From positions 17,172 to 81,171 of the forward strand of contig CAVXYG010000012.1 in assembly GCA_963766005.1 (NCBI GenBank): DNA of 64,000 nt, in the 5' to 3' direction. The notes beneath the pieces are model-generated. The model was not told where the DNA came from. It did no database searches and saw only the letters and a list, made by a program, of their open reading frames with translations. Both the position numbers and the translations under genes were made by a program. Below, in pieces: positions 1 to 64,000 of the stretch. Source of the stretch: an uncultured Actinomycetota bacterium. GTDB lineage: Bacteria; Actinomycetota; Actinomycetes; S36-B12; GCA-2699445. Within the stretch, counting starts at the first letter, position 1, and the number at the start of each line of letters is the position of its first letter.

Positions 1-837
1 CCGGAACTGGCCGCGTTCGGCAACGGGATGGCCTACGCCCGCTTCGGGGAGGGGTCCAAGACGCTGCTGTGGATCCCCGACCCCGGCCACGCCGGTCACA
101 CCGGCCCCTACCTGCGGTTCATGGCAAGGGTGGTGCAGCCCTTCGTCGACGCCGGCTACACCGTGTTCCTGGTCGGCCACAGGCCCGGGCTGCGGCCCGG
201 CTGCACGCTGGCGGACCTCGGCGACGACTATGCGGCGTTGATCGCCGAGGAGTTCGGCGGGCGGGTCGACCTGCTGGTCGGGGACTCCGGCGGCGGGATG
301 ATCGCCATGACCGTCGCCGCCCGGCACCCCGACCGCTTCGGCCACATCGCGACCGTTGCGGCCGGCCGGGTCCTCGGCGAGGAGGTGCGGGTGGCCAACG
401 TCGAGTCCGCACGACTGCTCGCCGCGGGCCGCCGCACCGACGCCGCCGAGGTGATGGTGCGGGCGATGTTCCCGCAGATCAGCATCAGCTGGGCGCGGCG
501 TGCGCTGGCGGTGGTGATCGGACGAGTCAGCTTCCCCGCCGAGGTGGACCCGGGGGACGTGGTTGCCGGCGCCGAGGCCTTGAGCGCCTTCGACGGCCGG
601 GAGCTCCTGCCGGGCATCGGCGTGCCCGTGCTGCTCGTGGGGGGTGACCGTGACGAGGATGTCCCGGCAGCGGTGTATCGGGAGACCGCAGAACTCATCC
701 CGGAGGGCACGCTGCGGATCTATGGCGGCAAGAACCACCTCGGCACGATCGGCGACCCGCGACTGGCGCACGACATCCTCGACTTCGTGGCAGGCGCGGC
801 TCCGCAACCGGCGCTCGAGGACCGGCGAGCGGAGTAG
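1..837 (+). CDS. alpha/beta hydrolase fold protein, possibly 5' partial
   Basis: ORF 28..837. The frame stays open back to base 1 (PELAAFGNG precedes the first ATG). GDSGG nucleophile-elbow motif (LLVGDSGGGMIAM). Length and layout are typical of the fold. Confidence 0.7.
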   Translation, partial: PELAAFGNGMAYARFGEGSKTLLWIPDPGHAGHTGPYLRFMARVVQPFVDAGYTVFLVGHRPGLRPGCTLADLGDDYAALIAEEFGGRVDLLVGDSGGGMIAMTVAARHPDRFGHIATVAAGRVLGEEVRVANVESARLLAAGRRTDAAEVMVRAMFPQISISWARRALAVVIGRVSFPAEVDPGDVVAGAEALSAFDGRELLPGIGVPVLLVGGDRDEDVPAAVYRETAELIPEGTLRIYGGKNHLGTIGDPRLAHDILDFVAGAAPQPALEDRRAE

Positions 838-1158
838 GCGCCGCCGCGGGACTGGGGCCGTCCGGGGTCGCGCTGGGGTCGGGCAGCAGTGCTGCGGAGT
901 GGCGCAGGGGGTTGCCCGGTCAGCCGACCGTTGGGTCTGCCCGGGCCGGGGATGCCGAAGCACCCGAGACGCGTTGCGGGCTTTCGGTGTGGCGCCTGCG
1001 CTGGGTCGGCGAAGCGCCTTGCTGGGACCTCTGGCCCTGGCGCCCCGGCCCGACCCGCGGAAGCGTCGACCGCGAGGGCGCCTGCGGCGGGGAGCCGCAG
1101 GAGATCGCGGCCGCACAGCGCGGACGGGGTGGGGACTCAGCCTGAGGGAGGCCGTCAG

Positions 1159-1599
1159 ATGACCAGTACGACACACACCCGCAGCATCCACATCGATGCA
1201 CCCGTAGAGAAGGTCTTCGACTACGTCAAGGACCCGCAGAACCAGTGGGACGCCTACGAACTGGGGGACAAGAGCACGATCGCTGAGAAGGACGTCGCCG
1301 CGGATGCGGGCCAAGGATCCACCTGGACGTGGCAGGGCCACTTCCTGTTCATCCCGATTCACGGCACCATGACCCGCGAGGCGTACGTCCCCAACCAGCG
1401 CATCGTCGACCAGTCCACCACCGGCGTGCTGTGGACCTACACCTTCGAGCCGGACGACTCGGGCACGACCCTCACCATGGAGGTCGAGGTCTCCAGCAAG
1501 GTGCCCTTCCTGGACAAGGTCGAGGACAAGCTCGCCTGGCACGGCGAAAAGGACCTCGACACCTGGCTCGGCAACTTCAAGAAGGCGATCGAGGCCTGA
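1159..1599 (+). CDS. SRPBCC (START/Bet v1-like, polyketide cyclase/AHSA1-type) family protein
   Basis: ATG 1159 lies in the frame of ORF 889..1599, preceded by GAGGGAGG at 1144-1151. 146 aa. The N-terminus IHIDAPVEKVFDYVKDP is typical of the family. The upstream part of the ORF is Arg/Pro-rich junk. Confidence 0.75.
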   Translation: MTSTTHTRSIHIDAPVEKVFDYVKDPQNQWDAYELGDKSTIAEKDVAADAGQGSTWTWQGHFLFIPIHGTMTREAYVPNQRIVDQSTTGVLWTYTFEPDDSGTTLTMEVEVSSKVPFLDKVEDKLAWHGEKDLDTWLGNFKKAIEA

Positions 1600-1727
1600 T
1601 CCCGACAACCGAGGGGTCCGGCGTTCTCGGATTCACGGGTTGGGGCGCGGGTGCGCGGTGCCGCTGCACACGTCACGCGGCGTGCCTGACGGCGGGGACC
1701 GGGGCCGCGCGAACGCGCCCAGCACGC

Positions 1728-1976
1728 TCAGGCCGGGTGGCCGCCGGATGTCGCTGCGGTCCGCCCGTAGATGGGCAGCGTATCCGCCGGAGGGCGCCGG
1801 GGGATCTCGTCGATCTGGAGCGGCTGGAGGGGTCGGCGAGCCTCGTCGCAGATCAGGATGATCAGTGCCCCGATCGAGCGCGCCTCGAGGGTCACGAACA
1901 GATCGAGCACGTTCGCGAGGTGGTCGGGGTCGGTCAGCGGGATGGTGGGCCAATGCTCGGGCGGGTCCCGGAACAC
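1728..1976 (-). CDS. hypothetical small protein; family not recognised, possibly a fragment
   Basis: GTG-initiated 82-aa ORF with strong GC3 codon bias. No confident family assignment. Confidence 0.3.
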   Translation of the reverse strand: MFRDPPEHWPTIPLTDPDHLANVLDLFVTLEARSIGALIILICDEARRPLQPLQIDEIPRRPPADTLPIYGRTAATSGGHPA

Positions 1977-2078
1977 TCATGGCGCTAGCCTCGGGCCGGT
2001 TGGCGCAGGCGGGTCGACCGCTCGCCCGGATCTGTCCGGCACACGCCGGGCCGGGAAGCCGAGAGCGGCGTTCCCCGA

Positions 2079-2210
2079 TCAGCAGGTGGCGTGGAGGACA
2101 GCGCGGACCTCGGAGGAGTCGAGGCCGGACAGCAGGCGGCAGGCTTCCCGGGTCGGGACCGCCGTGATGGTGATGCCGCGCCGCTGCGCCTCGCGCTCCA
2201 CGTCGGGCAT
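2079..2210 (-). CDS. 43-aa ORF, possibly the C-terminal remnant of a PIN-like protein
   Basis: ATG 2210 (MPDVEREAQRRGITITAVPTREACRLLSG...). GC3 bias begins at this ATG, while the upstream in-frame codons are AT3-rich. The ending resembles the tail of PIN-family toxins. Weak call. Confidence 0.2.
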   Translation of the reverse strand: MPDVEREAQRRGITITAVPTREACRLLSGLDSSEVRAVLHATC

Positions 2211-2397
2211 CACCGGCAGCGTTGCTTGCCAACACCCCCGTTCGGGGGCGGCCCCGGGCCGAAGGATCCACTCGGTCGGCGGGGCCCCACGTCGGCACCG
2301 CCCCCGGGCGGGATGCCGAAGGCAAAGAAAGACCCGGCCCACTAGAGGCCGGGTAGGTGGCCCGAGTGCACCTCAGGACGGACGAGGCCGGCCGGTG

Positions 2398-2826
2398 TCA
2401 CACCCATTTCTCGGGCCTCCGGTGGTTGCCGACGTGCTCAGGGAGGGGGTGCGCGAGCAGCTCGGCGGCGGTCAACCGGTGCCAACAGCGCCTCCCGGCG
2501 CCCTCGTCGTGCGCGCCGCGAAGGCTGATCACCCCGACTGGCACTCTCCGGCGGACGTGCGCGACGGCGAACGCCAGATCGGAATCGTTCGACACCACCA
2601 CCGCCGCGTCCACCTCGCCCTCCAGCACATCGATCAGCAGGTGGGGCGCGACGTTGACGTCCGAGCCCTTCTCCTCCTGCTTGCGGTGCTTGACCAGCAG
2701 GTGCGCCCCGTCCGCCGCCAGCGTGGTCCACTCGGCCTCGGGCAGCGAATCCTCCGTGAAATCGACCAGCACGCGCTGCCGCTGCCGCTGCCGGAGTCGC
2801 TTCCGCGGGGGAGCCGCCGCCGCCAC
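2398..2826 (-). pseudogene. 5'-truncated NYN-domain (LabA/DUF88-like RNase fold) gene
   Basis: Carries the C-terminal NYN signatures EEKGSDVNV and [10 protein letters not shown]. Only about 50 aa precede EEKGSDVN, and the usual N-terminal (V)DG(F/Y)NLYY block is absent. The in-frame upstream sequence hits a stop at 2878-2880 and is not GC3-biased. Confidence 0.55.
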
Positions 2827-2872
2827 TGCTGACGCCTTCGTGAGGTTTGTCGCCTTGTGGTATGGAACCCGC

Positions 2873-2910
2873 GATGGTCACAACCCGTCGAGATGGTCAC
2901 AACCCGTCGA
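2873..2910. repeat. perfect 19-bp tandem duplication (GATGGTCACAACCCGTCGA x2)
   Basis: Read directly: 2873-2891 is identical to 2892-2910. It lies 47-85 bp upstream of the truncated NYN ORF, at the edge of a visibly less GC-rich patch. Confidence 0.95.
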
Positions 2911-3325
2911 AGCAGTACGAAGACGCGTTGAACTCGGGGGGTCTTGTGAGACGAATCACTGCCGCACTACGCGGCGCCGTCACTGTAGTAGCCGCTCTGG
3001 CCGTTCCGACCCAGTCCGCCTTGCCAAGGGGCACCGACCGGAAGCCCGCCGAGCAGTCCACAAAGAAGCAGCCCGCCGGATGACGGGGGGAGATGCCGGG
3101 CGGGGACTGGAACAAAGTGCACCAGCGGCCGTGTTCGGCGACGCAGGCGGGCCGTTCGTTCGACTGCACCCTATGGCGACGGTTTCGCCGCGGGGTCCGG
3201 ACTCGGACGTCGGCGGCGCGCATCGCGGTCACGCTGAGTGAGATCGACCTTGAGAGACCGGATGCGTGTCCGCCCTTGGACGGGGTGAAGACCTCGCGTC
3301 GGACAGTCCATTGCGGCGATGGGGG

Positions 3326-3601
3326 TCACTGCCTCGGCGCGCCGACGGCCTGCTGCTGGTCGGCGGGCAGGGTCGAGGTGGGGGTCGGGGCAGGGGACTC
3401 GGCCGGGGCGGGCGTGGTTGAGGGCTCTGCCGTAGGGGTGCCGCCGCCGGTGGCGAGGACGATGCCGCCGGCGATGAGGGCCACGACCGCGATCCCGGCG
3501 AGGGCGGCCCACAGGCGCCGCCGGTCGCGGCCGCGGCGGGGCGGCGCCGGCGGTGCCGCGGGGCCCGGCGCCGACGGGGTCGGGGAGGCGGGGATGGTCA
3601 T
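3326..3601 (-). CDS. single-pass membrane protein with a Pro/Thr/Ala-rich ectodomain (Flp/TadE locus-associated)
   Basis: ORF 3326..3601, 91 aa. Basic N-terminus, then TM helix LWAALAGIAVVALIAGGIVLA, then a low-complexity tail. Follows the TadE-like gene after a 10-bp gap. Confidence 0.5.
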   Translation of the reverse strand: MTIPASPTPSAPGPAAPPAPPRRGRDRRRLWAALAGIAVVALIAGGIVLATGGGTPTAEPSTTPAPAESPAPTPTSTLPADQQQAVGAPRQ

Positions 3602-3611
3602 GGTCGTCCTC

Positions 3612-4022
3612 CTACCCGGCCTGCTCGATCGGGCCGATGGCGGTCTGGGTGAGCGGGATGCCGGTGCCCGGCAGCAGGGCCACGGAGCGGCCGCTGATGG
3701 TGACGGCGGCGCCGGCCGCGGTGCGGGTGGCGGTGACGGCGGGGTCGGCGAGGAACCCGGCGGCGCCGTTGCCCTGCAGGGCCGCGGCTGCCCGGGCCCG
3801 GCCCTGCGCGGCGGTGCCGTCGAGGGCCTGGGCGGCGCGCAGCCCGTCCTGGGCGGCGAGCATGGCCAGGGTGCGTGCGTGGTACCAGACGGCCGTCTGC
3901 ACGATGCCGAAGATGAGCAGCAGGACGACCGGGAACACCACCACCAGTTCGAGGGTGGCGCTGCCGGCCTGCCCCCGCTCGTGTCGGCGGGCGGGGGCGG
4001 GGGCGGTGTCGCGGCGGGGCAT
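3612..4022 (-). CDS. TadE-like (Flp pilus assembly / pseudopilin) protein
   Basis: ATG 4022 in ORF 3612..4121, 136 aa. The N-terminal block GSATLELVVVFPVVLLLIFGIVQTAVWYHA matches the TadE N-terminal domain pattern. Starts 2 bp after the upstream small ORF ends. Confidence 0.65.
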   Translation of the reverse strand: MPRRDTAPAPARRHERGQAGSATLELVVVFPVVLLLIFGIVQTAVWYHARTLAMLAAQDGLRAAQALDGTAAQGRARAAAALQGNGAAGFLADPAVTATRTAAGAAVTISGRSVALLPGTGIPLTQTAIGPIEQAG

Positions 4023-4024
4023 GG

Positions 4025-4162
4025 TCAGTTGATCTTGCCGAGGTAGTTGTCGGCGACCGCCTTCAGCCCGGCGCCGATGCCGATGGCCATCGCGAACGCG
4101 ATCGAGCCGATCACGACCCACTCGACGGTGGTGAAGTGGGGCGGCACAGCGGCCGCCTGCAT
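4025..4162 (-). CDS. Flp/DUF4244-like small hydrophobic pilin-type protein
   Basis: ATG 4162 in ORF 4025..4237, 45 aa. TTVEWVVIGSIAFAMAIGIGAG resembles the Flp (A)TA(V/I)EY plus hydrophobic core, but the canonical Gly before the cleavage site is missing. Confidence 0.4.
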   Translation of the reverse strand: MQAAAVPPHFTTVEWVVIGSIAFAMAIGIGAGLKAVADNYLGKIN

Positions 4163-4173
4163 GACAGCGGCCG

Positions 4174-5823
4174 CTACACCTCCTCCGGCTCCATCACGAT
4201 GGCGCCGGAGGGGCACTCGGCCACGCACAGCCCGCACCCCTTGCAGTAGTCGAGGTCGAAGGCGTAGTCGCGCCCGTTGTCCCCGAGAGCAGAGCCGAGA
4301 TCGAACTTGCGCACCGCGTTGTCCGGGCAGACGCCGAAGCAGTTGTCGCAGTTGAAGCAGTTGCCGCAGCTCAGGCAGCGGCGGGCCTCGAAGAGCGCCG
4401 TGTCCTCGTCGAGGCCCTGCTTCACCTCGTCGAAGCTGGACATCCGGCGAGCCATGTCCAGCCGTGGCCGCATGGTCTTGGGCGCATCGGTGTAGTACCA
4501 GGTGTTGAGCGTCTCGAGACTGGCCAGCAGCGGTCGCGGCGGATGCGCATAGGGGTCACCGCGGAGCCAGCCGTCGATGGTGCGGGCAGCCTGCTTGCCG
4601 TGCCCGACAGCGACGGTGACGGTGCGCTCGCTGGGGACCATGTCGCCCCCGGCGAAGATGCCCTCGACCCCCGTCATCATGTCGGGGCCGACCTGCACCA
4701 CCCCGTCGACCACGTCGATGCCGTCGACGTCCTCGATCAGCGATAGGTCGACGTCCTGGCCGAGGGCGAGCACCAGGGAATCGGCCTCCAGCGTCTCGAC
4801 CTCTCCGGTCGGCTGGGGGAAGCCGGTCTCATCGAGTTCCATGCGCTCGATCGTCAGGGCCCCCTCCTCCGCGGCCGTGATCGTGGACAGCCACTTGATG
4901 AGGACGCCTTCTTCGAGCGCCTCCTGCACCTCGATCTCGTGGGCGGGCATCCGGTCGCGGGTGCGGCGGTAGACCACGATCGCCTCCTCAGCGCCGAGCC
5001 GCTTGGCGGTGCGTGCGACGTCCATCGCCGTGTTGCCGCCGCCGTAGACCGCGACCTTGCGGCCCAGCAGTGGCTGCTCCTCGCCCTCCATCGAGCGTAG
5101 GACGCTCACCGCGTCGAGGATCTTCGCCGATTCGCCCGCCGGAATGTAGGCGCGCTTGCCGATGTGGGCTCCCACGGCGAGGAAGACCGCGTCGAAGCTG
5201 CCCGCCTCCTTGGCGTGCAGGACGTTGTCCACCCGGGTGTTCAGCTTCAACTGGATGCCAAGGTCGAGGATCCGCTGGATCTCGGCGTCGAGCACATCGC
5301 GCGGGAGGCGGTAGGCCGGGATGCCGAACCGCATCATGCCGCCGGGTTTGGGTCCGGCCTCCCAGATCTCGACGGTGTGCCCGAAGCGCTGCAGATGGTA
5401 GGCGGCGCAGAGTCCCGAGGGCCCGGCGCCGATGACCAGCACTCGTTTGCCGGAGGGTTCGCAAGGCGGTGCCGGAGCGGCCCAGCCCTGCTGCAGCGCG
5501 TGGTCGCCCAGGAATTGCTCCACTGAGTTGATGCCGACGGGGTGGTCGATGTGGGCGCGATTGCAGGCGGTCTGGCACGGGTGGTAGCAGACCCGGCCCA
5601 TGATCGCCGGGAACGGGTTGTCGGCCATGATCTGCCGCCATGCCTTCTCGTAGCCACCGGCCTCGGCCTCGTACAGCCAGCCCTGGATGTTCTCGCCGGC
5701 CGGGCAGGCATCGTTGCACGGGGGGAGGCTGTTGCGATACACGGGCCGTTCGGTCCGCCACGTGCCGGTCTTGTTCGCCAGGCTGGATCCGACGTTGAGC
5801 GTGATGGCGAAGGGCTGTTCCAT
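4174..5823 (-). CDS. GltD-like NAD(P)H flavoprotein fused to a 2x[4Fe-4S] ferredoxin (PorD-like) domain
   Basis: ORF 4174..5823, 549 aa. N-terminal Cys clusters (CNDACPAGE, CYHPCQTAC). Dinucleotide fold VLVIGAGPSGLCAA and GGGNTAMD. C-terminus CLSCGNCFNCDNC...CKGCGLCVAECP. Confidence 0.85.
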   Translation of the reverse strand: MEQPFAITLNVGSSLANKTGTWRTERPVYRNSLPPCNDACPAGENIQGWLYEAEAGGYEKAWRQIMADNPFPAIMGRVCYHPCQTACNRAHIDHPVGINSVEQFLGDHALQQGWAAPAPPCEPSGKRVLVIGAGPSGLCAAYHLQRFGHTVEIWEAGPKPGGMMRFGIPAYRLPRDVLDAEIQRILDLGIQLKLNTRVDNVLHAKEAGSFDAVFLAVGAHIGKRAYIPAGESAKILDAVSVLRSMEGEEQPLLGRKVAVYGGGNTAMDVARTAKRLGAEEAIVVYRRTRDRMPAHEIEVQEALEEGVLIKWLSTITAAEEGALTIERMELDETGFPQPTGEVETLEADSLVLALGQDVDLSLIEDVDGIDVVDGVVQVGPDMMTGVEGIFAGGDMVPSERTVTVAVGHGKQAARTIDGWLRGDPYAHPPRPLLASLETLNTWYYTDAPKTMRPRLDMARRMSSFDEVKQGLDEDTALFEARRCLSCGNCFNCDNCFGVCPDNAVRKFDLGSALGDNGRDYAFDLDYCKGCGLCVAECPSGAIVMEPEEV

Positions 5824-6749
5824 CAGGCTGCCCGCCTTTCTGTCAGGTCGTGGGGGAGTCCGACGCGCCAGAGGTCGGCGGCCATGATCCTTCTCAAGCG
5901 GTGCCCGGCCCCGCGCAGGGCGTCCTCGCGGCGCTTCTCGTCCAGGAGGTCGCCGCGGTCCTCGTACTTCACCGCGCCGTCGATCTCCACGATGAGGCGC
6001 CGGTCGGGCCAGTACAGGTCGGCGTAGTAGGTGCGTCCATCGGCGCCGCGGATCGGTCTCCCCACGGCAGGCTCCGGGAAGCCGACCGACAGGAACAATC
6101 CGCGCGCGTACGACTCCGGCGCGGATTCCGCAGCCGGGTTCGCCAGTGCCGCGGCGTACCGGGCGCGGTCGATGCCCCGGACGCAGCGCATCCTGGCAGA
6201 GGTCCTGAGGAGCTCCTCGCGAATGCTGGTGCGAAAGGATGCGGCGAGGGCTTGTCTGCGGGTCGGGCCGGTCAGCCGGCCGTAACTATCGACCGCCACG
6301 AGGCCTTCGGCAAGAGTGGCCCGGGCCGCGATGTCCAGTGCGGTTCGGGCAGGGGAGGTGCATCGGAGCCCCTGGATGATCGCAATGTCCGACTCGTCGA
6401 TCGTGCGCCTGAAGAAGCGGGCCCCCGGCTGCCTGCGGTGGGTCTTGGGTGTCGCCAGTTCGACGATTTGCCATCCGCTGGGCCGGGGGCACCACAGGCC
6501 GTGGATCGCGGCTGCTCCTTCGCCGACAACGATCGCATCGGGGTGTACCAGCGCAGCGGCGCGGACCTTGTCAAGGAAGTCCACTCTGCCCTCGGGGGAC
6601 ACGAGCAAGACGCCCCTGCCGATCCGCGTCAGGCGTTCGGCTGCCACGGCGTGTCGAAGGGCGTCGCGGCTGACACCGGCGGATCTGGCCTGCTGCACGG
6701 TGAACGGGCGGGTTCCGAACTCGGCGGTCAGTGTCTGCATCGTGCTCAT
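5823..6749 (-). CDS. AbiEi_4-like N-terminal domain / DUF559 (Vsr-like endonuclease fold) C-terminal domain protein
   Basis: ATG 6749 (MSTMQTLTAEFG...) within ORF 5823..7526, 308 aa. The C-terminus YYADLYWPDRRLIVEIDGAVKYE...RREDALRGAGHRLRR is typical of DUF559. Its TGA overlaps the ATG of the downstream gene (TGATG at 5825-5821). Confidence 0.75.
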   Translation of the reverse strand: MSTMQTLTAEFGTRPFTVQQARSAGVSRDALRHAVAAERLTRIGRGVLLVSPEGRVDFLDKVRAAALVHPDAIVVGEGAAAIHGLWCPRPSGWQIVELATPKTHRRQPGARFFRRTIDESDIAIIQGLRCTSPARTALDIAARATLAEGLVAVDSYGRLTGPTRRQALAASFRTSIREELLRTSARMRCVRGIDRARYAAALANPAAESAPESYARGLFLSVGFPEPAVGRPIRGADGRTYYADLYWPDRRLIVEIDGAVKYEDRGDLLDEKRREDALRGAGHRLRRIMAADLWRVGLPHDLTERRAA

Positions 6750-6848
6750 GCGAGCGATCCTGGCGCCGGGGTCACCGCCCGCGCCGCACCGTCGTTGGAG
6801 ACGTGGAAGGGCCGGCGTCCTGTGGATGTGGAGGTGTGCACCCGCTGT

Positions 6849-6928
6849 GGGGGTTTGCACCTCATCCGGGGGCGATTTGGGGGGTCTACTGCTCAGCCTT
6901 TGCACCTGGTGTGGGGGTTTGCACCTGG
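6849..6928. repeat. inverted-orientation copies of the GGTGCAAACCCCC core (left arm)
   Basis: GGGGGTTTGCACCTC at 6849-6863 is the exact reverse complement of 6973-6987. Further copies are TTTGCACCTGG at 6899-6909 and GGGGGTTTGCACCTGG at 6913-6928. Confidence 0.9.
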
Positions 6929-6960
6929 TGCGGGGGTGGAATCGCCCCAGATCCGTTCTT

Positions 6961-7525
6961 TGGCCCCCATACGAGGTGCAAACCCCCACACGGGGTGCAG
7001 ACCCGGCGTCCGGATGGGCTCTCTGGCCCCCGCACGAGGTGCATACCCCTGGAAGGGGTGCAGACCCGGCGTCCGGATGGGCTCTCTGGCCCCCGCACGA
7101 GGTGCAAACCCCCACGCGGGGTGCAGACCCGGCGTCCGGATCGGCCCTCTGGCCCCCGCCCGAGGTGCAGACCCCCGCCGGGGTGCAGACCCGGCGTCCG
7201 GATGGGCTCTCTGGCCCCCGCCCGGGGTGCGACCCCCGCCCGGGGTGCAGACCCGGCGTCCGGATCGGCCCGGAGGCCCCCGCCCGGGGTGCCGACCCCC
7301 GCCCGGGGTGCAGACTTCGTGCCGGCGGGGGCTGGCCGCTCCCCGCCCGGGGTGCAAACCCCCACGCGGGGTGCAGACCCGGCGTCCGGATCGGCCCTCT
7401 GCCCCCCGCCCGAGGTGCAAACCCCCGCCCGGGGTGCAGACTCGGCGTCCGGATGGGCCCCGAGGCCCCTGCCCGGGGTGCCGACCCCCGCCCGGGGTGC
7501 GGACCTGGCACCTGGATCCGCCGCA
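6961..7525. repeat. about 9 tandem units of a ~63-bp minisatellite, each carrying two GGTGCARACCCC cores
   Basis: Units start at 6961, 7024, 7087, 7150, 7212, 7274, 7340, 7400 and 7463, with lengths 63, 63, 63, 62, 62, 66, 60, 63 and ~63. Consensus: TGGCCCCCGCACGAGGTGCAAACCCCCACGCGGGGTGCAGACCCGGCGTCCGGATGGGCTCTC. Confidence 0.95.
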
Positions 7526-7634
7526 AGCACCCGGCGACGGCGGCAGACCCCAGCCCGGGGTGCCGGCGCGGCCGGTGGGAGCGCCCAACGGCCCCCGCGC
7601 GCCACAGCTCGAACCCTCCAGCCGGCCGGGCCGC

Positions 7635-8687
7635 TCACGATTGCTGCTCCTGGGCGGCCCGCTGCTCGCGCACCGAGGCCAGCGCGTCGGCGTCCGCGCC
7701 GGCATCCACCAGCCCATACCGCTCGATGTTGGCATCGGCGATCGACTGCAGCGCTGCCACTACCTCGGGCTCGCCCGGTTCGCCGAACAGGTGCGCGTAG
7801 CGCTTCTGCGGCCGCAGGTACTCCTCGACCGGTACTCGACGACGAATCTTGGACACCTCGGTGATCTCCCCGTACGCCGCCTCGAAGACCGGGAACAGCC
7901 CCGACTCCTTCGCCAACCGGGCCAGGCGCACGGTGTCGCGGCTGGCCGAGCCCCAGCCCAGCGGGCACGGCACCAGCACGTGCAGGTAGCGGGCCCCCCG
8001 CACCTGCATCGCCCGTGTCACCTTGTCCTCCAGGTCGCGCAGGTCGGCCACGGTGGCGGTGGCGACGTAGGGGATCTCGTGCGCCATGGCGATCCGCGGG
8101 AGGTTCTTGCCCTGGCCGAACACGTTCCCCGGATGCGCCCCGACGGCCTGCGTCGTCGTGGTGCGCGCCGCCGGCGGGGTGGCCCCGGAGCGCTGCACCC
8201 CGGTATTCATGTACGCCTCGTTGTCGTAGCAGATGTACAGCACATCGTCGTTGCGCTCGAACATCCCGGACAGCGCGCCCATGCCGATGTCGACGGTGCC
8301 GCCGTCCCCGCCCTGCGCCACGACGCGCACGTCATCGCGGCCCCGGGCCTTCAACGCCGCCGCGATCCCGGTCGCCACCGCCGGGGCGTTGCCGAATAGC
8401 GAATGCAGCCACGGCACCTGCCAGGAGGTCTCCGGGTACGGCGTGGAGAAGACTTCCAGGCATCCGGTGGCGTTGGCGACGATGAGCTGGCCGTCGCACG
8501 CACGCATCGCGGCATCGAGCGCGTAGCGCGCCCCGAGCGCCTCGCCGCAGCCCTGGCAGGCACGATGCCCGCTGGTGATGGCGTTCGGTCGGGCCGGATC
8601 GGACTGCGCGCTGAGCACCTCCAAGGGCAGCAGCCGGTTGCCCACGGCGAAGGAGCCGACTTGGTAGAACTTCAGCGCCGAACTCAT
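7635..8687 (-). CDS. 2-oxoacid (pyruvate-type):ferredoxin oxidoreductase, beta (TPP-binding) subunit
   Basis: ORF 7635..8687, 350 aa. CQGCGE Fe-S ligand motif and GGDGGTVDIGMGAL...YDNEAYMNTG TPP-binding motif. Confidence 0.9.
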   Translation of the reverse strand: MSSALKFYQVGSFAVGNRLLPLEVLSAQSDPARPNAITSGHRACQGCGEALGARYALDAAMRACDGQLIVANATGCLEVFSTPYPETSWQVPWLHSLFGNAPAVATGIAAALKARGRDDVRVVAQGGDGGTVDIGMGALSGMFERNDDVLYICYDNEAYMNTGVQRSGATPPAARTTTTQAVGAHPGNVFGQGKNLPRIAMAHEIPYVATATVADLRDLEDKVTRAMQVRGARYLHVLVPCPLGWGSASRDTVRLARLAKESGLFPVFEAAYGEITEVSKIRRRVPVEEYLRPQKRYAHLFGEPGEPEVVAALQSIADANIERYGLVDAGADADALASVREQRAAQEQQS

Positions 8688-9898
8688 CGCGGCCTCCGGT
8701 CGGTGGCCGCGGGGGTGACGGTGCTGCGGCCGGTGCGGGACATCTCCGCCTTCACCAGTTGCGTGTCGAGGTCGAGGAACAGCAGATCGGGCAGCGCCTC
8801 GGCATCGCGGAGTACTTTCAGCAGCGAGTCCTTCGTGATTGGCCGTCCGCCCAGTCCGGCGACCACCGTGTGGAGATTCGCCGTCGGGCCGAGCGCCGCA
8901 CGCACGTCCTGAGTGACGATGCCTCCGACCCCGACGCTGAACGCCTTCTCCAGCATGACGACGCGTCCTGCGCCGGCCAGAGCCTCGGCGACGGCGCGGT
9001 GCGGGAACGGTCGGAACGTCGTGATCCCCAGCACGCCGATCGGAACACCCTGCGCGCGCAGTTCGTCGACGGCGTCCTTGATGGTGCCCAGGACCGAACC
9101 GAGCGCAACGACGACCGTGCGCGCCCCGTCCAGCCGGTAGCCGCGGACCAGCCCTCCGGCGGTCCGGCCGAAGGAGGCTGCGAACTCCGCGGACAGGTCA
9201 GGGATCGTGCGCAGCGACAGCAGATGCCGCCGGTGCGCCAGGTAGCGCACCTCCGTGAACGCCTCCGGCCCGACCATGGCCCCGATGCTGACCGGGTCGG
9301 CCGGGTCGAGCACCTGGCGAGGCTCGAACGCCGGCAGGTACTCGTCCACGGACTCCTGCGGCGGCAGATCCACCTCCTCCATGGCGTGGGTGAGGATGAA
9401 CCCGTCCATGCAGACCATGACCGGCAGCGACAGGGACTCGGCGAGCCGGAACGCCTGGATGTGGAGGTCCGCGGCCTCCTGGTTGTCCTCGGCGTAGAGC
9501 TGGATCCACCCGGAGTCGCGCTGGCTCATCGCGTCGGAGTGGTCGTTCCAGATGTTGATCGGCGCACCGATGGCCCGGTTGGCGACGGTCATGACGATCG
9601 GCAGGCCGAGTCCGGAGGCGTTGTAGACCGCCTCGACCATGAAGAGCAGTCCCTGGGAGGCCGTGGCCGTGTACGCGCGGGCGCCCGTCGCGCTGGCCCC
9701 GATGGCCACCGACATCGCCGCGAACTCGCTCTCCACGTTGACGAACTCGCAGCCCGGCAACTCCCCGGATTTCACGATCCTCGACAGCGACTCCACGATG
9801 TGCGTCTGCGGCGAGATGGGGTAGGCGCAGATCACGTCCGGCCTGGCCAGGGCCACCGCCTGAGCCACGGCCTGGGAACCCTCGATCTGTCGCTTCAC
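8684..9898 (-). CDS. 2-oxoacid:ferredoxin oxidoreductase, alpha subunit
   Basis: ORF 8684..9898, 404 aa. PorA-like N-terminus GSQAVAQAVALARPDVICAYPISPQT...ESEFAAMS. 4-bp overlaps with both neighbouring genes. Confidence 0.9.
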   Translation of the reverse strand: MKRQIEGSQAVAQAVALARPDVICAYPISPQTHIVESLSRIVKSGELPGCEFVNVESEFAAMSVAIGASATGARAYTATASQGLLFMVEAVYNASGLGLPIVMTVANRAIGAPINIWNDHSDAMSQRDSGWIQLYAEDNQEAADLHIQAFRLAESLSLPVMVCMDGFILTHAMEEVDLPPQESVDEYLPAFEPRQVLDPADPVSIGAMVGPEAFTEVRYLAHRRHLLSLRTIPDLSAEFAASFGRTAGGLVRGYRLDGARTVVVALGSVLGTIKDAVDELRAQGVPIGVLGITTFRPFPHRAVAEALAGAGRVVMLEKAFSVGVGGIVTQDVRAALGPTANLHTVVAGLGGRPITKDSLLKVLRDAEALPDLLFLDLDTQLVKAEMSRTGRSTVTPAATDRRPR

Positions 9899-10479
9899 CT
9901 GACGTCCTCCAGGAATACCCGTTCCGCGGCGATGACGTCGTAGGCCTCACGGGCGCCGGCCGCGTTGCGCCGACCCGTATCGCCTCCGAAGCGCTGCCGG
10001 ATCGCGTCCAGCACGGCATCCAGGCTGACGAGATCGGTCATCGCTGCGAATCCCCCGAGCAGGGCCGCGTTGGGCACCGGCTTGCCCAGGCAGCGCTTCG
10101 CGATGTCGGTGGCGGCCACGGTCAGGAGGCGGTCCTGGCGGTGCTCGGCCGTGAGCCGGGCCAGCCCGAGCTCGGCAAAGGTCTTGGCGGTGTTCACCAG
10201 CACGTACCCCTGCGGCGGCAGTCCGGAGAACACATCGACCTGGTGCAGCAGGGTGGCGTCCTGGATGATCAACGCATCCGGGACCACGATCGGCTCCCTG
10301 GTGCGGATCGGATCGTCGCTGAATCTGCAGTAGGAGACCACCGGCGCCCCGGTGCGCTCGGAGCCGAAACTGGGGAACGCCTGCGCGTGGCGCCCCTCGG
10401 CGAAGGCGGCAGCGGCGAGCAGCTCCGCGGCGGTCACGACGCCCTGACCGCCCCGCCCATGGATACGGGTTGCAAACAC
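9895..10479 (-). CDS. 2-oxoacid:ferredoxin oxidoreductase, gamma subunit
   Basis: GTG 10479 preceded by GAGGAGG. 194 aa beginning VFATRIHGRGGQGVVTAAELLA (PorC pattern). The upstream part of ORF 9895..10854 is non-protein-like. Confidence 0.8.
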   Translation of the reverse strand: MFATRIHGRGGQGVVTAAELLAAAAFAEGRHAQAFPSFGSERTGAPVVSYCRFSDDPIRTREPIVVPDALIIQDATLLHQVDVFSGLPPQGYVLVNTAKTFAELGLARLTAEHRQDRLLTVAATDIAKRCLGKPVPNAALLGGFAAMTDLVSLDAVLDAIRQRFGGDTGRRNAAGAREAYDVIAAERVFLEDVR

Positions 10480-10612
10480 ATGGCCTCCTCGCCTCGACCG
10501 TACTCCTGGGGCGACCGCGCAGGACGGCTCAGGCTGCGGTTGCCTCGGCCCCGCCCTCGCCGCCCGTTCCGAGGCCCGGATGCCGGCTGCCAGTGCACTG
10601 CTCACCGACGAG

Positions 10613-10629
10613 GTTCGCCCCTGGCGTAG
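10613..10629. promoter_or_regulatory. imperfect palindrome GTTCGCC-N3-GGCGTAG, a possible ClgR-type operator upstream of clpC
   Basis: Read in sequence about 150 bp upstream of clpC. Resembles the GTTCGCC-N3-GGCGAAC type reported for actinobacterial ClgR, but the right half matches only 5 of 7 positions. Confidence 0.2.
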
Positions 10630-10777
10630 TCCGGGATGGAGACGGGCCGCTGCGGTGTTGGCAGGATGGACGGGTAGCACACCGGCTGGCCTGTTCGCCC
10701 AGACTGAACTTCGCGTGGCACTGTCGCGGGGGCGGGCTAGCATCGTGTCATTACCGGCCTGATGGACGGAGCGGGAG

Positions 10778-13279
10778 ATGTTCGAACGGTTTACCGACCG
10801 AGCGCGGCGGGTGGTCGTGCTGGCCCAAGAAGAGGCCCGCATGCTCAACCACAACTACATCGGTACCGAGCACATCCTGCTCGGGCTGATCCACGAGGGC
10901 GAGGGCGTCGCCGCCAAGGCCCTGGAGAGCCTCGGCATCTCCTTGGAGGCGGTGCGCCAGCAGGTGGAGGAGATCATCGGCCAGGGGCAACAGGCACCCA
11001 GCGGCCACATCCCCTTCACCCCGCGGGCGAAGAAGGTCCTGGAGCTCTCGCTGCGCGAGGCGCTGCAGCTCGGCCACAACTACATCGGCACCGAGCACAT
11101 CCTGCTCGGGCTCATCCGCGAGGGCGAGGGCGTCGCGGCGCAGGTGCTGGTGAAGCTGGGCGCCGACCTGGGCCGGGTGCGCCAGCAGGTCAACTCGCTG
11201 CTGTCCGGCTACCAGGGCAAGGAGCCGGCGAACGCGGGTGGCCCCGCGGAGGGCACGCAGAGCGGCTCCCTCGTGCTCGACCAATTCGGCCGCAATCTGA
11301 CGCAGGCGGCGCGGGAGGGCAAACTCGACCCGGTCATCGGCCGGGAGAAGGAGCTCGAGCGCGTCATGCAGGTGCTGTCGCGGCGCACGAAGAACAACCC
11401 GGTGCTCATCGGCGAGCCCGGGGTGGGCAAGACCGCGGTCGTGGAGTCGATGGCCCAGAAGATCGTCGCCGGCGACGTCCCCGACACCCTGCGCGACAAG
11501 CAGCTGTACACCCTCGACCTCGGTGCACTGGTCGCGGGCAGCCGCTACCGCGGCGACTTCGAGGAGCGGCTGAAGAAGGTGCTCAAGGAGATCCGCACCC
11601 GCGGCGACATCATCCTGTTCATCGACGAGATGCACACGCTGGTCGGCGCCGGTGCCGCTGAAGGCGCGATCGACGCAGCGAGCATCCTGAAGCCCATGCT
11701 GGCCCGCGGCGAGTTGCAGACCATCGGTGCCACGACGCTGGACGAGTACCGCAAGTACGTCGAGAAGGACGCCGCCCTGGAGCGCCGGTTCGCCCCGGTG
11801 CAGGTGCAGGCGCCCGATGTCCCGATGACGGTGGAGATCCTCAAGGGGCTGCGCGATCGGTACGAGAGCCATCACAAGGTGACGATCACCGACGAGGCGC
11901 TGGCCGCCGCCGCGCGCTTGTCCGACCGCTACATCTCCGACCGGCAGCTGCCGGACAAGGCCATCGACCTGATCGACGAGGCCGGGTCCCGGCTGCGGAT
12001 CCGCCGGATGACCGCGCCACCGGATCTGCGGGAATTCGACGACCGGATCGCGATGGTCCGCAAGGAGAAGGAATCGGCGATCGACGCCCAGGACTTCGAG
12101 AAGGCCGCGTCGCTGCGGGATAACGAGAAGCAGCTCATCGCGGAGAAGAACACCCGCGAGCGCGAGTGGAAGTCCGGCGACATGGATGTCATCGCCGAGG
12201 TGGACGACAAGCTCGTCGGCGAGGTGCTGGCCCTGATGACCGGCATCCCGGTCACCGACCTCTCGGAGGACGACGCCAAGCGGCTGCTCAACATGGAGGG
12301 CGAGCTGCACAAGCGCGTCATCGGGCAGGAGCAGGCGATCAAGGCGCTGTCCCGCTCGATCCGGCGCACGCGCGCCGGGTTGAAGGATCCGCGGCGGCCG
12401 TCGGGGTCGTTCATCTTCGCCGGCCCCTCGGGCGTCGGCAAGACCGAGTTGTCCAAGACCCTGGCCGAGTTCCTGTTCGGCGACCAGGATGCGCTCATCT
12501 CGCTGGACATGAGCGAGTACTCCGAGAAGCACACAGCGTCGCGGCTGTTCGGCTCCCCGCCCGGCTACGTCGGCTACGAAGAGGGCGGTCAGTTGACGGA
12601 GAAGGTGCGACGGCGGCCGTTCTCAGTGGTGCTCTTCGACGAGATCGAGAAGGCCCACCCGGACATCTTCAACAGCTTGCTGCAGGTACTGGAGGAAGGG
12701 CGGCTGACCGACGCCCAGGGTCGTGCGGTGGACTTCAAGAACACCGTCATCATCATGACGACCAACCTGGGCAGCCGGGATGTCAGCAAGAGCTTCAGCA
12801 TGGGCTTCACGACCGGGGACAACGAGGCGGACGCCTACGACCGGATGAAGGCGAAGGTCCAGGCCGAGTTGAAGCAGAGTTTCCGCCCGGAGTTCCTCAA
12901 CCGCATCGACGACGTCATCGTGTTCCACCAGTTGACGCGCAACGAGATCGTCGAGATCGTCGATCTCATGGCTGCCGACCTGGATACGCGGCTCGCGGAG
13001 CGGGACCTGTCGATCGAGTTCACCAAGCCGGCAAAGGAGTACCTCGCGGATCAGGGCTACGACCCGGTCATGGGTGCCCGACCGCTGCGCCGGACGATCC
13101 AATCGCAAGTGGAGGACCTGCTCAGCGAGAAGATCCTGTTCGGCGAGATCCAGTCGGGCTCAATCGTCCTGGTGGACGTCGAGGGCAGCGGGGACGACGC
13201 CAAGCTCTCCTTCACGTCAACACCCAAGGCCGAGCTGCCGGATGCTCCTCCGGTGGAGCACACGGCGGACTCGGACTGA
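10778..13279 (+). CDS. clpC: ATP-dependent Clp protease ATP-binding subunit ClpC
   Basis: ORF 10778..13279, 833 aa. [21 protein letters not shown]... double Clp_N repeat, two Walker A sites ([16 protein letters not shown]), UVR-like linker. Confidence 0.97.
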
Positions 13280-13296
13280 CCCACCGCGACACGAGC

Positions 13297-13336
13297 CACT
13301 GCGCGGCGGCCAGCACAGGCTGGTCGTCGCGCAGTG
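13297..13336 (+). terminator. hairpin downstream of clpC
   Basis: CACTGCGCG (13297-13305) pairs with CGCGCAGTG (13328-13336), with an inner CCAGC/GCTGG stem. Begins 18 nt after the clpC stop. No U-tract. Confidence 0.45.
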
Positions 13337-13529
13337 CCGTTCGGGACCGCACGACATGGACTCGGCGCTGTGCCCGACTTCGCCGCAGGGCGCGGGTAGG
13401 GTGTCCGCAATGCTGCAGATCGAGATCGACGAGAAGCCCGGTATCCCGCCACCTGCGGCCTACCGGACCGATCGGCTGCGGGCCGGGACTGCCAGGCTCC
13501 CAGAGCAGCGCCCATCGGCGCCGGTCCGG

Positions 13530-14456
13530 TCACGGGAGATCGATGAGTCCGCCCTTGCGCCGGAGCAGCCCGTCGGCCAGGAGTGACGCCAGCGCCCGCT
13601 CCGCCTGGTCCGGCGCATCTGGGTCGAGCGCGCGCCGCTCCACCCAGAGCGCGAGCAGGCGTGCCTCGTGCTGCGGCCCGTGGGCTGCAGCACGCAGCAG
13701 CACACCCCGCGCCTGCCGGTCACTACCTTCGAAGGGCTGTCGCCGCGTGGGCGCCGGGCTGACCGGATGGCCTGCTGCCCGCCATCGACAGGACAGCTGC
13801 AGTGGACACCGTTCGCACGACGGGCTCCGAGCCGTGCACACCAGCGCGCCAAGTTCCATGACGGCGACGCTGAACGTCGGCGCGAGCCCATCTCCGGGCA
13901 GCAGGTCGTCGGCCCTGCTGCGCTCGGCGTGCGTGATCGAGGATGAGGCCGGCGCACCCCGACCCGCAAGCCACCGCTCCTGCACCCGCCGCACGTTCGT
14001 GTCCAGGACCGGCACCGACCTGCCGAAGGCGAAGGCGAGCACCGCGGCGGCGGTGTACTCGCCGATTCCCGGCAGCTCCCGCAGAGCGTCAGCGCGGTCC
14101 GGTACCGAGCCGTTGTGCTCCTCGACGATCGCCCGGGCGGCCGCGTGCAGCCGCATCGCCCGCCGCGGATAGCCCATGCCCTGCCACGCTCGGATGATCT
14201 CGGCGACGGGGGCGGCCGCGAGTCTGGCCGGTGCGGGCCAGCGCTCCATCCACTCGCGCCAGACCGGCTCGACGCGGGAGACCTGCGTCTGCTGCAGCAT
14301 CACCTCGCTGACCAGCACACCCCAGGGCGACCGGTCAGCGTCGCGCCACGGCAGTGATCGGGCATTGGCGGCGTACCAGTCCAGGATCCGACCGACGTCC
14401 TGCGCAGTGCTGATGTCGATACCCTCCGTGTCGTGGACGGGGCTGGTGTTCGGCAC
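13530..14456 (-). CDS. mutY: A/G-specific adenine DNA glycosylase
   Basis: GTG 14456 in ORF 13530..14936, 308 aa. LPWR...PWGVLVSEVMLQQTQV, HhH-GPD region LPGIGEYTAAAV, Fe-S cluster loop C-X6-C-X2-C-X5-C (CTARSPSCERCPLQLSC). The start position is uncertain. Confidence 0.85.
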   Translation of the reverse strand: MPNTSPVHDTEGIDISTAQDVGRILDWYAANARSLPWRDADRSPWGVLVSEVMLQQTQVSRVEPVWREWMERWPAPARLAAAPVAEIIRAWQGMGYPRRAMRLHAAARAIVEEHNGSVPDRADALRELPGIGEYTAAAVLAFAFGRSVPVLDTNVRRVQERWLAGRGAPASSSITHAERSRADDLLPGDGLAPTFSVAVMELGALVCTARSPSCERCPLQLSCRWRAAGHPVSPAPTRRQPFEGSDRQARGVLLRAAAHGPQHEARLLALWVERRALDPDAPDQAERALASLLADGLLRRKGGLIDLP

Positions 14457-14471
14457 AGTTACCGTTATGCC

Positions 14472-15149
14472 ATGAGTTCCGTGCTGCGCCCGCGGGGGCC
14501 TCAGAAGGCGGCGGTCTACTGGCGGCGCCGTGCGGTGGCCCTCGCTGCCGTGATCATCGTCCCGATCCTCGCCGGCTTCCTGCTGTTCGGCGGAGGATCT
14601 TCTCAGCCGGAGACCGCTGCGGCGCCAGCCGATCCTGAGCCATCGGCCAGCGGCGCCCCTGGCGAGGTGGATGACGGTGAGACTGGGGGTCCCACGCCGA
14701 GCCCGCAGTCTGGTCCGGATGACGCGGAGACGCAGGTGCAGGGCAGCGAACCGCCCGAACCCCCGGCGTGCGAGGACTCGGCGGTCGCGGTCGCGGTGTC
14801 CGTGGACCAGGAGGCCTACTCCGCGGGCGCGAATCCGCAGATCGTCATGACGATCACGAATACCTCCAGCGAGGAGTGCGTGCGCGACATCGGCTCCGGC
14901 GCCAACGAGGTCGTGATCTCCAGCGGCGGCCATCACGCGTGGTCCAGCGATGACTGCGATCCGAGCCAGGCCAGCAGCGAGCAGGTGCTGCCCGCCGGCG
15001 TCGATGCCTCGGTCACCCTCTCCTGGGAGCGCAAGTTGAGCGCCCCCGGCTGCACGGGACCGGGCAGCGCGGCGCAGGCCGGCACCTACCAGGTCGAAGG
15101 GCGCAACGGCACCGTGGTGTCAGAACCGGTGCGCTTCGTCCTGCAGTAG
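14472..15149 (+). CDS. membrane-anchored secreted protein with a Cys-containing beta-rich domain (DUF4232-like)
   Basis: ATG 14472 in ORF 14433..15149, 225 aa. Basic N-terminus, TM helix AVALAAVIIVPILAGFLLF, low-complexity linker, then a 4-Cys globular region. The family call is tentative. Confidence 0.55.
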   Translation: MSSVLRPRGPQKAAVYWRRRAVALAAVIIVPILAGFLLFGGGSSQPETAAAPADPEPSASGAPGEVDDGETGGPTPSPQSGPDDAETQVQGSEPPEPPACEDSAVAVAVSVDQEAYSAGANPQIVMTITNTSSEECVRDIGSGANEVVISSGGHHAWSSDDCDPSQASSEQVLPAGVDASVTLSWERKLSAPGCTGPGSAAQAGTYQVEGRNGTVVSEPVRFVLQ

Positions 15150-16691
15150 GTCCTCGTCCACCGCTGACGAGTCCGGCAGCGTGATCACCGTGCTGCCGAT
15201 GTCCTCGCGAAACCCGTCCACGTCGGCGCGCCCGGTTGCCCGGCCGGCCAGCGGACCACGCCCGGCCAGCACCACCGGCCGAGTGGCGGAGTGCCGAGAC
15301 CAGAGCCGCCCCATCGCCCGCAGCGCCTCTGTCAGCGAAGCAGCCGGTACGACTTCGAGCCCGGCCACGGCAGGGGTCGGCGTACCGCCGGTACCCGCCG
15401 GGACGATGGCACAGGTGAAGCCCAGCCGCGCGGCCTCGCGCAGTCGGCGCTCCACGGCGGGGACGCTGCGGATGTCCCCCGCCAGGCCGATTTCGCCGAG
15501 CACGACCAGTCCGAGGGGGGCCGCGCTTTCGCTGGTGGCCGTCGCCAGCGCCAGCGCGACGGCGAGGTCGGCGGCAGGCTCCTGGATCCGGACCCCGCCG
15601 ATGGTGGCCGCGAAGATGTCGGCCAGCCCCAATCGAATCTGGGCCCGACGCTCCAGCACCGCGGCAATCATCGCGACGCGGCTGGAGTCGAGGCCCGAGG
15701 TCGTACGACGGGCGGTCGGCGAGCCGGTGTTCGCGACGAGGGCCTGGACCTCGGCCAGCAGGGGCCGACGGCCCTCGAGCGTCACGGTGACCGCCGTGCC
15801 CGGGGTGGGTGCGCTGCGGTTGGTGACGAAGACCCCGCTCGGGTCGGTGATCTCAGCGATGCCTGCGTCGTTCAGCTCGAAGCAGCCCACTTCGTCCACC
15901 GCGCCGAACCGGTTCTTCACCGCCCGCAGCATCCGCAGCGAGGCATGCCGATCGCCCTCGAAGGTCAGGACCACATCGACGATGTGCTCCATGGTGCGCG
16001 GCCCGGCCACGGCCCCGTCCTTGGTCACATGGCCGACCAGCACGGCGGCCCGGCCCTGCGCCTTGGCGATGTGAGTCAGCGCGCCGGTGACGGTGCGCAC
16101 CTGGGCGACGCCGCCGGCCAGACCGTCGACAACGTCGGTGGACACCGTCTGCACCGAATCGACGATGAAGACATCGGGCTCGATGGCATCGATTTGCGCC
16201 ACGACCGACGCGAGGTCGGTCTCGGCCGCGAGGAACAGCGTCGGCGCCAGCGCCGCCATGCGCTCGGCCCGCAGCCGCACCTGCCCCGTCGACTCCTCGC
16301 CACTGAGATACAGCACCTGCAGCCCCTGCTCCGCCAACCGTGCGGCCATATGCAGCAGGAGCGTGGATTTGCCGACGCCCGGCTCCCCGGCCAGCAGGAT
16401 GACCGCGTCGCTGACCAGGCCCCCGCCGAGCACCCTGTCCAGTTCACCGATGCCGGTGCCGCGCCGGTGGGTGCGGCTGGCGGAGACCTCGGCGATCGGA
16501 ACCGCACGGGCTCGCGCCGGACCTGCAGCAGCCGCGCGCGCCAGCGCTGAGCCGACGGCTGCGCCGCCGATCTCCTCGACGGTGCCCCAGGTCTGGCACT
16601 CGCCGCACCGACCCACCCACTTCGCCGACGTCCAGCCGCACTCGCGGCAGCGGTGGTTCGCCCGCTCTCCGGGAGCCTTCTTCGTCGCCAT
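15120..16691 (-). CDS. radA: DNA repair protein RadA/Sms
   Basis: ATG 16691 (MATKKAPGERANHRCRECGW..CGECQTWG zinc ribbon). Walker A GEPGVGKST, KNRFG motif, Lon-like C-domain. Has about 60 extra C-terminal residues. Confidence 0.92.
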   Translation of the reverse strand: MATKKAPGERANHRCRECGWTSAKWVGRCGECQTWGTVEEIGGAAVGSALARAAAAGPARARAVPIAEVSASRTHRRGTGIGELDRVLGGGLVSDAVILLAGEPGVGKSTLLLHMAARLAEQGLQVLYLSGEESTGQVRLRAERMAALAPTLFLAAETDLASVVAQIDAIEPDVFIVDSVQTVSTDVVDGLAGGVAQVRTVTGALTHIAKAQGRAAVLVGHVTKDGAVAGPRTMEHIVDVVLTFEGDRHASLRMLRAVKNRFGAVDEVGCFELNDAGIAEITDPSGVFVTNRSAPTPGTAVTVTLEGRRPLLAEVQALVANTGSPTARRTTSGLDSSRVAMIAAVLERRAQIRLGLADIFAATIGGVRIQEPAADLAVALALATATSESAAPLGLVVLGEIGLAGDIRSVPAVERRLREAARLGFTCAIVPAGTGGTPTPAVAGLEVVPAASLTEALRAMGRLWSRHSATRPVVLAGRGPLAGRATGRADVDGFREDIGSTVITLPDSSAVDEDLLQDEAHRF

Positions 16692-16701
16692 GTGACGGAC
16701 T

Positions 16702-17559
16702 CTACGAGGGGGGTGCGGCAACGGTGGCCGGATGCACGGTGAGCAGTGGAAGCTGCCGCGACCGACGCAGGTCCAGGGATTCCTCGTGCGCCGCGCAGTG
16801 CTCGGCCAGCACCCCTGCGGCCGCCGGGCCGATGAGTTCGGTGATCTCGGCCATCGCCGTGCGGTAGACCGGTTCGGTTGCCGTGTGCGCCTCGGTGTTC
16901 GCGCTGCAGTACCAGTCGAACTCGTGACCGCCTTCGCCCCAGCCGGCCCGGGTGTACTCCGTCAGCGTGATGACCAGTTGCTGCGTGCCGTCGCGCTCCC
17001 CTCGCCAGTCGTACTCCCGGCGCAGCGGCAGTTGCCAACAGACATCAGGCTTGGTCTGCACGAACGGCACGCCCTCGCGCTCAGCCAGGTGGTGCAGGGC
17101 GCAGCCGTACCCGCCGGGGAAATCGGGGCCGTTGAAGAAGATGCAGACCCCGTCGACCACCCGGGTCTTCTCCGCCCCGTCCTCGTCCCGCTCGACGATG
17201 CCCTCGGCGCGACCCGCCGCGCGCTGCTGCCAGGTGGCCGCCGTCAGCTTGCGAGACCAGCGCAGGACCCGCTTGCGGTCGGCGGCGTCGCTGAAGTGCG
17301 CGCCGTGCGTGCAGCATCCGTCGTGCGGGCGCCCGGCGTAGACGCCGGGACAGCCGTCGCCGAAGATGCAGTGCCAGCGGGAGGTGAGCCAGGTCAGGTC
17401 GGCGCGGATCAGTTGCTCGTCGTTGTCCGGGTCGACGAACTCCACCCACGCCCTGGGGAACGTTCCCTCGACCTCCGCCACCGGGCCAGCGTAGTCGGTG
17501 TACCGCGCCTCGCAGATGCGGACCTTCGGGTCCTCGATGCCGGGACCAGGCCCGGGCAT
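16702..17559 (-). CDS. conserved Cys-rich hypothetical protein
   Basis: ATG 17559 in ORF 16702..17868, 285 aa. Strong GC3 bias. Several Cys/His clusters (HCIFGDGCPG, DGCCTHGAH, GVCIFF...GCALHH). Family not recognised with confidence. Confidence 0.6.
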   Translation of the reverse strand: MPGPGPGIEDPKVRICEARYTDYAGPVAEVEGTFPRAWVEFVDPDNDEQLIRADLTWLTSRWHCIFGDGCPGVYAGRPHDGCCTHGAHFSDAADRKRVLRWSRKLTAATWQQRAAGRAEGIVERDEDGAEKTRVVDGVCIFFNGPDFPGGYGCALHHLAEREGVPFVQTKPDVCWQLPLRREYDWRGERDGTQQLVITLTEYTRAGWGEGGHEFDWYCSANTEAHTATEPVYRTAMAEITELIGPAAAGVLAEHCAAHEESLDLRRSRQLPLLTVHPATVAAPPS

Positions 17560-17987
17560 CTTCCCCTCGTGCAGCGAGCACGACGGCTGCTCGGCCGCCC
17601 GCCGGGTCTCGCTCGACACGGCTGCGGCCGGCCGAGCAGCTGGTCCACCACCACGACGGAGCGGTAGCCGGCCCGGATATCCGGCACGGGTCGAGTGGCC
17701 CGTCCGAGCGAACCGCACGTGCTCTTGTCCGGGGGGCTGCCGCACTGGGGTGCCGCTCTTGACCGAGACCGCCTCGCTGAGCGATGGGCCGGCCGGGGTA
17801 GGTAACGCCTGCCCCCGGCGGGTCCTGGTGCGGTCGTGTTGCCGAGGCCCTGGACCTCCGAGACGCACCGAGCGTGCGGGTGTGCCGAGGGGTGCGACGG
17901 GAGGGCGCAGGACGGTCTGCTCGATTCGTGGCTGACGTCACCCGCCCCCTACGCTGGTGGCGTGCTTGGATCAGCAGTAGGGGGGTG

Positions 17988-18803
17988 ATGGCAATGCCGC
18001 ACCGCGGGGTCGTCGTCCCCGACGCCAAGATCGCGCTCTCCACCGCCTCGGTCTACCCGGAGTCGACCGGAGCCGCGTTCGAGATCGCCTCCCGGCTCGG
18101 CTACGACGGCCTGGAGGTCATGGTCATGACCGACGCCGTGAGCCAGGACGTGGACGCGCTGCGTCGGCTGTCGGACCACTACGGGATGCCCGTCTTGGCC
18201 ATCCATGCCCCCTGCCTGCTCGTGACGCAGCGGGTATGGGGCACCGATCCATGGGAGAAGCTGCGACGTTCCCAGCGGGTGGCCGAGGAGCTCGGGGCCT
18301 CCACCGTCGTCGTCCATCCGCCGTTCCGCTGGCAGCGCGACTACGCCCGCGACTTCGTGATCGGCCTGCGCAGAATGACGCAGGAGACCGATGTGCAGTT
18401 CGCCGTGGAGAACATGTACCCGTGGCGCGCCCGCAACCGCGAGGTGGCGGCCTACAGCCCCGACTGGGACATCCGCCACGAGGACTACCCCCACACCACG
18501 TTGGACCTGTCCCATACGGCCGTTTCGGGTACCGACCCGCTGCGGATGGCGCGTGACCTGGGGGAGCGGCTGGTGCATCTGCACCTCGCAGACGGCACCG
18601 GTTCGCCGCGAGACGAGCACCTGATACCCGGCCGGGGGTCCCAGCCGGCTGGCGAGCTGCTCGAGGTTATGGCCGGAAGCGGCTTCGCGGGCACCGTGGT
18701 GCTGGAGGTCTCTACCCGCAGGGCGGGGTCGCGAGCGGAACGCGAGGCAGACCTGGCCGAGGCGTTGGCGTTCGCCCGCCTCCATCTCGCCACGACCGCC
18801 TGA
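17988..18803 (+). CDS. sugar phosphate isomerase/epimerase (xylose isomerase-like TIM barrel)
   Basis: ATG 17988 in ORF 17874..18803, 271 aa. GYDGLEV...VVHPP...FAVENM...HLHLADG pattern of the AP-endonuclease-2/TIM barrel family. Confidence 0.8.
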
Positions 18804-18843
18804 CCCAGTCCCCCGGGTCGCGACGCCGGCACCGCGCAGTCGT

Positions 18844-18889
18844 TGATCGCCGCGAATTCCCGTCCCAGAGCCAGAATTCGCGGCGATCA
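18844..18889. terminator. perfect 16-bp inverted repeat, either a terminator hairpin or an operator
   Basis: TGATCGCCGCGAATTC (18844-18859), 14-nt spacer, GAATTCGCGGCGATCA (18874-18889). Lies 40 nt after the isomerase stop and about 100 nt before the TetR start. Confidence 0.5.
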
Positions 18890-18991
18890 GTGAGAGGCAT
18901 CGCGGGCCTGGGGGCCGTGGTGGCGGTCGGCGCGAACGACTGCCGGGGGATGATTCGGCATCGAATGCGGCCCGCCGATAGGCTCACCTGT

Positions 18992-19618
18992 ATGCCGACG
19001 GACGACGTTCGCGATGCGGTGCTCGACGCCGCCCGAGCCGCTTTCCACACGCGTGGATACGCCAAGACGACGGTGAAGGGCGTCGCCGCCATGGCGGGCG
19101 TTGCTCCGAACGTGGTCTCGAAGTATTACGAGAACAAGGAGGCGATGTTCGCAGCAGCGATGAAGCTGCCGTTCGACCCCTCACACGCGGTGCCGGAACT
19201 GCTTGCGCCGGGTCTCGACGGCATGGGCGAGCGCCTCGTTCGCGCCACGTTCGAGATTTTTCGCGACGAGGACACGCGCGAGGACCTGCTGGCGCTGTTC
19301 CAGGCCGGCGCCTCGGCCGGCAAAGCGGCTGCGACCATGCGCGAGTTCATCGAGGAGTCGATCGTGGACCGACTCGTCACCGCGGTCGGCATCCCGGACG
19401 CCCGGATGCGCGCGGCGCTCATCAGCAGCCACCTCGTCGGTCTCGGGGCCACGCGCTACTTGGTGCGGCTGGAACCCCTGGCCTCGGCGCCGGAGGAGCA
19501 GATCGTGCGGATCTACGCCCCGGTCATCCAGGATCTGCTGGACCCGTCCAAGCCGCTGCCCAAGCCCCGCGCGACTCCGGGCGGCTCCTCGCCGGCACAT
19601 CCACGAGGCGGCCGGTAG
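18992..19618 (+). CDS. TetR family transcriptional regulator
   Basis: ATG 18992 in ORF 18890..19618, 208 aa. N-terminal HTH region AVLDAARAAFHTRGYAKTTVKGVAAMAGVAPNVVSKYY. Confidence 0.85.
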   Translation: MPTDDVRDAVLDAARAAFHTRGYAKTTVKGVAAMAGVAPNVVSKYYENKEAMFAAAMKLPFDPSHAVPELLAPGLDGMGERLVRATFEIFRDEDTREDLLALFQAGASAGKAAATMREFIEESIVDRLVTAVGIPDARMRAALISSHLVGLGATRYLVRLEPLASAPEEQIVRIYAPVIQDLLDPSKPLPKPRATPGGSSPAHPRGGR

Positions 19619-19689
19619 GCAGATCGCAGGGCCCGCGGCCTTGGGCGGATGAGCCGAGGTGGCGCCCCCAGCCCTGCCCGGCCACCATC

Positions 19690-19784
19690 GGCGGCCCGGC
19701 GGCCCGGCGGCCCGGCGGGCCCGGCGGCCCGGCGGCCCGGCGGCCCGGCGGCCCGGCGGCCCGGCGGCCCGGCGGCCCGGCGGC
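19690..19784. repeat. 8-bp microsatellite (GGCGGCCC), about 11.75 copies including one 9-bp variant
   Basis: Read directly: three 8-bp units, one GGCGGGCCC, seven more units, then a partial GGCGGC. Intergenic between the TetR stop (19618) and the proline dehydrogenase start (19917). Confidence 0.95.
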
Positions 19785-19916
19785 TACACCCGCTGTCGCC
19801 CGGGTGGACGGAAACCGGGATCATGGGAACGGTCGAGCGATGTCGGAGCCGACCGCGTAGCCTGATCCCGATGATCATTGCGCCGTCCTGAGGTCGGCGG
19901 CCGTGAGGAGGTCGAC

Positions 19917-20846
19917 GTGATCCGTCGGGTACTGCTGTCCGTGTCGGAGAGCGATCGGATTCGGGACACGGCGGTCGCCGCTCCGGTGACCCGTGACATC
20001 GTCAAGCGCTACATCGCCGGTGAGTCCATCCCCGAGGCTGTCGAGACGACGTCGGAACTGCTCGGCCGCGGACTGACCGTCACGATCGATCGCCTCGGCG
20101 AAGACATCACCGAGCTCGCCCAGGCCGAGACCACCCGGGATGACTACATCGGCCTGCTCGACCAGTTGCGCGAGGCGGGGCTGACCTCCGACGCCGAGGT
20201 GTCGCTGAAGCTGTCGGCCCTCGGCCAGGCCCTGCCGGGCATCGGCGAGGACGCGGCGCTGGCGAACGCGCGCGCCGTGTGCGCCAAGGCCGCCGAGGTC
20301 GGCGCCACCGTCACGCTGGATATGGAGGACCACACCACCACCGATGCCACGCTGGCGACACTGCGGATCCTGCGCCGCGACTACCCGTGGGTGGGGGCGG
20401 TGCTGCAGTCGTACCTGTTCCGCACCGAGCAGGACTGCCGCGATCTCGCGACCGAGGGCTCGCGGGTGCGGCTGTGCAAGGGCGCCTACCGGGAGCCGCC
20501 GAGCGTCGCCTACACCAGGCGCCACGACATCGACCTGGCCTACGTGCGCTGCCTGAAGATCCTGATGCACGGCGACGGGTTGCCCTTGCTCGCCACGCAC
20601 GATCCGCGACTGATCGAGATCGGCAGAGCGATCGCGATGCAGGCGGACCGCCCCAAGGGCAGCTACGAGTTCCAGATGCTCCTGGGGGTACGGCCCGAGG
20701 AGCAGCAGCGGCTGTCCGACGACGGCGAGACGGTACGGGTCTACGTCCCCTACGGCGAGGACTGGTACGGCTACATGGTGCGGCGGATGGCGGAGAAGCC
20801 CGCCAACGTCGCCCTGTTCCTGAAGTCGCTTCGGTCCACGAAGTAG
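19917..20846 (+). CDS. proline dehydrogenase (monofunctional)
   Basis: GTG 19917 preceded by GAGGAGG, in ORF 19878..20846, 309 aa. ...TIDRLGE...TLDMEDH...LQSYL...RLCKGAY...ATHD...FQMLLG...VYVPYG matches the PRODH family pattern. Confidence 0.88.
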   Translation: MIRRVLLSVSESDRIRDTAVAAPVTRDIVKRYIAGESIPEAVETTSELLGRGLTVTIDRLGEDITELAQAETTRDDYIGLLDQLREAGLTSDAEVSLKLSALGQALPGIGEDAALANARAVCAKAAEVGATVTLDMEDHTTTDATLATLRILRRDYPWVGAVLQSYLFRTEQDCRDLATEGSRVRLCKGAYREPPSVAYTRRHDIDLAYVRCLKILMHGDGLPLLATHDPRLIEIGRAIAMQADRPKGSYEFQMLLGVRPEEQQRLSDDGETVRVYVPYGEDWYGYMVRRMAEKPANVALFLKSLRSTK

Positions 20847-20879
20847 CCTGCGCACGGCCAAGGGCATCGGAGGGGGATC

Positions 20880-21680
20880 ATGCACGTCATCGCAGTGCTG
20901 GGGGCCGGCGTCATGGGGGAGGCCCTGCTGTCGGGGCTCATCCGGGCCGGCCGGCGGGTGGATGATCTCCTCATCGCCGAGAAGCGCGCCGACCGGGCCG
21001 ACGAGTTGCGCCAGCGCTACGGCGTGGAGGTCGTGGCGCCGATCGAGGCCGCCCAGCGCGCCGACACGCTCCTGCTCGTGGTCAAGCCGCAGGATATGGC
21101 CGGGCTGCTGGACACCATCTCCGGGGAGATCCAACCGCACGCGCTGGTCGTCTCGTTGGCGGCCGGCGTCACGACGAAGTACTTGGAGTCCCGGCTGCCG
21201 GAGGGCACTGCGGTGGTGCGGGTGATGCCGAACACCCCGGCCCTGGTGGACCAGGGGATGACAGCGCTGTCGCCGGGCGTGCACTGCAGCGAGGAGCAGC
21301 TCGCCCATGCCGAGGATCTGATGTGCGCCGTCGGCAAGACGATCCGGATCGCGGAGCATCTGCAGGACGCCGTCACGGCGATCTCGGGCAGCGGTCCGGC
21401 CTACGTCTTCTTCGTGGTCGAGGCGATGATCGAGGCCGGCGTGCACCTCGGGCTGCCGCGCGCCATGGCGACCGATCTCGTCGTCCAGACGGCCTACGGC
21501 GCCGCGACGATGCTGAAGGAGACCGGGGAGCATCCCACGGTGCTGCGCGAGCAGGTGACCTCCCCGGCCGGCACGACTGCCGCCGCGCTGCGAGAACTCG
21601 AAGTGCACCGCGTCCGGGCAGCGTTCCTGTCGGCCATGGAGGCGGCCCGCGACCGTTCCCGGGCCCTGGGCCAGGCGTGA
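20880..21680 (+). CDS. proC: pyrroline-5-carboxylate reductase
   Basis: ORF 20880..21680, 266 aa. GAGVMGEALLSG Rossmann fold, VMPNTPA, SGSGPAY, TSPAGTT motifs. Confidence 0.92.
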   Translation: MHVIAVLGAGVMGEALLSGLIRAGRRVDDLLIAEKRADRADELRQRYGVEVVAPIEAAQRADTLLLVVKPQDMAGLLDTISGEIQPHALVVSLAAGVTTKYLESRLPEGTAVVRVMPNTPALVDQGMTALSPGVHCSEEQLAHAEDLMCAVGKTIRIAEHLQDAVTAISGSGPAYVFFVVEAMIEAGVHLGLPRAMATDLVVQTAYGAATMLKETGEHPTVLREQVTSPAGTTAAALRELEVHRVRAAFLSAMEAARDRSRALGQA

Positions 21681-21830
21681 AGCGTTGCCCGGCCCCTCTG
21701 GGCGAGGCAACGCGCCGGACCTGGCCGATCCGCGACGCTGAGCCCGGGACGGCGCCGGCCGGCAGGCCCCGTACCACCTGATCTGGCGGGCAGCCCGACA
21801 CGCGCCCAGCCCGCGGGATACCGTGGCGCT

Positions 21831-23030
21831 GTGAGTCAGTCGGTCTCCGTGGTGTGGAACGATGGGTTGACGGCGTACAACTTCGGACCGACCCATCCCT
21901 TCAGCCCGGTCCGGGTGGCGTTGGCGATGCGCTTGGCCGATGAGTTCGGCCTGCTGGACCACTCCAACGTCACCCTCGTCAGCGACTTCCCCTCCGCCAC
22001 CGACGAGCAGCTGCTGACCGTCCACACCCCGGCACTCCTCGATGCGGTGAAGCAGGCGGGCGAGCATCCGGAGGCGTACGACAACGAGCCGTTCGGTCTC
22101 GGCACCGCCGACACCCCGGCGTTCCGCGGCATGCATGAAGCAGCCGCCCGGGTCGTCGGCGCCACGATGGCCGCGGCGCAGGAGGTGCATCAGGGGCGCG
22201 CCCAGCATGCAGTGAACATCGCCGGCGGACTGCACCACTCCATGCCGGAGCGTGCCAGCGGCTTCTGCGTCTACAACGACATCGCAGTGGCGATCGAGTG
22301 GTTGCTGGCGCAGGGCGTGGAGCGGATCGCCTACATCGACGTCGACGTCCATCACGGCGACGGCGTCCAGGCCGCGTTCTGGAACGACGCCCGGGTCCTG
22401 ACCATGTCGATCCACGAGTCCCCGGTCACGCTGTTCCCGGGGACCGGCTACCCGGACGAGGTCGGCGGCCCCGACGCGATGGGATCGGCGGTCAACATCG
22501 CGCTGCCTGCGGGCACCGGAGACCAGGGCTGGCTGCGCGCGTTCCACGCGGTCGTCCCGCACCTGCTCAAGGCCTTCCGGCCGCAGGTCATCGTGAGTCA
22601 GCACGGTTGCGACACCCACTTCGAGGATCCGCTGGCCAATCTCGTGGTCTCGGTCGATGGGCAGCGGATGGCAGCCGACGCCATCCATCGGTGGTCCCAC
22701 CGCTATGCCGGTGGCCAGTGGATCGCGGTCGGGGGCGGAGGCTACGAGTGGGTCGATGTCGTCCCCCGGGCCTGGACGCACCTCATCGGGATCCTCATCG
22801 GCAAGCCGGTCCAGCCGCAGGCCCAGGTCCCGTTGGGCTACCACGAGTACGTCATGGAGCTGCTCGGCCGACAGGCTCCTGGTTCCATGACCGACGGTTT
22901 CGACCCGTGGCCGAAGAACTGGGATCTCGGGTACGACCCCGCCGACCCGGTCGACGCCGCGGTCATCGCCACCCGCAAAGCGGTCTTCCCCCACCACGGC
23001 CTCGCGGCGGACAGCTGGCACGGCTTCTGA
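21831..23030 (+). CDS. acetoin utilization AcuC-like / histone deacetylase family protein
   Basis: ORF 21831..23030, 399 aa. GGLHHSMPERASGFCVYND, DVDVHHGDGVQ, and a G(Y)-containing C-terminal region characteristic of class I HDAC-like amidohydrolases. Confidence 0.85.
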   Translation: MSQSVSVVWNDGLTAYNFGPTHPFSPVRVALAMRLADEFGLLDHSNVTLVSDFPSATDEQLLTVHTPALLDAVKQAGEHPEAYDNEPFGLGTADTPAFRGMHEAAARVVGATMAAAQEVHQGRAQHAVNIAGGLHHSMPERASGFCVYNDIAVAIEWLLAQGVERIAYIDVDVHHGDGVQAAFWNDARVLTMSIHESPVTLFPGTGYPDEVGGPDAMGSAVNIALPAGTGDQGWLRAFHAVVPHLLKAFRPQVIVSQHGCDTHFEDPLANLVVSVDGQRMAADAIHRWSHRYAGGQWIAVGGGGYEWVDVVPRAWTHLIGILIGKPVQPQAQVPLGYHEYVMELLGRQAPGSMTDGFDPWPKNWDLGYDPADPVDAAVIATRKAVFPHHGLAADSWHGF

Positions 23031-23314
23031 GCCGTCGTCCCCGGCTGCGCGTGGTCGAAGCCGATGCCCTCAACGCCGCCCCGACGGCCGCGGCACCCCG
23101 TAGCGTTCGCCCGTCCCACCAGAAGCGCCGGGCGGGACGAACCGAACGCCGGACACGGATCCCGGGAAGGATCGCCGGTACGTCGCGCCTCGTCTTCCGC
23201 CTCCGGCCACCGGTGGCTCCTCAAGCCGCGACGGGCAGTACGCTTGGGCAGTGCGGGCCCGATGCGATCTGCTCGGGCCGTCATCATGCAGGGTGAGAGA
23301 TTGAGGGTCCCGTT

Positions 23315-23413
23315 ATGGGTTCGGTGATCAAGAAGCGGCGCAAGCGGATGGCGAAGAAGAAGCACCGCAAACTGCTGAAGCGCACGCGGGTCCAGCGCCG
23401 CAACAAGAAGTAG
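23315..23413 (+). CDS. small ribosomal subunit protein bS22 (actinobacterial, 32 aa)
   Basis: Absent from the ORF track because it is too short. ATG 23315 to TAG 23411-23413 encodes [32 protein letters not shown], nearly identical to mycobacterial bS22. GAGGG lies upstream. The proC ... bS22-epimerase-acyltransferase synteny matches M. tuberculosis Rv0500-Rv0502. Confidence 0.85.
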
Positions 23414-23454
23414 CGTCGCACCGAACGCAGGCCATCAATCGTGAGGAGGGGCGG

Positions 23455-24504
23455 ATGGGTCGCGTCGTCCTGATCACCGGAGTCTCCCGGTACCTGGGGG
23501 GTCGGATGGCCCAGATCCTGACCGCGGATCCCCAGGTCGACCGCGTCATCGGGGTCGATGTCGTGCCGCCCCGAGCGCCGATCGGCGGTGCCGAGTTCGT
23601 GCGGGCCGACATCCGAAACCCGATCATCGCCAAGGTGATCAACGCGGCGTCGGTGGACACGGTGGTCCATATGGGCATCATCGCCACGCCGCTGCAGGCG
23701 GGCGGCCGCACGTCGATGAAAGAGATCAACGTCATCGGCACCATGCAGCTGCTCGCGGCCTGCCAGAAGGCGCCCGCGGTCCGGCGCCTGGTCGTGAAAT
23801 CGACGACGTCGGTCTACGGGGCCGGCCCACGGGACCCGGCGATGTTCACCGAGGAGGTCGAGCCTCGGCACTCGCCCCGCTCCGGTTGGGCGAAGGACTC
23901 CGCCGAGGTGGAGGGGTACGTGCGCGGCTTCGCCCGCCGCCGACCCGACGTCTCGGTCTCGACGCTGCGGTTCGCGAACTTCATCGGCCCGGGCGTCCGC
24001 ACCCCGATGACGTCCTACTTCTCCCTGCCCGCCGTGCCAACGGTGGCCGGCTACGACGCGCGGCTGCAGTTCATCCATGAGGACGACGGACTCGAAGTCC
24101 TGCGGCTGGCCACGATCCACGAGCGGCCCGGGCTGTTCAATGTGGCAGGCGACGGCATCCTCCTGCTGTCGCAGGCAATCCGCCGCTCCGGCCGCCCGTC
24201 GGTGCCGATCCCGCCGCCCATGGTCTCGCTCGTGGGCCGCGGGTTCATCCGGGCCGGCCTGGCCGACTTCTCCCCCGAGCAGGTGCGGTTCCTGACCTAC
24301 GGCCGAGGCGTGGACACCCAGCGCATGCGCGAGGTCCTGCGGTTCGAACCGACCTACTCCACGAAGCAGGCCTTCGACGACTTCGTCGCGGCCCGCAATC
24401 TCAACCGCATCGCCACCCCGGAGCGGATCGCCTCGCTGGAGGCGGGGCTGCTGTCGGTGATCGGTGTGCCCCGTCCGGAGGAGCAGGAGGTCCGTCATGC
24501 CTGA
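23455..24504 (+). CDS. NAD-dependent epimerase/dehydratase family protein
   Basis: ORF 23455..24504, 349 aa. N-terminal VVLITGVSRYLGG Rossmann motif. Position equivalent to mycobacterial galE2-like Rv0501. Confidence 0.8.
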   Translation: MGRVVLITGVSRYLGGRMAQILTADPQVDRVIGVDVVPPRAPIGGAEFVRADIRNPIIAKVINAASVDTVVHMGIIATPLQAGGRTSMKEINVIGTMQLLAACQKAPAVRRLVVKSTTSVYGAGPRDPAMFTEEVEPRHSPRSGWAKDSAEVEGYVRGFARRRPDVSVSTLRFANFIGPGVRTPMTSYFSLPAVPTVAGYDARLQFIHEDDGLEVLRLATIHERPGLFNVAGDGILLLSQAIRRSGRPSVPIPPPMVSLVGRGFIRAGLADFSPEQVRFLTYGRGVDTQRMREVLRFEPTYSTKQAFDDFVAARNLNRIATPERIASLEAGLLSVIGVPRPEEQEVRHA

Positions 24505-25456
24505 CGCCCGCGTCATTCCGTTCGACGGGGATGCCAAACCGAACGCCCGGCGCACGCAGGACGAGGCCGCGCACCAGGGCGACCCGACCGCACTGCCGCG
24601 CAACGTCTTCGAGTCCCCGGACCTCGAGCAGCGGGTGGCCGAAGGGCTGGCGTTCCTGCGACGGCGCCTCACCGGCGACTACGAGGTCGACGATTTCGGC
24701 TTCGACCCCGAGCTGCAGGACAAGGTGCTCCTCGAGCCGTTCCGGCTGCTGTACGAGAAGTGGTTCCGGGTGGAGACCCGGGGGCTGGAGAACGTTCCCG
24801 ACACCGGCGGCGCGCTCGTGGTCGCCAACCATTCCGGCACCATCGCGCTGGATGCGGTGATGACCCAGCTAGCGCTGTTGGACCATCACCCGGCGCGCCG
24901 GCGGTTGCGGATGCTGGCCGCGGACATGGTGTTCAAACTCCCGTTCGTCGGCGAGTACGCGCGCAAGAGCGGCTCCACCCTGGCCTGTGCCCAGGATGCC
25001 CAGCGGCTGCTCGACTCCGGGGAACTGGTCGGGGTGTGGCCCGAGGGCTTCAAGGGCGTGGGCAAGCCGTTCAGCGAGCGCTACAAGTTGCAGCGCTTCG
25101 GCCGCGGAGGGTTCGTCTCGGCAGCGCTGCGGGCCAAGGTCCCGATCATCCCGGCGGCCATCGTGGGCGCCGAGGAGACCTACCCCATGATCGGCGACGC
25201 CCGTACCGTCGCGCGGATCTTCGGCCTGCCCTACGTTCCGATCACTCCGACGTTCCCGTTGCTCGGTCCGCTTGGGCTGGTGCCGCTGCCGAGCAAGTGG
25301 ATCATCAAGTTCGGCGAGCCGATCCACACCGAGGAGTTCGACGAGGCCGCCGCCGATGACCCGATGCTGGTGTTCAACCTCACCGACGAGGTCCGCGAGA
25401 CGATCCAGCAGCAGCTGTACCGCTTGCTCGTGCAGCGCCGCTCGGTGTTCTTCTAG
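24497..25456 (+). CDS. lysophospholipid (1-acyl-sn-glycerol-3-phosphate-type) acyltransferase family protein
   Basis: ATG 24497 preceded by GCAGGAGG, overlapping the upstream stop by 8 nt, 319 aa. VVANHSG (HX4D-type block), VWPEGFKG, PIIPAAIVG. Confidence 0.85.
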   Translation: MPDARVIPFDGDAKPNARRTQDEAAHQGDPTALPRNVFESPDLEQRVAEGLAFLRRRLTGDYEVDDFGFDPELQDKVLLEPFRLLYEKWFRVETRGLENVPDTGGALVVANHSGTIALDAVMTQLALLDHHPARRRLRMLAADMVFKLPFVGEYARKSGSTLACAQDAQRLLDSGELVGVWPEGFKGVGKPFSERYKLQRFGRGGFVSAALRAKVPIIPAAIVGAEETYPMIGDARTVARIFGLPYVPITPTFPLLGPLGLVPLPSKWIIKFGEPIHTEEFDEAAADDPMLVFNLTDEVRETIQQQLYRLLVQRRSVFF

Positions 25457-25572
25457 GACGTGCTCGGCAGCGACGCCGGCACCGTGCCCGAGCCTGTGAG
25501 TCCGCTCACGCCGGCCGCTGCAATGGTTACGTAGACCGACTCACGGGAACGCGCTGTGCCACAATCGACATC

Positions 25573-27066
25573 GTGACCGCGAACCTCGCTGAACTGGTGA
25601 CGGAGTCCGCGCGGCAGCGTCCCGGCCATGTGGCTGTCGTGGACGGAGACCGCCGGATGACGTACGCGGGCCTGGATTCCGCCGTCGACGCCTTCGCCGC
25701 CGGGCTGGCTGCCCAGGGCGTCGAGGCAGGGGATCGGGTGGCGCTGCTGCTGGGCAACCGCACCGAGTTCGTCGTCGCCTACTTCGGCACGCTGCGACGA
25801 GGCGCCATCGCGGTGCCGCTGAACACCAGTTCCGCCGCCGATGAGATCCGACATGCGATCGCCGAGGTCGATCCGGCGATCGTCTTCGCCGACGTTCCGC
25901 AGCGTGGTCTGGTCCAGGCCTCCGGCAACGAGTCGGTGCCGGTCGTCGTCACCGGCTCCGTCCAGTGGACGCGTCTGATCGCTGCCGGCCGCAAGGCTCC
26001 GTTCGAGGCACCGATGCCGAACTCCGATTCGGTTGCGGTGCTGCTGTTCACGGCGGGCAGCACGGGTCGGCCGAAGGCGGCGATGCTGACGCACCGGGCG
26101 CTGCTGGCCAACGTGGCCGAGCTGCGGGACCTGCAGCATCCACCGGCGATCCAGCCCGACGACGTCGTGCTCGGCGTGCTGCCGCTGTTCCACGTGTACT
26201 CGCTGAACACGGTGCTGGCACTCACCCTGGCCGCCGGCGCGACGCTGGTGCTGCAGCAGCGGTTCGTCGTCCGAGAGACGCTGGAATTGGTGCGCAGCGC
26301 CGCGATCACGGTGATCGGCGGAGCGCCGCCCATCTACATCGCCTGGAGCACCGAGCCGGATCTGCGCGAGATGCTCTCGGGGGTCCGCCTCATGACGTCG
26401 GGGTCATCACCGCTGCCTCCGGCGGTCTTCGACCAGTTCGCCACCGTCGCGGGCAAGCCGATCTGGGAGGGCTACGGTCTGACCGAATGCAGCCCCGTGG
26501 TCTCGCTGACACTGGTCTCCGGCAGGCCCAAGGCAGGGTCGGTGGGTCGACCGCTGCCCGGCGTCGAGGTGATGCTCGTCGACCAGGGCGGCGACCCGGC
26601 CGAGGACGGCACCGGGGAGGTGTACATCCGAGGCGAGTCCCTCTTCTCCGGCTACTGGCCCGACCGGCAGGGGGGACCGGACAAGAACGGCTGGTTCGCC
26701 ACCGGCGATGTGGCGGCGGTCGATGACGATGGCGACCTTCGCCTCGTCGATCGTCGCGGTGAGCTCATCCTGGTCTCCGGGTTCAACGTCTATCCGCGCG
26801 AGGTGGAGCGGGTGATCGAGGAGCTGCCGGGAGTGGCCGAGGTCGCCGTCATCGGTGTCCCGCATCCCTACTCCGGCGAGGCGGTCAAGGCCTTCGTGAG
26901 TCCGCTCAACGGACACGATCTGGATGCCGCGATGGTGGTCGCCCACTGCGAGCAGCGGCTGGCACGGTTCAAATGCCCCACGATCGTGGAGATGCTCGAC
27001 GAGTTGCCCCACTCGGCCATCGGCAAGATCGCCCGGGGACAGTTGCGGGAGCTGTCGAGCGCGTGA
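25573..27066 (+). CDS. AMP-dependent synthetase/ligase (long-chain fatty acid-CoA ligase-like)
   Basis: ORF 25573..27066, 497 aa. LFTAGSTGRPKAAMLTH AMP-binding motif, GYGLTE, GWFATGD, and a late conserved GKI(A)R. Confidence 0.88.
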   Translation: MTANLAELVTESARQRPGHVAVVDGDRRMTYAGLDSAVDAFAAGLAAQGVEAGDRVALLLGNRTEFVVAYFGTLRRGAIAVPLNTSSAADEIRHAIAEVDPAIVFADVPQRGLVQASGNESVPVVVTGSVQWTRLIAAGRKAPFEAPMPNSDSVAVLLFTAGSTGRPKAAMLTHRALLANVAELRDLQHPPAIQPDDVVLGVLPLFHVYSLNTVLALTLAAGATLVLQQRFVVRETLELVRSAAITVIGGAPPIYIAWSTEPDLREMLSGVRLMTSGSSPLPPAVFDQFATVAGKPIWEGYGLTECSPVVSLTLVSGRPKAGSVGRPLPGVEVMLVDQGGDPAEDGTGEVYIRGESLFSGYWPDRQGGPDKNGWFATGDVAAVDDDGDLRLVDRRGELILVSGFNVYPREVERVIEELPGVAEVAVIGVPHPYSGEAVKAFVSPLNGHDLDAAMVVAHCEQRLARFKCPTIVEMLDELPHSAIGKIARGQLRELSSA

Positions 27067-27314
27067 CGGACCGGGTGACGCTCATCGGCAAGCCCGGCTG
27101 CCACCTGTGCGACGTTGCCCGGCAGGTGGTGGAGGTCGTCTGCGCCGAGGCGGATCTGGACTTCACCGACCTCGACATCACCGGCGATCCGTTCCTGGCA
27201 TCCGAGTACGCCGAGGCGATCCCGGTCGTGCTCGTCGATGAGGTCGAGGTCGGCCGCTTCCGGGTCTCGCCGGAAGCGATCCGGGCAGCGCTTCAGCAAG
27301 CTCCGCGGCGCTAG
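27063..27314 (+). CDS. glutaredoxin-like (DUF836-type thioredoxin fold) protein
   Basis: GTG 27063 overlaps the ligase TGA (GTGA), 83 aa. VTLIGKPGCHLCD active-site motif. An alternative GTG at 27075 is possible. Confidence 0.7.
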   Translation: MTDRVTLIGKPGCHLCDVARQVVEVVCAEADLDFTDLDITGDPFLASEYAEAIPVVLVDEVEVGRFRVSPEAIRAALQQAPRR

Positions 27315-27323
27315 CCTGACGGC

Positions 27324-28547
27324 GTGGAGCCGATCACCCTGCAGGAGCTGCAGCGGGCCCGCAGCCTGGTCGGTGTCGTGGCGCGCCAGACCCCGGTGGT
27401 GCCGGCGCGTTGGCTGTCGGAGATCGTCGGCGGGCCGGTGCTGCTGAAGTGCGAGAACCTGCAGCGCTCGGGGTCCTTCAAGGTCCGGGGCGCGTACGTG
27501 CGGATGGCACGGCTGACGTCGCAGCAGCGGGCCCGCGGTGTCGTGGCGGCCAGTGCCGGGAACCACGCCCAGGGTGTTGCGGTTGCGGCTGCCGCCCTGG
27601 GGGCGCCGGCAACCGTCTTCATGCCGCGGGCGGCAGCGCTGCCCAAGGTCGCAGCCACCCGGGAGTACGGAGCCGAGGTCGTGCTGACCGGGGACACCGT
27701 CGACGACGCCCTGGACGCGGCCCGCGAGCACGCGCAGCGGACCGGGGCAGCCCTCGTGCACCCCTTCGATCACCGCGACATCGTGCTGGGACAGGGGAGC
27801 GTGGGCCTGGAGATCCTCGAGCAGGTCCCCGATGTGGCCACGATGCTGGTGCCCACCGGCGGCGGCGGCCTCGTGGCCGGCATCGCGGCCGCCGCGCACG
27901 CAGCGGGCGAGGAGGTCGAGGTGCTGGGAATCCAGGCGGCCGGCGCCGCAGCCTACCCGGCATCCCTGCGCGCGGGCCACCCCGTGAAGCTGGAGTCGAT
28001 GGCGACTATGGCCGACGGGATCGCCGTGGCCGAGCCGGGCGCGGTCCCGCTCGCCGTGGTGCAGGAACTGGGCGTGCCGATCCAGACGGTGGGCGAGGAA
28101 TCGATTGCCCGGGCGCTCGTGCTGCTGCTGGAGCGCTCCAAGCAGGTGGTCGAGCCGGCCGGCGTTCCCGGCGTCTCGGCGCTGCTGCAGGACCCGTCCG
28201 ATCTGCGGTTCCCGGTCGTGGCGGTGCTGTCCGGGGGCAACGTCGATCCGGTCGTGCTGCAGCGCGTCCTGCGCTACGGATTGTCCGCTGCCGGTCGCTA
28301 CCTGTCGGTTTCGGTGCGCCTGGCCGACCGGCCGGGCTCGCTGGCGTCGCTGCTGGCCGAACTGGCATCCTCGGAGGTCAACGTGCTCGGTGTCGACCAC
28401 GTCTGGGCGGATCCCGGTCTGCGCATCGGGCAGGTCGAGGTGCTCGTCCAGCTCGAGACGCGCGGTTTCGACCACCGCGCGCAGACGTTGGCGCGCCTCC
28501 GTGCGGCCGGCTACCAGGTCTTGGCCCACGGCACCGAGACGACCTGA
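27324..28547 (+). CDS. ilvA: threonine ammonia-lyase (threonine dehydratase), short form with one ACT-like domain
   Basis: ORF 27324..28547, 407 aa. LKCENLQRSGSFKVRGA PLP-lysine motif, ASAGNHAQG, GGGGL loop. Confidence 0.9.
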   Translation: MEPITLQELQRARSLVGVVARQTPVVPARWLSEIVGGPVLLKCENLQRSGSFKVRGAYVRMARLTSQQRARGVVAASAGNHAQGVAVAAAALGAPATVFMPRAAALPKVAATREYGAEVVLTGDTVDDALDAAREHAQRTGAALVHPFDHRDIVLGQGSVGLEILEQVPDVATMLVPTGGGGLVAGIAAAAHAAGEEVEVLGIQAAGAAAYPASLRAGHPVKLESMATMADGIAVAEPGAVPLAVVQELGVPIQTVGEESIARALVLLLERSKQVVEPAGVPGVSALLQDPSDLRFPVVAVLSGGNVDPVVLQRVLRYGLSAAGRYLSVSVRLADRPGSLASLLAELASSEVNVLGVDHVWADPGLRIGQVEVLVQLETRGFDHRAQTLARLRAAGYQVLAHGTETT

Positions 28548-28656
28548 GCGCGGGCCAAGCGGAGTGGCATCATCCACGGCACCGCCGCGATACGTGCCGG
28601 GACCGCCGCGCGCGCCGGGGCTCCGACGCCGCCAGCCTGTTCCCCGCGGCGGAGGC

Positions 28657-29481
28657 TCAGCGCGACGCGGCCTGCCGGTAGCGGGAGATGCCGAGGGGGA
28701 TGAAGATCGCGAGCAGGAGGGCGCACCAGATGAGCGAGGTCAGCAGGGGATTCTCCATGGGGAAGGAGTCGCCTGCGTCGTAGTCCTCCGGCAGGTTGCC
28801 GAACAGAGTGCGCACCGACAGCGCCACCGAGGAGATCGGGTTCCATTCTGCGATCGGCTGCAGCCACTGCGGCATCGTTTCGGTGGGCACGAAGGCGTTC
28901 GACACGAACGTCAACGGGAACAGCCAGATGAGTCCCGCCGTCTGCGCCACCTCCGGCGAGCGGGCAGCCATCCCGATGACCGCCCCGATCCACAGGAACG
29001 CGTAGGAGAACAGGAACAGCAGCGCGAAACCGGCCACGACCTCCCAGAACGAGGTGTGCGTGCGCCAGCCCACGAGGAGGCCGGTGATCGCCATGGCGGC
29101 TACCGTGATGGCGCTGAACGCGAGGTCGGACACGGTCCGGCCTGCGAGCACGGCGCTGCGGGCCATCGGCAGGGATCGGAATCGGTCGATGATGCCCCGC
29201 TGCAGGTCCTCCGCCATCGCGATGGTGGTGGTCGCAGAGGAGAAGGCGACGGTCTGCACGAAGATGCCGCCCATGAGGAACTCGACGTAGGAGGTGCCGG
29301 GGATGGCGATGGCGCCGCCGAAGACGTAGGTGAACAGCAGCACGAACATGACCGACTGCAGGATGCCGAAGACCAGGGAATCTGGAACACGCAGCAGTCG
29401 CGTCAAGTTCCGCTGCGCGACGACGAGGGTGTCCCCGATGGAGCGCTGCACGGGGTTGCCGGCGGCGGTCTGGATGCTCAT
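28657..29481 (-). CDS. ABC-2 type transporter permease (DrrB-like)
   Basis: ORF 28657..29481, 274 aa. Six predicted TM helices. 4-bp overlap with the upstream ATPase gene. Confidence 0.85.
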   Translation of the reverse strand: MSIQTAAGNPVQRSIGDTLVVAQRNLTRLLRVPDSLVFGILQSVMFVLLFTYVFGGAIAIPGTSYVEFLMGGIFVQTVAFSSATTTIAMAEDLQRGIIDRFRSLPMARSAVLAGRTVSDLAFSAITVAAMAITGLLVGWRTHTSFWEVVAGFALLFLFSYAFLWIGAVIGMAARSPEVAQTAGLIWLFPLTFVSNAFVPTETMPQWLQPIAEWNPISSVALSVRTLFGNLPEDYDAGDSFPMENPLLTSLIWCALLLAIFIPLGISRYRQAASR

Positions 29482-30440
29482 GCGGGCTCCTCCGACGTGT
29501 CGTGGCCGGTCAGGGAGAGGAAGACGTCGTCCAGGGTCGGCCGTCGCAGGGCGATGTCGAGCAGCGTGACGCCCTGCTCGTTGAGGATCCGCAAGGTCTC
29601 CAGCAGCGCTGTCGCACCGCCCGAGACGGGCAGGCTCAGATGCCGTGCGTGTTCCACGACCTCCGGCTCACCCAGGGCGATCGGGCTGAGCGCAGCGGCG
29701 GCCGTCGCCAGATCCTCGGTGGTCGCGACCGTGATGTCGACCCGTTCCCCGCCCACCGACGCCTTGAGCTCATCCGAGGTCCCCAGCGCGATCACCCGGC
29801 CGTGGTTGACCACGGCGATCCGGTCGGCGAGCTTGTCGGCCTCCTCCAGGTACTGGGTCGTCAGCAGCAGCGTGGTTCCCTCGCGCACGAGCTCCTGGAT
29901 CACCTCCCACAGACCCACACGGCTGCGCGGGTCGAGTCCGGTCGTGGGCTCGTCCAGGAACAGCACGGGCGGAGCCGCCACGAGGGCGCCGGCCAGGTCC
30001 AACCGCCGCCGCATGCCGCCGGAGTAGGTCTTCGCCGGCCGGCCGGCCGCGTCGGCGAGGTCGAAGCGCTCCAGCAGCTCGTCCGCGCGCTGCCGGGCGC
30101 GGCGCTGGCCGAGGTGGTAGAGGCGACCGATCATCGTCAGGTTCTCCCGGCCGGTGAGGTACTCGTCGACCGCGGCGTACTGCCCGGACAGGCCGATGAT
30201 GCGGCGCACCTGGGTGGCCTGCCCGACCACATCGAGCCCGGCGACCGTCGCGGTGCCGGCATCGGGCTTCAGCAGGGTCGTCAGGATGCGGACGGTCGTG
30301 GTCTTCCCGGCGCCGTTGGGCCCGAGCAGACCCAGCACCGTGCCTTCGGCCACGTCGAGGTCCACCCCGTCGAGGGCTCGGACCTCGCCGGAGCGGGAGG
30401 CGAAGACCTTGACCAGCCCCCGTGCTTCGATGGCCGGCAC
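29478..30440 (-). CDS. ABC transporter ATP-binding protein (DrrA-like)
   Basis: ORF 29478..30440, 320 aa. Walker A GPNGAGKTT, signature YSGGMRRRL, Walker B VLFLDEPT. Confidence 0.9.
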   Translation of the reverse strand: MPAIEARGLVKVFASRSGEVRALDGVDLDVAEGTVLGLLGPNGAGKTTTVRILTTLLKPDAGTATVAGLDVVGQATQVRRIIGLSGQYAAVDEYLTGRENLTMIGRLYHLGQRRARQRADELLERFDLADAAGRPAKTYSGGMRRRLDLAGALVAAPPVLFLDEPTTGLDPRSRVGLWEVIQELVREGTTLLLTTQYLEEADKLADRIAVVNHGRVIALGTSDELKASVGGERVDITVATTEDLATAAAALSPIALGEPEVVEHARHLSLPVSGGATALLETLRILNEQGVTLLDIALRRPTLDDVFLSLTGHDTSEEPA

Positions 30441-30441
30441 G

Positions 30442-30927
30442 TCAGGTCGTGTACGGCTCGACGCGGAGGATGTTCACGACCATCTCCTTGCCGTTGGGCA
30501 TCGTGTAGCTCGCGGAATCGCCAGCGCGCTTGCCCTTGATGGCTTCGCCGAGCGGCGACGACGGCGAGAAGACGTCGACCGAGGCGTGCGCGGCCTCTTC
30601 CCGCGAGGCCAGCAGGAACGTCTGCTCCTCGTTGAGCGCTTCGAACAGGACGGTGACGACCTTGCCCTGCGCCACCTCGTCGGGGTGCGCCTCCGGGACG
30701 CCCACCTGCGCGTTCTTCAGCAGTGCCTTCAACTGCAGGATGCGGGCCTCGTTGTGGCCCTGCTCCTCCTTGGCCGCGTGATAGCCGGCGTTCTCCTTCA
30801 GATCGCCCTCGTCGCGGGCGAGACCGATCTTCTCCGAGATCTGCTTGCGCATGGATCCCTCACGCTCGGCCAATTCGGCCTGCAGCGCGTCGTAGGCCTC
30901 CTGAGTCAGCCAACTGACCTCGCTCAT
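30442..30927 (-). CDS. greA: transcription elongation factor GreA
   Basis: ATG 30927 preceded by AGGAG, 161 aa. SWLTQEAYDALQAEL...ARDEGDLKENAGYHAAKEEQ. The upstream part of ORF 30442..31062 is not protein-like. Confidence 0.95.
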   Translation of the reverse strand: MSEVSWLTQEAYDALQAELAEREGSMRKQISEKIGLARDEGDLKENAGYHAAKEEQGHNEARILQLKALLKNAQVGVPEAHPDEVAQGKVVTVLFEALNEEQTFLLASREEAAHASVDVFSPSSPLGEAIKGKRAGDSASYTMPNGKEMVVNILRVEPYTT

Positions 30928-31110
30928 CAGCACTCCTGTGGTGGGGGAGTTTGCGCGGCCCGGCAACGGCGCGCCGCCTGTCGATTCGGCAAGGCTAACA
31001 CTGCCGGCCCTCCCCGGCCGGGCGCTGGCGTCGATGGTGGGTGGTCGCGACGGGGTCGGCAACCGCTCCGGTACGAGGCGGCCGTGGTGGCATCCGGGCC
31101 CGGGTGGGTG

Positions 31111-31563
31111 TCAGCCGGCGGTCCACGGCTGGTCCGGCGCGAGCACGCCCGGCGGGAACGCCGGCGGCGGGACCCGCAGGGGTTCCCCGCTTGGCCCGCA
31201 TCCCAGGATCTCCACAACGCCGACCGGGCCGATGACGCGCATGGAGTAGGTCGGCTGCACGTAGTCCGAGCCGGCCGGCAGGGTCGCTTCTGCGTACCCC
31301 ACATCCACGCGGTCGCCGTCCTGCGCCCGCAGCACGCAGGCGACCGCAAGGGCGGCGGGCCGGTTGACCTCGAAGGTGATGTCGACCCGGTCCGGTTGCA
31401 CCTGCTGGAAGACCAGCAGGCGGGCATCGATCGGCTCTGTCGTCAGTTGCACGGCGAAGTAGCCCAACACGACGGTGAATACCGCGATCGTGAGTCCGGC
31501 GGCGATTCGGGAGGGCCAGGGATTGCGGTCCAGCCCGTAGCGCTCCCGCATCTGCGGCGTCAT
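31111..31563 (-). CDS. DUF4307 domain-containing membrane-anchored protein
   Basis: ATG 31563 in ORF 31111..32310, 150 aa. MTPQMRERYG..., one TM helix, then VDITFEV...ACVLRAQD...VG pattern. Its position next to greA is typical for Actinobacteria. Confidence 0.7.
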   Translation of the reverse strand: MTPQMRERYGLDRNPWPSRIAAGLTIAVFTVVLGYFAVQLTTEPIDARLLVFQQVQPDRVDITFEVNRPAALAVACVLRAQDGDRVDVGYAEATLPAGSDYVQPTYSMRVIGPVGVVEILGCGPSGEPLRVPPPAFPPGVLAPDQPWTAG

Positions 31564-31689
31564 CGATGCCTCGGCTTGCGCCCCCATACCGCCTCCCGGC
31601 CGGTTTGGCCGCGTGGGTTCGTTTGCGACACTGGTACCAGTGTGACAGCCGGGCGCGGACTGGCGATCACGGCGATCAGGGAGGCCGCA

Positions 31690-31911
31690 GTGGTGTTCGA
31701 GGCTCTGGCAGCAGTCGTGTCCCAGGATCCCGTGGTGGAACCCGACCCCGATATCGTGACGCCGGGCTTGCTCGGATTGATCATGGTCCTGCTGCTGGGC
31801 ATCGCGATCTACCTGCTGTTCCGTTCCATGAACCGGCATTTGCGGAAAGTCGATTTCCCTGAGCCCGAGGAAGCCGACGGCAGCGGTGATGAGCGCTCCG
31901 CCGCGCAGTGA
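31690..31911 (+). CDS. small single-pass membrane protein (hypothetical)
   Basis: GTG 31690 preceded by GGGAGG, 73 aa. TM helix GLLGLIMVLLLGIAIYLLF followed by an acidic tail. The start is uncertain (alternatives GTG 31756, or the in-frame ATG at codon MVLLLG). Confidence 0.35.
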   Translation: MVFEALAAVVSQDPVVEPDPDIVTPGLLGLIMVLLLGIAIYLLFRSMNRHLRKVDFPEPEEADGSGDERSAAQ

Positions 31912-32677
31912 GGTCCTGCGGCTCCTGGCGACTCCGCGGTGGCTCGCGCTCACCCTGCTCCTGGTCGCGCTGAGCGTCCTCTTCGCCGTCGCGTCGACCT
32001 GGCAGTACCAGCGGGCCATCGACCAGGTCAACACCGAGCGAGCTGCCGCGTCCGTGCCGCAGCCGATCGAGACGTTGGTTCCCGCCGGACCCGATGTCCC
32101 CGCCGAGTCGCTGGGACGCGTCGGCGTCGTGTCCGGCTCGTACGTCGCCGACGCCTGGGTCACCGGGCGGCTGTCGCCCTCGGGTGAGCCCGGCGTCTGG
32201 CTGATGAGCGCAGTCGATGACGGATCCGGGCTGCTCACCCCCGTGCTGCGGGGATGGCTGCCGACCCGCAGCGAACCCGGCGAAGACCGACCGCGGTCCG
32301 GCCCGGTCACGGTGACGGGACGCGTCAGCAGCGCGGAGAACTTCTACACCGAGGTCGCCGCCGGCGGACCGGACGAACTCGTCGCCATCACCGACGAGCG
32401 CCTCGCCGAGGTATGGCAGCAGCCGCTGCGCCCGGGGTACCTCGTGCTGGTCGAGCAGGAGCCGGGGCCGACTGCCGGCGATCCGGTCGCGGTGGCGTCG
32501 GTCTTCGGCTCGAGCACCGACGTCGGATTCCCGTGGCAGAACGCCGGGTACGCCGCTCAGTGGGTGGTGTTCATCGGCTTCGCCGGGTTCATGTACTGGC
32601 GGCTGTTCGTCGATGATCTGCGTCGCAGGCGCGGCTCGGCGGCGGCGCAGCCGCGGCAGGTCGCGGGCCGCCGATAG
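31886..32677 (+). CDS. SURF1-like cytochrome oxidase assembly family protein
   Basis: ORF 31886..32677, 263 aa. N-terminal TM plus W-Q-x-x-R motif (STWQYQRAIDQ), and a C-terminal TM helix with YAAQW. Confidence 0.75.
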   Translation: MMSAPPRSEVLRLLATPRWLALTLLLVALSVLFAVASTWQYQRAIDQVNTERAAASVPQPIETLVPAGPDVPAESLGRVGVVSGSYVADAWVTGRLSPSGEPGVWLMSAVDDGSGLLTPVLRGWLPTRSEPGEDRPRSGPVTVTGRVSSAENFYTEVAAGGPDELVAITDERLAEVWQQPLRPGYLVLVEQEPGPTAGDPVAVASVFGSSTDVGFPWQNAGYAAQWVVFIGFAGFMYWRLFVDDLRRRRGSAAAQPRQVAGRR

Positions 32678-32719
32678 CCGCGGTTCGTCGGCCGAGGGCC
32701 GGCGGCTTACCCTGAAACG

Positions 32720-33124
32720 GTGACTGCCCCATCTCTGCGCGGACTGTCCGGCGCACTGGTCCGATACCGCGTCATGGCCTATGTCACCGGGGTGCTGCTC
32801 GGGTTCCTGACCGTCGTCGGGCTGCCCTACAAGTACCTCCTGGACGGGGACGCGTCGTGGTACGCGGTGGGTTGGATGCTGCACGGCTGGGCGTACATCA
32901 TCTATGTCGCCTTCGCCCTCGACCTCGTCTTCCGGCTGCGGTGGAGCCTGCTGCGCGCGCTGGGCGTGGTCCTGGCCGGCACCATCCCGTTCATGTCCTT
33001 CGTCGCAGAGCGCCGCGTGACCCATGCGGTGGACGCGATCCTCGAAGGGAACGCCGAGGGGCCCCGATCCGCCGGGGAAGCCGGGGCAGCGGGCACCGGC
33101 GAGGAGGCTCGCCAGCAGGCCTAG
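32720..33124 (+). CDS. DUF3817 domain-containing integral membrane protein
   Basis: ORF 32720..33124, 134 aa. YRVMAYVTGV...GWMLHGWAYIIYV...GTIPFMSF pattern. Confidence 0.75.
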   Translation: MTAPSLRGLSGALVRYRVMAYVTGVLLGFLTVVGLPYKYLLDGDASWYAVGWMLHGWAYIIYVAFALDLVFRLRWSLLRALGVVLAGTIPFMSFVAERRVTHAVDAILEGNAEGPRSAGEAGAAGTGEEARQQA

Positions 33125-33438
33125 CCCTGGCCCCGCGCACCCGCTGCGTCGGGCGCCGGACCATCGGTCCCGCTCGCCCTTGGCGCGTGGTGCGCGAGGC
33201 GGGCCGATCATGTCGTCGGCGAGGTGTCGCGGGAACCGCTGCGCCGGAGGTCGAAGCCCCACCGTCTTGCGGTCGTGCCCGATCCGGGCGCGTCACGCGT
33301 CTGGTCGCTGTCGTGGCCACTACGCTGTGAGCAACGGAGTCGCTTCCCCGCTCCGCGCAGTGCCCACCAGGGCGGTCGAGCGGTTCTCGCCGCAGGCCGC
33401 GGAGACCGGGCCGGGCGGCCCGGGAAGGGGAGGCCGGC

Positions 33439-34785
33439 GTGCCGGACGGAACTGACCGCACGAATGGCGAGCAGCGGACGAACTCGGCGCGCACCGATCG
33501 GCGCACCTACGTGCTGGACACCTCCGTGCTGCTCTCCGACCCAAACGCGATGCTCCGCTTCGACGAGCACGAAGTCGTGCTGCCGATCGTCGTGGTCACC
33601 GAGTTGGAGGCCAAGCGCACCCACGCCGAGCTCGGGTACTTCGCCCGGGCCGCCCTGCGGATCCTCGACGATCTGCGCGTCGAGCACGGCCGACTCGACG
33701 AGCCGCTGCACATCGGCGATGCCGGCGGGACGCTGCGCGTGGAGCTCAACCACAGTGATGCGGCGGTCCTGCCCTCCGGCTTCCGGCTGGGGGACAACGA
33801 CACCCGGATCCTGGCGGTGGCGCGCAGCCTGGCCGCCGAGGGCGCCGACGTGGTCCTGGTGAGCAAGGATCTGCCGCTGCGGGTCAAGGCGTCGGCCGTG
33901 GGCCTGCAGGCGGAGGAGTATCGCGCGGAACTCGTGGTCGAGTCCGGCTGGACGGGCATGGCGGAAATCGACGTGGCGGGCTCGGTGATCGACGAGTTGT
34001 ACGCGGAGACCTGCGTGGATCTCGACGAAGCGCGCGACCTGCCCTGCAACACCGGTGTGGTGCTCGTCAGTGAGCGGGGGAGCGCGCTCGCGCGAGCCAC
34101 CGCCGACAAGACCCTGCGGCTGGTGCGCGGGGACCGGGAGGCCTTCGGGCTGCACGGTCGCAGCGCCGAGCAGCGGATCGCCCTGGATATCCTGCTGGAC
34201 CCCTCGGTCGGCATCGTGTCGCTGGGCGGGCGCGCCGGGACCGGCAAGAGCGCGTTGGCGCTGTGCGCGGGGCTGGAGGCGGTGCTGGAACGCCGAGAGC
34301 ATCGCAAGGTGATGGTGTTCCGGCCGCTCTACGCCGTCGGCGGCCAGGAGCTCGGATACCTGCCGGGCAGTGAGAACGACAAGATGACGCCGTGGGCGCA
34401 GGCGGTCTTCGACACCCTGTCCGCCGTGGTCAGCGCCGAGGTGATGGACGAGGTGCTCGACCGCGGGCTGCTGGAGGTCCTGCCGCTGACGCACATCCGT
34501 GGCCGGTCGCTGCACGACGCCTTCGTCATCGTCGACGAGGCCCAATCGCTGGAGCGCAACGTCCTGCTGACCGTGCTGTCGCGGATCGGCCAGGACTCCC
34601 GGGTCGTGCTCACCCACGACGTGGCCCAGCGGGACAACCTGCGGGTGGGCCGACACGACGGCGTGGTGGCGGTGATCGAGCAGCTGAAGGGACACCCCCT
34701 CTTCGGACACGTCACGTTGACGCGCGCCGAGCGCTCCCCGATCGCCGCGCTGGTCACCGAGGTGCTGGAGGGCATGCCAACTTGA
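33439..34785 (+). CDS. phoH2: PhoH2: PIN-domain RNase fused to a PhoH-like ATPase
   Basis: ORF 33439..34785 (GTG start), 448 aa. PIN N-terminus [12 protein letters not shown]...VVTELE...[11 protein letters not shown]. Walker A GRAGTGKS and Walker B VIVDEAQ. Confidence 0.9.
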
Positions 34786-34799
34786 CGTGCGTGTCAAGT

Positions 34800-35351
34800 A
34801 TGGTGGCTGCCATGGAGATCACGACGAACGCCGACAAGTTGCGCGACATCAACGAGTTCGACGCCCGCGAAACTCATGGCATCCTGCAGTTCATCGGGCA
34901 GAATCTCGGGCCGAAGCCGTGGTTCATCGCCATCTTCAAGCGCGTCGGCCCTCGCATCGACCCCGTGATGACGCGGCTCAGCGGCGGCGAATGGATGAAG
35001 TCGGTCTACGGGCTGCCGGGCCTGGTGCTCCACACCACGGGGGCGAAGTCCGGTGTGCCGCGCGCCAACCCGCTGCTCTATGTGCGCGACGGCGACGACT
35101 TCATCGTCGTCGGGACCAACTTCGGCCAGCCCAAGCATCCTGCGTGGACCGGCAATCTCAAGGCGCACCCGGACGCCGCCGTCGAGGTCGGTGGTGTGAC
35201 GCTGCCGGTTCGGGCGTCCCTGATCGAGGGCGATGCCTGGGACGAGCTCTTCGCCCGGCTCGTGGCGGTCTACCCGGGCTACGCGCTCTACCTGGATCGC
35301 CGTGGCGATCTCCCGCCGCGGATGTTCCGGCTGGTGCCGCAGGTGTCGTAG
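34800..35351 (+). CDS. nitroreductase-family deazaflavin (F420)-dependent oxidoreductase (Ddn-like)
   Basis: ATG 34800 in the frame of ORF 34392..35351, 183 aa. LHTTGAKSGVPRANPLLYVRDGDDFIVVGTNFGQPKHPAWTGNL is the family signature. Confidence 0.8.
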   Translation: MVAAMEITTNADKLRDINEFDARETHGILQFIGQNLGPKPWFIAIFKRVGPRIDPVMTRLSGGEWMKSVYGLPGLVLHTTGAKSGVPRANPLLYVRDGDDFIVVGTNFGQPKHPAWTGNLKAHPDAAVEVGGVTLPVRASLIEGDAWDELFARLVAVYPGYALYLDRRGDLPPRMFRLVPQVS

Positions 35352-35762
35352 CAGCTCCGGGCTGTCGGGGATGCCCAGACGTCTGGAGCGGGCCTCGCCG
35401 TAGGTTTGGGCGGGGCCGATCCGGGGCATGCTCAGGGTGTCCGCAGAACTCCCCGACAGGGCCCGCGATTCGGAGCCCAAGGGGATCGAGCTCGGATCCT
35501 CGGCCAGCCGCCGAGGCTGGAGAATTGGCTCGTCCGTTTGGCCATGTGTGGAACGGACTTCGAGGTCAGCCCTTCGGGGGTTGGGTTGACCGGTGCCCGG
35601 GCCGTCCTGGAGGCGGTCCGGGTTTCTCTGGCGCCCCGAGACTCCGGTGGCCTTCCCCTCGCCCCGTGACATTGCTCACCACGTATCGGCTTGCGCTCAG
35701 GCAGCGCCGTCTGGTCACACTGGAATCCCATGCACGTCTCAGATGTGTCACAAGGAGTTCCT

Positions 35763-36458
35763 GTGAAGGTGAGAATCCTGGCCATGGCCGGTGCTGCCGG
35801 AGTCCTGGCCGCGGTGACGCTGGTCGTTGCCCAGCCGGCGGCGGAGACGACGACCGCGCTCATGCCCGACACCGCGCCCCGAGCGGTGGCAGCGATCGAG
35901 CTGGAACTGAACGCGGTCGAGCGGGAAGCCGCCCGGGTCGCAGCGGAGGCCTCGCGCCGGGAGGTGCCGGCGGTGCTGGCCGAGCGCGAGGAAGCGCGCC
36001 GAGTCGAGCAGGAGCAGGCGCGCGCCGCGGCGGAGGCCAAGGCGCGGCAGGAGGCGGAGGCGAAGGCGGCGGCTGAGGCGAAGGCGGCGGCTGAGGCCGA
36101 GGCCAAGGCCGCGGCGCCGGCGGCCCCGTCGACGGGGCGTCCCACGAACGACTACGGGATCGCGGGCAGCGCCTACACCGGGCCGATGTACAACGCGGGC
36201 TCGGAGTCCACGCGCAAGTGCATCGTGGCCAAGGAGTCCGGCGGCAACTACGGGATCGTGTCGAGCAACGGCCGGTACCACGGGGCGTACCAGTTCTCGC
36301 GTCCGACCGGCGATGCCACCGCCCAGCGGATGGGCCGGGCGGATCTCGTGGGCACCCCGGTGAGCCAGTGGAGCCGCTACGAGCAGGACATGGCGTTCTG
36401 GACGCTGTGGAACAACGGTGCTGGGCGGGGCAACTGGCCAACCGCGGCGGGCTGCTGA
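35763..36458 (+). CDS. secreted protein with Ala/Glu/Lys-rich linker and C-terminal Rpf/Apf-like transglycosylase-like (lysozyme-fold) domain
   Basis: GTG 35763 preceded by AAGGAG, 231 aa. Signal peptide VKVRILAMAGAAGVLAAVTLVVAQPAA. C-terminal C..ESGGNYG...G.YQFS....W...C pattern. Confidence 0.75.
   Translation: MKVRILAMAGAAGVLAAVTLVVAQPAAETTTALMPDTAPRAVAAIELELNAVEREAARVAAEASRREVPAVLAEREEARRVEQEQARAAAEAKARQEAEAKAAAEAKAAAEAEAKAAAPAAPSTGRPTNDYGIAGSAYTGPMYNAGSESTRKCIVAKESGGNYGIVSSNGRYHGAYQFSRPTGDATAQRMGRADLVGTPVSQWSRYEQDMAFWTLWNNGAGRGNWPTAAGC
36105..36458 (+). repeat. 354-bp direct repeat, copy 1 (3' end of the first Rpf-like gene)
   Basis: Identical to 36817..37170 at an offset of 712 bp, apart from one synonymous difference (T at 36420 versus C at 37132). 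Confidence 0.9.
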
Positions 36459-36587
36459 TCCCGCGCGCGCCCGATTCGGCCGTGCTCGCCGTCGACGCCG
36501 GGGCCTTCGCGAGGTTTCATCCGCGCCCACCGGGGCAGGACCGGGTGCACAGAGTCCCGGTCCGACCCCCGGGGCGTGGGAGTCGAG

Positions 36588-37170
36588 ATGATGAAGCGCA
36601 CTGGAGCCGCTGCCGGTGTTGCGGTGCTGCTGGCCTCATCGCTGGCCCTGGCCGCCGGCGCGCAGGCCGACCCGGCCATGAACATCAGCCGCAACGCGAT
36701 GGTCGTGGACAGCGTCAGCGCATTCGTCGCCGCTGAGGACGTGCGGATCGCGGCTGAGGCGAAGGCGCGTGCGGAGGCGGAGGCGGAGGCGGCAGGCGAA
36801 GGCGGCGGCTGAGGCCAAGGCCGCGGCGCCGGCGGCCCCGTCGACGGGGCGTCCCACGAACGACTACGGGATCGCGGGCAGCGCCTACACCGGGCCGATG
36901 TACAACGCGGGCTCGGAGTCCACGCGCAAGTGCATCGTGGCCAAGGAGTCCGGCGGCAACTACGGGATCGTGTCGAGCAACGGCCGGTACCACGGGGCGT
37001 ACCAGTTCTCGCGTCCGACCGGCGATGCCACCGCCCAGCGGATGGGCCGGGCGGATCTCGTGGGCACCCCGGTGAGCCAGTGGAGCCGCTACGAGCAGGA
37101 CATGGCGTTCTGGACGCTGTGGAACAACGGTGCCGGGCGGGGCAACTGGCCAACCGCGGCGGGCTGCTGA
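36588..37170 (+). pseudogene. second Rpf/Apf-like secreted protein gene, interrupted by a +1 frameshift
   Basis: ATG 36588 (MMKRTGAAAGVAVLLASSLALAAGAQA signal peptide) runs into TGA at 36810-36812. The catalytic-domain frame (ORF 36769..37170) is +1. The break lies near 36792-36796, inside a GCGGAG/GCGAAG codon repeat. Confidence 0.65.
36817..37170 (+). repeat. 354-bp direct repeat, copy 2
   Basis: See copy 1. 353 of 354 positions are identical by eye. Confidence 0.9.
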
Positions 37171-37193
37171 GGCTCGCCGGCTGAGCTGGGGCA

Positions 37194-37235
37194 CGACGAC
37201 GCTGCCCGGCCCCCGGGGCGGGCTTCGCGTCGTCG
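37194..37235. terminator. hairpin between the convergent Rpf-like and fumarase genes
   Basis: CGACGACGC (37194-37202) pairs with GCGTCGTCG (37227-37235) around a GC-rich loop. Lies between the stops at 37170 (+) and 37282 (-). Confidence 0.45.
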
Positions 37236-37281
37236 CTCGGCCCCGGGCACCCTGCGAAACCGGCACTCGATGGACCGCCCG

Positions 37282-38949
37282 CTACCCCTGCGGCGCGCCC
37301 ACCGGGATCCGAGCGGCGATGGGGCGCAGCCGGTCGGCGTAGAAGTCGTTGCCCTTGTCGTCCACGATGACGAAGGCGGGGAAGTCCTCCACCTCGATGC
37401 GCCAGACGGCCTCCATCCCCAGGTCGGGGAAGTCGAGGACCTCGACCTTGCGGATGTTGTCGCTGGCCAGGCGAGCCGCCGGGCCGCCGATTGAGCCGAG
37501 GTAGAACCCGCCGTACTCGGCGCAGGCGTCGGTCACCGCCGAGGAGCGGTTTCCCTTGGCCAGCATGACGAACGAGCCGCCGGCCGACTGGAACTGGGCC
37601 ACATAGGAATCCATCCGTCCAGCCGTCGTGGGGCCGAACGAGCCCGATGGCATCCCCTCAGGGGTCTTTGCCGGTCCGGCGTAGTAGACGGCGTGCTCGC
37701 GGAGGTAGTCCGGCATGGGCTCGCCGGCATCGAGCATGCCCTTGATCCGGGCATGGGCGATATCCCTGGCGACGATGAGCGGCCCGGTCAAGCTGACCCG
37801 AGTTCCGACCGGCAGTGTCCCCAGCGCCGCCCGCACGTCGGCCATAGGCTGCTGCAGGTCGATCCGCACGACGTCGGCGGACAGCTTCTCGTCGCTGACC
37901 ACCGGCAGGTAGTGCGCGGGATCGCGTTCCAGCTGCTCCAGGAAGACACCGTCCGGGGTGATCTTGGCCTTGGCCTGCCGGTCGGCGGAGCAGGACACGG
38001 CGATCGCCACCGGGCAGGACGCGCCGTGCCGCGGCATCCGCACGACGCGCACGTCGTGACAGAAGTACTTGCCCCCGAATTGCGCGCCGATGTCGAAGCC
38101 GCGGGTGAGCTCGAGCACTCGGGACTCCAGCTCCACGTCGCGGAAGGCATGCCCGCCGAGCGACCCCGCGGTGGGCAGGGTGTCCAAGTACTTCGTGCTG
38201 GCGTACTTCGCCATCTTCAGCGCGTCCTCGGCGCTGGTTCCGCCGATGACGATCGCGAGGTGGTACGGCGGGCAGGCGGAGGTGCCGATGAGCCGCAGCT
38301 TCTCATCCAGGAACCGCATCATCGAGTCGGGGTTCAGCAGCGCCTTGGTCTCCTGGTACAGGTACGACTTGTTCGCCGACCCCCCGCCCTTGGCGATGTA
38401 GAGCAGCTCGTACTGCGTCTCGTGCCCGGGCTTGGTGTCGGCGTACAGGTCGATCTGCGCCGGCAGGTTCGTGCCCGTGTTCCGCTCATCCCACATCGTC
38501 AGCGGCGCCATCTGCGAGTAGCGCAGGTTCAACTGCTGGTAGGCGTCGAAGATGCCGCGCGCGATGGGCTCCTCGTCCGGACCGTCGGTCAGCACCTGCG
38601 AGCCCCGCTTGCCCATCACGATCGCCGTGCCGGTGTCCTGGCACATCGGGAGCACGCCCCCGGCGGCGATATTGGCGTTCTTCAGCAGATCCAGCGCCAC
38701 GAAGCGGTCGTTCGGGCTGGCATCGGGGTCGTCGAGGATGCTGCGCAGCTGCTGCAGGTGCGCCGGACGCAGCAGGTGCTGGATGTCGTGGATCGCCTCG
38801 AACGTCAACTGCCGCAGGGCCTCGGGCTCCACCCGGAGGAACTCCCGGCCGGCGGCGGAGATCAGCTGCACGCCGTCGGTCGTGATCAAGCGGTACGGCG
38901 TCTCGTCTGCGGCCAGCGGCAGCATCGGCGTGTACTGGAAGTCGACCAT
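37282..38949 (-). CDS. class I (Fe-S dependent) fumarate hydratase
   Basis: ATG 38949 in ORF 37282..39399, 555 aa. [47 protein letters not shown] motifs of FumA/FumB-type enzymes. Confidence 0.93.
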
Positions 38950-39180
38950 GCCCCAAGGGTAGGACTGACGCTCGGTACCGGCGCCGTTGCCCGTCCGGCG
39001 CCCCTGGGCGCGCGGCTGTCGCCACCCGTCCTGGGTCCGGCTCCAAGGCCATGGGCGATCGGCGGCCATTCGGGTGATCGCGGCTGCGCCCGCCCAGATG
39101 GCGGTCGCCAGCGCATGGCTCGGCGGGACCAGGCTGTGGTGTCGGCGAACGCCGTCGACGAGGGAGCGAAGGAGAAGGAC

Positions 39181-39474
39181 ATGGCCGTCGTCACGGTATG
39201 GAAGTGGAAGGACCTCGACGAGGACGCACTGGTGCAGGCTATGGGCGCGATCGCCGTGCTCGACTACCCCGAGGGCTACCAGAACTACGTCTTCGCCGAC
39301 GGCAGCGGCGGGGTGAGCATCAGCCCGGACGGCGAGGACATGGCGGCGCAGGCCGTCCGTGCGCACGTCTTCGGCAAGTGGTGCACCTTGTCGGTGCATG
39401 ACGCCATGACGGAGGGAGACGCGCTGGAGATCGGGCCCCGGATCGTGGAGATCCTCACCGGCCTGGCCGAGTAG
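39181..39474 (+). CDS. small hypothetical protein (possibly DUF3303-like)
   Basis: ATG 39181 preceded by GAAGGAGAAGG, 97 aa, in the C-terminal frame of ORF 37693..39474. GC3-biased. The family guess is weak. Confidence 0.5.
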
Positions 39475-40291
39475 CCGGAGTCGGCGCCGGGCGGCGCACC
39501 GCCGCCGGATCGGTGATCGCCGGTACTCCCCGCAACCGGTCCAGCACCACGCGCGGGTATGCGCGCTTGCGGGCCGAGCGCCACGGGTTCGTCACGACGA
39601 TCTGCCAGCCGCGCTCCTGCGCCAGTTCCAGCAGTTCCGGCTCCGGGTTGATCGCCACCGGGTTGCCGACCAGTTCCAGCATGGCGAGGTCGGAGATCGA
39701 GTCGGAGTAGGCGTAGGACGCGGCGAGGTCCCAGCCGTGCTCCGCTGCCATGGCGCGCATGATCTCGGCCTTGCCCTCCCGGTAGCAGAAGGGGCCGTCC
39801 AGCCGTCCGGTGTAGCGACCGTCGACCACCTGCGACGTGGTGCCGATGCCGTGCTCGAGGCCAAGCCGGTCCGCGAGTCGCCCCACGATCTCGGTCGGGC
39901 TCGCCGAGAGGATGACGCGCGCGTGCCCGGCGTCGCCGTGGGCCGCCAGCGCCGCCGCAGCATGCGGAGTCACCGATGCGACCAGGCCGTCGAGGAACTC
40001 GTCGCCCAGCGCCACCACTTCCTCCTGCCGCCGTCCGGCCACCGCGCGAAGGATCCGGTCGCGGACCTCCGCCGAGCGCTCATCCGTGGCGCCCTGCAGC
40101 AGGAACGAGGCTCCGTTGCGCAGGTCCACGAGCAGTTCGCCTGGCGTGACGAAGCCCCGGCGGAACGCCGCGACGGCCAGGGGGATGTTCGCCGAGCCGC
40201 GGATCAGGGTGCCGTCGAGGTCGAAGAACGCCGCTGATGTCGCGGTCAGCGAGGCGTCGAGATGGTCTTGGTGCTGGATCAGGGGAGTCAT
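39455..40291 (-). CDS. HAD-IB family hydrolase (SerB-like phosphatase)
   Basis: ATG 40291 in ORF 39455..40357, 278 aa. FFDLDGTLI (motif I), ILSASP (motif II), KAEIM...[11 protein letters not shown] (motifs III/IV). Confidence 0.85.
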
Positions 40292-40523
40292 GGTAGTTCC
40301 TGCTCTCGTGGTGTGAACCGATACTTCTAGTGTTCCCCAATAGATGCGGCTCGACATCGTCCCCGACCGGCAGTATTCACTGGCTCTCGCTATTGCTCGA
40401 GTATGAATCTGGTCGGAGGTGCTCGAGGTGGTCGAGCCTCACGTGAACACCCGCAGCACCACCCGCTCGAATCACTGCCAGGCGCGCGGGCAGGCAGGTC
40501 GGTGCGTGCTTGTCCCGACACGA

Positions 40524-40570
40524 CCGAGCGGGGGCGCAGCGACCGTGGTGGTCGCCGCGCCCCCGCTCGG
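40524..40570 (-). terminator. strong hairpin downstream of the signal peptidase gene
   Basis: 21-bp stem (CCGAGCGGGGGCGCAGCGACC / GGTCGCCGCGCCCCCGCTCGG, one mismatch) with a 5-nt loop. Ends 34 nt after the stop at 40604. No U-tract. Confidence 0.6.
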
Positions 40571-40603
40571 GTGAGTGCGGATCAGGCTGGTGGGTGGGTG
40601 CGG

Positions 40604-41122
40604 TCAGACGGCGGCGGGTTCCGGCTGCGTCTCCTGGTCGTGGGGTTCCGGCTCGTCGTCGCGGTGGCCGGTGATCGCTGACAGCAGTACCGCGGCGGCC
40701 GCGACCACGAGCAGCAGGGAGGCCAGCCCGGCCGGTGTCTGCAGGAACTGCACCGCCATGCCCAGCCCGGGCGACACGCCGACGACGGTGCCGACGATGT
40801 CCTGGGAGGTGGCGACGAAGGGATCGGCCTGCGCGTTGGCGTCGCCCTTGGTCACCAGCGTCCCGTCGGCGTCGATGTCGAGCAGCCGGTGGGTGGTGAC
40901 GCCCTGGCCGACGCGGAAGGAGATGACGTCCCCGGCCTCCGGCTCGGCGCCGGTGTCGACCAGCACCAGCGAGCCGGTGGGGATCTGCGGCGCCATCGAC
41001 GCCGACTCCACCACGTAGGCGCGGTACGGCGCGGCACCGGTCGCGAACAGGCCGGCGGCGACCAGGAGCACGACGGCGGCCGCGGCCAGGACGACACCGA
41101 GGACTCGGGTGATGGCGGTCAT
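40604..41122 (-). CDS. signal peptidase I, SipW/archaeal-eukaryotic type (S26B)
   Basis: ATG 41122 in ORF 40604..42244, 172 aa. N-terminal TM, then VVESASMAPQIPTGSLVLV (Ser nucleophile), ISF...TTHRL (His), KGDAN, and a C-terminal TM helix. Confidence 0.8.
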   Translation of the reverse strand: MTAITRVLGVVLAAAAVVLLVAAGLFATGAAPYRAYVVESASMAPQIPTGSLVLVDTGAEPEAGDVISFRVGQGVTTHRLLDIDADGTLVTKGDANAQADPFVATSQDIVGTVVGVSPGLGMAVQFLQTPAGLASLLLVVAAAAVLLSAITGHRDDEPEPHDQETQPEPAAV

Positions 41123-41183
41123 GGGGATCCCTTCAGGAGCAGGACGGGTGCGGGCGGGGAGGCGGCGGGCCGGGAGTGATGCG

Positions 41184-41222
41184 CGGCGAGCCGGCCCGCG
41201 GGGTGCGCGGACCGGCTCGCCG
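41184..41222 (-). terminator. hairpin between the TasA-like and SipW genes (possible attenuator or partial terminator)
   Basis: 11-bp stem at 41184-41194 / 41212-41222 (core GCGAGCCGG / CCGGCTCGC). Begins 29 nt after the TasA-like stop at 41251. Confidence 0.35.
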
Positions 41223-41250
41223 GACGGGCCTCCCGGAGGCCCGGTGCGGC

Positions 41251-41841
41251 TCAGGCGCCGGGGTTGATGCCCGGCTGGGTGGCCACGACGCTGTAGGGCA
41301 GGCTCAGCGGGATCGCGATCGGCAGCTGCGTCTGCAGGTTCTCCGACAGCTTCAGGGAGAACTCCACGGTCGCGGTGTCGCCCGGGACCAGGCCCTCGGT
41401 CAGCTGCAGGTCCGACGGCAGCGGGGCCACACCCGGCGTGCCGGGCGGGTAGTTGCCGTTCAGGTTGTCGGAGAAGAACACGCGCTCCCCGTCGACGGTG
41501 ATCTCGATCTCGGCGTAGGTGCCGAGCTGGTTGACGGCCTTGAAGGTCGGGTGGTTCGGATCGAACTGCAGCCACACGTCCTGGGCGTTGCGGCCGATGT
41601 TCTTCACCTCGAAGTCGCCGGTGGCCACCTCGCCCGGCAGCAGCGATCCCAGATCCAGGTCCGGGGTCGTGGTGCGGTTGCCGTCGACGCTGACGGCGAT
41701 GCTGCCCATCGACATGGTGATCGCGCCGCCGGAGTTGATGTCGGAGAAGTAGCTGCTCGTGGTGCCCACGGCGGCGGCCCCCAGGCCCAGTGCCACCACG
41801 ACGGCGGCGGCGCTCGCGACGATCTTGCGGTTCTTGCTCAT
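41251..41841 (-). CDS. TasA/camelysin-like secreted protein with a SipW-cognate signal peptide
   Basis: ORF 41251..41841, 196 aa. MSKNRKIVASAAAVVVALGLGAAAVGTTSSYFSD matches the SipW-dependent signal peptide class (...G(T/S)xAYFSD). Beta-rich body. Confidence 0.8.
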   Translation of the reverse strand: MSKNRKIVASAAAVVVALGLGAAAVGTTSSYFSDINSGGAITMSMGSIAVSVDGNRTTTPDLDLGSLLPGEVATGDFEVKNIGRNAQDVWLQFDPNHPTFKAVNQLGTYAEIEITVDGERVFFSDNLNGNYPPGTPGVAPLPSDLQLTEGLVPGDTATVEFSLKLSENLQTQLPIAIPLSLPYSVVATQPGINPGA

Positions 41842-42129
41842 GATGGTCTCCTACGAATGCTCGGGCAGCCCCGACGGAATCCGCGGGCTGCGACTGTGCG
41901 ATGAGAATCGGCCCCCCGCCCGCCTTGTCCCCAAGGCCCCCGGTGGAGTGTCGGTTCCGTCTGACACCCCGGGTATCCCCCAACCCCGGCACCGCAACCC
42001 CGATCCGCCCCCGCCCGAACCCTGCCCGAACATGCCCCGAACGAACCCACGAACTCCTGCCGCAAGACCAACACCCAAGACCCCGTGGATCCAGGGTCGA
42101 TGCAGGTTGCGGTGCCATCGCTGTGGCTG

Positions 42130-42400
42130 GGCGACGACCTCCGAGGCCTGCAGCCAGAGGCTCGACGGAGTCGTGATCGCGCCCGGTGCCAAGACCGCCG
42201 TCTTCTTCGACAACCTGACCGACCCCGGTCACGTCCGGGAACACAGGTTGCGCCGCCTGGCCGACGAGCGCCCCACGATCCTCACCGTCGGCACCCGACC
42301 CTGGACCCTGTCAGCCGGGTCCGCGGCGACGGCACTCCGGTCCCGTGGACTCCCCGGGAGTCCGCCCTCCTTGAGGGCCTGATGCGCCGCAGAGGTACCC
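42130..42400 (+). pseudogene. decayed OmpR/PhoB-type response regulator remnant (linker plus start of winged helix)
   Basis: Two frames together read ...HRLRRLADERPTILTVG / PTLDPVSRVRGDGTPVPWTPRESALLEGLMRRRG, which resembles ...RVRALLRR...L.VG.L.LDP..R.V.R.G..V.LTPREFALLE.LMRR.G. Frameshifted near 42290 and lost after 42400. Confidence 0.3.
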
Positions 42401-42520
42401 GCTGCAACGCCGACGGGCCTGGCCACCAGGACGCCGACGCCGCCGACGAGACCACCTGAGCGATCGCCCCCCGCCGCAGATCGCCTTGGTGGCCCGCAGT
42501 GACGGCATCATAGAAGGACT

Positions 42521-43429
42521 GTGATGAAGACCAGCAGGCGCGCACCACGAGCCATCCGCATTGTCGCCGCCGTCACCGCGGTGGCCGCCCTGGCAGGCGG
42601 GTCATCCGCATGCTCCCCTTCCGGGGAGCCCACGACCGACCAGTCCTCCGGACCCGCCCCGACCTTGGCGCAAGCCCCGACGACGCGCCTGGCCGTGGCT
42701 GGCGATACCGGCACCGGGGCAGGCAGCGCCATCGACGGCACCGTCGAGGCCATGCTCGCCCAAGACGACGGCAACGGCTACGACGGCCTGCTCCTCCTCG
42801 GAGACCTGATCTACCCCGAGGGTGACGCCGAGCAGGCTCCGGCCCGCATCAGTGGGGTGTTCGAGCCTCTGACGCAACGAGGTGCCCGGCTGATCCCGGT
42901 CCTGGGCAACCACGACTACCTGAGCGGGGAACAGGCTCAGGTGCTCCAGGCGATCGGGCGTTCGACGTCGTGGTACGTCGAAGAGGTAGGAGTCGTCCGC
43001 GCACTCGTGCTCGACACCGAGCAGGTCGACAACCCCGAACAGCGCGCCTGGCTCGAGGAAGCGCTCGCTGCCCCGACGGAGGCGCCCTGGACAATCGTCG
43101 CGATGCACAAACCCGCCTATTCCGCCGGACACCACGGATCGGACGAAACGATCCAGGAAGCATGGGTCCCACTCTTCGAGCAGTACGACGTCCCCCTGGT
43201 CCTCGCCGGGCACGACCACGACTACCAGCGATCGATCCCGATCAACGGCGTCACCTACGTCGTCTCCGGCGGAGCCGCGAAGCTGCGGCCGACCGGGAGC
43301 CGGGACTTCACGGCCGCCAGCGCCTCGATCCGTCACTTCGTCGACTTGGCGATCTCCCCCACCTCGATCACGGGTCGCGCCATCGACCAGGACGGGAACT
43401 TGATCGACTCCTTCGAGATCCGTCAGTGA
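42521..43429 (+). CDS. secreted (probable lipoprotein) metallophosphoesterase
   Basis: ORF 42521..43429, 302 aa. Signal peptide ending LAGGSSAC. GDTG, GDLIYPEG, GNHDY, HKP, GHDHDY calcineurin-like motifs. Confidence 0.85.
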   Translation: MMKTSRRAPRAIRIVAAVTAVAALAGGSSACSPSGEPTTDQSSGPAPTLAQAPTTRLAVAGDTGTGAGSAIDGTVEAMLAQDDGNGYDGLLLLGDLIYPEGDAEQAPARISGVFEPLTQRGARLIPVLGNHDYLSGEQAQVLQAIGRSTSWYVEEVGVVRALVLDTEQVDNPEQRAWLEEALAAPTEAPWTIVAMHKPAYSAGHHGSDETIQEAWVPLFEQYDVPLVLAGHDHDYQRSIPINGVTYVVSGGAAKLRPTGSRDFTAASASIRHFVDLAISPTSITGRAIDQDGNLIDSFEIRQ

Positions 43430-43540
43430 GCAGAGGGACCTGCAGGAAGGCGGGTGACGGTTCCCACCACATGGCCCTCTTGGCAAAGGGTCTGGTGCCC
43501 CACGGTTCCGGATCGGACACCAACTCGTTGACGAGGGACC

Positions 43541-43569
43541 GACCCCATGCGCTCCGATCGCATGGGGTC
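43541..43569 (+). terminator. hairpin downstream of the metallophosphoesterase gene
   Basis: GACCCCATGCG (43541-43551), 7-nt loop, CGCATGGGGTC (43559-43569). Perfect 11-bp stem, about 110 nt after the stop. Confidence 0.4.
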
Positions 43570-43980
43570 CGGCTAGGCGATGGTGGGGGGATGGCGCTGC
43601 TCCGCGTCCAGCACACCACAGCACCGCGACCGAACCGCAAGCGGTGATCCTCGAGGCGCGATACCGGCCCGAGGCAAGCCTCACGCTCACCGCGGAGGTC
43701 GATCGGTCCCGCCCTTGCGCTGCCGGTGGAGCACACACCATCGTCGTGTCAGTCACAGCTGGCTGCAGGCGAGGACCAGCATCACCATGGAGGCGGGGGG
43801 CGGCGGGGCTTGGCGAGCGGCCGGTGTCGGTGGACGAGCCGCTGGCGCGCCACGCGGTAGCGGAGGGAGAGGACTCCCGACCTGAAGGTGCGGGTATCGA
43901 CGAGTTCGAGCTTCCCGCGACGCTCGTGCCGGGGGAAGAACGCACATGCCGCCGCCAACCAGCACCTCGTAGACCCTGGG

Positions 43981-44199
43981 CCGGTACTCGTCGATCAGGT
44001 GCAGCGCAGCAGCCCCGGCGGCGAGGGTAGCGCCGCCGATCGCGATCTCGCCCTCCCCGCGCCCCGCCCGCAGGCGCCCGATCTCCTCAGCCAGGCCGCC
44101 GGAGGCCAGGCGGGCGTTGCCCGGGATCGCGACGATGTCCGGTCCCTGAGCCAGGACCCACGCCAGCGCGAGCCTCGCCCAAGCCGGCTGGTGACGATC
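43981..44199 (-). pseudogene. aldo/keto reductase C-terminal fragment
   Basis: Minus-strand frame reads PAWARLALAWVLAQGPDIVAIPGNARLASGGLAEEIG..., matching the AKR C-terminal block (tpaQlALAWvLaq...vIPG...leen). No N-terminal part is present. The fragment abuts the stop of the gene at 44217. Confidence 0.35.
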
Positions 44200-44216
44200 G
44201 CCAGATCGACTGCTGT

Positions 44217-44891
44217 CTACAGGGCGACCACGCGGTCGCGGATCGCATCGAGCGTCTTGGGAGGCAGGTCGGCGAGGCCGCAGAGCTCCTCAGCACTGGC
44301 GAAACCCCCGAGGTGGTCGCGAGCCTCGATCAGAGCGCGCGCATGGTCGTGGCTGAGCCCCAGGTGAGACACGAGGACCGCCTCAGGAACATGGTTGACG
44401 TCCACGAGCCCGCCGTCGTCGTACTGCCGACGGAGGTCCGGTCGTCCGATCATCAGGTCCCGTGCCAGACCCGGGTCCTTCCTGCTCAGCGCCACCGACT
44501 CCTCGCGGCGCTTGCGGGCAGCGAGGGCGCTGGAGACGGCCGGATCGAGGGCGATCGGGGCGATGGACAAGGCGTTCCCGGCGACGGAATGCGACGGCGC
44601 GAAGACCGCCTCTCGGGTGCGGAACGCCTGCATCGTGCCGGCGACCGCCAAGACCACGGCGATTGCAGCGCCAACGTTCTGCATCGGTGTGCTGCTCCCG
44701 TCGAGGTTGGACGCGCCGCTCATCAGGCTCCACGCGACGATGTCGCCAACGATCAGGCAGGCAGCCCAGAACCAGAGATCGCGGCGTTGCAGCTTGATGG
44801 CTGCGTGCAGGGCCGGGATGAACGCGATCATGCCGAAGGTGTAGGCGGGGGAGAGGGCCCACCAGAGGCGCGAGGACGACCTGGGCAGCAC
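44217..44891 (-). CDS. membrane protein with a C-terminal helix-hairpin-helix (ComEA-like) domain
   Basis: ORF 44217..44891 (GTG start), 224 aa. Four predicted N-terminal TM helices. C-terminus VDVNHVPEAVLVSHLGLSHDHARALIEARDHLGGFASAEELCGLADLPPKTLDAIR is HhH-like. Confidence 0.65.
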   Translation of the reverse strand: MLPRSSSRLWWALSPAYTFGMIAFIPALHAAIKLQRRDLWFWAACLIVGDIVAWSLMSGASNLDGSSTPMQNVGAAIAVVLAVAGTMQAFRTREAVFAPSHSVAGNALSIAPIALDPAVSSALAARKRREESVALSRKDPGLARDLMIGRPDLRRQYDDGGLVDVNHVPEAVLVSHLGLSHDHARALIEARDHLGGFASAEELCGLADLPPKTLDAIRDRVVAL

Positions 44892-45228
44892 GGCGGTGGC
44901 CGGATGGACATGCTCTGTCCACTGCCGACCGTCCCACCACCGCTGACGGCCCGAGCCGGCGCTCTACCAACCTGCGGGAGCGTACTTCTCGCTCATGATC
45001 TCCTCGTTTGACGGCCGGCGGTCTACCGCAGCGACTCGGAGCCAGTGACGGCACCGAGGAGTTCGCGCGTCCCATGTGTCCCTGAGTGGTACCCGGAGGA
45101 GGATCGGTCGAAACGAGCTTCGGCGGACGGCGCAGTCGCGCCCGACCTGTCACCAATGTCGCAAACGGGTTGCTCTAGCGTCGCGTTCCTGCTTTGCTCG
45201 CTTCGGACTGCGTCTGTGGAGGTCGTCG

Positions 45229-46740
45229 ATGCGCGCACGAGTGGCTGTGCTGGTCGTCGTCGCGTTGACCGCAGGCGCCGTTTCGGGGGCCTCGGCCGCC
45301 GTGGCCCCCGATCGTCTGCCAACCGAGTGGCCCGTTGAGGCTGAAGCCCATCGCGCCGATGTGGCCGGTGCGCCCGGCGGGAGGGTCGCCAACGAGGCGA
45401 CCCAGCCACTGGACGGTGAGCAGAACGCACCGGACGGCGCCGCGGTGGTTCCCTACCGCAGCGGATGGGGAACCGTGCAGCGGGATATCGCCTCCCTCAC
45501 CGAGTACTCGGCCGGGCTGACCGATGAGCATCGCCGCTACGCCGCGCTGCGCTCCGACCTGGGGCCGCGATTGGCGGCCCTGCAGGAGCGGGAATCCGCA
45601 CTGACGCAGCGACTGGCTGAACTCGGTGCGCTCGAGGTCATGCTGACCCGGCAGCTGACCGATGCGCGCTCCGAGCTGGCGGTGCTGGAGCGGCAGGCCG
45701 GTGCCTTGGCCCGGCTCCTGTACACCCAGCCGGCCCCGGAACTGAACGCCCTGGCCCAACTGCTGGAGGGCGAGGACCTGCGGGCGTTCGACCGACAGAA
45801 CCTCGTGACCGGCGTGCTGACCTCGCGCGGCGCAGAGGTGGCGCGGACCCGTGAGGAAGTCGAGCGGCTCAGCGCACAGCTGCGCACGACGCGCGGCGAC
45901 ATCGCCTCGGCGCAGCGGGAACGCGCAACGGTGAGCTCGGACCGCCACCAGGTTGCCGCGCAGCTGGCCGTCGTGGAGAAGGCGCTGACCGAGATCGACG
46001 ACGACGCGCAGGCGGCTCGGGCGGCGATCGACGAGATCCGGCGTGCCGAGCTGGTCGCGATCCGGGCCGCCGTCGAAGCTGCGGCTGCCGCTGATCGCGC
46101 CGACGCCGAGGCGCAGATGCCGGACACACCCTCGCAGTCGCAGGCTGCGCCGCGATCGGAGCCGCCGGCCAGACCGACGGGCGGCGGCACGGCTGCCAAG
46201 AGCACCGGCGATTTCCGCGCCGCGCTACCCCAGGGGATCCCCTACCGCGATGTCTTCCTGACCTACGGGCTGCGCTACCGCGTCGAGCCCGCGGTCTTGG
46301 CCGCCATCGCCCGCCAGGAGTCGAACTTCGACCCGTGGGCCGGCTGCAGCCGCGCCGGGGCGGGCAAGGGGATCATGCAGCACGAGGGCCAGGCGCGCTA
46401 CTGCGGACCGCAGGCCGTGGCGGCCTCGGTGGAGAAGTCGGCGCGCATGCTGGCCGCGTACTACAACCGCGGCGGGAGCTGGCAGGCGGCCATGTTCGCC
46501 TACAACAACGGCCCGGGCCTGATGGACGAATGGGTGCGCTTCGGCAGCAACCCGCCGAGGCTCCTGGCAGTTCTGGCGCAGCACTACAACGCCAGCCCCT
46601 GGGCCAGCCCCGGCCCCAAGCACGGGTACCCGACCTGGGGGGACTGGCGCGCGGCCGTCGCCTACAGCTACGCCGCCACGCGCCCGTTGGCCGGCATGCG
46701 GTCGGCGGCCCAGACCTGGCTCATCTACCGACAGGGATGA
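45229..46740 (+). CDS. secreted coiled-coil protein with a C-terminal SLT-type lytic transglycosylase domain
   Basis: ATG 45229 preceded by GGAGG, 503 aa. Signal peptide MRARVAVLVVVALTAGAVSGASAA. About 250 aa of heptad-like Ala/Leu/Glu/Arg-rich sequence. SLT motifs ARQESNF, GIMQ, FAYNNGPG. Confidence 0.8.
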   Translation: MRARVAVLVVVALTAGAVSGASAAVAPDRLPTEWPVEAEAHRADVAGAPGGRVANEATQPLDGEQNAPDGAAVVPYRSGWGTVQRDIASLTEYSAGLTDEHRRYAALRSDLGPRLAALQERESALTQRLAELGALEVMLTRQLTDARSELAVLERQAGALARLLYTQPAPELNALAQLLEGEDLRAFDRQNLVTGVLTSRGAEVARTREEVERLSAQLRTTRGDIASAQRERATVSSDRHQVAAQLAVVEKALTEIDDDAQAARAAIDEIRRAELVAIRAAVEAAAAADRADAEAQMPDTPSQSQAAPRSEPPARPTGGGTAAKSTGDFRAALPQGIPYRDVFLTYGLRYRVEPAVLAAIARQESNFDPWAGCSRAGAGKGIMQHEGQARYCGPQAVAASVEKSARMLAAYYNRGGSWQAAMFAYNNGPGLMDEWVRFGSNPPRLLAVLAQHYNASPWASPGPKHGYPTWGDWRAAVAYSYAATRPLAGMRSAAQTWLIYRQG

Positions 46741-47897
46741 CCGGGCGCACCGATCGGCTCGACCGGCCGTGGGCAGGGGTCGACTCGGCCCTCGCCGTCG
46801 TGCTGCGGGGCGGGTTGGAGCAGGTGATCGAGGACGTCATCGCCGCCGTCGCCGCCGAGGTGCCCGCCTACGCGCGACCCGAGGACGGGCACGTGCAGGG
46901 GGCCCTGCGCGAGGGGGTCAGAGTCGCGCTGGAGCGGCTCATGTCCCTGCTCGGCACCGCCGAGGCTCCGCTCGGCCCGGCCGCAGAGGTCTATGAGCGC
47001 ATCGGGGCGGCCGAGTACCGCAGCCACCGCCCGCTGCCAGCGGTGCTCGCGGCCTACCGGGTCGGCGCGCTGACCACCTGGCGCGGGCTGAGCGCGCTGT
47101 CGGCCGTAGCCGGGACCGACGCGGTGCAGACCGCCCGGTTGGCCGAGGCCTGCTTCGCCTACATCGATGAGATCTCCGCCGCCTCGGCGGCCGGCTACTC
47201 GGCCGCAGCCGCCGCCGACGCCGGCCGGCGGGAGGCGCTGGCCGGGCAACTCGTGGCCGCAGTCGTGGAGTCGGCGGGCGCCGGGGTCGTCTCGGCCCTG
47301 TCCGCCGACCTGGGGTGGGAGCTGCCGGAGTCGTTGCGGGTGGCGGTCTGGGAGGACGTCGCTGCTCCGCCGGGGATCTTGGCGGCCCGACACGGCGGGT
47401 TGACCGTCGCCCTGCTGCCGGAACCTCCATCGAGGCAGGCCAGGTCTGAGCTGGACCGTCTTTCAGCCGCCGTCGGCACCGCCCAGCCGGTCGGCGAGGC
47501 GCCCGTGTCGTTCCGCCATGCGCGGCTGCTGCACCGCCTGCGGCAGTCCGGCGCGATCCCGAACGACGCGGCTGCGCTGACCGAGGAGCACGTCCCGGCG
47601 CTGCTCCTCATGGCCGAGGAGTCGCTGACCCAGGCGCTGATCGCACGACGGCTCGCGGTGCTGGACGGTCTGGACGAGCAGCGTCGCGCCGTCGTGGTGG
47701 ACACGACCGCCGCCTGGCTCCTGCACGGCGGATCGCGGGCGGCCGTCGCCGAGCAGCTGCACATCCACCCGCAGACGGTCGCCTACCGGATGGGCGGGAT
47801 CCGCGCACTGCTCGGGGCGCAACTGGCCGACGCGGAGGGACGATGGGAACTCCTGCTGGCGCTGCGTGCGGAGCAGCTCGTGCGTCCTAGTCGATGA
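46737..47897 (+). CDS. PucR-family (CdaR-like) helix-turn-helix transcriptional regulator
   Basis: ATG 46737 overlaps the upstream TGA (ATGA), 386 aa. The C-terminal HTH AAVAEQLHIHPQTVAYRMGGIRALLG is typical of PucR_C. Confidence 0.75.
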   Translation: MTGRTDRLDRPWAGVDSALAVVLRGGLEQVIEDVIAAVAAEVPAYARPEDGHVQGALREGVRVALERLMSLLGTAEAPLGPAAEVYERIGAAEYRSHRPLPAVLAAYRVGALTTWRGLSALSAVAGTDAVQTARLAEACFAYIDEISAASAAGYSAAAAADAGRREALAGQLVAAVVESAGAGVVSALSADLGWELPESLRVAVWEDVAAPPGILAARHGGLTVALLPEPPSRQARSELDRLSAAVGTAQPVGEAPVSFRHARLLHRLRQSGAIPNDAAALTEEHVPALLLMAEESLTQALIARRLAVLDGLDEQRRAVVVDTTAAWLLHGGSRAAVAEQLHIHPQTVAYRMGGIRALLGAQLADAEGRWELLLALRAEQLVRPSR

Positions 47898-48690
47898 GTT
47901 TGCGGGACATGCTGCGGAACGACAGCAGCGCCGCGCCGGCGGCGAAGACCACCAGCGCAGCGGCATGGAGCAGGTCCGTGGCCGGCTCCATGCCGAACGA
48001 GGCATGCCGCACGAGCTCCACGCAGTGGTACAGCGGATTCAGCTGCGCCAGTGTCTGGACCAAGGGCGGGAAATTGGTCAGCGGGAAGAACGTGCCGGCC
48101 AGGAGGAACAGCGGGGTCACCACGGCACTGGTGACGTAGTTGAACGAGTCGATGCTCGGCACGATCGCGCTGATCCACTGGCCGAGGAAGGCGAAGCCAA
48201 GTCCGGTGATCGCGGCGACGAACGGGATCAGGACCATCGTGGGCCGTGGCTGCAGACCGAACGCCATCGCCACCAGCAGGGGCGCGTTGCCGTAGACGCC
48301 CGCCTTCACCGCCAGCCAGCTGGCCTCGGCGGCCATGACCTCGCGCACGTTCACCGGAGTGGCGAGGATCGCGTCGTAGGTCTTGAGGAACTCGCGTTTC
48401 ACGAAGGTGTTGAACATCGCGGCGAAGACCGATGCGAACAGCACGGCCGAGGCGACGGTGCCCGTGCCCACGTACTCGACGTAGGAGTAGCCGTCGATCT
48501 CGGAGATCAGGCCGCCCAGACCGACGCCGAAGGCGAGCAGGTAGATCGTCGGCTCGACGATGGAGGAGAAGGTCGTCGAGCGCCACAACCGCCGGAACAG
48601 CACCCACTCCCGGACCCACACGCCGGCGAACGCCGCTCTGTCGAATCCGCGCGACGGGAGTGCTGCAGCGAGGTCGTCCATCTGTGCCAT
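47887..48690 (-). CDS. ABC-2 type transporter permease
   Basis: ORF 47887..48690, 267 aa, six TM helices. Follows the ATPase gene after a 4-bp gap. Confidence 0.85.
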   Translation of the reverse strand: MAQMDDLAAALPSRGFDRAAFAGVWVREWVLFRRLWRSTTFSSIVEPTIYLLAFGVGLGGLISEIDGYSYVEYVGTGTVASAVLFASVFAAMFNTFVKREFLKTYDAILATPVNVREVMAAEASWLAVKAGVYGNAPLLVAMAFGLQPRPTMVLIPFVAAITGLGFAFLGQWISAIVPSIDSFNYVTSAVVTPLFLLAGTFFPLTNFPPLVQTLAQLNPLYHCVELVRHASFGMEPATDLLHAAALVVFAAGAALLSFRSMSRKLID

Positions 48691-48694
48691 GGCG

Positions 48695-49609
48695 CTACTC
48701 CAGGCTCTCGCCGGTCAGCAGGACGAAGACGTCCTCCAGGCTCGCCGCCCGGCGGTGACCGTCACCGAGCTCGTCCTGCACGGCCATCGGTAGTCCTTCG
48801 GCGCGCAGGATGCTCACCGAGGGGCCGTTGCGCCGCGCGGGCAAGCCGGCCTGGCTCGCGGCTCGCTCCACGCGGGCCAGGTAGGCCGGAGGCCCGTAGT
48901 ACTCCAGCGCCTCGGTGCCGGCATGCGCCGTCAGCAGCTCCAAGGGCGTGCCGGCGGCGACGACCCGCCCGGCGTTCATGATCGCCACCTGGTCGGCCAG
49001 ACGCTCGGCCTCTTCGATGTAGTGGGTGCTCATGAGCAGGGTCTTGCCGCGGGCTCGCAGGTCGTCGATGAGGGTCCACAGCTCCTGCCGGATCTGCGGA
49101 TCGAGGCCCACCGTGGGCTCATCGAGGAGGATCAGTTCCGGGTCGTGCACCAAGGACCGGGCGATGAGCAGCCGCCGTTTCATCCCGCCGGACAGGGTCT
49201 TGATCCTGTCGTCCGCCCGGTCGGTGAGACGGGCCAGCGCCAGCGCCGCATCGACGGCTGCGGCGCGTCGGGACCGGGGGACCCGCAGCAGCGTGGCCCA
49301 GACCATCGCGTTCTCCCGACAGGTCAGCTGGTCCTCCAGCCACTCCTGCTGCGGCACGACGCCCATGGCGGCTCGGGCGCGCTTGGACTGCTGCGGGATC
49401 GGGAGGCCGAGGACTTCGATGGTTCCGCCGGTGGGCTCGGCCTGGCCGGTGAGCATCCGCATCGTGGTGGATTTCCCGGCGCCGTTGGGGCCGAGCAGCC
49501 CGAAACAGGTGCCGCGCGGGACTTCCAGCGACAGGCCGTCGACAGCCGTGAGGTCGCCGAACCGCTTCACCACGTGGGAGAGCCGGATTGCCGGCGACGT
49601 CGGCGTCAC
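48695..49609 (-). CDS. ABC transporter ATP-binding protein
   Basis: ORF 48695..49609, 304 aa. Walker A GPNGAGKST, signature LSGGMKRRL, Walker B LILLDEPT. Confidence 0.9.
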   Translation of the reverse strand: MTPTSPAIRLSHVVKRFGDLTAVDGLSLEVPRGTCFGLLGPNGAGKSTTMRMLTGQAEPTGGTIEVLGLPIPQQSKRARAAMGVVPQQEWLEDQLTCRENAMVWATLLRVPRSRRAAAVDAALALARLTDRADDRIKTLSGGMKRRLLIARSLVHDPELILLDEPTVGLDPQIRQELWTLIDDLRARGKTLLMSTHYIEEAERLADQVAIMNAGRVVAAGTPLELLTAHAGTEALEYYGPPAYLARVERAASQAGLPARRNGPSVSILRAEGLPMAVQDELGDGHRRAASLEDVFVLLTGESLE

Positions 49610-49728
49610 CGGACCACGATACGTGCGTCGTGAGGCACGCGCGCTCGCCCTGCGCGGCCGTGCTGCTGCGGGGCCGTCCCGGCGCCACGCGTCGGACGCG
49701 CTCCGGTGGCCGGCGGCTGCGTTACCGT

Positions 49729-51004
49729 GTGGCGGTGAACTACCTCGCGCTCTACATCGGCAAGCTGGTTGTCGTCGTCGGCCGCTTGCTGGGCAAGCGG
49801 GGTTCCTCGTTCCCGGGCCTGGTCGCGGAGAAGATCAGCCCCGGCTTCCTGCGCAACGCCCTGGAGTCGCTGCCGGGCGGGGTCATCGTCGTGACCGGCA
49901 CCAACGGCAAGACCACCACCGTGAAGATGATCGCGGACATCCTCGGCACCCAGCACCAGGTCCTGACCAACCGGACCGGCGCGAACTTCACCCGCGGCAT
50001 CGCCTCCACGGTGCTCATGGGGATGTCGATGCGCGGCAAGCTGCGCCACACGATCGGGGTGTTCGAGATCGACGAGGCCTGGGCGGTCCGCTTCGTGGAC
50101 CAGGTGCGCACCCGGGGCGTGGTCATCACCAACGTGATGCGCGACCAGATGGACCGCTTCGGGGAGATCGACCACACCGCGCGCCTGCTGACGAAGGTCG
50201 TGGCCGCTGCCGAGGAATTCGCGGTGCTCAACGCCGATGACCCCCGCGTCGTCGCGATGGCGTCGGCGGCCGGCTGCCCGGTCACCTACTTCGGGGTCGG
50301 AGCCGAGTTGCGGCGCGTCTTCATCACCGACGACGAGTTGTACGCCGCCGACATCGACGTGGACGCCAAGCACGCCGCCCGTCCAGTGCCGCAGGTCGTG
50401 CTGGAGCGGATCGACCCGGGGTCCATCACCGTGAGCACGCGAGGCCGGACAGATGGACATCGCGCTGCACGTCTTCGGCTCCCACAACGCGCAGAACGCC
50501 ACGGCCGCGCTGGCGGCCGGGCTGCGGGCGGGTGTGCCGCTGGACCAGGCGGCGACCGCGCTGGAGCACATGATGGCGGCATTCGGGCGCGGCGAGTTCA
50601 TCGATGTCGGCGGTCGGCGGCTGCTGCTGCAGCTGGTGAAGAACCCCGGCGGATTCCGCTACTCGTTGATGGATGTCGCCTCGGTGACGCCGGCGGAGGT
50701 GCTCATCGCGATCAATGACGAGTACGCCGACGGCCGCGACGTCTCGTGGCTGTGGGACGTGGACTTCCGGTCGCTGGCGCAATGGCCGGTCTCCACGACC
50801 GGCACCCGGGCGGAGGACATGGCGCTGCGGCTGGAGTACGACGGCGTCCCCGTCCGCGAGGCCACCCCCGACATGCGCCAGGCGATCGAGCAGTTGCGCG
50901 ATCGGCACCCGGCCGGGACGACGCTCGTGGTGTGCGCCACCTACACCGCGATGTTCGACATGCGGGAGATCCTGGCCACCATGGCGGAGGTGACGCCGGT
51001 ATGA
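49729..51004 (+). pseudogene. murT: lipid II isoglutaminyl synthase subunit MurT, split by a frameshift
   Basis: N-terminal part in ORF 49588..50718 (GKRGSSFPGLVAEKI...VTGTNGKTTT Mur-ligase P-loop). C-terminal part in ORF 50453..51004 (...HVFGSHNAQNATAALA..., DUF1727-like tail). The frame change lies between 50435 and 50452. The start (GTG 49729 or 49735) is uncertain. Confidence 0.8.
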
Positions 51005-51720
51005 AGCCGCTGCACCTGGTGCACCTCTACCAGCGGGAGATGAACATCTACGGCGACACCGGCAACCGACTGGTGCTCACCAAGCGTCTGGAGCTGTCCG
51101 GCATCCCGCACGAGGTGTCGATCTGCGGCGTGGGCGATCCGCTGCCCGCCGATCCGCACTTGATCCTCGGCGGCGGCGGTCAGGACGTCGGCCAGGCCGC
51201 GGTCGGCGCGGATCTGCAGGGCAAGCGCGACGGCTTGGCGGCGATGAAGGCCGACGGCGTCCCCATGCTCATGATCTGCGGCATGTACCAGTTGTTCGGC
51301 CACTACTTCCAGACCCACGAGGGGGAGCGGATCCCCGGCGCAGGCCTGCTGGACCTGCACACCGAGGGGCAGCCGCAGCGGCTCATCGGCAACATCACCG
51401 AGGACTCGGACTTCGGCGAGCTCGTCGGCTACGAGAACCACAGCGGCCTGACGTACCTGCACGACGGCGTGCAGCCGTTGGGGCGAGTCGTCCGCGGCAG
51501 CGGGAACAACGGCACGGACGGGGGCGAAGGCGCACTCGACGGTTCGATCATCGGTACCTACCTGCACGGCCCGGTGCTCGCCAAGAGCCCCAGGCTGGCC
51601 GACCACCTGTTGGGGGAGGCGCTCGCCGCGGCCGGGATCGAGGCCGAGCTCGGGCCGTTCCCGGAGCTCGATGCGCGTGCCGGGCGCGCCGCGGCCGCGG
51701 CGAAGGCCCGGCCCCGATAG
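51001..51720 (+). CDS. gatD: lipid II isoglutaminyl synthase glutaminase subunit GatD (CobB/CobQ-like amidotransferase)
   Basis: ATG 51001 overlaps the murT TGA (ATGA), 239 aa. LYQREMNIYGDTGN, ICGMYQLFG (Cys nucleophile), YENHSG, and H in TYLHGP. Confidence 0.85.
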   Translation: MKPLHLVHLYQREMNIYGDTGNRLVLTKRLELSGIPHEVSICGVGDPLPADPHLILGGGGQDVGQAAVGADLQGKRDGLAAMKADGVPMLMICGMYQLFGHYFQTHEGERIPGAGLLDLHTEGQPQRLIGNITEDSDFGELVGYENHSGLTYLHDGVQPLGRVVRGSGNNGTDGGEGALDGSIIGTYLHGPVLAKSPRLADHLLGEALAAAGIEAELGPFPELDARAGRAAAAAKARPR

Positions 51721-51853
51721 GTCGGGGCGAGGGCGCGGCAGTTCCCCGGAGGCGTCGGCTTGCCGCGCCGGCGCGCGCCGGCTCCGAGGCGCCGGGAAGC
51801 CGGGCATCTCGCCGCGGCGGCGTGCTGGCCTGCCTGACGAGTACCGTGGACGT

Positions 51854-52654
51854 GTGCCCAACGCACCCGAACAACCGGACCCTTGGTCGCTTCGCGCCTC
51901 GGATGCGGACCGGGACAAGTACTTGACCTTGCTCCGCGAGGCCTACGCCGAGGGGCGGCTCGACGCCGTGGAGTACCAGGAGCGGATGGAGCAGGCGCTC
52001 GGCGCGAAGACCTACCGCGACCTGTATCCGGTGCTCGCCGAACTGCCGATCGAGCCGTCGCGGGCGCCGGGACCTCCGATGCTCGGCACCGATCCCGCGG
52101 CATCGGCCGCCCAGCGGGGCGGTCTGGGCCAGCACTACCTGCCCGTGGCGGCACCCTCGGCGAATGCGGCGCGGCTGCCCGCGGGCTTCTCGCCGGACAA
52201 TTCCGTCGTGTCGATCTTCGGCTCGGCGTCGCGCAACGGATCGTGGATGGTCCCCGAGGACGTCCAGGTCTTCACGCTGTTCGGAGAGGCCACGCTCGAC
52301 CTCACCGGTGCCATCCTGTCCGGCATGGCCACCGAACTGCGCTGCAACGCGGTGTTCGGCAGCGTCAAGATCGTGCTGCCCGATGCGCTGCATGTCGAGG
52401 TCAACGGCGTGGGCATCCTCGGGGAGTTCGAGACCAAGGACAAGCGCAAGGGCCAGGACAAGCGCCGCACGCCGGCACCGACTGCTCCGCAGATCAAGGT
52501 CACCGGAGTCGCGGTCTTCGGCAGCGTCGAGGTGCGCATCGTGACGCCCAGGCCGGGCCAGGGGACCGTCAGCATGGTGAGCCCGGCGCTCCCCCCGGCG
52601 CCGCAGCACCCCGCCATCGACCAACGGCCCCCGGAACCCCCGACCGCGCAGTAG
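51854..52654 (+). CDS. DUF1707 domain protein with a LiaF-like C-terminal region
   Basis: GTG 51854 in ORF 51671..52654, 266 aa. LRASDADRDKYLTLLREAYAEGRLDAVEYQERM is the DUF1707 signature. The C-terminal repetitive beta segment resembles the cell-wall-active antibiotic response domain. Confidence 0.7.
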   Translation: MPNAPEQPDPWSLRASDADRDKYLTLLREAYAEGRLDAVEYQERMEQALGAKTYRDLYPVLAELPIEPSRAPGPPMLGTDPAASAAQRGGLGQHYLPVAAPSANAARLPAGFSPDNSVVSIFGSASRNGSWMVPEDVQVFTLFGEATLDLTGAILSGMATELRCNAVFGSVKIVLPDALHVEVNGVGILGEFETKDKRKGQDKRRTPAPTAPQIKVTGVAVFGSVEVRIVTPRPGQGTVSMVSPALPPAPQHPAIDQRPPEPPTAQ

Positions 52655-53019
52655 TCCGCCGGCCGGGGCGGGCAGGGCGTGGCCCGCAGCGCCAGATCCT
52701 GCCGACTCGGCGCTGCCACCGCCGAGCGTTGCCCCGACCGCGTCCACCGGCGGCCGACGGCTGGCGGAGCCGTCGACACCGCTTCCCGCCGGAGCCTCTC
52801 CGCGCTGCAGGGCGTCGCGAGAGCGAGGCGCATCGATCGCGCTGCCGCATCCCGGTCGAGCCCGCGGGGGTCGCGTCCCCGACCTCAGCGCCCGATATCG
52901 CCACTGTCGGCGGGCAGAAGCGGGGTAGCGCGCAGAGCGGCTGGACCGAGCATGGATCGGACGCGCTCGCCGTTGACGGGCGTATCGTCGAGCCACGATC
53001 TCGAGACCCCGAGGACACC

Positions 53020-54738
53020 ATGAATCCCACTGCGGACTGGATGACTTCGGGGGAAGGCCATCCCAAGCGCTGGCCCATCCTGGGCGTGCTGGTCGTGTCG
53101 CTCCTCGTCGTCGTGCTCGACAACACGATCCTGAACATCGCGCTGCCGACCATCCAACGGGACCTGCAGGCCAGCCAGGGCGAGCTCGTGTGGGCCGTCG
53201 ACTCCTACATCCTGGCGTTCGCCTCGCTGCTGTTCACCTGGGGTGTGCTCGGCGACCGATGGGGACGCAAACGCGTCCTGGTCATCGGGCTGCTGATCTT
53301 CGGCGCGGCGTCGGCGTTCTCGGCGTTCGCCCCGTCGGCGGGTTGGCTCATCGCCCTCCGCGCCATCATGGGCCTCGGCGGTGCCGCGGTGATGCCCACC
53401 ACGCTGGCGATCATCACCGTCGTGTTCCCGCCGCATGAGCGCGGCAAGGCCATCGGCACCTGGGCCGGCGCGGTGGGCGCCGCTGTGGCGCTGGGCCCCG
53501 TCCTGGGAGGTCTGCTGCTGCAGCACCCGCAATGGAGCAGCTGGCTGACCGGCAACGACTGGGGCTCGGTGTTTCTCATCAACGTCCCGGTCGTCGTCCT
53601 CGGGGTGATCGGGATCGTGCGCGTCGTGCCCGAGACCCGCGACCCGTCACCGCGGGCGCTGGACGTGGGCGGGCTGCTGCTGTCCGTCCTCGGGCTGTTC
53701 GCGCTGGTCTACGGGATCATCCATGCCTCCGAGACGAGGAGCTGGTCGGACCCCGCTGTGCTGCTGCCGATGGCAATCGGCGTGCTGTTGATCGTGGTGT
53801 TCCTGGTCCTGGAGGCCCGCAGCGACCACCCCAGTTTCGACGTCTCCCTCTTCCGCAACCGTGGCTACGCGGTCAGCCTGGCGGCGGTGTCGCTCAGCTT
53901 CTTCGCGCTGTCCGGCATCACGTTCACCCTGCCGTTCTACCTGCAGGTGCTGCGGGGCTTCGACACGCTGCAGGCAGGGCTGTGCTTCCTGCCCTTCGCC
54001 GTGGGCCAGCTGCTCGCAGCGCCCCGTAGCGCGGCGATGGTGCAGCGGTTCGGCTATCGCAAGGTCATGACGACGGGGCTGGGGCTGGTGTCGGTGTCCA
54101 TGGCGGCGCTCACCGTGCTCCAGATCGACACTCCGCTGTGGCTGGTGCTCACGGTCTTCTTCGTCTTCGGCTTCGGCATGGGCAACGTCATCGCGCCCGG
54201 CTCGACCGTGCTGCAGAACGTGCTCCCGTTGGCTCGGGCAGGGGCTGGCTCTGCGGTGCAGAACACCGTCCGGCAGGTCGGGGGCGCGCTCGGGGTGGCG
54301 ATCATCGGGACCGTCCTGGCCACGCAGTACGCCAGCCGGGTCGCAGCGTCCCTGCCCGACGGGTTGCCGCCCGGGGCGCAGGAGACGGCCACGGAGTCCG
54401 TGGTCGCCACAGTGGAGATCCTCGACCGCGCTGTCCAGCAGGGTCTGCCGCCCGACGTTGCCGCCTCGGCGCGGGCCGACGCCTTCGCCGACTTCCTCGC
54501 TGCCACGCACATCGCCTCGCTGATCTCCCTGGTCGTCGTCGTCGCGGCGACGCTGATCGTGGCGTTCGGCCTGCCCCACATCACGCCGCCCCGCCGCGGC
54601 CCGCTCCCGGTGCCCGTGGACGACACCGACGAGCTGGTGATCGAGCATGCTGCCGACTACGCCTCGGAGTCGGCCGAGGAGTTCGCTGACCGGGGCCGTC
54701 CGGCAGATGCCGACCCGGACTCGGGTGACAATCGATAG
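53020..54738 (+). CDS. MFS transporter, DHA2 (EmrB/QacA, 14-TMS) family
   Basis: ATG 53020 in ORF 51883..54738, 572 aa. LDNTILNIALPTIQRDL, GDRWGRKRV, LRAIMGLGGAAVMP motifs. Roughly 60-aa acidic C-terminal tail. Confidence 0.9.
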   Translation: MNPTADWMTSGEGHPKRWPILGVLVVSLLVVVLDNTILNIALPTIQRDLQASQGELVWAVDSYILAFASLLFTWGVLGDRWGRKRVLVIGLLIFGAASAFSAFAPSAGWLIALRAIMGLGGAAVMPTTLAIITVVFPPHERGKAIGTWAGAVGAAVALGPVLGGLLLQHPQWSSWLTGNDWGSVFLINVPVVVLGVIGIVRVVPETRDPSPRALDVGGLLLSVLGLFALVYGIIHASETRSWSDPAVLLPMAIGVLLIVVFLVLEARSDHPSFDVSLFRNRGYAVSLAAVSLSFFALSGITFTLPFYLQVLRGFDTLQAGLCFLPFAVGQLLAAPRSAAMVQRFGYRKVMTTGLGLVSVSMAALTVLQIDTPLWLVLTVFFVFGFGMGNVIAPGSTVLQNVLPLARAGAGSAVQNTVRQVGGALGVAIIGTVLATQYASRVAASLPDGLPPGAQETATESVVATVEILDRAVQQGLPPDVAASARADAFADFLAATHIASLISLVVVVAATLIVAFGLPHITPPRRGPLPVPVDDTDELVIEHAADYASESAEEFADRGRPADADPDSGDNR

Positions 54739-55332
54739 GTGAACCGAGGTCAGACCGATGCCCCTGCCGCCGCACCCCAGGGCGGGGGGAGCCCGCCATC
54801 GCGATCGTCCCGCTCAGTGGCCGACCTGCTGCGCTCGCTCGTCGTGGTCGGTGTCATCGTGGCGGCCCTGGTCGCGGTGAACTACCGGGCACCGGAGGAC
54901 CCGGTGAAACAGATCGATCCGGCGCCCGTCGCCCGCCAGATCGCCGCCGTTGCGCCGTTCCCGGTCCTGCTCCCCCAAGATCAGGGATGGCGGGCTACGG
55001 CCGCGCGATGGGAGCCCACCCAGGAGTCCGGCTCAGTGCCGGTCTGGTACACCGGCGGCGTCTACGGCGCGAACGGGGAGGGACCGTTCGCCGCGCTGAG
55101 CCAGTCGACAGCCACGTCGCAGGACTTCGTCGCCGAGCAGACCAGCGGTGGCGCACCCACCGGAGTCGTGATCGAGGTCGGGGCGACGCCGTGGTCGCGC
55201 TATGCGTCGATGGACACCCGCAGTCTGGTTCGGGTGAACCAGACGGGTGCCACGATCGTCGCGGGGACGGGATCCTGGGAGGATCTGGAGAGGTTCGCGG
55301 CCTCGTTGGTGCCGGCCGCCGAGCAGCCCTGA
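54739..55332 (+). CDS. DUF4245 domain-containing membrane-anchored protein
   Basis: ORF 54739..55332 (GTG immediately after the MFS stop), 197 aa. One TM helix plus W...W-containing ectodomain. Its position beside xseAB/ispH is typical for Actinobacteria. Confidence 0.7.
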   Translation: MNRGQTDAPAAAPQGGGSPPSRSSRSVADLLRSLVVVGVIVAALVAVNYRAPEDPVKQIDPAPVARQIAAVAPFPVLLPQDQGWRATAARWEPTQESGSVPVWYTGGVYGANGEGPFAALSQSTATSQDFVAEQTSGGAPTGVVIEVGATPWSRYASMDTRSLVRVNQTGATIVAGTGSWEDLERFAASLVPAAEQP

Positions 55333-55350
55333 GCCGCCCAGCGGACGAAC

Positions 55351-55587
55351 TCAGTCCTCGGATTCTCCCTCAACGGTGGCAGTGATCCGCTCCCGCGCAC
55401 CGTCCAGCCATTCCTGGCAGCGAGCGGCGAGCGCCTCCCCGCGCTCCCAGAGGGCCAGCGCCTGCTCCAGCGACGTGCCCCCCTGCTCCAGCGAGCGCAC
55501 CACCTCGGCGAGCGCATCCCGGCACTGCTCGTAGCTGAGCGCCCCGAGGTCGTCGCCTCCGGGCAGTTGTAGGGCATCGGTCGTCAT
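55351..55587 (-). CDS. xseB: exodeoxyribonuclease VII small subunit
   Basis: ORF 55351..55587, 78 aa. [41 protein letters not shown]. Confidence 0.9.
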
Positions 55588-56945
55588 GGCTGCACTCCTG
55601 CTTCTTCGGTCACGGTGGCCGAGAATCTCCCCCGAGCTACTCTGATCCGCACGACGGCGCCGGGCTCTGCGTCGGACGGCGCCCGGACGACATCGCCGCT
55701 CGAGGTCTGCACGATCGCGTAGCCCCGCTCCAGGGTGGCCAGCGGGGACAGAGCCCGGACCCGGGAGCGCAAGTGCGAGATCTCCGTCAGGTCGTGGTCA
55801 ACCCTGGCGGTCAGGGACCGGCGCGCTCGGTCAGCCAGTTCGGCCACGGCCTGCTCCCGCTGCGCCAGGAGCACTGTCGGCTCCGCGAGCACCGGGCGGA
55901 TGCGCAGGTTCTGCAGGACCTGCGCTTCGTGCTGCAGCCGATTGCGCAGCGCCCGCCGCCCGCGGACGCGCAGGTCGCGGACGCCGGCGATCTGCTCCGC
56001 CAGGTCGGGCACGATGCGCTTGCCGGCGTCTGTGGGGGTCGAGGCGCGCAGGTCCGCGACCAGGTCCAGCAGCGGTGAGTCGCGCTCGTGGCCGATGGCG
56101 CTGACCACCGGTGTTCCTGCCGCGGCCACTGCGCGCACCAGCGTCTCGTTGGAGAAGGGCAGCAGATCCTCCACCGACCCGCCGCCGCGCGCGATGACGA
56201 TGACGTCGATCCCCGGCAGCGCGTCGAGCTCGCGCAGCGCCGCGGAGACCTCGGACACCGCTCTGGGCCCTTGCACGGGCACGCTGCGGACCTCGAAGGG
56301 CAACCCCGGCCATCGGTTGCGCGCGTTGGTGATGACGTCCCGCTCCGCGTCGGAGTTGCGGCCGCTGATGAGGCCGACACGCTGCGGGAGGAACGGCAAC
56401 GGACGCTTGCGCTCAGGCCGAAACAGCCCCTCGGCCTCCAATGCCTGCCGCAAGCGCTCCAGTTGGGCGAGCAGCTCGCCCAAGCCGACTTTGCGGATGG
56501 CGATGGCTCGCAGTTGGAGGCTGCCGCGCTTGACCCAGAACTCGGGGACGGCCCGGATGATCACATGGTCGCCCTGCGCCAGATCGGGGACTTGCCGCAG
56601 CGCGTGCTGCGGGGCGAAGACCGGCAAGGAGGACTCCTCAGCGAGGTCTCGCAGCGTCAGGTAGGCGGCGTCGCGGCGGTGGTTCAGCTGTGCGATCTGC
56701 CCCTCGATCCATCGGTCGCCGAGGCGCTTGATCCAGCCATGGATCGCCCGGGAGACCCACGCCACGCTGGCCGGATGCTCTTGATCTGCTCCGGGGCGCA
56801 CTGCGGAGTCGAGCTCCTCGGCGACCCCATCGGCGCCGCTGCGAAGGCCGCGCGACGCGCCACCGGCGGCGTCCGACGCGTCCTGGGCCGCCGAGCCGTC
56901 AGCGCGCCCTGTCGACCTGCCGCCGTCAGCCATCAGCCCCCCCAA
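55584..56945 (-). CDS. xseA: exodeoxyribonuclease VII large subunit
   Basis: ORF 55584..56945, 453 aa, 4-bp overlap with xseB. OB-fold region VWVEGQI-like ([10 protein letters not shown]). [26 protein letters not shown] motifs. The true start may be the internal Met a few codons in. Confidence 0.9.
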
Positions 56946-57039
56946 CCCTGCTCCGTTGACAACCCTAGCGAGCCGGTCCGACCCCGGCGCCGAGGCTGGG
57001 CCGGGGGCGGGCCGGTGCCGCTGCGCCTACGATGGAGGC

Positions 57040-58014
57040 ATGGCAGACAACCGACGCGTCCTGCTCGCCGCTCCCCGCGGGTTCTGCGCCGGCGTCGACC
57101 GCGCGATCGTCGTGGTCGAGGAAGCGCTGAAGCTCTACGGGGCGCCCGTGTACGTGCGCAAGCAGATCGTGCACAACAAGTTCGTCGTGGCCTCGCTGGA
57201 GGATCGCGGCGCGATCTTCGTCGAGGAGACAGACGAAGTGCCCGAGGGATCGGTCCTGGTGTTCTCGGCGCACGGCGTGTCCCCGGCTGTGCGCCAGGAG
57301 GCCGACGAGCGCGGGCTGCGCACGATCGACGCCACGTGCCCGCTGGTGACGAAGGTGCATCGGGAGGCGCGGCGGTTCGCCGACGAGGGATACCGCATCA
57401 TGCTCATCGGGCACGACGGCCACGAGGAGGTCGAGGGGACGGCAGGCGAGGCACCCGAGGCCACGACGCTCGTCGAGCACCCCGACGACGTGGCGAAGCT
57501 CGACATCGAGCCGGGGGCGAAGGTGGCTTGGCTCTCGCAGACGACACTGTCGGTCGACGAGACCCTGGCGACGGTCGACGAGCTGCGCAAGTCCATCCCC
57601 GATCTCATCAACCCCCCCAGCGACGACATCTGCTATGCCACGCAGAACCGGCAGTCCGCGGTGAAGCTCCTCGCCCCGCAGGCCGATCTCGTCATCGTCG
57701 TCGGATCGGCCAACTCCTCCAACTCGGTGCGGTTGGTCGAGGTCGCGCTCGAGGCCGGAGCGAAGTCGGCCTACCGGGTCGACGGCGTGGACGAGATCGA
57801 TCCGCACTGGCTCGAAGGCGCCGACGTTGTCGGGGTCACCAGCGGGGCATCGGTTCCGGAGGTGCTGGTGCACGGGGTGCTGAAGCACCTGGAGGACCTC
57901 GGCTATCCGCAACCGGAAATCATCGAGGCGATCGAGGAGCGAGTGCGGTTCGCCCTGCCGCCCAACCTCCGTCGCGACATGAAGGCGGCTGCAGCCGCGG
58001 CTGTCCAGGCCTGA
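57040..58014 (+). CDS. ispH: 4-hydroxy-3-methylbut-2-enyl diphosphate reductase
   Basis: ATG 57040 preceded by GGAGG, 324 aa. [49 protein letters not shown]. Confidence 0.95.
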
Positions 58015-58058
58015 CCCGGCCGCTCGACAGCCCGCTTCGCCGCGCGAGGACGGCCGCC

Positions 58059-59273
58059 TCAGCCGGTGGCCTCGCTGCCGCCGATCGCGCGCAGCACTGT
58101 GGAGTCGCTCACGTCGACCTCGGCCAAGGCCGGTGGCTGGGCAACCCGCTCCACCGGTGCGGTGGTCGGGATCTCGTCGGTCACAAGGTTGAGCTCGCTG
58201 AACCTGCGTGCCTGCACGAGGACTCGGCTCTCGTAGGAGGCCACCGTCTTGTTGTAGGCCCGGACGGCCGCGTCGAGGGATTTCCCCACCTCGCGGAAAT
58301 GCCCGGACATCGTGGCCAGCCGTTTGTGCAGCTCCGCACCCAGAGCATGGATCTCGCGTGCGTTCTGCGCCACCGCCTCCTGGCGCCAGCCGTGGTTCAC
58401 GGTGCGGAGCAGCGCCAGCATCGTGGTGGGCGTCGCCAGCGCCACGCCCTTGCCGAAGGCATGATCCAGCAGGCCGGCATCGGCGGAGAGCGCGAGCGAC
58501 AGCAGGCTCTCCGCCGGCAGGTACAGCACGACGAGCTCCGGGCTGTCGGCCAGCAGCTCGGAGTAGCGGCGTGCGGCCAGCGTGTCGATATGGGACTTCA
58601 GCGCAGCGGCGTGGCGTTGCAGGACCGCGGCGGAGTACGTATCGGACTCGTCGCCGTGATCCTCCAGCAGCGCGTCGAGCGGTACCTTCGCGTCGACGAC
58701 GATGTCCCGGCTGCCGGCGAGGTGGACGATCATGTCCGGGCGCTTGCTGGCATCCACGCCGGCGATCGTCGCCTGCGACTCGAAGTGGACCCGCTCGAGC
58801 ATCCCCGCAGTCTCGACGAGCCTGCGCAGCTCGCTCTCGCCCCACAGACCGCGAACGTTGGTCCGGCTCAGGGCCTTGCTCAGCTTCCGCGCCTCCCGCT
58901 GGACCTCGTCGGTTGCGGTTCTGGTCAGTTCCCCCTGGCTCTGCAGCTGGGCCTTCACCTGTGCATGAGCCGCAGCTCGCCCCTTCTCGGCCTCGACGAC
59001 CTGCTGCTGCAGGGAGTCCAACTGCTTGTGCAACGTGCCCAGGCGCGCGGTGGTATCGGCATCGGACTGCTGCTGCAGGCGCAGTGCATCGACCTGCTGC
59101 TGCGTCGACGTGAGTCGGCCTTCGATCGCGGCCTTGGACAGCTCCACGCCCTGCAGCTCGGCGCGCGCGGCGGCCAACTCCGCCGTCGACTTGGACCGGG
59201 CCAGCAGGTAGCCGAGGGCGATGCCGAGCACCGCCACGATGAGGACGAGGACAACGACGAGGAATCCGGTCAT
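58059..59273 (-). CDS. rmuC: DNA recombination protein RmuC
   Basis: ORF 58059..59273, 404 aa. N-terminal TM, long coiled coil, and a C-terminal nuclease-like region (PDMIVHLAGSRDIVVDAKVP...). Confidence 0.9.
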   Translation of the reverse strand: MTGFLVVVLVLIVAVLGIALGYLLARSKSTAELAAARAELQGVELSKAAIEGRLTSTQQQVDALRLQQQSDADTTARLGTLHKQLDSLQQQVVEAEKGRAAAHAQVKAQLQSQGELTRTATDEVQREARKLSKALSRTNVRGLWGESELRRLVETAGMLERVHFESQATIAGVDASKRPDMIVHLAGSRDIVVDAKVPLDALLEDHGDESDTYSAAVLQRHAAALKSHIDTLAARRYSELLADSPELVVLYLPAESLLSLALSADAGLLDHAFGKGVALATPTTMLALLRTVNHGWRQEAVAQNAREIHALGAELHKRLATMSGHFREVGKSLDAAVRAYNKTVASYESRVLVQARRFSELNLVTDEIPTTAPVERVAQPPALAEVDVSDSTVLRAIGGSEATG

Positions 59274-59672
59274 GCCTCAAGAGTGCCCGCACGGTCCGAC
59301 ACCAAACGGGGACCTGGGACCTGCGCGCGTTCCGGTCCGGGGCGGCAGGCCCGGCGCCACCCCCGAGCGGTGCCGCCCGGTGTCCTGCGGCGCAACGCAG
59401 CTCCGGTCGGCGCAGCTCGACCCCGCGGGGCCGCTGCGGCGATCGGCACGGTCTCCGCGACATCCCGTCGGCTGCACATCCGTGGCGGCCTCGACCACGG
59501 TTGGCGGCGCCATGCGGCGCCCGGCGGCCCTGAACGCGCATCGGCCGGCCCCGCCGACCCGCTCAGAGATCTGCGGTCGCACGACATCTCGAGGTCCTGC
59601 TGCACCGGATGCGGCCCGTGGCGGTTCCAGCGGCGTCAGCGTGCCCGGCTGCACCGCCTACCATGGTGAATC

Positions 59673-60764
59673 GTGGCTCTCACCATCGGCATCGTCGGTC
59701 TTCCCAACGTCGGCAAGTCGACGCTCTTCAACGCCCTGACCAAGAACGACGTCCTGGCAGCCAACTACCCCTTCGCGACGATCGAACCGAACACCGGCGT
59801 GGTCGGCGTCCCAGATCCGCGGCTGGCGCGATTGGCGCAGGTGTTCGGGTCGGCGAAGATCGTGCCGGCGACCGTCACGTTCGTCGACATCGCCGGCATC
59901 GTCCGCGGCGCAAGCGAAGGCCAGGGCCTCGGGAACCAGTTCCTGGCCCACATCCGGGAATCGGATGCGATCTGCCAGGTGCTGCGGGCGTTTTCCGACC
60001 CGGACGTGGTGCACGTCGAGGGACGGATCGATCCGGCCGAGGATATGGCGACGATCAACACCGAGCTGATCCTCGCGGATCTGCAAACGCTGGACAGGGC
60101 CATCCCGCGGCTGGAGAAGGAAGCGCGGATGGCCAAGGAGCGGGGCGCGGTCCTGGAGGCGGCGAAGCAAGCCAGCGAAGTCCTGGACGCCGGCCAGACG
60201 GTGTTCTCCGCAGGGCTTGACCTCGAGCCGCTGCGCGAGCTGTTCCTCCTCACGGCCAAGCCCTTCCTCTACGTGCTCAACGTCGATGAGGAGGAACTCG
60301 GCGACGAGGAGTTCAAGGCCCGCATGCGACGCCTGGTGGCCCCGGCGGAGGCGGTCTTCCTCGATGCCAAGCTGGAGGCCGAGCTCGCCGAGCTGGACGA
60401 GGACGATGCGACGGAACTGCTGGCCTCAGTGGGGCAGGACGAGCCCGGCCTGCACGCCCTGGCCCGGGTCGGCTTCGACACCCTCGGACTGCAGACCTAT
60501 CTGACCGCGGGCCCCAAGGAGGCGCGGGCCTGGACGATCCGTCAGGGCGCGACGGCCCCGGAAGCCGCGGGTGTGATCCACACGGACTTCCAGAAGGGCT
60601 TCATCAAGGCCGAGGTGGTCTCCTTCGACGACCTCGTGGCCGCCGGATCGATGGCCGAGGCCAGAGCCCGCGGTCGCGTGCGGATGGAGGGCAAGGAGTA
60701 CCCGATGGCCGACGGGGATGTCGTGGAGTTCCGCAGCGGGTTGGCCTCCGGCGGCAGGAAGTAG
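59673..60764 (+). CDS. ychF: redox-regulated ATPase YchF
   Basis: ORF 59673..60764 (GTG start), 363 aa. GIVGLPNVGKSTLFNALT, DIAGIVRGAS, and a TGS domain at the C-terminus. Confidence 0.95.
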   Translation: MALTIGIVGLPNVGKSTLFNALTKNDVLAANYPFATIEPNTGVVGVPDPRLARLAQVFGSAKIVPATVTFVDIAGIVRGASEGQGLGNQFLAHIRESDAICQVLRAFSDPDVVHVEGRIDPAEDMATINTELILADLQTLDRAIPRLEKEARMAKERGAVLEAAKQASEVLDAGQTVFSAGLDLEPLRELFLLTAKPFLYVLNVDEEELGDEEFKARMRRLVAPAEAVFLDAKLEAELAELDEDDATELLASVGQDEPGLHALARVGFDTLGLQTYLTAGPKEARAWTIRQGATAPEAAGVIHTDFQKGFIKAEVVSFDDLVAAGSMAEARARGRVRMEGKEYPMADGDVVEFRSGLASGGRK

Positions 60765-61029
60765 CAGCCTGCCTCAGGCCGAGCCCTGGGCGGCCAGCGC
60801 GCCGTTCCCCGGCCTTGCCGGCCAGCGCTCGCCGGGGCCGAGGCAGCCGGTACCGGCTCCGCTGCCCCGTGAGCGTCGCGCCGCGGCAGGTCGATCCGCG
60901 CGGGCCGCGGCCGGTGGCGGGCTGGATGCGGAGATCCGGTTCCCCGGCGCCTGAGCCCGGTGTCGGGACGCAGGATTACGGTTGCTCGTGCGAGGGTCTC
61001 CATCCCTGGCGAGTCCTACGGGGGAGCAC

Positions 61030-61659
61030 ATGAGCAACGGGAACACAGCGGGCGCCGAAGTCGCGGTCCAGCAGGTCTCGTCCGCGATGGGCGGTCTGGT
61101 CGTGGACGAGCAGCTCCTGGTCTACGGCGGCTTGGCCGGCTACTACGCGACGCTGACCGGCAATGAGACCACCGCGCCGTCCCTGCAGCCCATCGTCGAC
61201 GTCCTCGTCGCACTGCGCACGCGCCCGTGCCGTTGGTGCGGCGGCGGCGCACGGGGGCACGCCCTGGACGTGTCGGCGTTCGGGGTCGAGGTCCGCTGCC
61301 TCGCCGACGACCGGAGCCGGCCCGTGCCGCAGTGGTCGGACGGGCCGTCGCAGATCTCGCCGCTGTACTTGGTCGCCTCGGCCCTGGCTTGGGTGGGATT
61401 GCCGCTGCTGTCGATGGGGTTGTTGTCGTGGCTGATGCCGCTGCTCGCCGCGGTGCGCCGCAGTCGAACGTCGTGGGGCGTAGCAGCCGCGCTCCTGTTC
61501 GGCCTCGTGGTCGTCTCGTTGGCCGTCCCATCCTCGGCGGGCGTGTACCTGCTGATGAGCGCATGGTGCTTCGGCGCCGTCTACGGCGGCCTGCAGGTCC
61601 GTCCATGGGTGGCGGGCCGACGCGAGCGATTGTCGGGCCGGGCCCCCATCCATCGCTGA
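61030..61659 (+). CDS. hypothetical membrane protein (soluble CxxC-containing N-domain plus about 4 TM helices)
   Basis: ATG 61030 preceded by GGGGAG, 209 aa. CRWCGG motif. C-terminal hydrophobic segments. Family not recognised. Confidence 0.5.
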   Translation: MSNGNTAGAEVAVQQVSSAMGGLVVDEQLLVYGGLAGYYATLTGNETTAPSLQPIVDVLVALRTRPCRWCGGGARGHALDVSAFGVEVRCLADDRSRPVPQWSDGPSQISPLYLVASALAWVGLPLLSMGLLSWLMPLLAAVRRSRTSWGVAAALLFGLVVVSLAVPSSAGVYLLMSAWCFGAVYGGLQVRPWVAGRRERLSGRAPIHR

Positions 61660-61681
61660 GGCATCGTGCGGCGCTGGAGGG

Positions 61682-62308
61682 CTACGACTCGCCGCTCGCC
61701 CCGCCGGCGCGTCGGCGCAGGACCGCGATGGCGTCGATCCACACGCCGGCCTCGGTGACGCGACGGCGCGACTCCGCGACGACCACCTCCGGGGCGTGCG
61801 GCACCAGCCCCAGCGCACCCAGCACCTCATCGGCCCCGTAGAGCACTGCGGGATCCGGCGGCCCGCCCGCTGTCCCCTCGACAGCGTTCGCGGGGTCGTG
61901 GGCGACCACGAGCAGGGTGCCCGCGGTCGCGGCCCAGGCCGCCCGCAGCGCGGCTTCGCGCACCGCCGCGTCGGGCGTGTGCAGGAAGTGCATCGTCACC
62001 AGGTCGAAGGTCCGATCCGGTCGCCAACCGGCCGACAGGTCCGATTGCACCCACGTGATGCGGTCCGCGACACCGGCGCTGGCGGCCGCCGCGCAACCGC
62101 GTTCCAGGGCCGCTTGGGCGAAGTCGACCGCGTGCACCCGCCAGCCCTGCGACGCCAACCACACGGCATCCGCGCCCTCGCCGCAAGCGAGGTCCAGGGC
62201 GGAACCCGTCGGGAGTTCGGAGGCGACCGTCCGCACCCAGGGGTTCACCCTGCCCGACCACACCCGGTCCGGCTGGGAGTAGCGCTCCTCCCACGCTTGT
62301 TGGGTCAT
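61682..62308 (-). CDS. class I SAM-dependent methyltransferase
   Basis: ATG 62308 in ORF 61682..62401, 208 aa. WEERY...ALDLACGEGADAVWLA (motif I), VHAVDF, DLVTMHF. Confidence 0.8.
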   Translation of the reverse strand: MTQQAWEERYSQPDRVWSGRVNPWVRTVASELPTGSALDLACGEGADAVWLASQGWRVHAVDFAQAALERGCAAAASAGVADRITWVQSDLSAGWRPDRTFDLVTMHFLHTPDAAVREAALRAAWAATAGTLLVVAHDPANAVEGTAGGPPDPAVLYGADEVLGALGLVPHAPEVVVAESRRRVTEAGVWIDAIAVLRRRAGGASGES

Positions 62309-62348
62309 GGCGCCAACCGGCCCGGCAGCGCAGCCCCGGACGCAGCCG

Positions 62349-62621
62349 TCATGCCGCGGCAGAGATTCGGCGGGCCAGCTCGAGGTCGGTATCGGTGACA
62401 CCGCCGGCCTCGTGGCTCACCACCGACAGCGCCACCTGATTCCACCGGATGTCGATGTCCGGGTGGTGCTGCATGGCTTCGGCCACCTCACCGATCCGGT
62501 TCACCGCGGCCAGCGCCTCGGCGAAGTCGGCGTAGGTGTAGGTGCGGCGCAGCCCCTGCATGCTGCCCTCCCAGCCGGCAGGCATGCCGTTGGCGATCTC
62601 GTCCTGCGTCAGTAGCACCAT
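62349..62621 (-). CDS. 4a-hydroxytetrahydrobiopterin (pterin-4-alpha-carbinolamine) dehydratase
   Basis: ATG 62621 preceded by AAGGAGG, 90 aa. F..A..AV.RIGEVAEAMQHHPDIDIRWNQV is the PCD signature. Confidence 0.85.
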   Translation of the reverse strand: MVLLTQDEIANGMPAGWEGSMQGLRRTYTYADFAEALAAVNRIGEVAEAMQHHPDIDIRWNQVALSVVSHEAGGVTDTDLELARRISAAA

Positions 62622-62637
62622 GTCGTCCCTCCTTCGG

Positions 62638-64000
62638 TCAGTGCATGTGTCCGGTCCGTGCCACTTCGAGCGCCTCCTCCGCGTCGAGGTCGGCATGCTT
62701 GGCCAGCTTGCTCGGCCACCAGCTCTTCGGTCCGATCAGGATGACGGCGGAGGGGACCACCAGCGACCGCACGATGATCGTGTCGATGAGCACCCCGACC
62801 GCGACGATGAACGCGATCTGGAACAGGAACAGCAGCGGCAGCACCGCCAGCGCGCTGAACGTGGCAGCCAGGACGATACCGGCGCTGGTGATGACACCGC
62901 CGGTCACCGCAAGGGACCGCAAGATGCCGGCGCGGTTGCCGAACCGGACCGTCTCCTCCCGGGCCCTGGTCATGAGAAAGATGTTGTAGTCGATACCGAG
63001 CGCTGCGAGGAACACGAAGGCGAACAGCGGCACGGACGCATCGGCGCCGGGCAGATCGAGGATCTGGTAGAAGAAGATCGCAGCCAGGCCCAACGTGGCC
63101 GAGAACGAGATGATCACCGTCGCGATCAGCAGCAGCGGCGCCACGATCGCCCGCAGCAGCAGCATCAGCACGATGAGCGTGACCAGCAGCACCGCGGGAA
63201 TGATGACCCGCAGGTCGCGCTGGGTCGCGGTGTTCGTGTCGAGCGCAGTGGCCGTGGTGCCACCCACCAGCGCCTCGGTGCTGACCTCGTCGAGCGCGAT
63301 CCGCAGGTCTGCCACCGTCTCCTCGGCCGCCGCGGAATCCGCCTGGTCCACCAGCGTCACCTGCAGCTGGACATTGCCCTGCGACACGATCGGCTGCGCG
63401 TTCGGTCCGGGCGGGCCGTCGGTGAGCGGAATCACCGAGGCAACGCCGTCGGTGGCGCTGATGACCGCGGTCATCGCCTCGATCTGCGCGGCTGGACCGA
63501 TCACGACGGTCTCGCTGCCGGATCCGGCCGGGAAGTGGCGCGCCAGCGCATCCTGGCCCTCGGTGGACTCCACCGTGGCGAGGAAGAAGTCCGAGGTCGG
63601 CACCCCGTCGGCCTTGAACGTGGGCAAGAAGGCCGACAGCCCGATGAGCACGACCAGGGACAGCGCCAGCACCAGGCGCGTGCGGCGATCCACGAAGCCG
63701 GCGACCCGCGACCAGAACCCGCTGACGGTCGCCTCCGGGTCGGTCATGTCCACCTTGGGCTTGGCAGGCCAGAAGGCGCGGCGGCCGAGCAGGACCAGGC
63801 ATGCCGGCAGGAACGTCAGCGCAGCGATCATCGCGAAGGTCACGCCGATCGCCGCGACCGGGCCCAGGCCTCGGTTGGCGTTGAGTTCCGACAGCAGCAG
63901 CGTCATCACGCCCAGGGCCACCGTGCCGGCCGATGCCGCCACCGCTTCCCACGTGCCGCGCAGCGTCCGGCCCATCGCGTCGACCGGGGACTCCGTGCGC
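62638..64000 (-). CDS. MMPL family RND-type transporter, C-terminal part (5' end outside the window)
   Basis: ORF 62638..63975 and beyond; the frame is open to the window edge. Second TM bundle with LGIDYNIFLMTR and GVLIDTIIVRSLVVP motifs. Confidence 0.85.
   Translation of the reverse strand, partial: RTESPVDAMGRTLRGTWEAVAASAGTVALGVMTLLLSELNANRGLGPVAAIGVTFAMIAALTFLPACLVLLGRRAFWPAKPKVDMTDPEATVSGFWSRVAGFVDRRTRLVLALSLVVLIGLSAFLPTFKADGVPTSDFFLATVESTEGQDALARHFPAGSGSETVVIGPAAQIEAMTAVISATDGVASVIPLTDGPPGPNAQPIVSQGNVQLQVTLVDQADSAAAEETVADLRIALDEVSTEALVGGTTATALDTNTATQRDLRVIIPAVLLVTLIVLMLLLRAIVAPLLLIATVIISFSATLGLAAIFFYQILDLPGADASVPLFAFVFLAALGIDYNIFLMTRAREETVRFGNRAGILRSLAVTGGVITSAGIVLAATFSALAVLPLLFLFQIAFIVAVGVLIDTIIVRSLVVPSAVILIGPKSWWPSKLAKHADLDAEEALEVARTGHMH

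Follow-up and report, generated by a model that had tools for sequence, protein, structure and literature searches.

An expanded 63-bp tandem array in an actinobacterial por operon belongs to a dispersed, two-armed intergenic repeat family

Introduction

What is a tandem array of 63-bp units doing in the middle of a 2-oxoacid:ferredoxin oxidoreductase operon? The array lies in a 64,000-nucleotide stretch of DNA from an uncultured Actinomycetota bacterium (this whole stretch is called the window below), between porB and an AbiEi-like gene. Most of what is known about high-copy palindromic intergenic repeats such as REP, BIME and REPIN comes from Proteobacteria, and the biology of these repeats is bound up with RAYT transposases. 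A preliminary description of the window had called the array a MIRU-like minisatellite with an inverted left arm, and had compared it with REP/BIME elements. The feature is in fact a member of a dispersed, core-conserved intergenic family; one of its arms is expanded, and it has long been resident at its site.

The array in the window

Tandem Repeats Finder (TRF) detected one strong array, at positions 6957-7509 (period 63, 8.8 copies, 83% matches, score 684). The expanded arm occupies 6957-7525 on the minus strand and consists of nine units of 60-66 bp. A listing of the units reproduced the nine starts given in the preliminary description (6961, 7024, 7087, 7150, 7212, 7274, 7340, 7400 and 7463) and also the unit lengths (63, 63, 63, 62, 62, 66, 60, 63 and 63). 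On the minus strand, a unit of this arm reads TCTGCACCCC-loop-GGGGGTTTGCACCTC-loop-GGGGGCC, and a linker of about 25 nt (CAGAGAGCCCATCCGGACGCCGG) completes it.

A search pattern for the double core, TGCACCC-N7-GGSTY-TGCACC, was made from the unit. When up to two mismatches are allowed, it gives nine matches in the window, all inside 6837-7501, against 0.03 in shuffles of the window. Minus-strand matches in the expanded arm lie at 6975, 7038, 7101, 7288, 7351, 7414 and 7477. With three mismatches, a tenth, decayed outer unit of this arm appears at about 7526-7600 on the minus strand (core match 7540-7564; a TRF row of period 126 reaches 7595). This leaves about 35 nt between the array and the stop codon of porB. 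At this threshold no match was found elsewhere in the 64 kb beyond the copy at 6837-7600. The count of 18 cores given earlier for the array stands when degenerate versions are included, but not for the strict 12-mer core GGTGCARACCCC, which is present at five forward and two reverse sites only, because several cores have decayed. TGCA is lost in four of the array cores (GGTGCCGACC, which occurs twice, GGTGCGACC and GGTGCGGACC).

The inverted left arm had been credited with three cores. It actually has four, arranged as two double-core units about 64 bp apart on the plus strand; the repeat finder placed these two inverted units at 6833-6873 and 6901-6936. The inner unit of this short arm is at 6901-6937 (TGCACCTGGTGTGGGGGTTTGCACCTGGTGCGGGGGT; repeat finder, and pattern with one mismatch) and the outer unit at 6837-6873 (TGCACCCGCTGTGGGGGTTTGCACCTCATCCGGGGGC; repeat finder, and pattern without mismatch). 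The outer unit is kept at the orthologous position in six lineages. As had been noticed before, 6973-6987 and 6849-6863 are exact reverse complements. The junction between the two arms is at 6938-6956, with a start-to-start step of 74 bp. In gene orientation the steps at the junction are 74 and 64 bp, close to the family standard of 63/74/63 bp, which is seen in 37 standard copies.

Pfam annotation of the neighbours agrees with the earlier placement of the array on the minus strand between porB and the AbiEi-like gene, and the genes that follow are all on that strand. The upstream gene (7635-8687) encodes the TPP-binding beta subunit of 2-oxoacid:ferredoxin oxidoreductase (TPP_enzyme_C), and 8684-9898 encodes the alpha subunit (POR_N, PFOR_II). 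The AbiEi-like gene (5823-6749) encodes a protein of 308 aa with an AbiEi_4 wHTH domain, an AbiEi_1 domain and a C-terminal PD-(D/E)xK nuclease-like domain. A profile of this protein and its orthologues also matches PvuRts1I, a restriction endonuclease, in its catalytic PD-(D/E)xK domain (E 7e-4). The stop codon of the AbiEi-like gene and the start codon of the next gene (4174-5823) overlap as ATGA. This next gene encodes a GltD-like, NAD(P)-binding Fe-S flavoprotein whose C-terminal part is a PorD-like ferredoxin domain (Pfam; NCBIfam PRK12771 and PorD_KorD). The gene after the AbiEi-like gene is an oxidoreductase gene, not that of an AbiEii toxin partner. A spacer of 87 nt (6750-6836, minus strand) separates the last core from the start codon of the AbiEi-like gene. 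It presumably holds the promoter and the 5′ UTR; no sigma-70 consensus was found in it. As for the host, the closest named relatives of the ClpC encoded in the window are from MAGs labelled Candidatus Nanopelagicales (86-90% identity).

A dispersed family with conserved cores

Species-representative genomes were scanned with the double-core pattern, and matches were counted in 8-kb blocks. At least 117 stretches matched. One MAG, CAVPOB01 (the genome of L001; 19 contigs, about 3.3 Mb summed), has at least 65 eight-kb blocks with the element, and a second MAG, CAZECO01 (the genome of L004), has at least 20; among the matches listed, 32 outside these two genomes are single matches. The dispersal is thus seen in related MAGs, and the window's own 64 kb contains one copy. 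The analogy with REP/BIME elements drawn in the preliminary description was well chosen, since the unit is part of an intergenic family that is dispersed and present in high copy number.

The standard element is about 250 bp long and has two forward units that face two reverse units, with steps of 63/74/63 bp. At least 44 loci have exactly this 2+2 geometry, and two other actinobacterial MAGs (L101 and L022) have a minimal 1+1 hairpin version. The term MIRU-like minisatellite should accordingly be given up: the ancestral and typical state is a two-armed 2+2 palindrome of about 250 bp, and small ORFs of the MIRU kind, coupled to the flanking genes, are absent. The "inverted left arm" is the other half of the two-armed element.

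The unit consensus (n=326) is TGCACCCG-N3/4-(C)GGGGG-TT-TGCACCCG-N3-CGGGGGC, and a variable linker of about 23-25 nt comes after it. In other words, the 63-bp unit is made of two 19-bp sub-repeats, each with the core TGCACCC(G)-3/4 nt-(C)GGGGG, plus the linker. The logo of the units is partly biased by the pattern with which they were found. Positions outside the pattern-fixed ones are 86-99% conserved across the 326 units, while the loops are close to random and the linker is variable. The invariant tetranucleotide of the family is TGCA. Fourth units that seem to be missing are often only slightly changed, 5 of 12 being one mismatch away from the pattern. The two arms of an element are unlike in 31 elements and alike in 19, and both genomic orientations are present; units of the same arm match at variable sites at 0.66, against 0.43 for random pairs.

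The two genomes rich in copies differ in the state of these. The copies in CAVPOB01 are old: identity reaches 90% in the best pair and is 77-85% in typical pairs. Yet nearly all of their cores are intact. Copies in CAZECO01 are near-identical, and 35 of its 37 units, including those of the copy at the por-AbiEi site, carry the core variant GGGGCTTTGCACCC, with a GGTAGA or TGTGTT lead-in; L161 also carries this core. Such a concerted core change within a genome points to gene conversion or, as in REP/RAYT systems, to co-evolution with a protein that may read the cores.

That the unit matches no catalogued family, as had been supposed, was borne out in Rfam and in phage and plasmid collections. 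In Rfam, the window region gave only chance-level matches (E 0.13 or worse), and no family overlapped the elements at 17 family loci. The phage and plasmid collections gave no match; viral contigs gave four single matches, which are taken as chance. The literature searches made found no description of an actinobacterial repeat family of this kind. A CRISPR array was ruled out, since the entire 63-bp unit repeats, its linker included, in contrast to the constant repeats and unique spacers of CRISPR.

The same site in other lineages

The gene order porGAB, intergenic region, AbiEi-like gene and oxidoreductase gene is kept in L001-L008 and L160-L163, and the double-core motif is found in the por-AbiEi intergenic region of every lineage down to 58% protein identity. 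At this site L001, L002 and L161 have two forward and two reverse units, L005 has 1+2, and in L160 the contig begins within the reverse arm; the window has about 10+2. Variability of array length, which had been considered possible for this locus, is found between lineages at one and the same site, where the forward units vary from 1 to about 10. Four lineages have 87-92 nt between the last core and the start codon of the AbiEi-like gene, and two others have a similar distance. In an alignment of the six orthologous upstream regions, runs of invariant columns coincide with GGTGCA cores. These six regions were located via the protein, so that the conservation of the cores there is free of search-pattern bias. 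With six lineages having the element at the same site, the copy in the window is, by this comparison, an old one. In L008 and L163, whose orthologues are 57% identical, the gene is kept but only decayed relics of the element remain upstream.

This position before a gene for a DNA-binding protein suggested, as the first idea, a locus-specific operator. Antitoxins of the AbiEi type use inverted repeats to repress their own promoters. By analogy, the array would serve the adjacent AbiEi-like protein as an operator or as a titration array; the protein would bind the cores and autoregulate the AbiEi-oxidoreductase pair, and the extra units would tune or buffer the repression. The AbiEi_4 and AbiEi_1 domains of the gene product and the two inverted double-core units at a kept distance from its start codon are as expected from such an operator. 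In addition, residues of the recognition helix are not the same in lineages whose cores are G-type as in those whose cores are C-type, a difference that involves two clades only. However, in the two copy-rich genomes at least 85 other blocks have no AbiEi homologue nearby by tblastn, and this was the reason to drop the operator as the main reading. Other orthologous sites retain their copies too, so the conserved position is not special to the AbiEi-like gene. L008 and L163 have done without an intact element, the AbiEii toxin partner is absent, and metagenomes yielded only AbiEi-like paralogues of 27-51% identity, none of these 33 distant AbiEi/DUF559 proteins being encoded near a double-core unit. 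As an account of the array the operator is thus unlikely. For the window copy itself, the position about 88 nt upstream of the gene in six lineages could still reflect a local regulatory role.

Expansion, presence and placement of the copies

Expansion of one arm recurs across the family, with 4 to 8 units in other copies. TRF found period-63 arrays of 7.8 copies in L085 (97% identity), 6.9 copies in L068, and 4.7 copies each in L041, L075 and L095, the range at several loci being 3-5; the array in the window, with 8.8 copies at 83%, is the largest family array seen. Presence also varies. An empty intergenic site of 60 bp in L030 has a counterpart of 1.08 kb with 8+2 units in L085. On the other hand, occupied sites are shared between the two copy-rich MAGs (L119/L115 and L112/L125). 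Synteny between L039 and the window breaks exactly at the element of L039, which made this pair uninformative for a comparison of empty and filled sites. The copies are intergenic. By crude gene calls based on third-codon-position GC (GC3), the flanking genes are convergent in 21 cases, co-directional in 29 and divergent in 4; the L085 copy is one that sits between divergent genes. Neighbours are housekeeping genes, for example those of SecY, Adk and ABC transporters, and neither all-against-all blastp of 293 flanking ORFs nor Pfam on 145 of them found any other recurrent neighbour family.

Could the element be a MITE, that is, an internally deleted DDE transposon that has several direct transposase sites at its ends and is mobilised in trans by a full-length element located elsewhere in the genome? 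Multiple directly repeated transposase-binding sites are found at the ends of Tn7, Mu and IS21, and the layout of the family, in which n direct sites of one arm are opposed to m inverted sites of the second, resembles them. The cores start with TG and end with CA. The variable presence between related genomes, and the near-identical CAZECO01 copies, which break short-read contigs, are also in favour of mobility. Against this, a test of 60 elements for 5-nt direct repeats, such as a target-site duplication would leave, showed no enrichment at any combination of fixed offsets up to 130 nt from the ends. No sharp ends were found either: alignments between copies fade within about 15 nt of the outer cores or continue into decayed extra units. 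No gene family recurs beside the elements apart from the housekeeping ones, and no transposase is among the Pfam families common to more than one of the 145 scanned flanking ORFs. The CAVPOB01 copies, old as they are (90% identity at best), still have intact cores. Taken together, a MITE is hardly probable. A weak tblastn search with IS200 TnpA and RAYT sequences found no homologue in the family loci; the sole RAYT/IS200 match in the window (13692-13787) lies inside a MutY-like ORF and was discarded as chance.

Pairing and RNA structure

The preliminary description had also raised long-range pairing or a cruciform between the arms. Selection for such pairing is not borne out, as opposite arms outside the cores are no more complementary than random arm pairs: at variable sites, complementarity is 0.44 for the two arms of an element and 0.49 for random pairs, and nothing seems to maintain a long hairpin beyond the cores. 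Within a 19-nt sub-repeat, only a 4-bp CCCG/CGGG stem is possible, around a variable loop of 3-4 nt. Double compensatory changes, as covariation of these mini-hairpins would produce, were not seen in the 4-bp stems.

It is nevertheless conceivable that the element acts mainly as RNA, as a bidirectional hairpin terminator or a stabiliser of 3′ ends, and is selected as a structure and not as a set of protein sites. The predicted folds are very stable (-478 kcal/mol and z = -5.4 for the 771-nt segment of the window; z = -9.6 for a standard copy), and the copies are enriched downstream of genes, as the 21 convergent against 4 divergent contexts indicate. Moreover, 82 of 375 units have G-T at loop-closing positions, where a G-U pair is still possible in RNA. 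Yet the compensatory changes expected of a selected structure are found neither between the arms outside the cores nor in the mini-stems, no U-tract terminator and no Rfam match was found, and some copies, such as that of L085, lie between divergent genes. A primarily RNA-level role is therefore quite improbable. The combination of near-invariant cores, drifting loops and linkers, non-complementary arms and genome-specific cores points instead to recognition by a trans-acting protein.

Non-coding nature of the array

The array had been regarded as non-coding on account of its unit lengths, which are not multiples of three, so that no reading frame is kept across units. The orthologues of the downstream protein support this: none of 14 has an N-terminal 21-aa repeat, and the same Met start is used throughout. 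These AbiEi-like orthologues (51-100% identity) are 304-317 aa long; the one exception is a 336-aa call whose N-terminal extension does not align. Across the array several frames are open on either strand, and such long ORFs are due to its G+C content of 70.6%. Elements of this family yield long ORFs with a 21-aa periodicity that are not genes. The notion that the array is a coding repeat, extending the N-terminus of the AbiEi-like protein, or else an assembly artefact has a negligible chance of being right: an ORF in frame with the AbiEi-like gene (5823-7526, minus strand) is open across the whole array and repeats are prone to misassembly, but the orthologues, unit lengths and G+C content speak against coding, the units differ mutually (83% identity), unlike a stuttered assembly, and similar arrays occur in independent assemblies.

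A proposed origin and function

The segment 6837-7600 is probably one copy of a dispersed, non-coding, two-armed palindromic family of uncultured Actinomycetota, whose cores are recognised by a protein and one arm of which has expanded here. In this copy, the arm may have grown by slipped-strand mispairing or unequal recombination between 63-bp units, after which the units would have drifted to 83% identity and the outer ones lost their cores. The element would work via its cores and not via long-range pairing. Most likely a genome-encoded protein that binds or processes DNA recognises the cores, and this protein may copy or maintain the family in the way that REP/REPIN elements are served by RAYT transposases. 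The period of 63 bp corresponds to six helical turns, which would place successive cores on one face of the DNA. As an old resident between porB and the AbiEi-like gene, the window element might also act on the operon transcript, where a very stable, structured G+C-rich block could uncouple porGAB from the two downstream genes.

Which protein could read the cores? There is a slim chance that it is the AbiEi-wHTH/PD-(D/E)xK protein itself, as the cognate enzyme of the family, which would recognise TGCACCC cores and nick, copy or maintain the elements. In all lineages examined, the por operon contains the gene of this wHTH-nuclease protein at the same position. If this were true, a partnership of the REPIN-RAYT type would exist on a completely different enzyme class, and the abundant actinobacterial AbiEi-DUF559 proteins would gain a function.

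Apart from this special case, the family shows the same population behaviour as its proteobacterial counterparts, that is, many copies, persistence at orthologous sites, conserved cores and genome-specific variants, in an uncultured actinobacterial lineage. It does so with a different architecture of 63-bp double-core units, which are direct within two opposed arms that often expand. That no RAYT was found in the weak search of the family loci suggests another protein partner, and the core motif is a concrete handle for searching for it. In practical terms, the elements break short-read assemblies of the host lineage, and expanded arms like that of the window are candidate length-variable markers.

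Comparison with known systems

Four kinds of known elements are worth comparing with the family. First, the operators of AbiE (type IV toxin-antitoxin) systems, which are confined to the promoter of an abiEi-abiEii operon, resemble the window copy in that inverted repeats lie upstream of an AbiEi-type wHTH gene. They differ in that the family repeats are found genome-wide, away from AbiEi genes, and no AbiEii toxin is present; the AbiEi-like protein here also has a PD-(D/E)xK nuclease-like C-terminus and sits in a metabolic operon.

Second, MIRUs are reportedly tandem units of 46-101 bp within actinobacterial operons, with copy numbers that vary between lineages. They are also said to contain small ORFs whose ends overlap the flanking genes, and to have no inverted arm. 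The tandem units, the actinobacterial operon and the lineage-variable copy number are common to both. However, the family is typically 2+2 with an inverted arm, keeps no frame, and its array in the window is separated by about 35 nt from the gene upstream and by 87 nt from the one downstream.

Third, MITEs (PMC3184786) are similar in being non-coding, about 250 bp long and present or absent between related genomes, and near-identical copies are found within one genome (CAZECO01). Like terminal inverted repeats, the outer units of one arm and the other are copies in opposite orientation. Unlike MITEs, the family has no target-site duplication and no sharp termini, its interior consists wholly of repeated sites, and a parent transposon was not seen.

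The closest likeness is to the REP-type repeats. In BIME-2, some clusters are amplified in tandem, and the same is true of some clusters of the family. REP/BIME elements of Enterobacteria and Pseudomonas are high-copy, G+C-rich and extragenic, and scarce between divergent genes (PMC3333891, PMC2817692); all of this applies to the family as well, and extragenic copies in the range of tens to hundreds per genome were found in the relatives CAVPOB01 and CAZECO01. Two facing repeat types, comparable to Y and Z REPs, with conserved cores and variable linkers, are a further similarity. The unit is different, since the REP is an imperfect palindrome of 20-40 nt with a stem-loop of its own and the family unit a 63-bp module of two 19-bp sub-repeats. 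BIME clusters have regularly spaced REPs in alternating orientation (PMC2817692), whereas the family units are direct within an arm and the orientation flips once, at the centre of the element. The REP palindrome carries an end tag, GTAG or CGTC (PMC3733652), and the tetranucleotide of the family is TGCA instead. The host is an actinobacterium, a group without mention in the REP survey (PMC3733652), and a RAYT (Y1 HUH transposase), whose single-copy gene is flanked by the repeats in REP/BIME and REPIN systems, was not found in the family loci by a weak tblastn search.

With REPIN-RAYT systems (PMC3116915, PMC5581495), the family shares inverted doublets able to form a hairpin, populations that number tens to hundreds in a genome, copies that persist at orthologous sites, and genome-specific sequence variants. 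The last of these suggests a co-evolution with a single-copy host-encoded enzyme, in the manner of REPIN and RAYT. The differences are that each half of a family element is a tandem pair or array of double-core units, and that its arms, inverted and stably folding, are non-complementary outside the cores, so that no maintained hairpin pairing like that of REPINs is seen. Judged by these sequence features, the family is REP/BIME- and REPIN-like in behaviour but is without the GTAG/CGTC tag and the alternating orientation, and seems to lack the unit palindrome as well. As no description of it was found in the literature, we regard it as a new, architecturally distinct REP/BIME-like family.

Neighborhood of the element at the oxidoreductase operon

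The gene encoding an AbiEi-type wHTH and a PD-(D/E)xK nuclease-like domain (5823-6749, minus strand) lies within a 2-oxoacid:ferredoxin oxidoreductase operon, where it shares an ATGA stop/start overlap with the downstream GltD/PorD-fusion gene. This operon arrangement is kept at all orthologous loci examined (L001-L008 and L160-L163), including the most divergent, at 57% protein identity. Four residues of the AbiEi-like protein, D244, E255, D257, and K261, are invariant and putatively catalytic. No AbiEii toxin accompanies the gene.

Other repeats, contig ends, and possible rearrangement breakpoints

The window contains other repeats. A near-perfect 8-bp tandem repeat, CGGCGGCC, is found at 19689-19784 (11.9 copies, 97% matches), about 90 nt upstream of an ORF beginning at 19875. 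GGCGGA/GGCGAA hexamers together with 18-24-bp repeats form two blocks, at 36016-36115 and 36749-36828; the former, a probable low-complexity coding repeat, falls within a GC3-supported ORF (35670-36458).

In related genomes, short tandem repeats unrelated to the adjoining family element, the dispersed palindromic repeat, have built up in the same intergenic regions as that element: GCGGGCGTCCGGGGGT (about six times) and GTCTGCGTCCGTG (four times) at 5400-5610 of L001, and GTGCAGACATGCCCG (four times) and CTCGACCCG (three times) at 6740-6890 of L085. These intergenic sites with the family element seem prone to repeat growth. Short-read contigs of this lineage end or start inside or immediately beside the element at L160, L161, L043, L057, L076, and L035, consistent with disruption of assemblies by a high-copy repeat; such breakage restricts what metagenome contigs can reveal. 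Synteny between the window (around 31000) and the related MAG contig L039 is lost exactly at the family element of L039 (about 1150-1600), which hints that these elements may mark rearrangement breakpoints.

Minimal form of the element

A minimal version, with a single double-core unit in each orientation, forward and reverse, and 6-8 nt between the two, is found in two other Actinomycetota MAGs, CAVOZV01 (L101, 3088-3200) and UBA1383 (L022, 5293-5400). This version may be the ancestral form of the family element, and it resembles a REPIN-style hairpin doublet.

Follow-up and report, generated by a model that had tools for sequence, protein, structure and literature searches.

A shared catalytic module and a single-base frameshift in tandem genes for divergent Rpf-like proteins of an uncultured actinobacterium

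Rpf-type muralytic proteins control growth and the exit from dormancy in Actinobacteria. In the window analyzed here (the whole stretch of 64,000 nucleotides), two adjacent genes, c1 and c2, code for proteins with a predicted Rpf-like domain, and they raise the question of how the 3' parts of two genes can be almost the same while their 5' parts are unrelated, as well as of what a single extra base in the second gene means. A reading based on the letters of the DNA (the sequence-only reading) had proposed a recent duplication or an ongoing conversion of the catalytic module and, for the second gene, a phase-variable switch, a pseudogene, or a sequencing error. The explanation favored here, to which we assign as a whole a probability of about 0.8, is that c1 and c2 are old paralogs, that the module of c2 was converted by c1, and that c2 is interrupted by an extra C at position 36793 that is not part of a slippage switch. 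The features involved are:

35545–35762, + strand: conserved non-coding leader/promoter region 5' of c1-type genes, kept in 7 lineages
35763–36458, + strand: c1, intact secreted Rpf-like protein of 231 aa (open reading frame from GTG, with ribosome-binding site)
36016–36115, + strand: degenerate tandem repeats coding for Ala/Glu/Lys in the c1 linker, periods 6, 12, 18, and 24 (Tandem Repeats Finder)
36099–36458, + strand: repeat copy A (putative donor), linker end and entire Rpf-like domain of c1; 360 nt, 1 mismatch to copy B
36513–36539, + strand: promoter-like element GGTTTC-N14-GGGCAGG in the c1–c2 spacer, conserved in the window and in the related loci L006 and L007
36588–36812, + strand: 5' fragment of c2, 74 aa (open reading frame; gene call P0047), with signal peptide, c2-type N-terminal region, and start of the Ala/Glu linker
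36752–36815, + strand: period-6 tract (GGCGGA-like) in the c2 linker, holding the frameshift (Tandem Repeats Finder)
36793, + strand: extra C, shifting the frame by +1; its deletion restores a single open reading frame
36794–37170, + strand: 3' fragment of c2 in the +1 frame (gene call P0002), with linker end, probably derived from c1, and Rpf-like domain
36811–37170, + strand: repeat copy B (putative converted tract in c2), c1-type by comparison with orthologs

Layout of the two genes and their shared repeat

The GTG start of c1 is preceded by the ribosome-binding site AAGGAG (35752–35757), and the product comprises an N-terminal signal or anchor, a long Ala/Glu/Arg/Lys helix (residues 38–117), and a C-terminal domain of ~105 residues; the c1 orthologs of L006, L007, and L012, which occupy the same locus, are 229–243 residues long. 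Gene c2 starts at ATG 36588 behind the ribosome-binding sequence GGGAG (36578–36582) and carries a Sec signal peptide with the junction AQA-DP. Its N terminus is orthologous to that of the intact c2 of L006 and L007 (ADPAMN..., VAAE..RIAAE); it also includes DPAMNISRNAMVVDSVSAF. The open reading frames and the structural model thus agree with the earlier description of a signal peptide, an Ala/Glu-rich linker, and a C-terminal lysozyme-fold domain. Likewise, the signal-peptide frame of c2 does end at a premature TGA (36810–36812), and the catalytic domain is read in the +1 frame, which is open over 36769–37170 (133 aa). In the source assembly, the 74-aa and 133-aa fragments are annotated as two genes, on a contig of 432,821 bp. 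These exact proteins belong to a single assembly according to a protein cluster look-up, and an exact look-up of the 133-aa fragment found no identical product in the gene collection searched. Internal initiation at GTG 36769 was ruled out, its product (MRRRRRRRQAK...) being devoid of an export signal.

A self-comparison of the window at an offset of 712 aligns positions 36099–36458 with 36811–37170, that is 360 bp with one mismatch. The 354-bp near-identical repeat reported before (36105–36458 and 36817–37170) is its core, with the same single mismatch, and the identical run reaches further left, to 36099 and 36811. The sole difference, T at 36422 and C at 37134, is synonymous (GCT or GCC, Ala either way). 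The 3' limit of the repeat coincides exactly with both TGA stop codons (36458 and 37170), beyond which the flanks are ~50% identical; in 30-nt windows, identity is 100% along the tract and at most 57% beyond it. The N-terminal halves of c1 and c2 had been called unrelated, and no similarity between them is detectable by BLASTP (E = 48).

The leader of c1 contains a first hairpin at about 35564–35590 and a GC hairpin at about 35597–35625, the latter followed by a pyrimidine run, and both hairpins show compensatory changes among the 7 lineages. Also present are the palindrome GTGACATTGCTCAC, a TTGC box, and TCACACTGG, as well as a terminator-like match at 35606–35622. The leader sequence includes GGAGGCGGTCCGGGT ... 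TTCACACTGG. A search of the whole window against Rfam at the gathering threshold, for ydaO/c-di-AMP or any other riboswitch, gave no matches, and a search of the region 35300–37300 at E ≤ 5 gave nothing except a chance snoRNA match. The element in the c1–c2 spacer (36513–36539) resembles promoters of the SigB/SigF type.

A divergent Rpf-like domain

The profile search proposed in the sequence-only reading placed both copies below the cut-offs of the candidate families. PF06737, with a cut-off of 27 bits, scores 18.7 bits for c1 (E = 0.003) and 21.1 bits for the C-terminal fragment of c2 (E = 0.0005), and none of the close homologs has a precomputed Pfam assignment. A phmmer search with the 105-aa domain as a query returned 777 representative proteins at E ≤ 1e-3; five of the proteins linked to it at E of about 1e-10 to 1e-15 (P0085, P0176, P0111, P0098, and P0130) each pass the PF06737 cut-off, with 33–117 bits. 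The family profile, when compared with the PDB, matches Rpf chains only (E = 0.003–0.1). In the AlphaFold2 model of c1, the pLDDT is 86 overall and above 90 in the domain, and the best Foldseek matches in the PDB are RpfB, RpfE, and RpfC (4emn, 4cge, and 4ow1; target TM-scores 0.78–0.79, rmsd 2.1–2.5 Å, probability 1.00), followed in rank by MltE and c-type lysozymes. Glu158, located in the model at the end of helix 145–159, is invariant in 46 sequences, and this glutamate of the KESGGNY motif aligns to the catalytic Glu of CEAGGNW in RpfB. The role of the catalytic Glu and other features of Rpf proteins have been described (PMC4648573). Since the fold and the transitive homology agree, despite a Pfam score below the cut-off, the assignment of the modeled domain as a divergent member of the Rpf/transglycosylase-like lysozyme fold holds, and the family proposed from the sequence stands in the sense of a divergent relative, though not of a PF06737 member by score. 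Muralytic activity of the domain in c1 and c2 is predicted.

The Apf profiles had been suggested as well. The NCBIfam models NF052398 and NF052397 have cut-offs of 170 bits (full) and 40 bits (C-terminal), neither of which is reached: the full model gives 29.4 and 26.7 bits, largely through the low-complexity linker, and the C-terminal model gives 18–19 bits over positions 5–32 of 80. The likeness to Lactobacillus Apf thus consists of a signal peptide, an Ala-rich low-complexity linker, a small conserved C-terminal domain, and weak NCBIfam matches, whereas a score of 29 bits where 170 are required, a match to 28 of the 80 positions of the C-terminal model, and a different phylum separate the two families. 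The apf1 and apf2 genes lie in tandem. Both are present in L. johnsonii (PMC8876136).

Compared with the Rpf proteins (RpfA–E of M. tuberculosis and Rpf of Micrococcus luteus), c1 and c2 are likewise secreted proteins of actinobacteria. They have in common with Rpf a small domain of lysozyme-like fold, an invariant Glu placed in an ESGGN(Y/W) motif where the first helix ends, and two conserved cysteines, here the invariant Cys153 and the nearly invariant Cys231. However, the first cysteine is placed five residues ahead of the glutamate (C-IVAK-E), whereas the two are adjacent (CE) in Rpf. A conserved disulfide of Rpf links this adjacent Cys to a C-terminal one; Cys153 and Cys231 would be the candidate counterparts. 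The domain of c1 and c2 carries an additional conserved N-terminal stretch, NDYGIAGSAYTGPMYN..., and is joined to an 80-residue Ala/Glu helix instead of G5, DUF348, or LysM modules. In further contrast to Rpf, the genes form tandem arrays of 2–5 paralogs at one conserved locus, and the ydaO-type riboswitch was not found there by the Rfam search. Literature searches found no report that connects Rpf with gene conversion or with Apf.

Origin of the shared module

The order of the locus, namely phoH2, F420H2 quinone reductase, c1, c2, and class I fumarase, is conserved. Both L006 and L007 are syntenic with the window and carry an intact c1 (243 and 242 aa, respectively) and an intact c2 (168 and 175 aa), so that the arrangement of two genes with distinct N termini predates the split of the window from L006 and L007. 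The loci used for comparison were all taken from metagenome or MAG assemblies and might be chimeric, yet the same pattern is seen across independent assemblies. A scan of genome contigs with full-length c1 was dominated by the Ala/Glu pattern, with four distant loci among the matches listed, and a scan of metagenome contigs with the catalytic domain gave three short contigs.

Over the 3' 312 nt, c1 and c2 of the window are 99.7% identical. The same modules being only 72% (L006) and 74% (L007) identical in the two syntenic relatives, the identity in the window is by far higher than chance or selection alone would be expected to yield. The module of the window is 79% identical to that of the c1 orthologs and 69–72% to that of the c2 orthologs, which are 85% identical among themselves; these values speak for c1 as the source of the transfer. 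In the tree of the C-terminal domain, both copies from the window fall within the c1 clade, whereas the N terminus of the c2 of the window is c2-type. The paralogs in the window are thus closer to each other than to their orthologs, the tract is bounded and has divergent flanks, and the phylogenies of the gene halves, a comparison suggested by the sequence-only reading, are incongruent. Because the pairs in L006 and L007 are intact and only 72–74% identical, and because the module in the window is c1-type, these sequence comparisons point to recent gene conversion from c1 to c2 instead of recent duplication. Of the earlier proposal, conversion and the restriction of homogenization to the catalytic module therefore stand, while duplication does not: the two-gene arrangement is older than the split from L006 and L007, and the module is c1-type.

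We propose that c1 and c2 would be old tandem paralogs for small secreted proteins, in which a long Ala/Glu-rich helix connects the signal peptide to a divergent Rpf-like domain predicted to cleave peptidoglycan, and that non-reciprocal recombination would have replaced the matching part of c2 by the linker end and the complete catalytic module of c1, an event that we infer to be recent. The 3' end of the tract would be the stop codon, where homology ceases, and its 5' end would lie within the repeats coding for Ala/Glu, with the extra C at this 5' edge interrupting c2. The Ala/Glu repeats can be aligned in more than one way, which leaves uncertain where precisely the tract begins on its 5' side and whether the insertion falls inside or outside it.

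It could also be envisaged that the near-identity does not stem from conversion of an existing c2, the 3' half having recently been duplicated in tandem instead, or a chimera having been made by unequal crossing-over. Copy number does vary among relatives, with 2–5 paralogs per locus, and L014–L016 carry, as an additional copy, an intact hybrid gene, which combines a c2-like N terminus with a c1-like C-terminal domain, next to a fragment of a c2-type gene truncated at the contig end. However, a duplication would add a copy and not substitute a module, and the window contains just two of these genes, in the order and with the flanks seen in L006 and L007, the N terminus of c2 (ADPAMN...) and its upstream element both being orthologous to those of c2 in these loci. 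We consider such an origin unlikely and retain conversion. Comparable mosaic blocks are found in relatives with 3–5 paralogs; L001, with five paralogs at the same locus, has near-identical blocks of 189 nt (2 mismatches), 283 nt (6 mismatches), and 199 nt (1 mismatch).

The extra base in c2 and the meaning of the locus

The extra nucleotide previously placed near 36792–36796 is C36793, the deletion of which gives (GCGGAG)4-GCGAAG... and one continuous protein of 193 aa; the tract repaired in this way is collinear with the c1 linker, with in-frame gaps only. As the sequence stands, c2 would be non-functional, because its only products could be a signal-peptide fragment of 74 aa and a catalytic fragment that lacks an export signal. 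The surrounding tract (36752–36815) has 10.5 copies at period 6 and 4.4 copies at period 18, and C36793, with G and A as its neighbors, is located outside homopolymers and outside repeats with a unit length other than a multiple of three. The c2-type genes are in frame in every relative examined, full-length in L006, L007, and several proteins from the homolog search, and partial in L011 and L014–L016.

Two explanations of this base, a consensus error of the assembly and a very recent inactivating mutation, are about equally likely. In the former case, for which the odds are even, the true c2 would be intact, with 193 aa and a module converted by c1. The promoter-like element, the ribosome-binding site, and the signal peptide of c2 are intact, the module is undecayed with one synonymous change in 360 nt, and the c2-type genes of the relatives are all in frame, all of which would fit an error. 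Moreover, C36793 lies at the edge of the 360-bp repeat. Polishing with multi-mapping reads is error-prone at repeat edges. The odds of an assembly error were raised to roughly even because murT in the same window has a single-base +1 frameshift of the same kind, likewise outside a homopolymer, by which Mur_ligase_M is cut at profile position 152 of 200. Where it has been studied, murT is essential. Either there are indel errors in the assembly, or several fresh lesions are present in the strain. Elsewhere, however, the window looks clean: the Pfam domains of 20 other large open reading frames are complete, and about 10 neighbors are collinear with their orthologs, which are intact. This implies a low error rate, and a random error within the 0.6 kb of c2 is therefore unlikely a priori. 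Frameshifts were sought with a frame HMM based on G+C at codon positions and by Pfam completeness, a tblastx coverage map being uninformative at high G+C; the places at 41130, 27312, and 4028–4164 where further frameshifts were suspected are ordinary boundaries between genes.

If the frameshift is real, for which the chances are slightly less than even, c2 would be a freshly made pseudogene, the loss of which could be borne since c1 supplies the same catalytic module. With two redundant paralogs after conversion, selection on c2 would be relaxed; the range of 2–5 paralogs among relatives indicates that copies are often gained and lost, and the source annotation does give two separate open reading frames. 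Every point in favor of an error speaks against a pseudogene, and so does the absence of a second lesion. The third possibility raised before, a phase-variable contingency switch toggling c2 by slipped-strand mispairing, is not supported. The frameshift does fall inside a repetitive GCGGAG/GGC-rich coding tract, as in simple-sequence-repeat contingency loci, but with periods of 6 and 18, slippage here would keep the frame; repeat units of 3, 6, and 18 nt all lead to in-frame changes in length, and the lone C between G and A lengthens no run. The sequence-only reading had named a second copy consistently intact among relatives as evidence against its proposal, and the c2-type genes seen in relatives are all in frame; their linkers vary in length by in-frame amounts only, with none frameshifted, unlike in contingency loci. 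A switch of this type is thus very improbable. Even less credible is a prfB-like programmed +1 ribosomal frameshift at GGC-UGA-G (36807–36813) that would fuse the two frames of c2. Skipping of T36810 after the GGC codon would lead exactly to the catalytic frame, and that codon is preceded, at a distance of 4 nt, by a purine-rich GAAGG, but a slippery motif is absent, re-pairing of tRNA-Gly from GGC to GCU would be poor, and the site is not conserved, the c2-type and hybrid orthologs all being single open reading frames.

Conversion from c1 to c2, with c2 interrupted by an extra base, would make this locus a case of an ordinary mechanism in a little-described protein family; no new mechanism is revealed, and an on/off switch, the one feature that might have been striking, lacks support. 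Gene conversion and concerted evolution of bacterial paralogs have been described (PMC6053082, PMC12046097, PMC13061034). As in the PE/PPE and esx families of M. tuberculosis, the paralogs resemble each other more than their orthologs, the tract boundaries are sharp, and tandem blocks are mosaic. In contrast to the known cases, only one of the two modules of a secreted enzyme is homogenized, and several uncultured actinobacterial lineages show the pattern again at this locus. We can speculate further that the phoH2–fumarase locus is a recombination-driven cassette system in which gene conversion among 2–5 tandem paralogs time and again re-assorts the N-terminal modules (helix or targeting) and the C-terminal, Rpf-like catalytic modules of muralytic proteins, with the frameshifted c2 as a real but reversible "off" copy, repairable or overwritable by conversion from c1, and with c1 under a hitherto undescribed structured leader. 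Such a joint reading is improbable; if true, it would mean that a set of cell-wall hydrolases is varied by recombination rather than by slippage.

For annotation, the results provide a family definition and indicate that the 74-aa and 133-aa calls are pieces of one gene. For the family, c1 and c2 would represent a divergent, unannotated branch of the Rpf fold in a tandem array, the catalytic and N-terminal modules of which appear to have been swapped by conversion in several uncultured lineages, offering a clean bacterial case of module-limited concerted evolution.

The two genes and their C-terminal domain

Both paralogs, c1 and c2, comprise a signal peptide, an Ala/Glu-rich linker helix, and a C-terminal catalytic module, and occupy the following positions in the window.

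35763–36458, +: gene c1, GTG 35763 to TGA 36458, 231 aa, with AAGGAG six bases before the start
36588–36812, +: 5′ frame of c2, ATG 36588 to TGA 36810–36812, 74 aa, with GGGAG preceding the start
36769–37170, +: catalytic part of c2 in the +1 frame, open from 36769 to TGA 37170, 133 aa

The segments 36105–36458 and 36817–37170 (354 nt) differ at one position only (36422 T, 37134 C), a synonymous change since GCT and GCC both encode Ala. The exact match (offset 712) extends to 36099/36811, so that the repeat measures 360 nt with one mismatch, and its 3′ boundary coincides exactly with the stop codons of c1 and c2. No similarity was found between the N-terminal halves (BLASTP E = 48), and the 74-aa and 133-aa fragments of c2 are separate gene calls on one 432,821-bp contig. 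Coordinates and frames thus confirm the tandem genes, the repeat, the unrelated N-terminal halves, and the broken frame of c2 that had been noticed from the sequence alone.

The layout is common to 42 close homologs (45–70% identity over the alignment), in 42/42 of which no precomputed Pfam domain is present. Matches of c1 and of the C-terminal fragment of c2 to PF06737 (Transglycosylas) reach 18.7 and 21.1 bits, below the cut-off of 27 bits, and NCBIfam returns weak matches to aggregation-promoting factors, far under their cut-offs. In a 46-sequence alignment C153, E158, S159, G161, Y163, G170, G174, A175, Q177, F178, and T182 are invariant and C231 is nearly so. Searched against the PDB, the profile built from it matches no chains other than those of Rpf proteins (RpfB, E = 0.003, as well as RpfC and RpfE), with KESgGnY aligned with the CEAGGNW motif of RpfB. 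The AlphaFold2 model (mean pLDDT 86) consists of a disordered signal region, a single 80-residue helix (residues 38–117), and a compact domain at the C terminus (pLDDT >90). The top Foldseek matches in the PDB are RpfB, RpfE, and RpfC (target TM-scores 0.78–0.79, rmsd 2.1–2.5 Å, 25–28% identity), followed by MltE and c-type lysozymes. When 1.84 billion representative proteins were searched by phmmer with the 105-aa domain as query, 777 were related at E <= 1e-3, and some of these, at E = 1e-11 to 1e-15, exceed the PF06737 cut-off. The profile, Foldseek, and phmmer results argue that the domain is a divergent branch of the Rpf/transglycosylase-like lysozyme fold; the proposed Rpf-like assignment holds in that form, although not at the Pfam threshold. 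The catalytic Glu of Rpf is retained, whereas the first Cys, which adjoins this Glu in Rpf (PMC4648573), precedes it by five residues in c1 and c2. From sequence and model we infer a muralytic activity.

The locus in relatives

Related loci carry the genes in the arrangements listed here, with the pair in L006 and L007 lying between phoH2/F420H2 quinone reductase and fumarase.

L006, GCA_964510455.1: phoH2, F420H2 quinone reductase, c1 (243 aa), intact c2 (168 aa), and class I fumarase on the opposite strand
L007, ERZ28668863: order as in L006; c1 242 aa; c2 175 aa, intact
L001, ERZ25039600, 5336–9460, a metagenomic relative: five tandem paralogs in the same place
L009, metagenome/Logan contigs, 428–1578: an extra paralog followed by the 5′ part of a c1-type gene
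L011, metagenome/Logan contigs, 328–2513: an extra paralog, c1, and a c2-type gene truncated where the contig stops
L014–L016, ERZ3792527 and sister samples (L014 1–1239): end of a c1-type gene, intact hybrid P0007, and the 5′ part of a c2-type gene truncated where the contig stops

How many paralogs the array holds, and of which types, differs among relatives (L009, L011, L014–L016), and the intact P0007 combines a c2-like N terminus with a c1-like C-domain. The F420H2 quinone reductase gene lies on the opposite strand in L001. A uppS-like prenyltransferase gene found between DUF3817 and phoH2 in L001, L006, and L007 is missing from this position in the window (33031–33475), where the gap is only ~440 nt.

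Seven lineages share ~215 nt of conserved non-coding sequence ahead of their c1-type genes, irrespective of the gene further upstream.

Window: 35545–35762, +
L006: 5390–5609
L007: 5783–6000
L008: 1–196
L009: 1140–1357
L011: 976–1197
L012: 170–390

Compensatory changes occur in both of its hairpins, whose loops include UUCGGGGGUU and UCCUGGAGG; after these come a pyrimidine run, the GTGAGnnnnCTCAC palindrome, a TTGC box, and the invariant TCACACTGG box. No match was found in Rfam; the region could serve as promoter/operator or represent a novel structured leader for an Rpf-like gene.

Elsewhere in the window, 1.6 kb at 6031–7641 (−), adjoining a 2-oxoacid:ferredoxin oxidoreductase operon, lack the usual third-position G+C signal and encode an AbiEi-antitoxin-like protein (AbiEi_4, AbiEi_1); this stretch may be a horizontally acquired toxin–antitoxin or abortive-infection module. 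A camelysin-like (Peptidase_M73) gene (41251–41850) adjoins a signal-peptidase-like (S24/S26) gene (~40604–41104; together 40604–41850, −), with a TadE-like gene lying apart at 3612–4193; these genes were inspected for frameshifts.

The frame breaks in c2 and murT

Deletion of C36793 (GAGGCGG[C]AGGCGAAGG) gives (GCGGAG)4-GCGAAG-GCGGCGGCT... and a single 193-aa ORF, whose linker differs from that of c1 by in-frame 6-nt gaps only. By Tandem Repeats Finder the c2 tract has periods of 6 and 18, and that of c1 has periods of 6, 9, 12, 18, and 24; slipped-strand mispairing would therefore alter length in frame. The extra C sits between G and A and is part of no run. All c2-type genes seen are in frame (L006, L007, homologs P0035, P0037, and P0039–P0041, as well as the partial genes of L011 and L014–L016, cut by contig ends). 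The phase-variable switch suggested earlier, a classical simple-sequence contingency tract, is thus not supported. A start at GTG 36769 was rejected, its product being a domain without export signal. A prfB-like programmed +1 shift at GGC-UGA-G (36807–36813) formally leads into the catalytic frame, but is highly improbable, because the site is conserved in no ortholog and tRNA re-pairing would be poor.

A second break of this type was found in the window.

49588–51004, +: murT (Mur_ligase_M and MurT_C), split by a +1 frameshift near 50443–50452
51001–51671: gatD, downstream of murT, intact

MurT aligns in two frames, residues 4–245 at 49723–50448 and residues 249–429 at 50459–51001, with Mur_ligase_M truncated at profile position 152/200 and MurT_C complete in the next frame. 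Removing one base from GGCCGG near 50445 restores RGGQMDIAL, equal in length to RGEVHAVAL of the ortholog, which in L006 is one 429-aa ORF. Split frames, Pfam truncation, and one-base repair make this lesion apparently of the same kind as that of c2: a single-base insertion with a +1 shift and no homopolymer. Where studied, murT is essential; unless its split is an assembly error, a cell-wall gene that is normally indispensable has, surprisingly, been lost.

The murT break argues that indel errors occur in this assembly, and we place the probability that C36793 is such an error at about 0.5. The assembly is, however, mostly clean: compared with L006 and L007, the neighbours DUF4307, SURF1, DUF3817, PhoH2, F420H2 quinone reductase, c1, fumarase, and SLT are intact and collinear, 20 further large ORFs carry complete Pfam domains, and a codon-position G+C frame HMM found no further unexplained same-strand frame switch in the whole window, three suspected frameshifts being ordinary gene boundaries. 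Loss of c2 is plausible given the redundancy left by conversion and the varying number of paralogs at the locus, and a real C36793 in a fresh pseudogene is nearly as credible, so that the odds between error and pseudogene are roughly even.

Origin of the near-identical modules

Nucleotide identity over the last 312 nt

c1 and c2, window: 99.7%
c1 and c2, L006: 72%
c1 and c2, L007: 74%
c2 orthologs, L006 and L007: 85%
c1 orthologs: 79%
Window module and c1 orthologs: 79%
Window module and c2 orthologs: 69–72%

A neighbour-joining tree of C-domains places both window copies within the c1 clade, while the N terminus of window c2 (AQA|DPAMN...VAAE..RIAAE) is clearly c2-type, and the module of c2 carries the linker end of c1, PAAPSTGRPTNDYGIAGS, where c2-type genes have a short AWENDMSGIGPS junction. 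The element GGTTTC-N14-GGGCAGG (36513–36539, +), which precedes the c2 start by ~50 nt, is kept in the c1–c2 spacers of L006 and L007, so the 5′ region of c2 is orthologous. The element resembles SigB/SigF-type promoters (GTTT-N15-GGGTA), so that c2 may be transcribed from a stress-type promoter of its own.

Ortholog identities, the tree, and the c2-type 5′ region indicate that the two-gene arrangement is older than the lineages of the window, L006, and L007, and that c1 has, probably recently, overwritten the 3′ 0.36–0.4 kb of c2. Of the two origins proposed in the sequence-only reading, conversion of the catalytic module is supported by the phylogeny of the two halves, in the direction c1 to c2; recent duplication is unlikely, given 72–74% identity in L006 and L007. 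The same process recurs in L001, whose paralogs are mosaics of near-identical blocks set in far more divergent sequence: the first 189 nt of p1/p2 (2 mismatches), the last 283 nt of p1/p5 (6 mismatches), and 199 nt inside the domain of p2/p4 (1 mismatch). That paralogs in bacteria undergo gene conversion and evolve in concert is well established (PMC6053082, PMC12046097, PMC13061034), and the mechanism is of this known kind, here in a poorly described protein family.

Follow-up and report, generated by a model that had tools for sequence, protein, structure and literature searches.

A TasA-like protein and an S26B signal peptidase encoded by an accessory two-gene cassette of an uncultured actinobacterium

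Bacillus biofilms are built on a protein scaffold of TasA-type fibres, which are now seen as one superfamily found across the bacteria and archaea. The earliest descriptions presented TasA as an antimicrobial protein associated with spores, and camelysin as a protease. In B. subtilis (tapA-sipW-tasA, PDB 8AUR) the subunit is accompanied by TapA and by a dedicated S26B signal peptidase. In the fibre, the residues F29 and I32 of TasA hold the donor strand (PMC9674648). The sipW-tasA genes of B. cereus, which are found with calY, suffice for fibres in a heterologous host without TapA (PMC4292775), and the absence of TapA from such a locus is therefore not unusual.

The archaeal filaments of the TasA superfamily include Pyrodictium AbpX, the AbpA bundling pili, the cannulae and the 0406 threads. 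They have a jelly-roll core and assemble by chaperone-free donor-strand complementation. A minimal locus described for abpX of P. abyssi consists of a subunit gene with a TIGR02228 signal peptidase gene downstream (bioRxiv 10.64898/2026.01.04.697558). In the Gram-positives, including actinobacteria, SipW-dependent or 'alternate-type' signal peptides are described by the curated models TIGR04088 and TIGR04089, which cover the signal-peptide region only and come without functional characterisation. A literature search found no experimental work on any actinobacterial TasA-type member. This agrees with a first-pass annotation of the DNA analysed here, which called the function of such pairs essentially untested in Actinobacteria.

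Here we describe a subunit and peptidase pair in a 64,000-nucleotide stretch of actinobacterial DNA (the window). The locus is a new member of the known TasA-type system and extends the picture of the family without changing it. What is novel is a 1.7-kb cassette that occurs in several contexts at 96-99% identity and is missing from the syntenic site. We think it reasonably probable that the two-gene operon is a self-contained module for an extracellular TasA-superfamily protein fibre.

Gene layout, conserved order and hairpins

The tasA-like gene (41251-41841, minus strand) encodes a 196-aa precursor that begins MSKNRKIVASAAAVVVALGLGAAAVGTTSSYFSD, and an AGGAG ribosome-binding site sits 8 nt 5' of its start codon. 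The GC3 of this gene is 0.97, compared with about 0.85-0.92 in its neighbours, which we count, through expression, in support of a fibre module. A 128-bp spacer (41123-41250, minus strand) separates it from the sipW-like gene on the same strand (40604-41122, minus strand, ATG at 41122), which encodes a type I signal peptidase of 172 aa belonging to the S26B (archaeal/ER/SipW) type. Both ORFs and the spacer are as first annotated.

The order of subunit and then peptidase is kept in all of the independent related loci examined (L001, L004, L005/L010, L009, L011, L013 and L015/16), at 29-97% identity. The conservation of the pair across divergent Actinomycetota loci supports the pairing originally proposed from the window. 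A metagenome scan with the single subunit protein gave no match, and a scan with the family alignment identified five distant loci.

The spacer contains a hairpin at exactly 41184-41222. The first-pass annotation had placed it correctly and had given it an 11-bp stem; the stem is in fact 17 bp long, GC-rich (one G-U pair) and closed by a 5-nt loop, and it is nested within a longer imperfect helix. For the spacer as a whole the folding energy is -70.6 kcal/mol (z = -3.2 relative to shuffled sequences). A second hairpin lies 34 nt past the stop codon of the sipW-like gene (40524-40570, minus strand), where the 21-bp stem already reported was recovered at the same position as a perfect stem with one G-U pair, a 5-nt loop and a fold z of -7.1. 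This hairpin falls inside the DNA common to all cassette copies. Both hairpins lack a U tract behind the stem, for which reason neither is called by a consensus terminator scan and a role of the two in termination is uncertain. A scan for sigma-70 promoters and U-tract terminators returned nothing relevant on the minus strand.

Hairpins of unrelated sequence occupy the equivalent position in L001, L009, L011, L004 and L015. The positionally conserved hairpins have fold z-scores of -3.2 to -5.6, and none of 200 shuffles equalled the fold in L001, L009, L011 or L015. In L010, from Nocardioides, there is no hairpin and the subunit and peptidase genes abut. The suggestion that hairpins tune the expression of the pair thus gains from a position kept in most related loci and loses from the lack of U tracts. 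The hairpin at 40524-40570 is probably the operon terminator, one without a U tract. The spacer stem-loop may act as a partial terminator or stabilise the mRNA at its 3' end, and would thereby raise the expression of the subunit over that of the peptidase.

The subunit and its peptidase

The membership of the subunit in the TasA/camelysin family, as first annotated, is upheld by a narrow margin. The protein matches Pfam PF12389 (Peptidase_M73) with 25.0 bits against a cut-off of 22.5 (E 2e-5), and the match spans only the N-terminal residues 12-84 of 196 (profile positions 9-75). PF12389 is matched by 10 of 29 family members at E <= 0.01. When a profile was built from the 29 members, the top PDB matches were the TasA structures 8aur and 5of1 (E 1e-3), with an alignment that covers the F-x-D donor strand and the LPG motif, and weakly the C-terminal ATQ.

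The AlphaFold2 model of the subunit consists of a beta-sandwich core and a disordered N-terminus, with a moderate mean pLDDT of 67. Block means in the core (residues 50-196) range from about 51 to 90 and are mostly 73-90; residues 1-46 are unstructured. A Foldseek search with this model places the TasA fibre 8aur_A first (E 7.6e-5, probability 1.0) as the sole match at E <= 1e-3, followed by AbpA 7ueg, TasA 5of1 and the 0406 thread 7pnb. The structure prediction that had been proposed as a check therefore ranks B. subtilis TasA first, in agreement with the sequence profile, and the model and search together give the subunit a jelly-roll beta-sandwich fold like that of TasA. The identity to TasA in the structural alignment is 14%. 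The TM-score to TasA (TMq) is low, at 0.39, to which the disorder of the 46 N-terminal residues contributes.

The signal peptide has the n-region MSKNRK and a hydrophobic stretch at residues 7-26. The segment T28-S-S-Y-F32-S-D34 is in register with T-W-A|A-F-N-D of TasA, and this register (T-x-x|x-F-x-D) predicts cleavage after S30. In the family alignment T28 and D34 are invariant and F32 is nearly so; LPG and ATQPG are also conserved, the latter within the C-terminal motif VATQPGINPGA. The predicted mature subunit (Y31-A196) has 166 aa, a mass of 17.5 kDa, a pI of 4.05 and no cysteine. Its predicted N-terminal donor strand is YFSDINSGGAITM. The first-pass annotation had assigned the signal peptide to the SipW class. 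This is borne out for 7 of the 11 proteins scanned (the window subunit and its 10 closest homologues), which match TIGR04088 with a best E of 3.6e-8, but not for the window subunit itself, which gives no match to the model even at E <= 10. TIGR04089 is matched by 2 of the same 11 proteins, with the window subunit below detection. One subunit homologue carries the JGI annotation 'predicted ribosomally synthesized peptide with SipW-like signal peptide'.

With 71.5 bits against a cut-off of 51.85, the peptidase is recognised by TIGR02228 (archaeal/SipW type, S26B), and it fails the bacterial LepB-type model TIGR02227 (20.7 against 47). It also matches Pfam S24/S26. Its sole PDB sequence match is human SEC11C (7p2q), in which SGSMEP, VHR and KGDNN align with S42 (SASMAP), H78 (THR) and D94 (KGDAN) of the peptidase. 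In SipW and SEC11 these motifs hold the catalytic residues. By the motif alignment, Ser/His(/Asp) residues replace the Ser/Lys dyad. Two Kyte-Doolittle peaks, at residues 7-27 (2.85) and about 132-150 (2.56), correspond to N- and C-terminal TM segments. Together with the TIGR02228 match they bear out the earlier description of an S26B peptidase anchored at both ends. The protein ends in an acidic, Pro-rich tail.

Neither protein reaches its Bacillus equivalog model: the subunit scores 17.9 bits against a cut-off of 450 for NCBIfam NF046066 (TasA), and the peptidase 59.2 bits against 190 for NF046067 (SipW). The two are thus not orthologues of Bacillus TasA and SipW. Among the closest known systems is B. 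cereus sipW-tasA, in which the genes for a SipW-type peptidase and a subunit of the TasA family are likewise co-transcribed without TapA and the N-terminal signal peptide has an x-F-x-D motif as it does here. In contrast to B. cereus, the subunit gene comes first (sipW is first in Bacillus), the cassette lacks the second subunit CalY and the CapP/BC1280 chaperone, and no SinR/SinI regulator is near it. By comparison the subunit lacks about 70 residues and shows very low sequence identity, and the host is a high-GC actinobacterium. With B. subtilis the locus shares TasA as the best PDB match by profile and by fold, the C-terminal core motif ATQ and the dedicated S26B peptidase; it differs in having no TapA and in a subunit without the TasA tail residues 239-261, which form a second interface. 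The arrangement of a subunit with an adjacent TIGR02228 peptidase recalls abpX, and 7ueg and 7pnb are among the fold matches. However, the archaeal filaments belong to hyperthermophiles and to subfamilies separate from the TasA cluster in sequence space, and the AbpX-associated peptidases are described with ten TM helices, compared with two in the peptidase here.

Cassette borders and genomic contexts

The limits of the 1.7-kb cassette (40345-42063, minus strand) were drawn by homology to copies from different genomic contexts. At least three unrelated chromosomal contexts contain it with a DNA identity of 96-99%, and in the closest metagenome-assembled genome (MAG) near-identical copies are present on other contigs. 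In blastn of the window against L006, L007 and L008 the upstream homology starts at 42063, and the downstream border is at 40345 against L006 and L008 and at 40429 against L007. The flanking genes differ between copies. The upstream leader/promoter region (41842-42063, minus strand, 222 bp) moves with the cassette and is 96-97% identical in the other copies. It contains no convincing ORF (none with coding-type GC3). Rfam at gathering thresholds gave no match across the whole window, and therefore no known riboswitch or leader in this region.

The borders common to all copies enclose exactly two genes. Apart from an antisense artefact, no further ORF of coding-type GC3 was found in 40345-42063, and no second TasA-like N-terminus was found within the window. 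That a TapA-like accessory gene is lacking, as first annotated, is consistent with these shared borders. The accompanying statement that there is no second paralog is accurate inside the 64-kb window, where tblastn found no second copy of either gene, but does not extend to the level of the genome or population, given the near-identical copies on the other contigs of the MAG.

The cassette is part of a variable islet (40292-45075, no strand assigned); syntenic relatives have no such islet between their SLT and HAD genes. The islet also contains the gene for a metallophosphoesterase that is secreted (42521-43429, plus strand) and the gene for a membrane protein with an HHH motif (44217-44891, minus strand). 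In blastn the window segments 51716-45678 and 40232-37286 are collinear with the relatives, with a 4.8-kb gap between them, and gene tables of L017 and L018 confirm that the cassette is absent at the same site. The cassette is an accessory, multi-site unit, and its presence in several contexts together with its absence from the syntenic site implies a recent move or duplication.

The cassette borders showed neither inverted nor direct repeats and thus bear no signature of a transposon, integron or MITE. An IS3-type transposase fragment lies upstream of the MAG copies; no trace of it is present in the window, and a link to an IS remnant was rejected. Plasmid and phage collections contained no subunit homologue, which leaves a plasmid- or phage-borne origin unsupported.

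A possible fibre and its alternatives

By analogy with B. cereus, the locus is likely a TapA-less TasA-type fibre module. In the model that we propose, the first gene would give an abundant 196-aa precursor exported by Sec. The membrane-anchored S26B Ser/His/Asp peptidase would then cut the unusual signal peptide after S30, at T-x-x|Y-F-S-D. Cleavage would release an acidic subunit of 17.5 kDa with a jelly-roll fold; its new N-terminus, YFSDINSGGAITM, would serve as the donor strand and enter the open beta-sandwich of the next subunit in a head-to-tail polymerisation. This assembly by donor-strand exchange is modelled on B. subtilis TasA and the archaeal bundling pili, and a TapA-type nucleator would be unneeded, as in B. 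cereus. F32 and I35 of the subunit line up with F29 and I32 of TasA, and residues 1-46 are unstructured in the monomer model, as expected of a strand that needs a partner. The GC-rich stem-loop may cut read-through or stabilise the upstream mRNA, giving many subunits per peptidase.

Wherever the proposals of the first-pass annotation were followed up (family model, PDB profile, fold, TIGR02228 and gene pairing), the outcome was favourable. Against a fibre stand the marginal PF12389 match, the lack of a TIGR04088 match, the TM-score of 0.39 and the pLDDT of 67. The mature subunit is also some 70 residues shorter than TasA and lacks the ordered C-terminal tail that forms the second subunit interface, the hairpins have no U tracts, and L010 has no hairpin.

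A possible but doubtful alternative is that the protein has the TasA fold and is secreted without polymerising. It could then be an adhesin (soluble or wall-associated), a protease like camelysin, an antimicrobial protein, or a protein of the matrix or the spore surface, and the peptidase would only handle an atypical signal peptide. The first descriptions of TasA and camelysin and the Pfam name Peptidase_M73 would suit such a protein, as would a subunit reduced to a minimal 166-aa domain without the C-terminal interface of TasA. Monomeric TasA is, in addition, stable and soluble (PMC9674648). However, the F-x-D-hydrophobic donor-strand and cleavage-site columns are among the most conserved of the family, which is hard to explain for a monomer, and every one of the best structural matches is a donor-strand filament. 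The subunit sequence shows no metalloprotease motif (HExxH or similar), and the camelysin-type protease was rejected for this reason.

It is improbable that the N-terminal hydrophobic segment stays uncleaved, leaving a signal-anchored surface protein beside a peptidase that serves other substrates. The failure of the window subunit to reach TIGR04088 speaks for this reading, as does a cleavage site placed by register with TasA; yet T-x-x-x-F-x-D is conserved exactly at the TasA cut position, close homologues do match TIGR04088, and the two genes strictly co-occur and move together. That the adjacency and hairpins are meaningless, with unrelated genes and chance GC-rich palindromes in a 70% GC genome, is most improbable. 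GC-rich genomes fold strongly by chance and the spacer z is only -3.2, but the gene order is kept down to 29% identity, the position of the hairpin persists despite sequence turnover (0 of 200 shuffles in L001, L009, L011 and L015), and the cassette borders enclose exactly both genes.

For the fibre module, the locus offers a very small and genetically isolated test case, with one 17.5-kDa subunit and one peptidase and without nucleator, chaperone, anchor or sortase. It could reveal whether donor-strand fibres self-assemble on actinobacterial cells and how a dedicated S26B peptidase picks its substrate. We would not expect, but can envisage, that the 1.7-kb unit (leader, subunit, hairpin, peptidase and terminator) is an autonomous mobile fibre cassette, recently copied or transferred to several chromosomal sites in an uncultured soil Actinomycetota lineage and alone enough to give a high-GC Gram-positive cell a fibre assembled by donor-strand exchange without a chaperone. 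If so, it would rank as the smallest bacterial fibre system that is self-contained, spreading without recognisable transposon ends. The several chromosomal contexts suggest that matrix-fibre capacity may be traded as an accessory trait among soil Actinomycetota.

Layout and family of the gene pair

The two-gene pair proposed by the first-pass annotation is present. A 196-aa ORF with an AGGAG ribosome-binding site encodes the TasA-like subunit (41251-41841), and a 172-aa ORF downstream encodes the SipW-type signal peptidase (40604-41122). Both are on the minus strand, separated by a 128 bp spacer (41123-41250), and tblastn found no second copy of either gene within the 64-kb window. The window has a GC content of 70.6%, and the GC3 of the subunit gene (0.97) is above that of neighbouring genes. 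A 77-aa ORF with a GC3 of 0.96 lies antisense within the subunit gene (41519-41752, plus strand) and was rejected as a complementary-frame artefact of this very high GC3.

The peptidase was correctly assigned to the S26B (SipW/archaeal) type. It passes the archaeal/SipW-type signal peptidase I model TIGR02228 (71.5 bits, cut-off 51.85) and stays below the cut-offs of TIGR02227, which models the bacterial LepB type (20.7 vs 47), and of the equivalog model for Bacillus SipW (59 vs 190). The only PDB sequence match is human SEC11C (7p2q, E 3.4e-4), in which SGSMEP, VHR and KGDNN align with SASMAP, THR and KGDAN of the peptidase; S26B enzymes are known to carry their Ser, His and Asp motifs in these segments. 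Hydropathy places membrane segments at the N- and C-terminus, the two anchors previously noted.

Both its sequence and its predicted fold indicate that the subunit belongs to the TasA superfamily. As anticipated, it passes the Pfam TasA/camelysin family model (PF12389, Peptidase_M73), narrowly and over residues 12-84 only (25.0 bits, cut-off 22.5). With 17.9 bits it falls far short of the 450-bit cut-off of the equivalog model for Bacillus TasA, which is expected of a distant relative. A word-based protein search recovered 10 relatives, and 26 once repeated with a profile. In an exhaustive profile search, 133 clusters (50% identity) had E <= 1e-30 and 1074 clusters had E <= 1e-3. By these searches the subfamily is sizeable and poorly annotated. 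In the family alignment T28 and D34 are invariant and F32 nearly so, giving the motif T-x-x-Y-F-S-D. Also conserved are LPG, N-x-G-x-x-A-Q-D-V, F-x-S-D-N-L-N and a C-terminal V-A-T-Q-P-G-I/V-x-P.

In the PDB, the family-alignment profile matches TasA first, as fibre (8aur, E 1e-3) and as monomer (5of1); the aligned part takes in the donor strand, the region around LPG and, weakly, the ATQ near the C-terminus. An AlphaFold2 model built from a 29-sequence alignment has a mean pLDDT of 67. Residues 1-46 are unstructured and residues 50-196 form a beta-sandwich core, most blocks of which have pLDDT 73-90, with two loop blocks lower. Foldseek gave a single PDB match to this model with E <= 1e-3, the TasA fibre 8aur_A (7.6e-5, probability 1.0). 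Lower-ranked matches are other donor-strand filaments, namely AbpA 7ueg, TasA 5of1, the 0406 thread 7pnb and CFA/I pilins.

Aligned in register with TasA T-W-A|A-F-N-D, the precursor is predicted to be cut after S30, and the predicted mature subunit has 166 aa, 17.5 kDa, a pI of 4.05 and no Cys. The TasA donor strand comprises residues 28-38, anchored by F29, I32 and F39 (PMC9674648); the family profile aligns F32 and I35 of the subunit with F29 and I32. TIGR04088, the model for the proposed SipW-cognate signal peptide, matched 7 of 11 proteins scanned, the subunit and its 10 closest homologues, and did not match the window subunit itself. A profile search of a representative library matched two stretches of the protein P0113 (435 aa) and 15 of P0121 (2990 aa). 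These are natural proteins with two and fifteen tandem TasA-like domains of the subfamily, possibly giant adhesins or fibres 'pre-assembled' by covalent concatenation.

Gene order and hairpins in related loci

The spacer has a folding energy of -70.6 kcal/mol (z = -3.2), a value reached by none of 200 shuffles. Its stem-loop lies exactly where the first-pass annotation placed it (41184-41222, minus strand), with a stem of 17 bp, including one G-U pair, rather than 11 bp. The hairpin 34 nt past the peptidase stop codon (40524-40570, minus strand) has the 21-bp stem reported earlier (z = -7.1 against shuffles). The consensus terminator scan calls neither hairpin because neither carries a U tract.

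In every independent related locus recovered, the peptidase gene follows the subunit gene on the same strand. These loci are L001-3 from a JGI soil metagenome (61% identity), L009 from a Nanopelagicales MAG (35%), L005/L010 from Nocardioides sp. YIM 152588 (32%), L011 from an Actinomycetes MAG (29%), and also L004, L013 and L015/16; they have no neighbour genes in common besides the pair. On an ENA contig from a long-read assembly with apparent frameshifts the whole pair is tandemly duplicated (L004:3987-7617), a further sign that it duplicates as a unit. More distant loci carry additional paralogues, L012 with tandem subunits, and therefore the window holds the minimal form. At L015:1420-5053 (= L016), another of these and more elaborate, a 233-aa TasA-like subunit is followed by a hairpin, a peptidase fusion and a 405-aa protein. 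This SipW-type peptidase has 459 aa in all, including a fused Lys/Pro-rich (Lys-rich) C-terminal tail of ~300 aa. The 405-aa protein combines a TasA-like N-terminal domain with C-terminal repeat domains and is a possible tip or anchor subunit.

A strong hairpin directly follows the subunit stop codon in L001 (13 bp, z -4.6), L004 (13 bp, z -3.8), L009 (z -5.6), L011 (z -5.1) and L015 (16 bp, z -5.6), and a weaker one in L013 (z -2.6). Among the loci compared it is missing only in Nocardioides, where the two genes abut. The hairpins of different loci have unrelated sequences and the same position. This conserved position lends comparative support to the earlier idea that the hairpin tunes expression, setting a high subunit:peptidase ratio; candidate actions are partial termination or 3'-end mRNA stabilisation.

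A cassette in several genomic contexts

The pair lies in a variable 4.8-kb islet (40292-45075). Two syntenic relatives, L017 and L018 (HAD 82% and 71% identical), match the window collinearly on either side of it but lack the islet between their SLT and HAD genes. The islet also holds 679 bp of non-coding DNA (41842-42520), a secreted metallophosphoesterase (42521-43429, plus strand) and an HHH/ComEA-like membrane protein (44217-44891, minus strand). For the HAD-IB hydrolase, the mechanical ORF call starts at ATG 40357, inside cassette DNA common with L006/L008. The true start is probably ATG 40291 (MTPLIQHQ...), which agrees with the recorded protein P0176 (278 aa, 100% identical). Elsewhere in the window, adjacent paralogous secreted proteins (35691-36458 and 36769-37170, plus strand) have a common ...RGNWPTAAGC tail and a weak Rpf-type transglycosylase-like domain. 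One L017 stretch matches both, indicating a tandem duplication of resuscitation-promoting-factor-like genes.

Contigs of the uncultured Actinomycetota MAG MFD09779.bin.2.234 are the closest genomes. The copies at L006:4777-6496, L007:4778-6412 and L008:4777-6497 have 96-97% DNA identity to the cassette (40345-42063), and their flanks have no match to the window. L006 and L008 represent one locus (98% over 6.1 kb), from which L007 is distinct; the two loci share only the cassette (99.2%) and, upstream, 62 bp of an IS3-type transposase fragment that is absent from the window. The cassette is flanked by the metallophosphoesterase and the HAD-IB hydrolase in the window, by 1026-aa and 164-aa unknown proteins in L006/8, and in L007 by PIN toxins and an HTH_21 transposase remnant upstream and a SulP/STAS permease downstream. 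It thus occupies at least three unrelated chromosomal contexts at 96-99% DNA identity, with sharp, slightly ragged borders, counted across MAG contigs that include strain variants and hence not a per-genome copy number. An exact-sequence cluster look-up placed peptidase variants on five contigs (432.8, 78.9, 151.9, 40.6 and 16.6 kb). Cassette GC equals genome GC, no terminal repeats were found at its borders, and plasmid and phage collections contained no relatives. The differing flanks, the islet missing in relatives and the near-identical copies indicate an accessory unit, recently moved or duplicated.

A probable TapA-less fibre module

The best-supported reading of the locus is a TapA-less TasA-type fibre module. 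By homology and conserved linkage, the subunit precursor would be exported by Sec and cut at S30|Y31 by the dedicated S26B peptidase, exposing the YFSD... donor strand. The acidic jelly-roll subunits would then polymerise head-to-tail via donor-strand exchange. This last step is inferred, and it is here that the main rival, a secreted TasA-fold protein without polymerisation, departs from the fibre module. The camelysin 'protease' reading of the subunit was rejected, as nothing in the sequence supports it.

Among known systems, B. cereus sipW-tasA is functionally the closest; it likewise lacks TapA and suffices for fibres in a heterologous host (PMC4292775). The archaeal AbpX locus has the same minimal layout as the window pair, a subunit followed by a TIGR02228 peptidase, and the preprint describing it counts Actinomycetota within the TasA sequence cluster (bioRxiv 10.64898/2026.01.04.697558). 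PF12389 homologues have already been mapped over bacteria and archaea (PMC9245690). We found no published characterisation of an actinobacterial TasA-type member in the literature. The window locus is an uncharacterised further example of a known TasA-type system. Two modest additions to it are the conserved intergenic hairpin and the pair's cassette-like spread over several sites.
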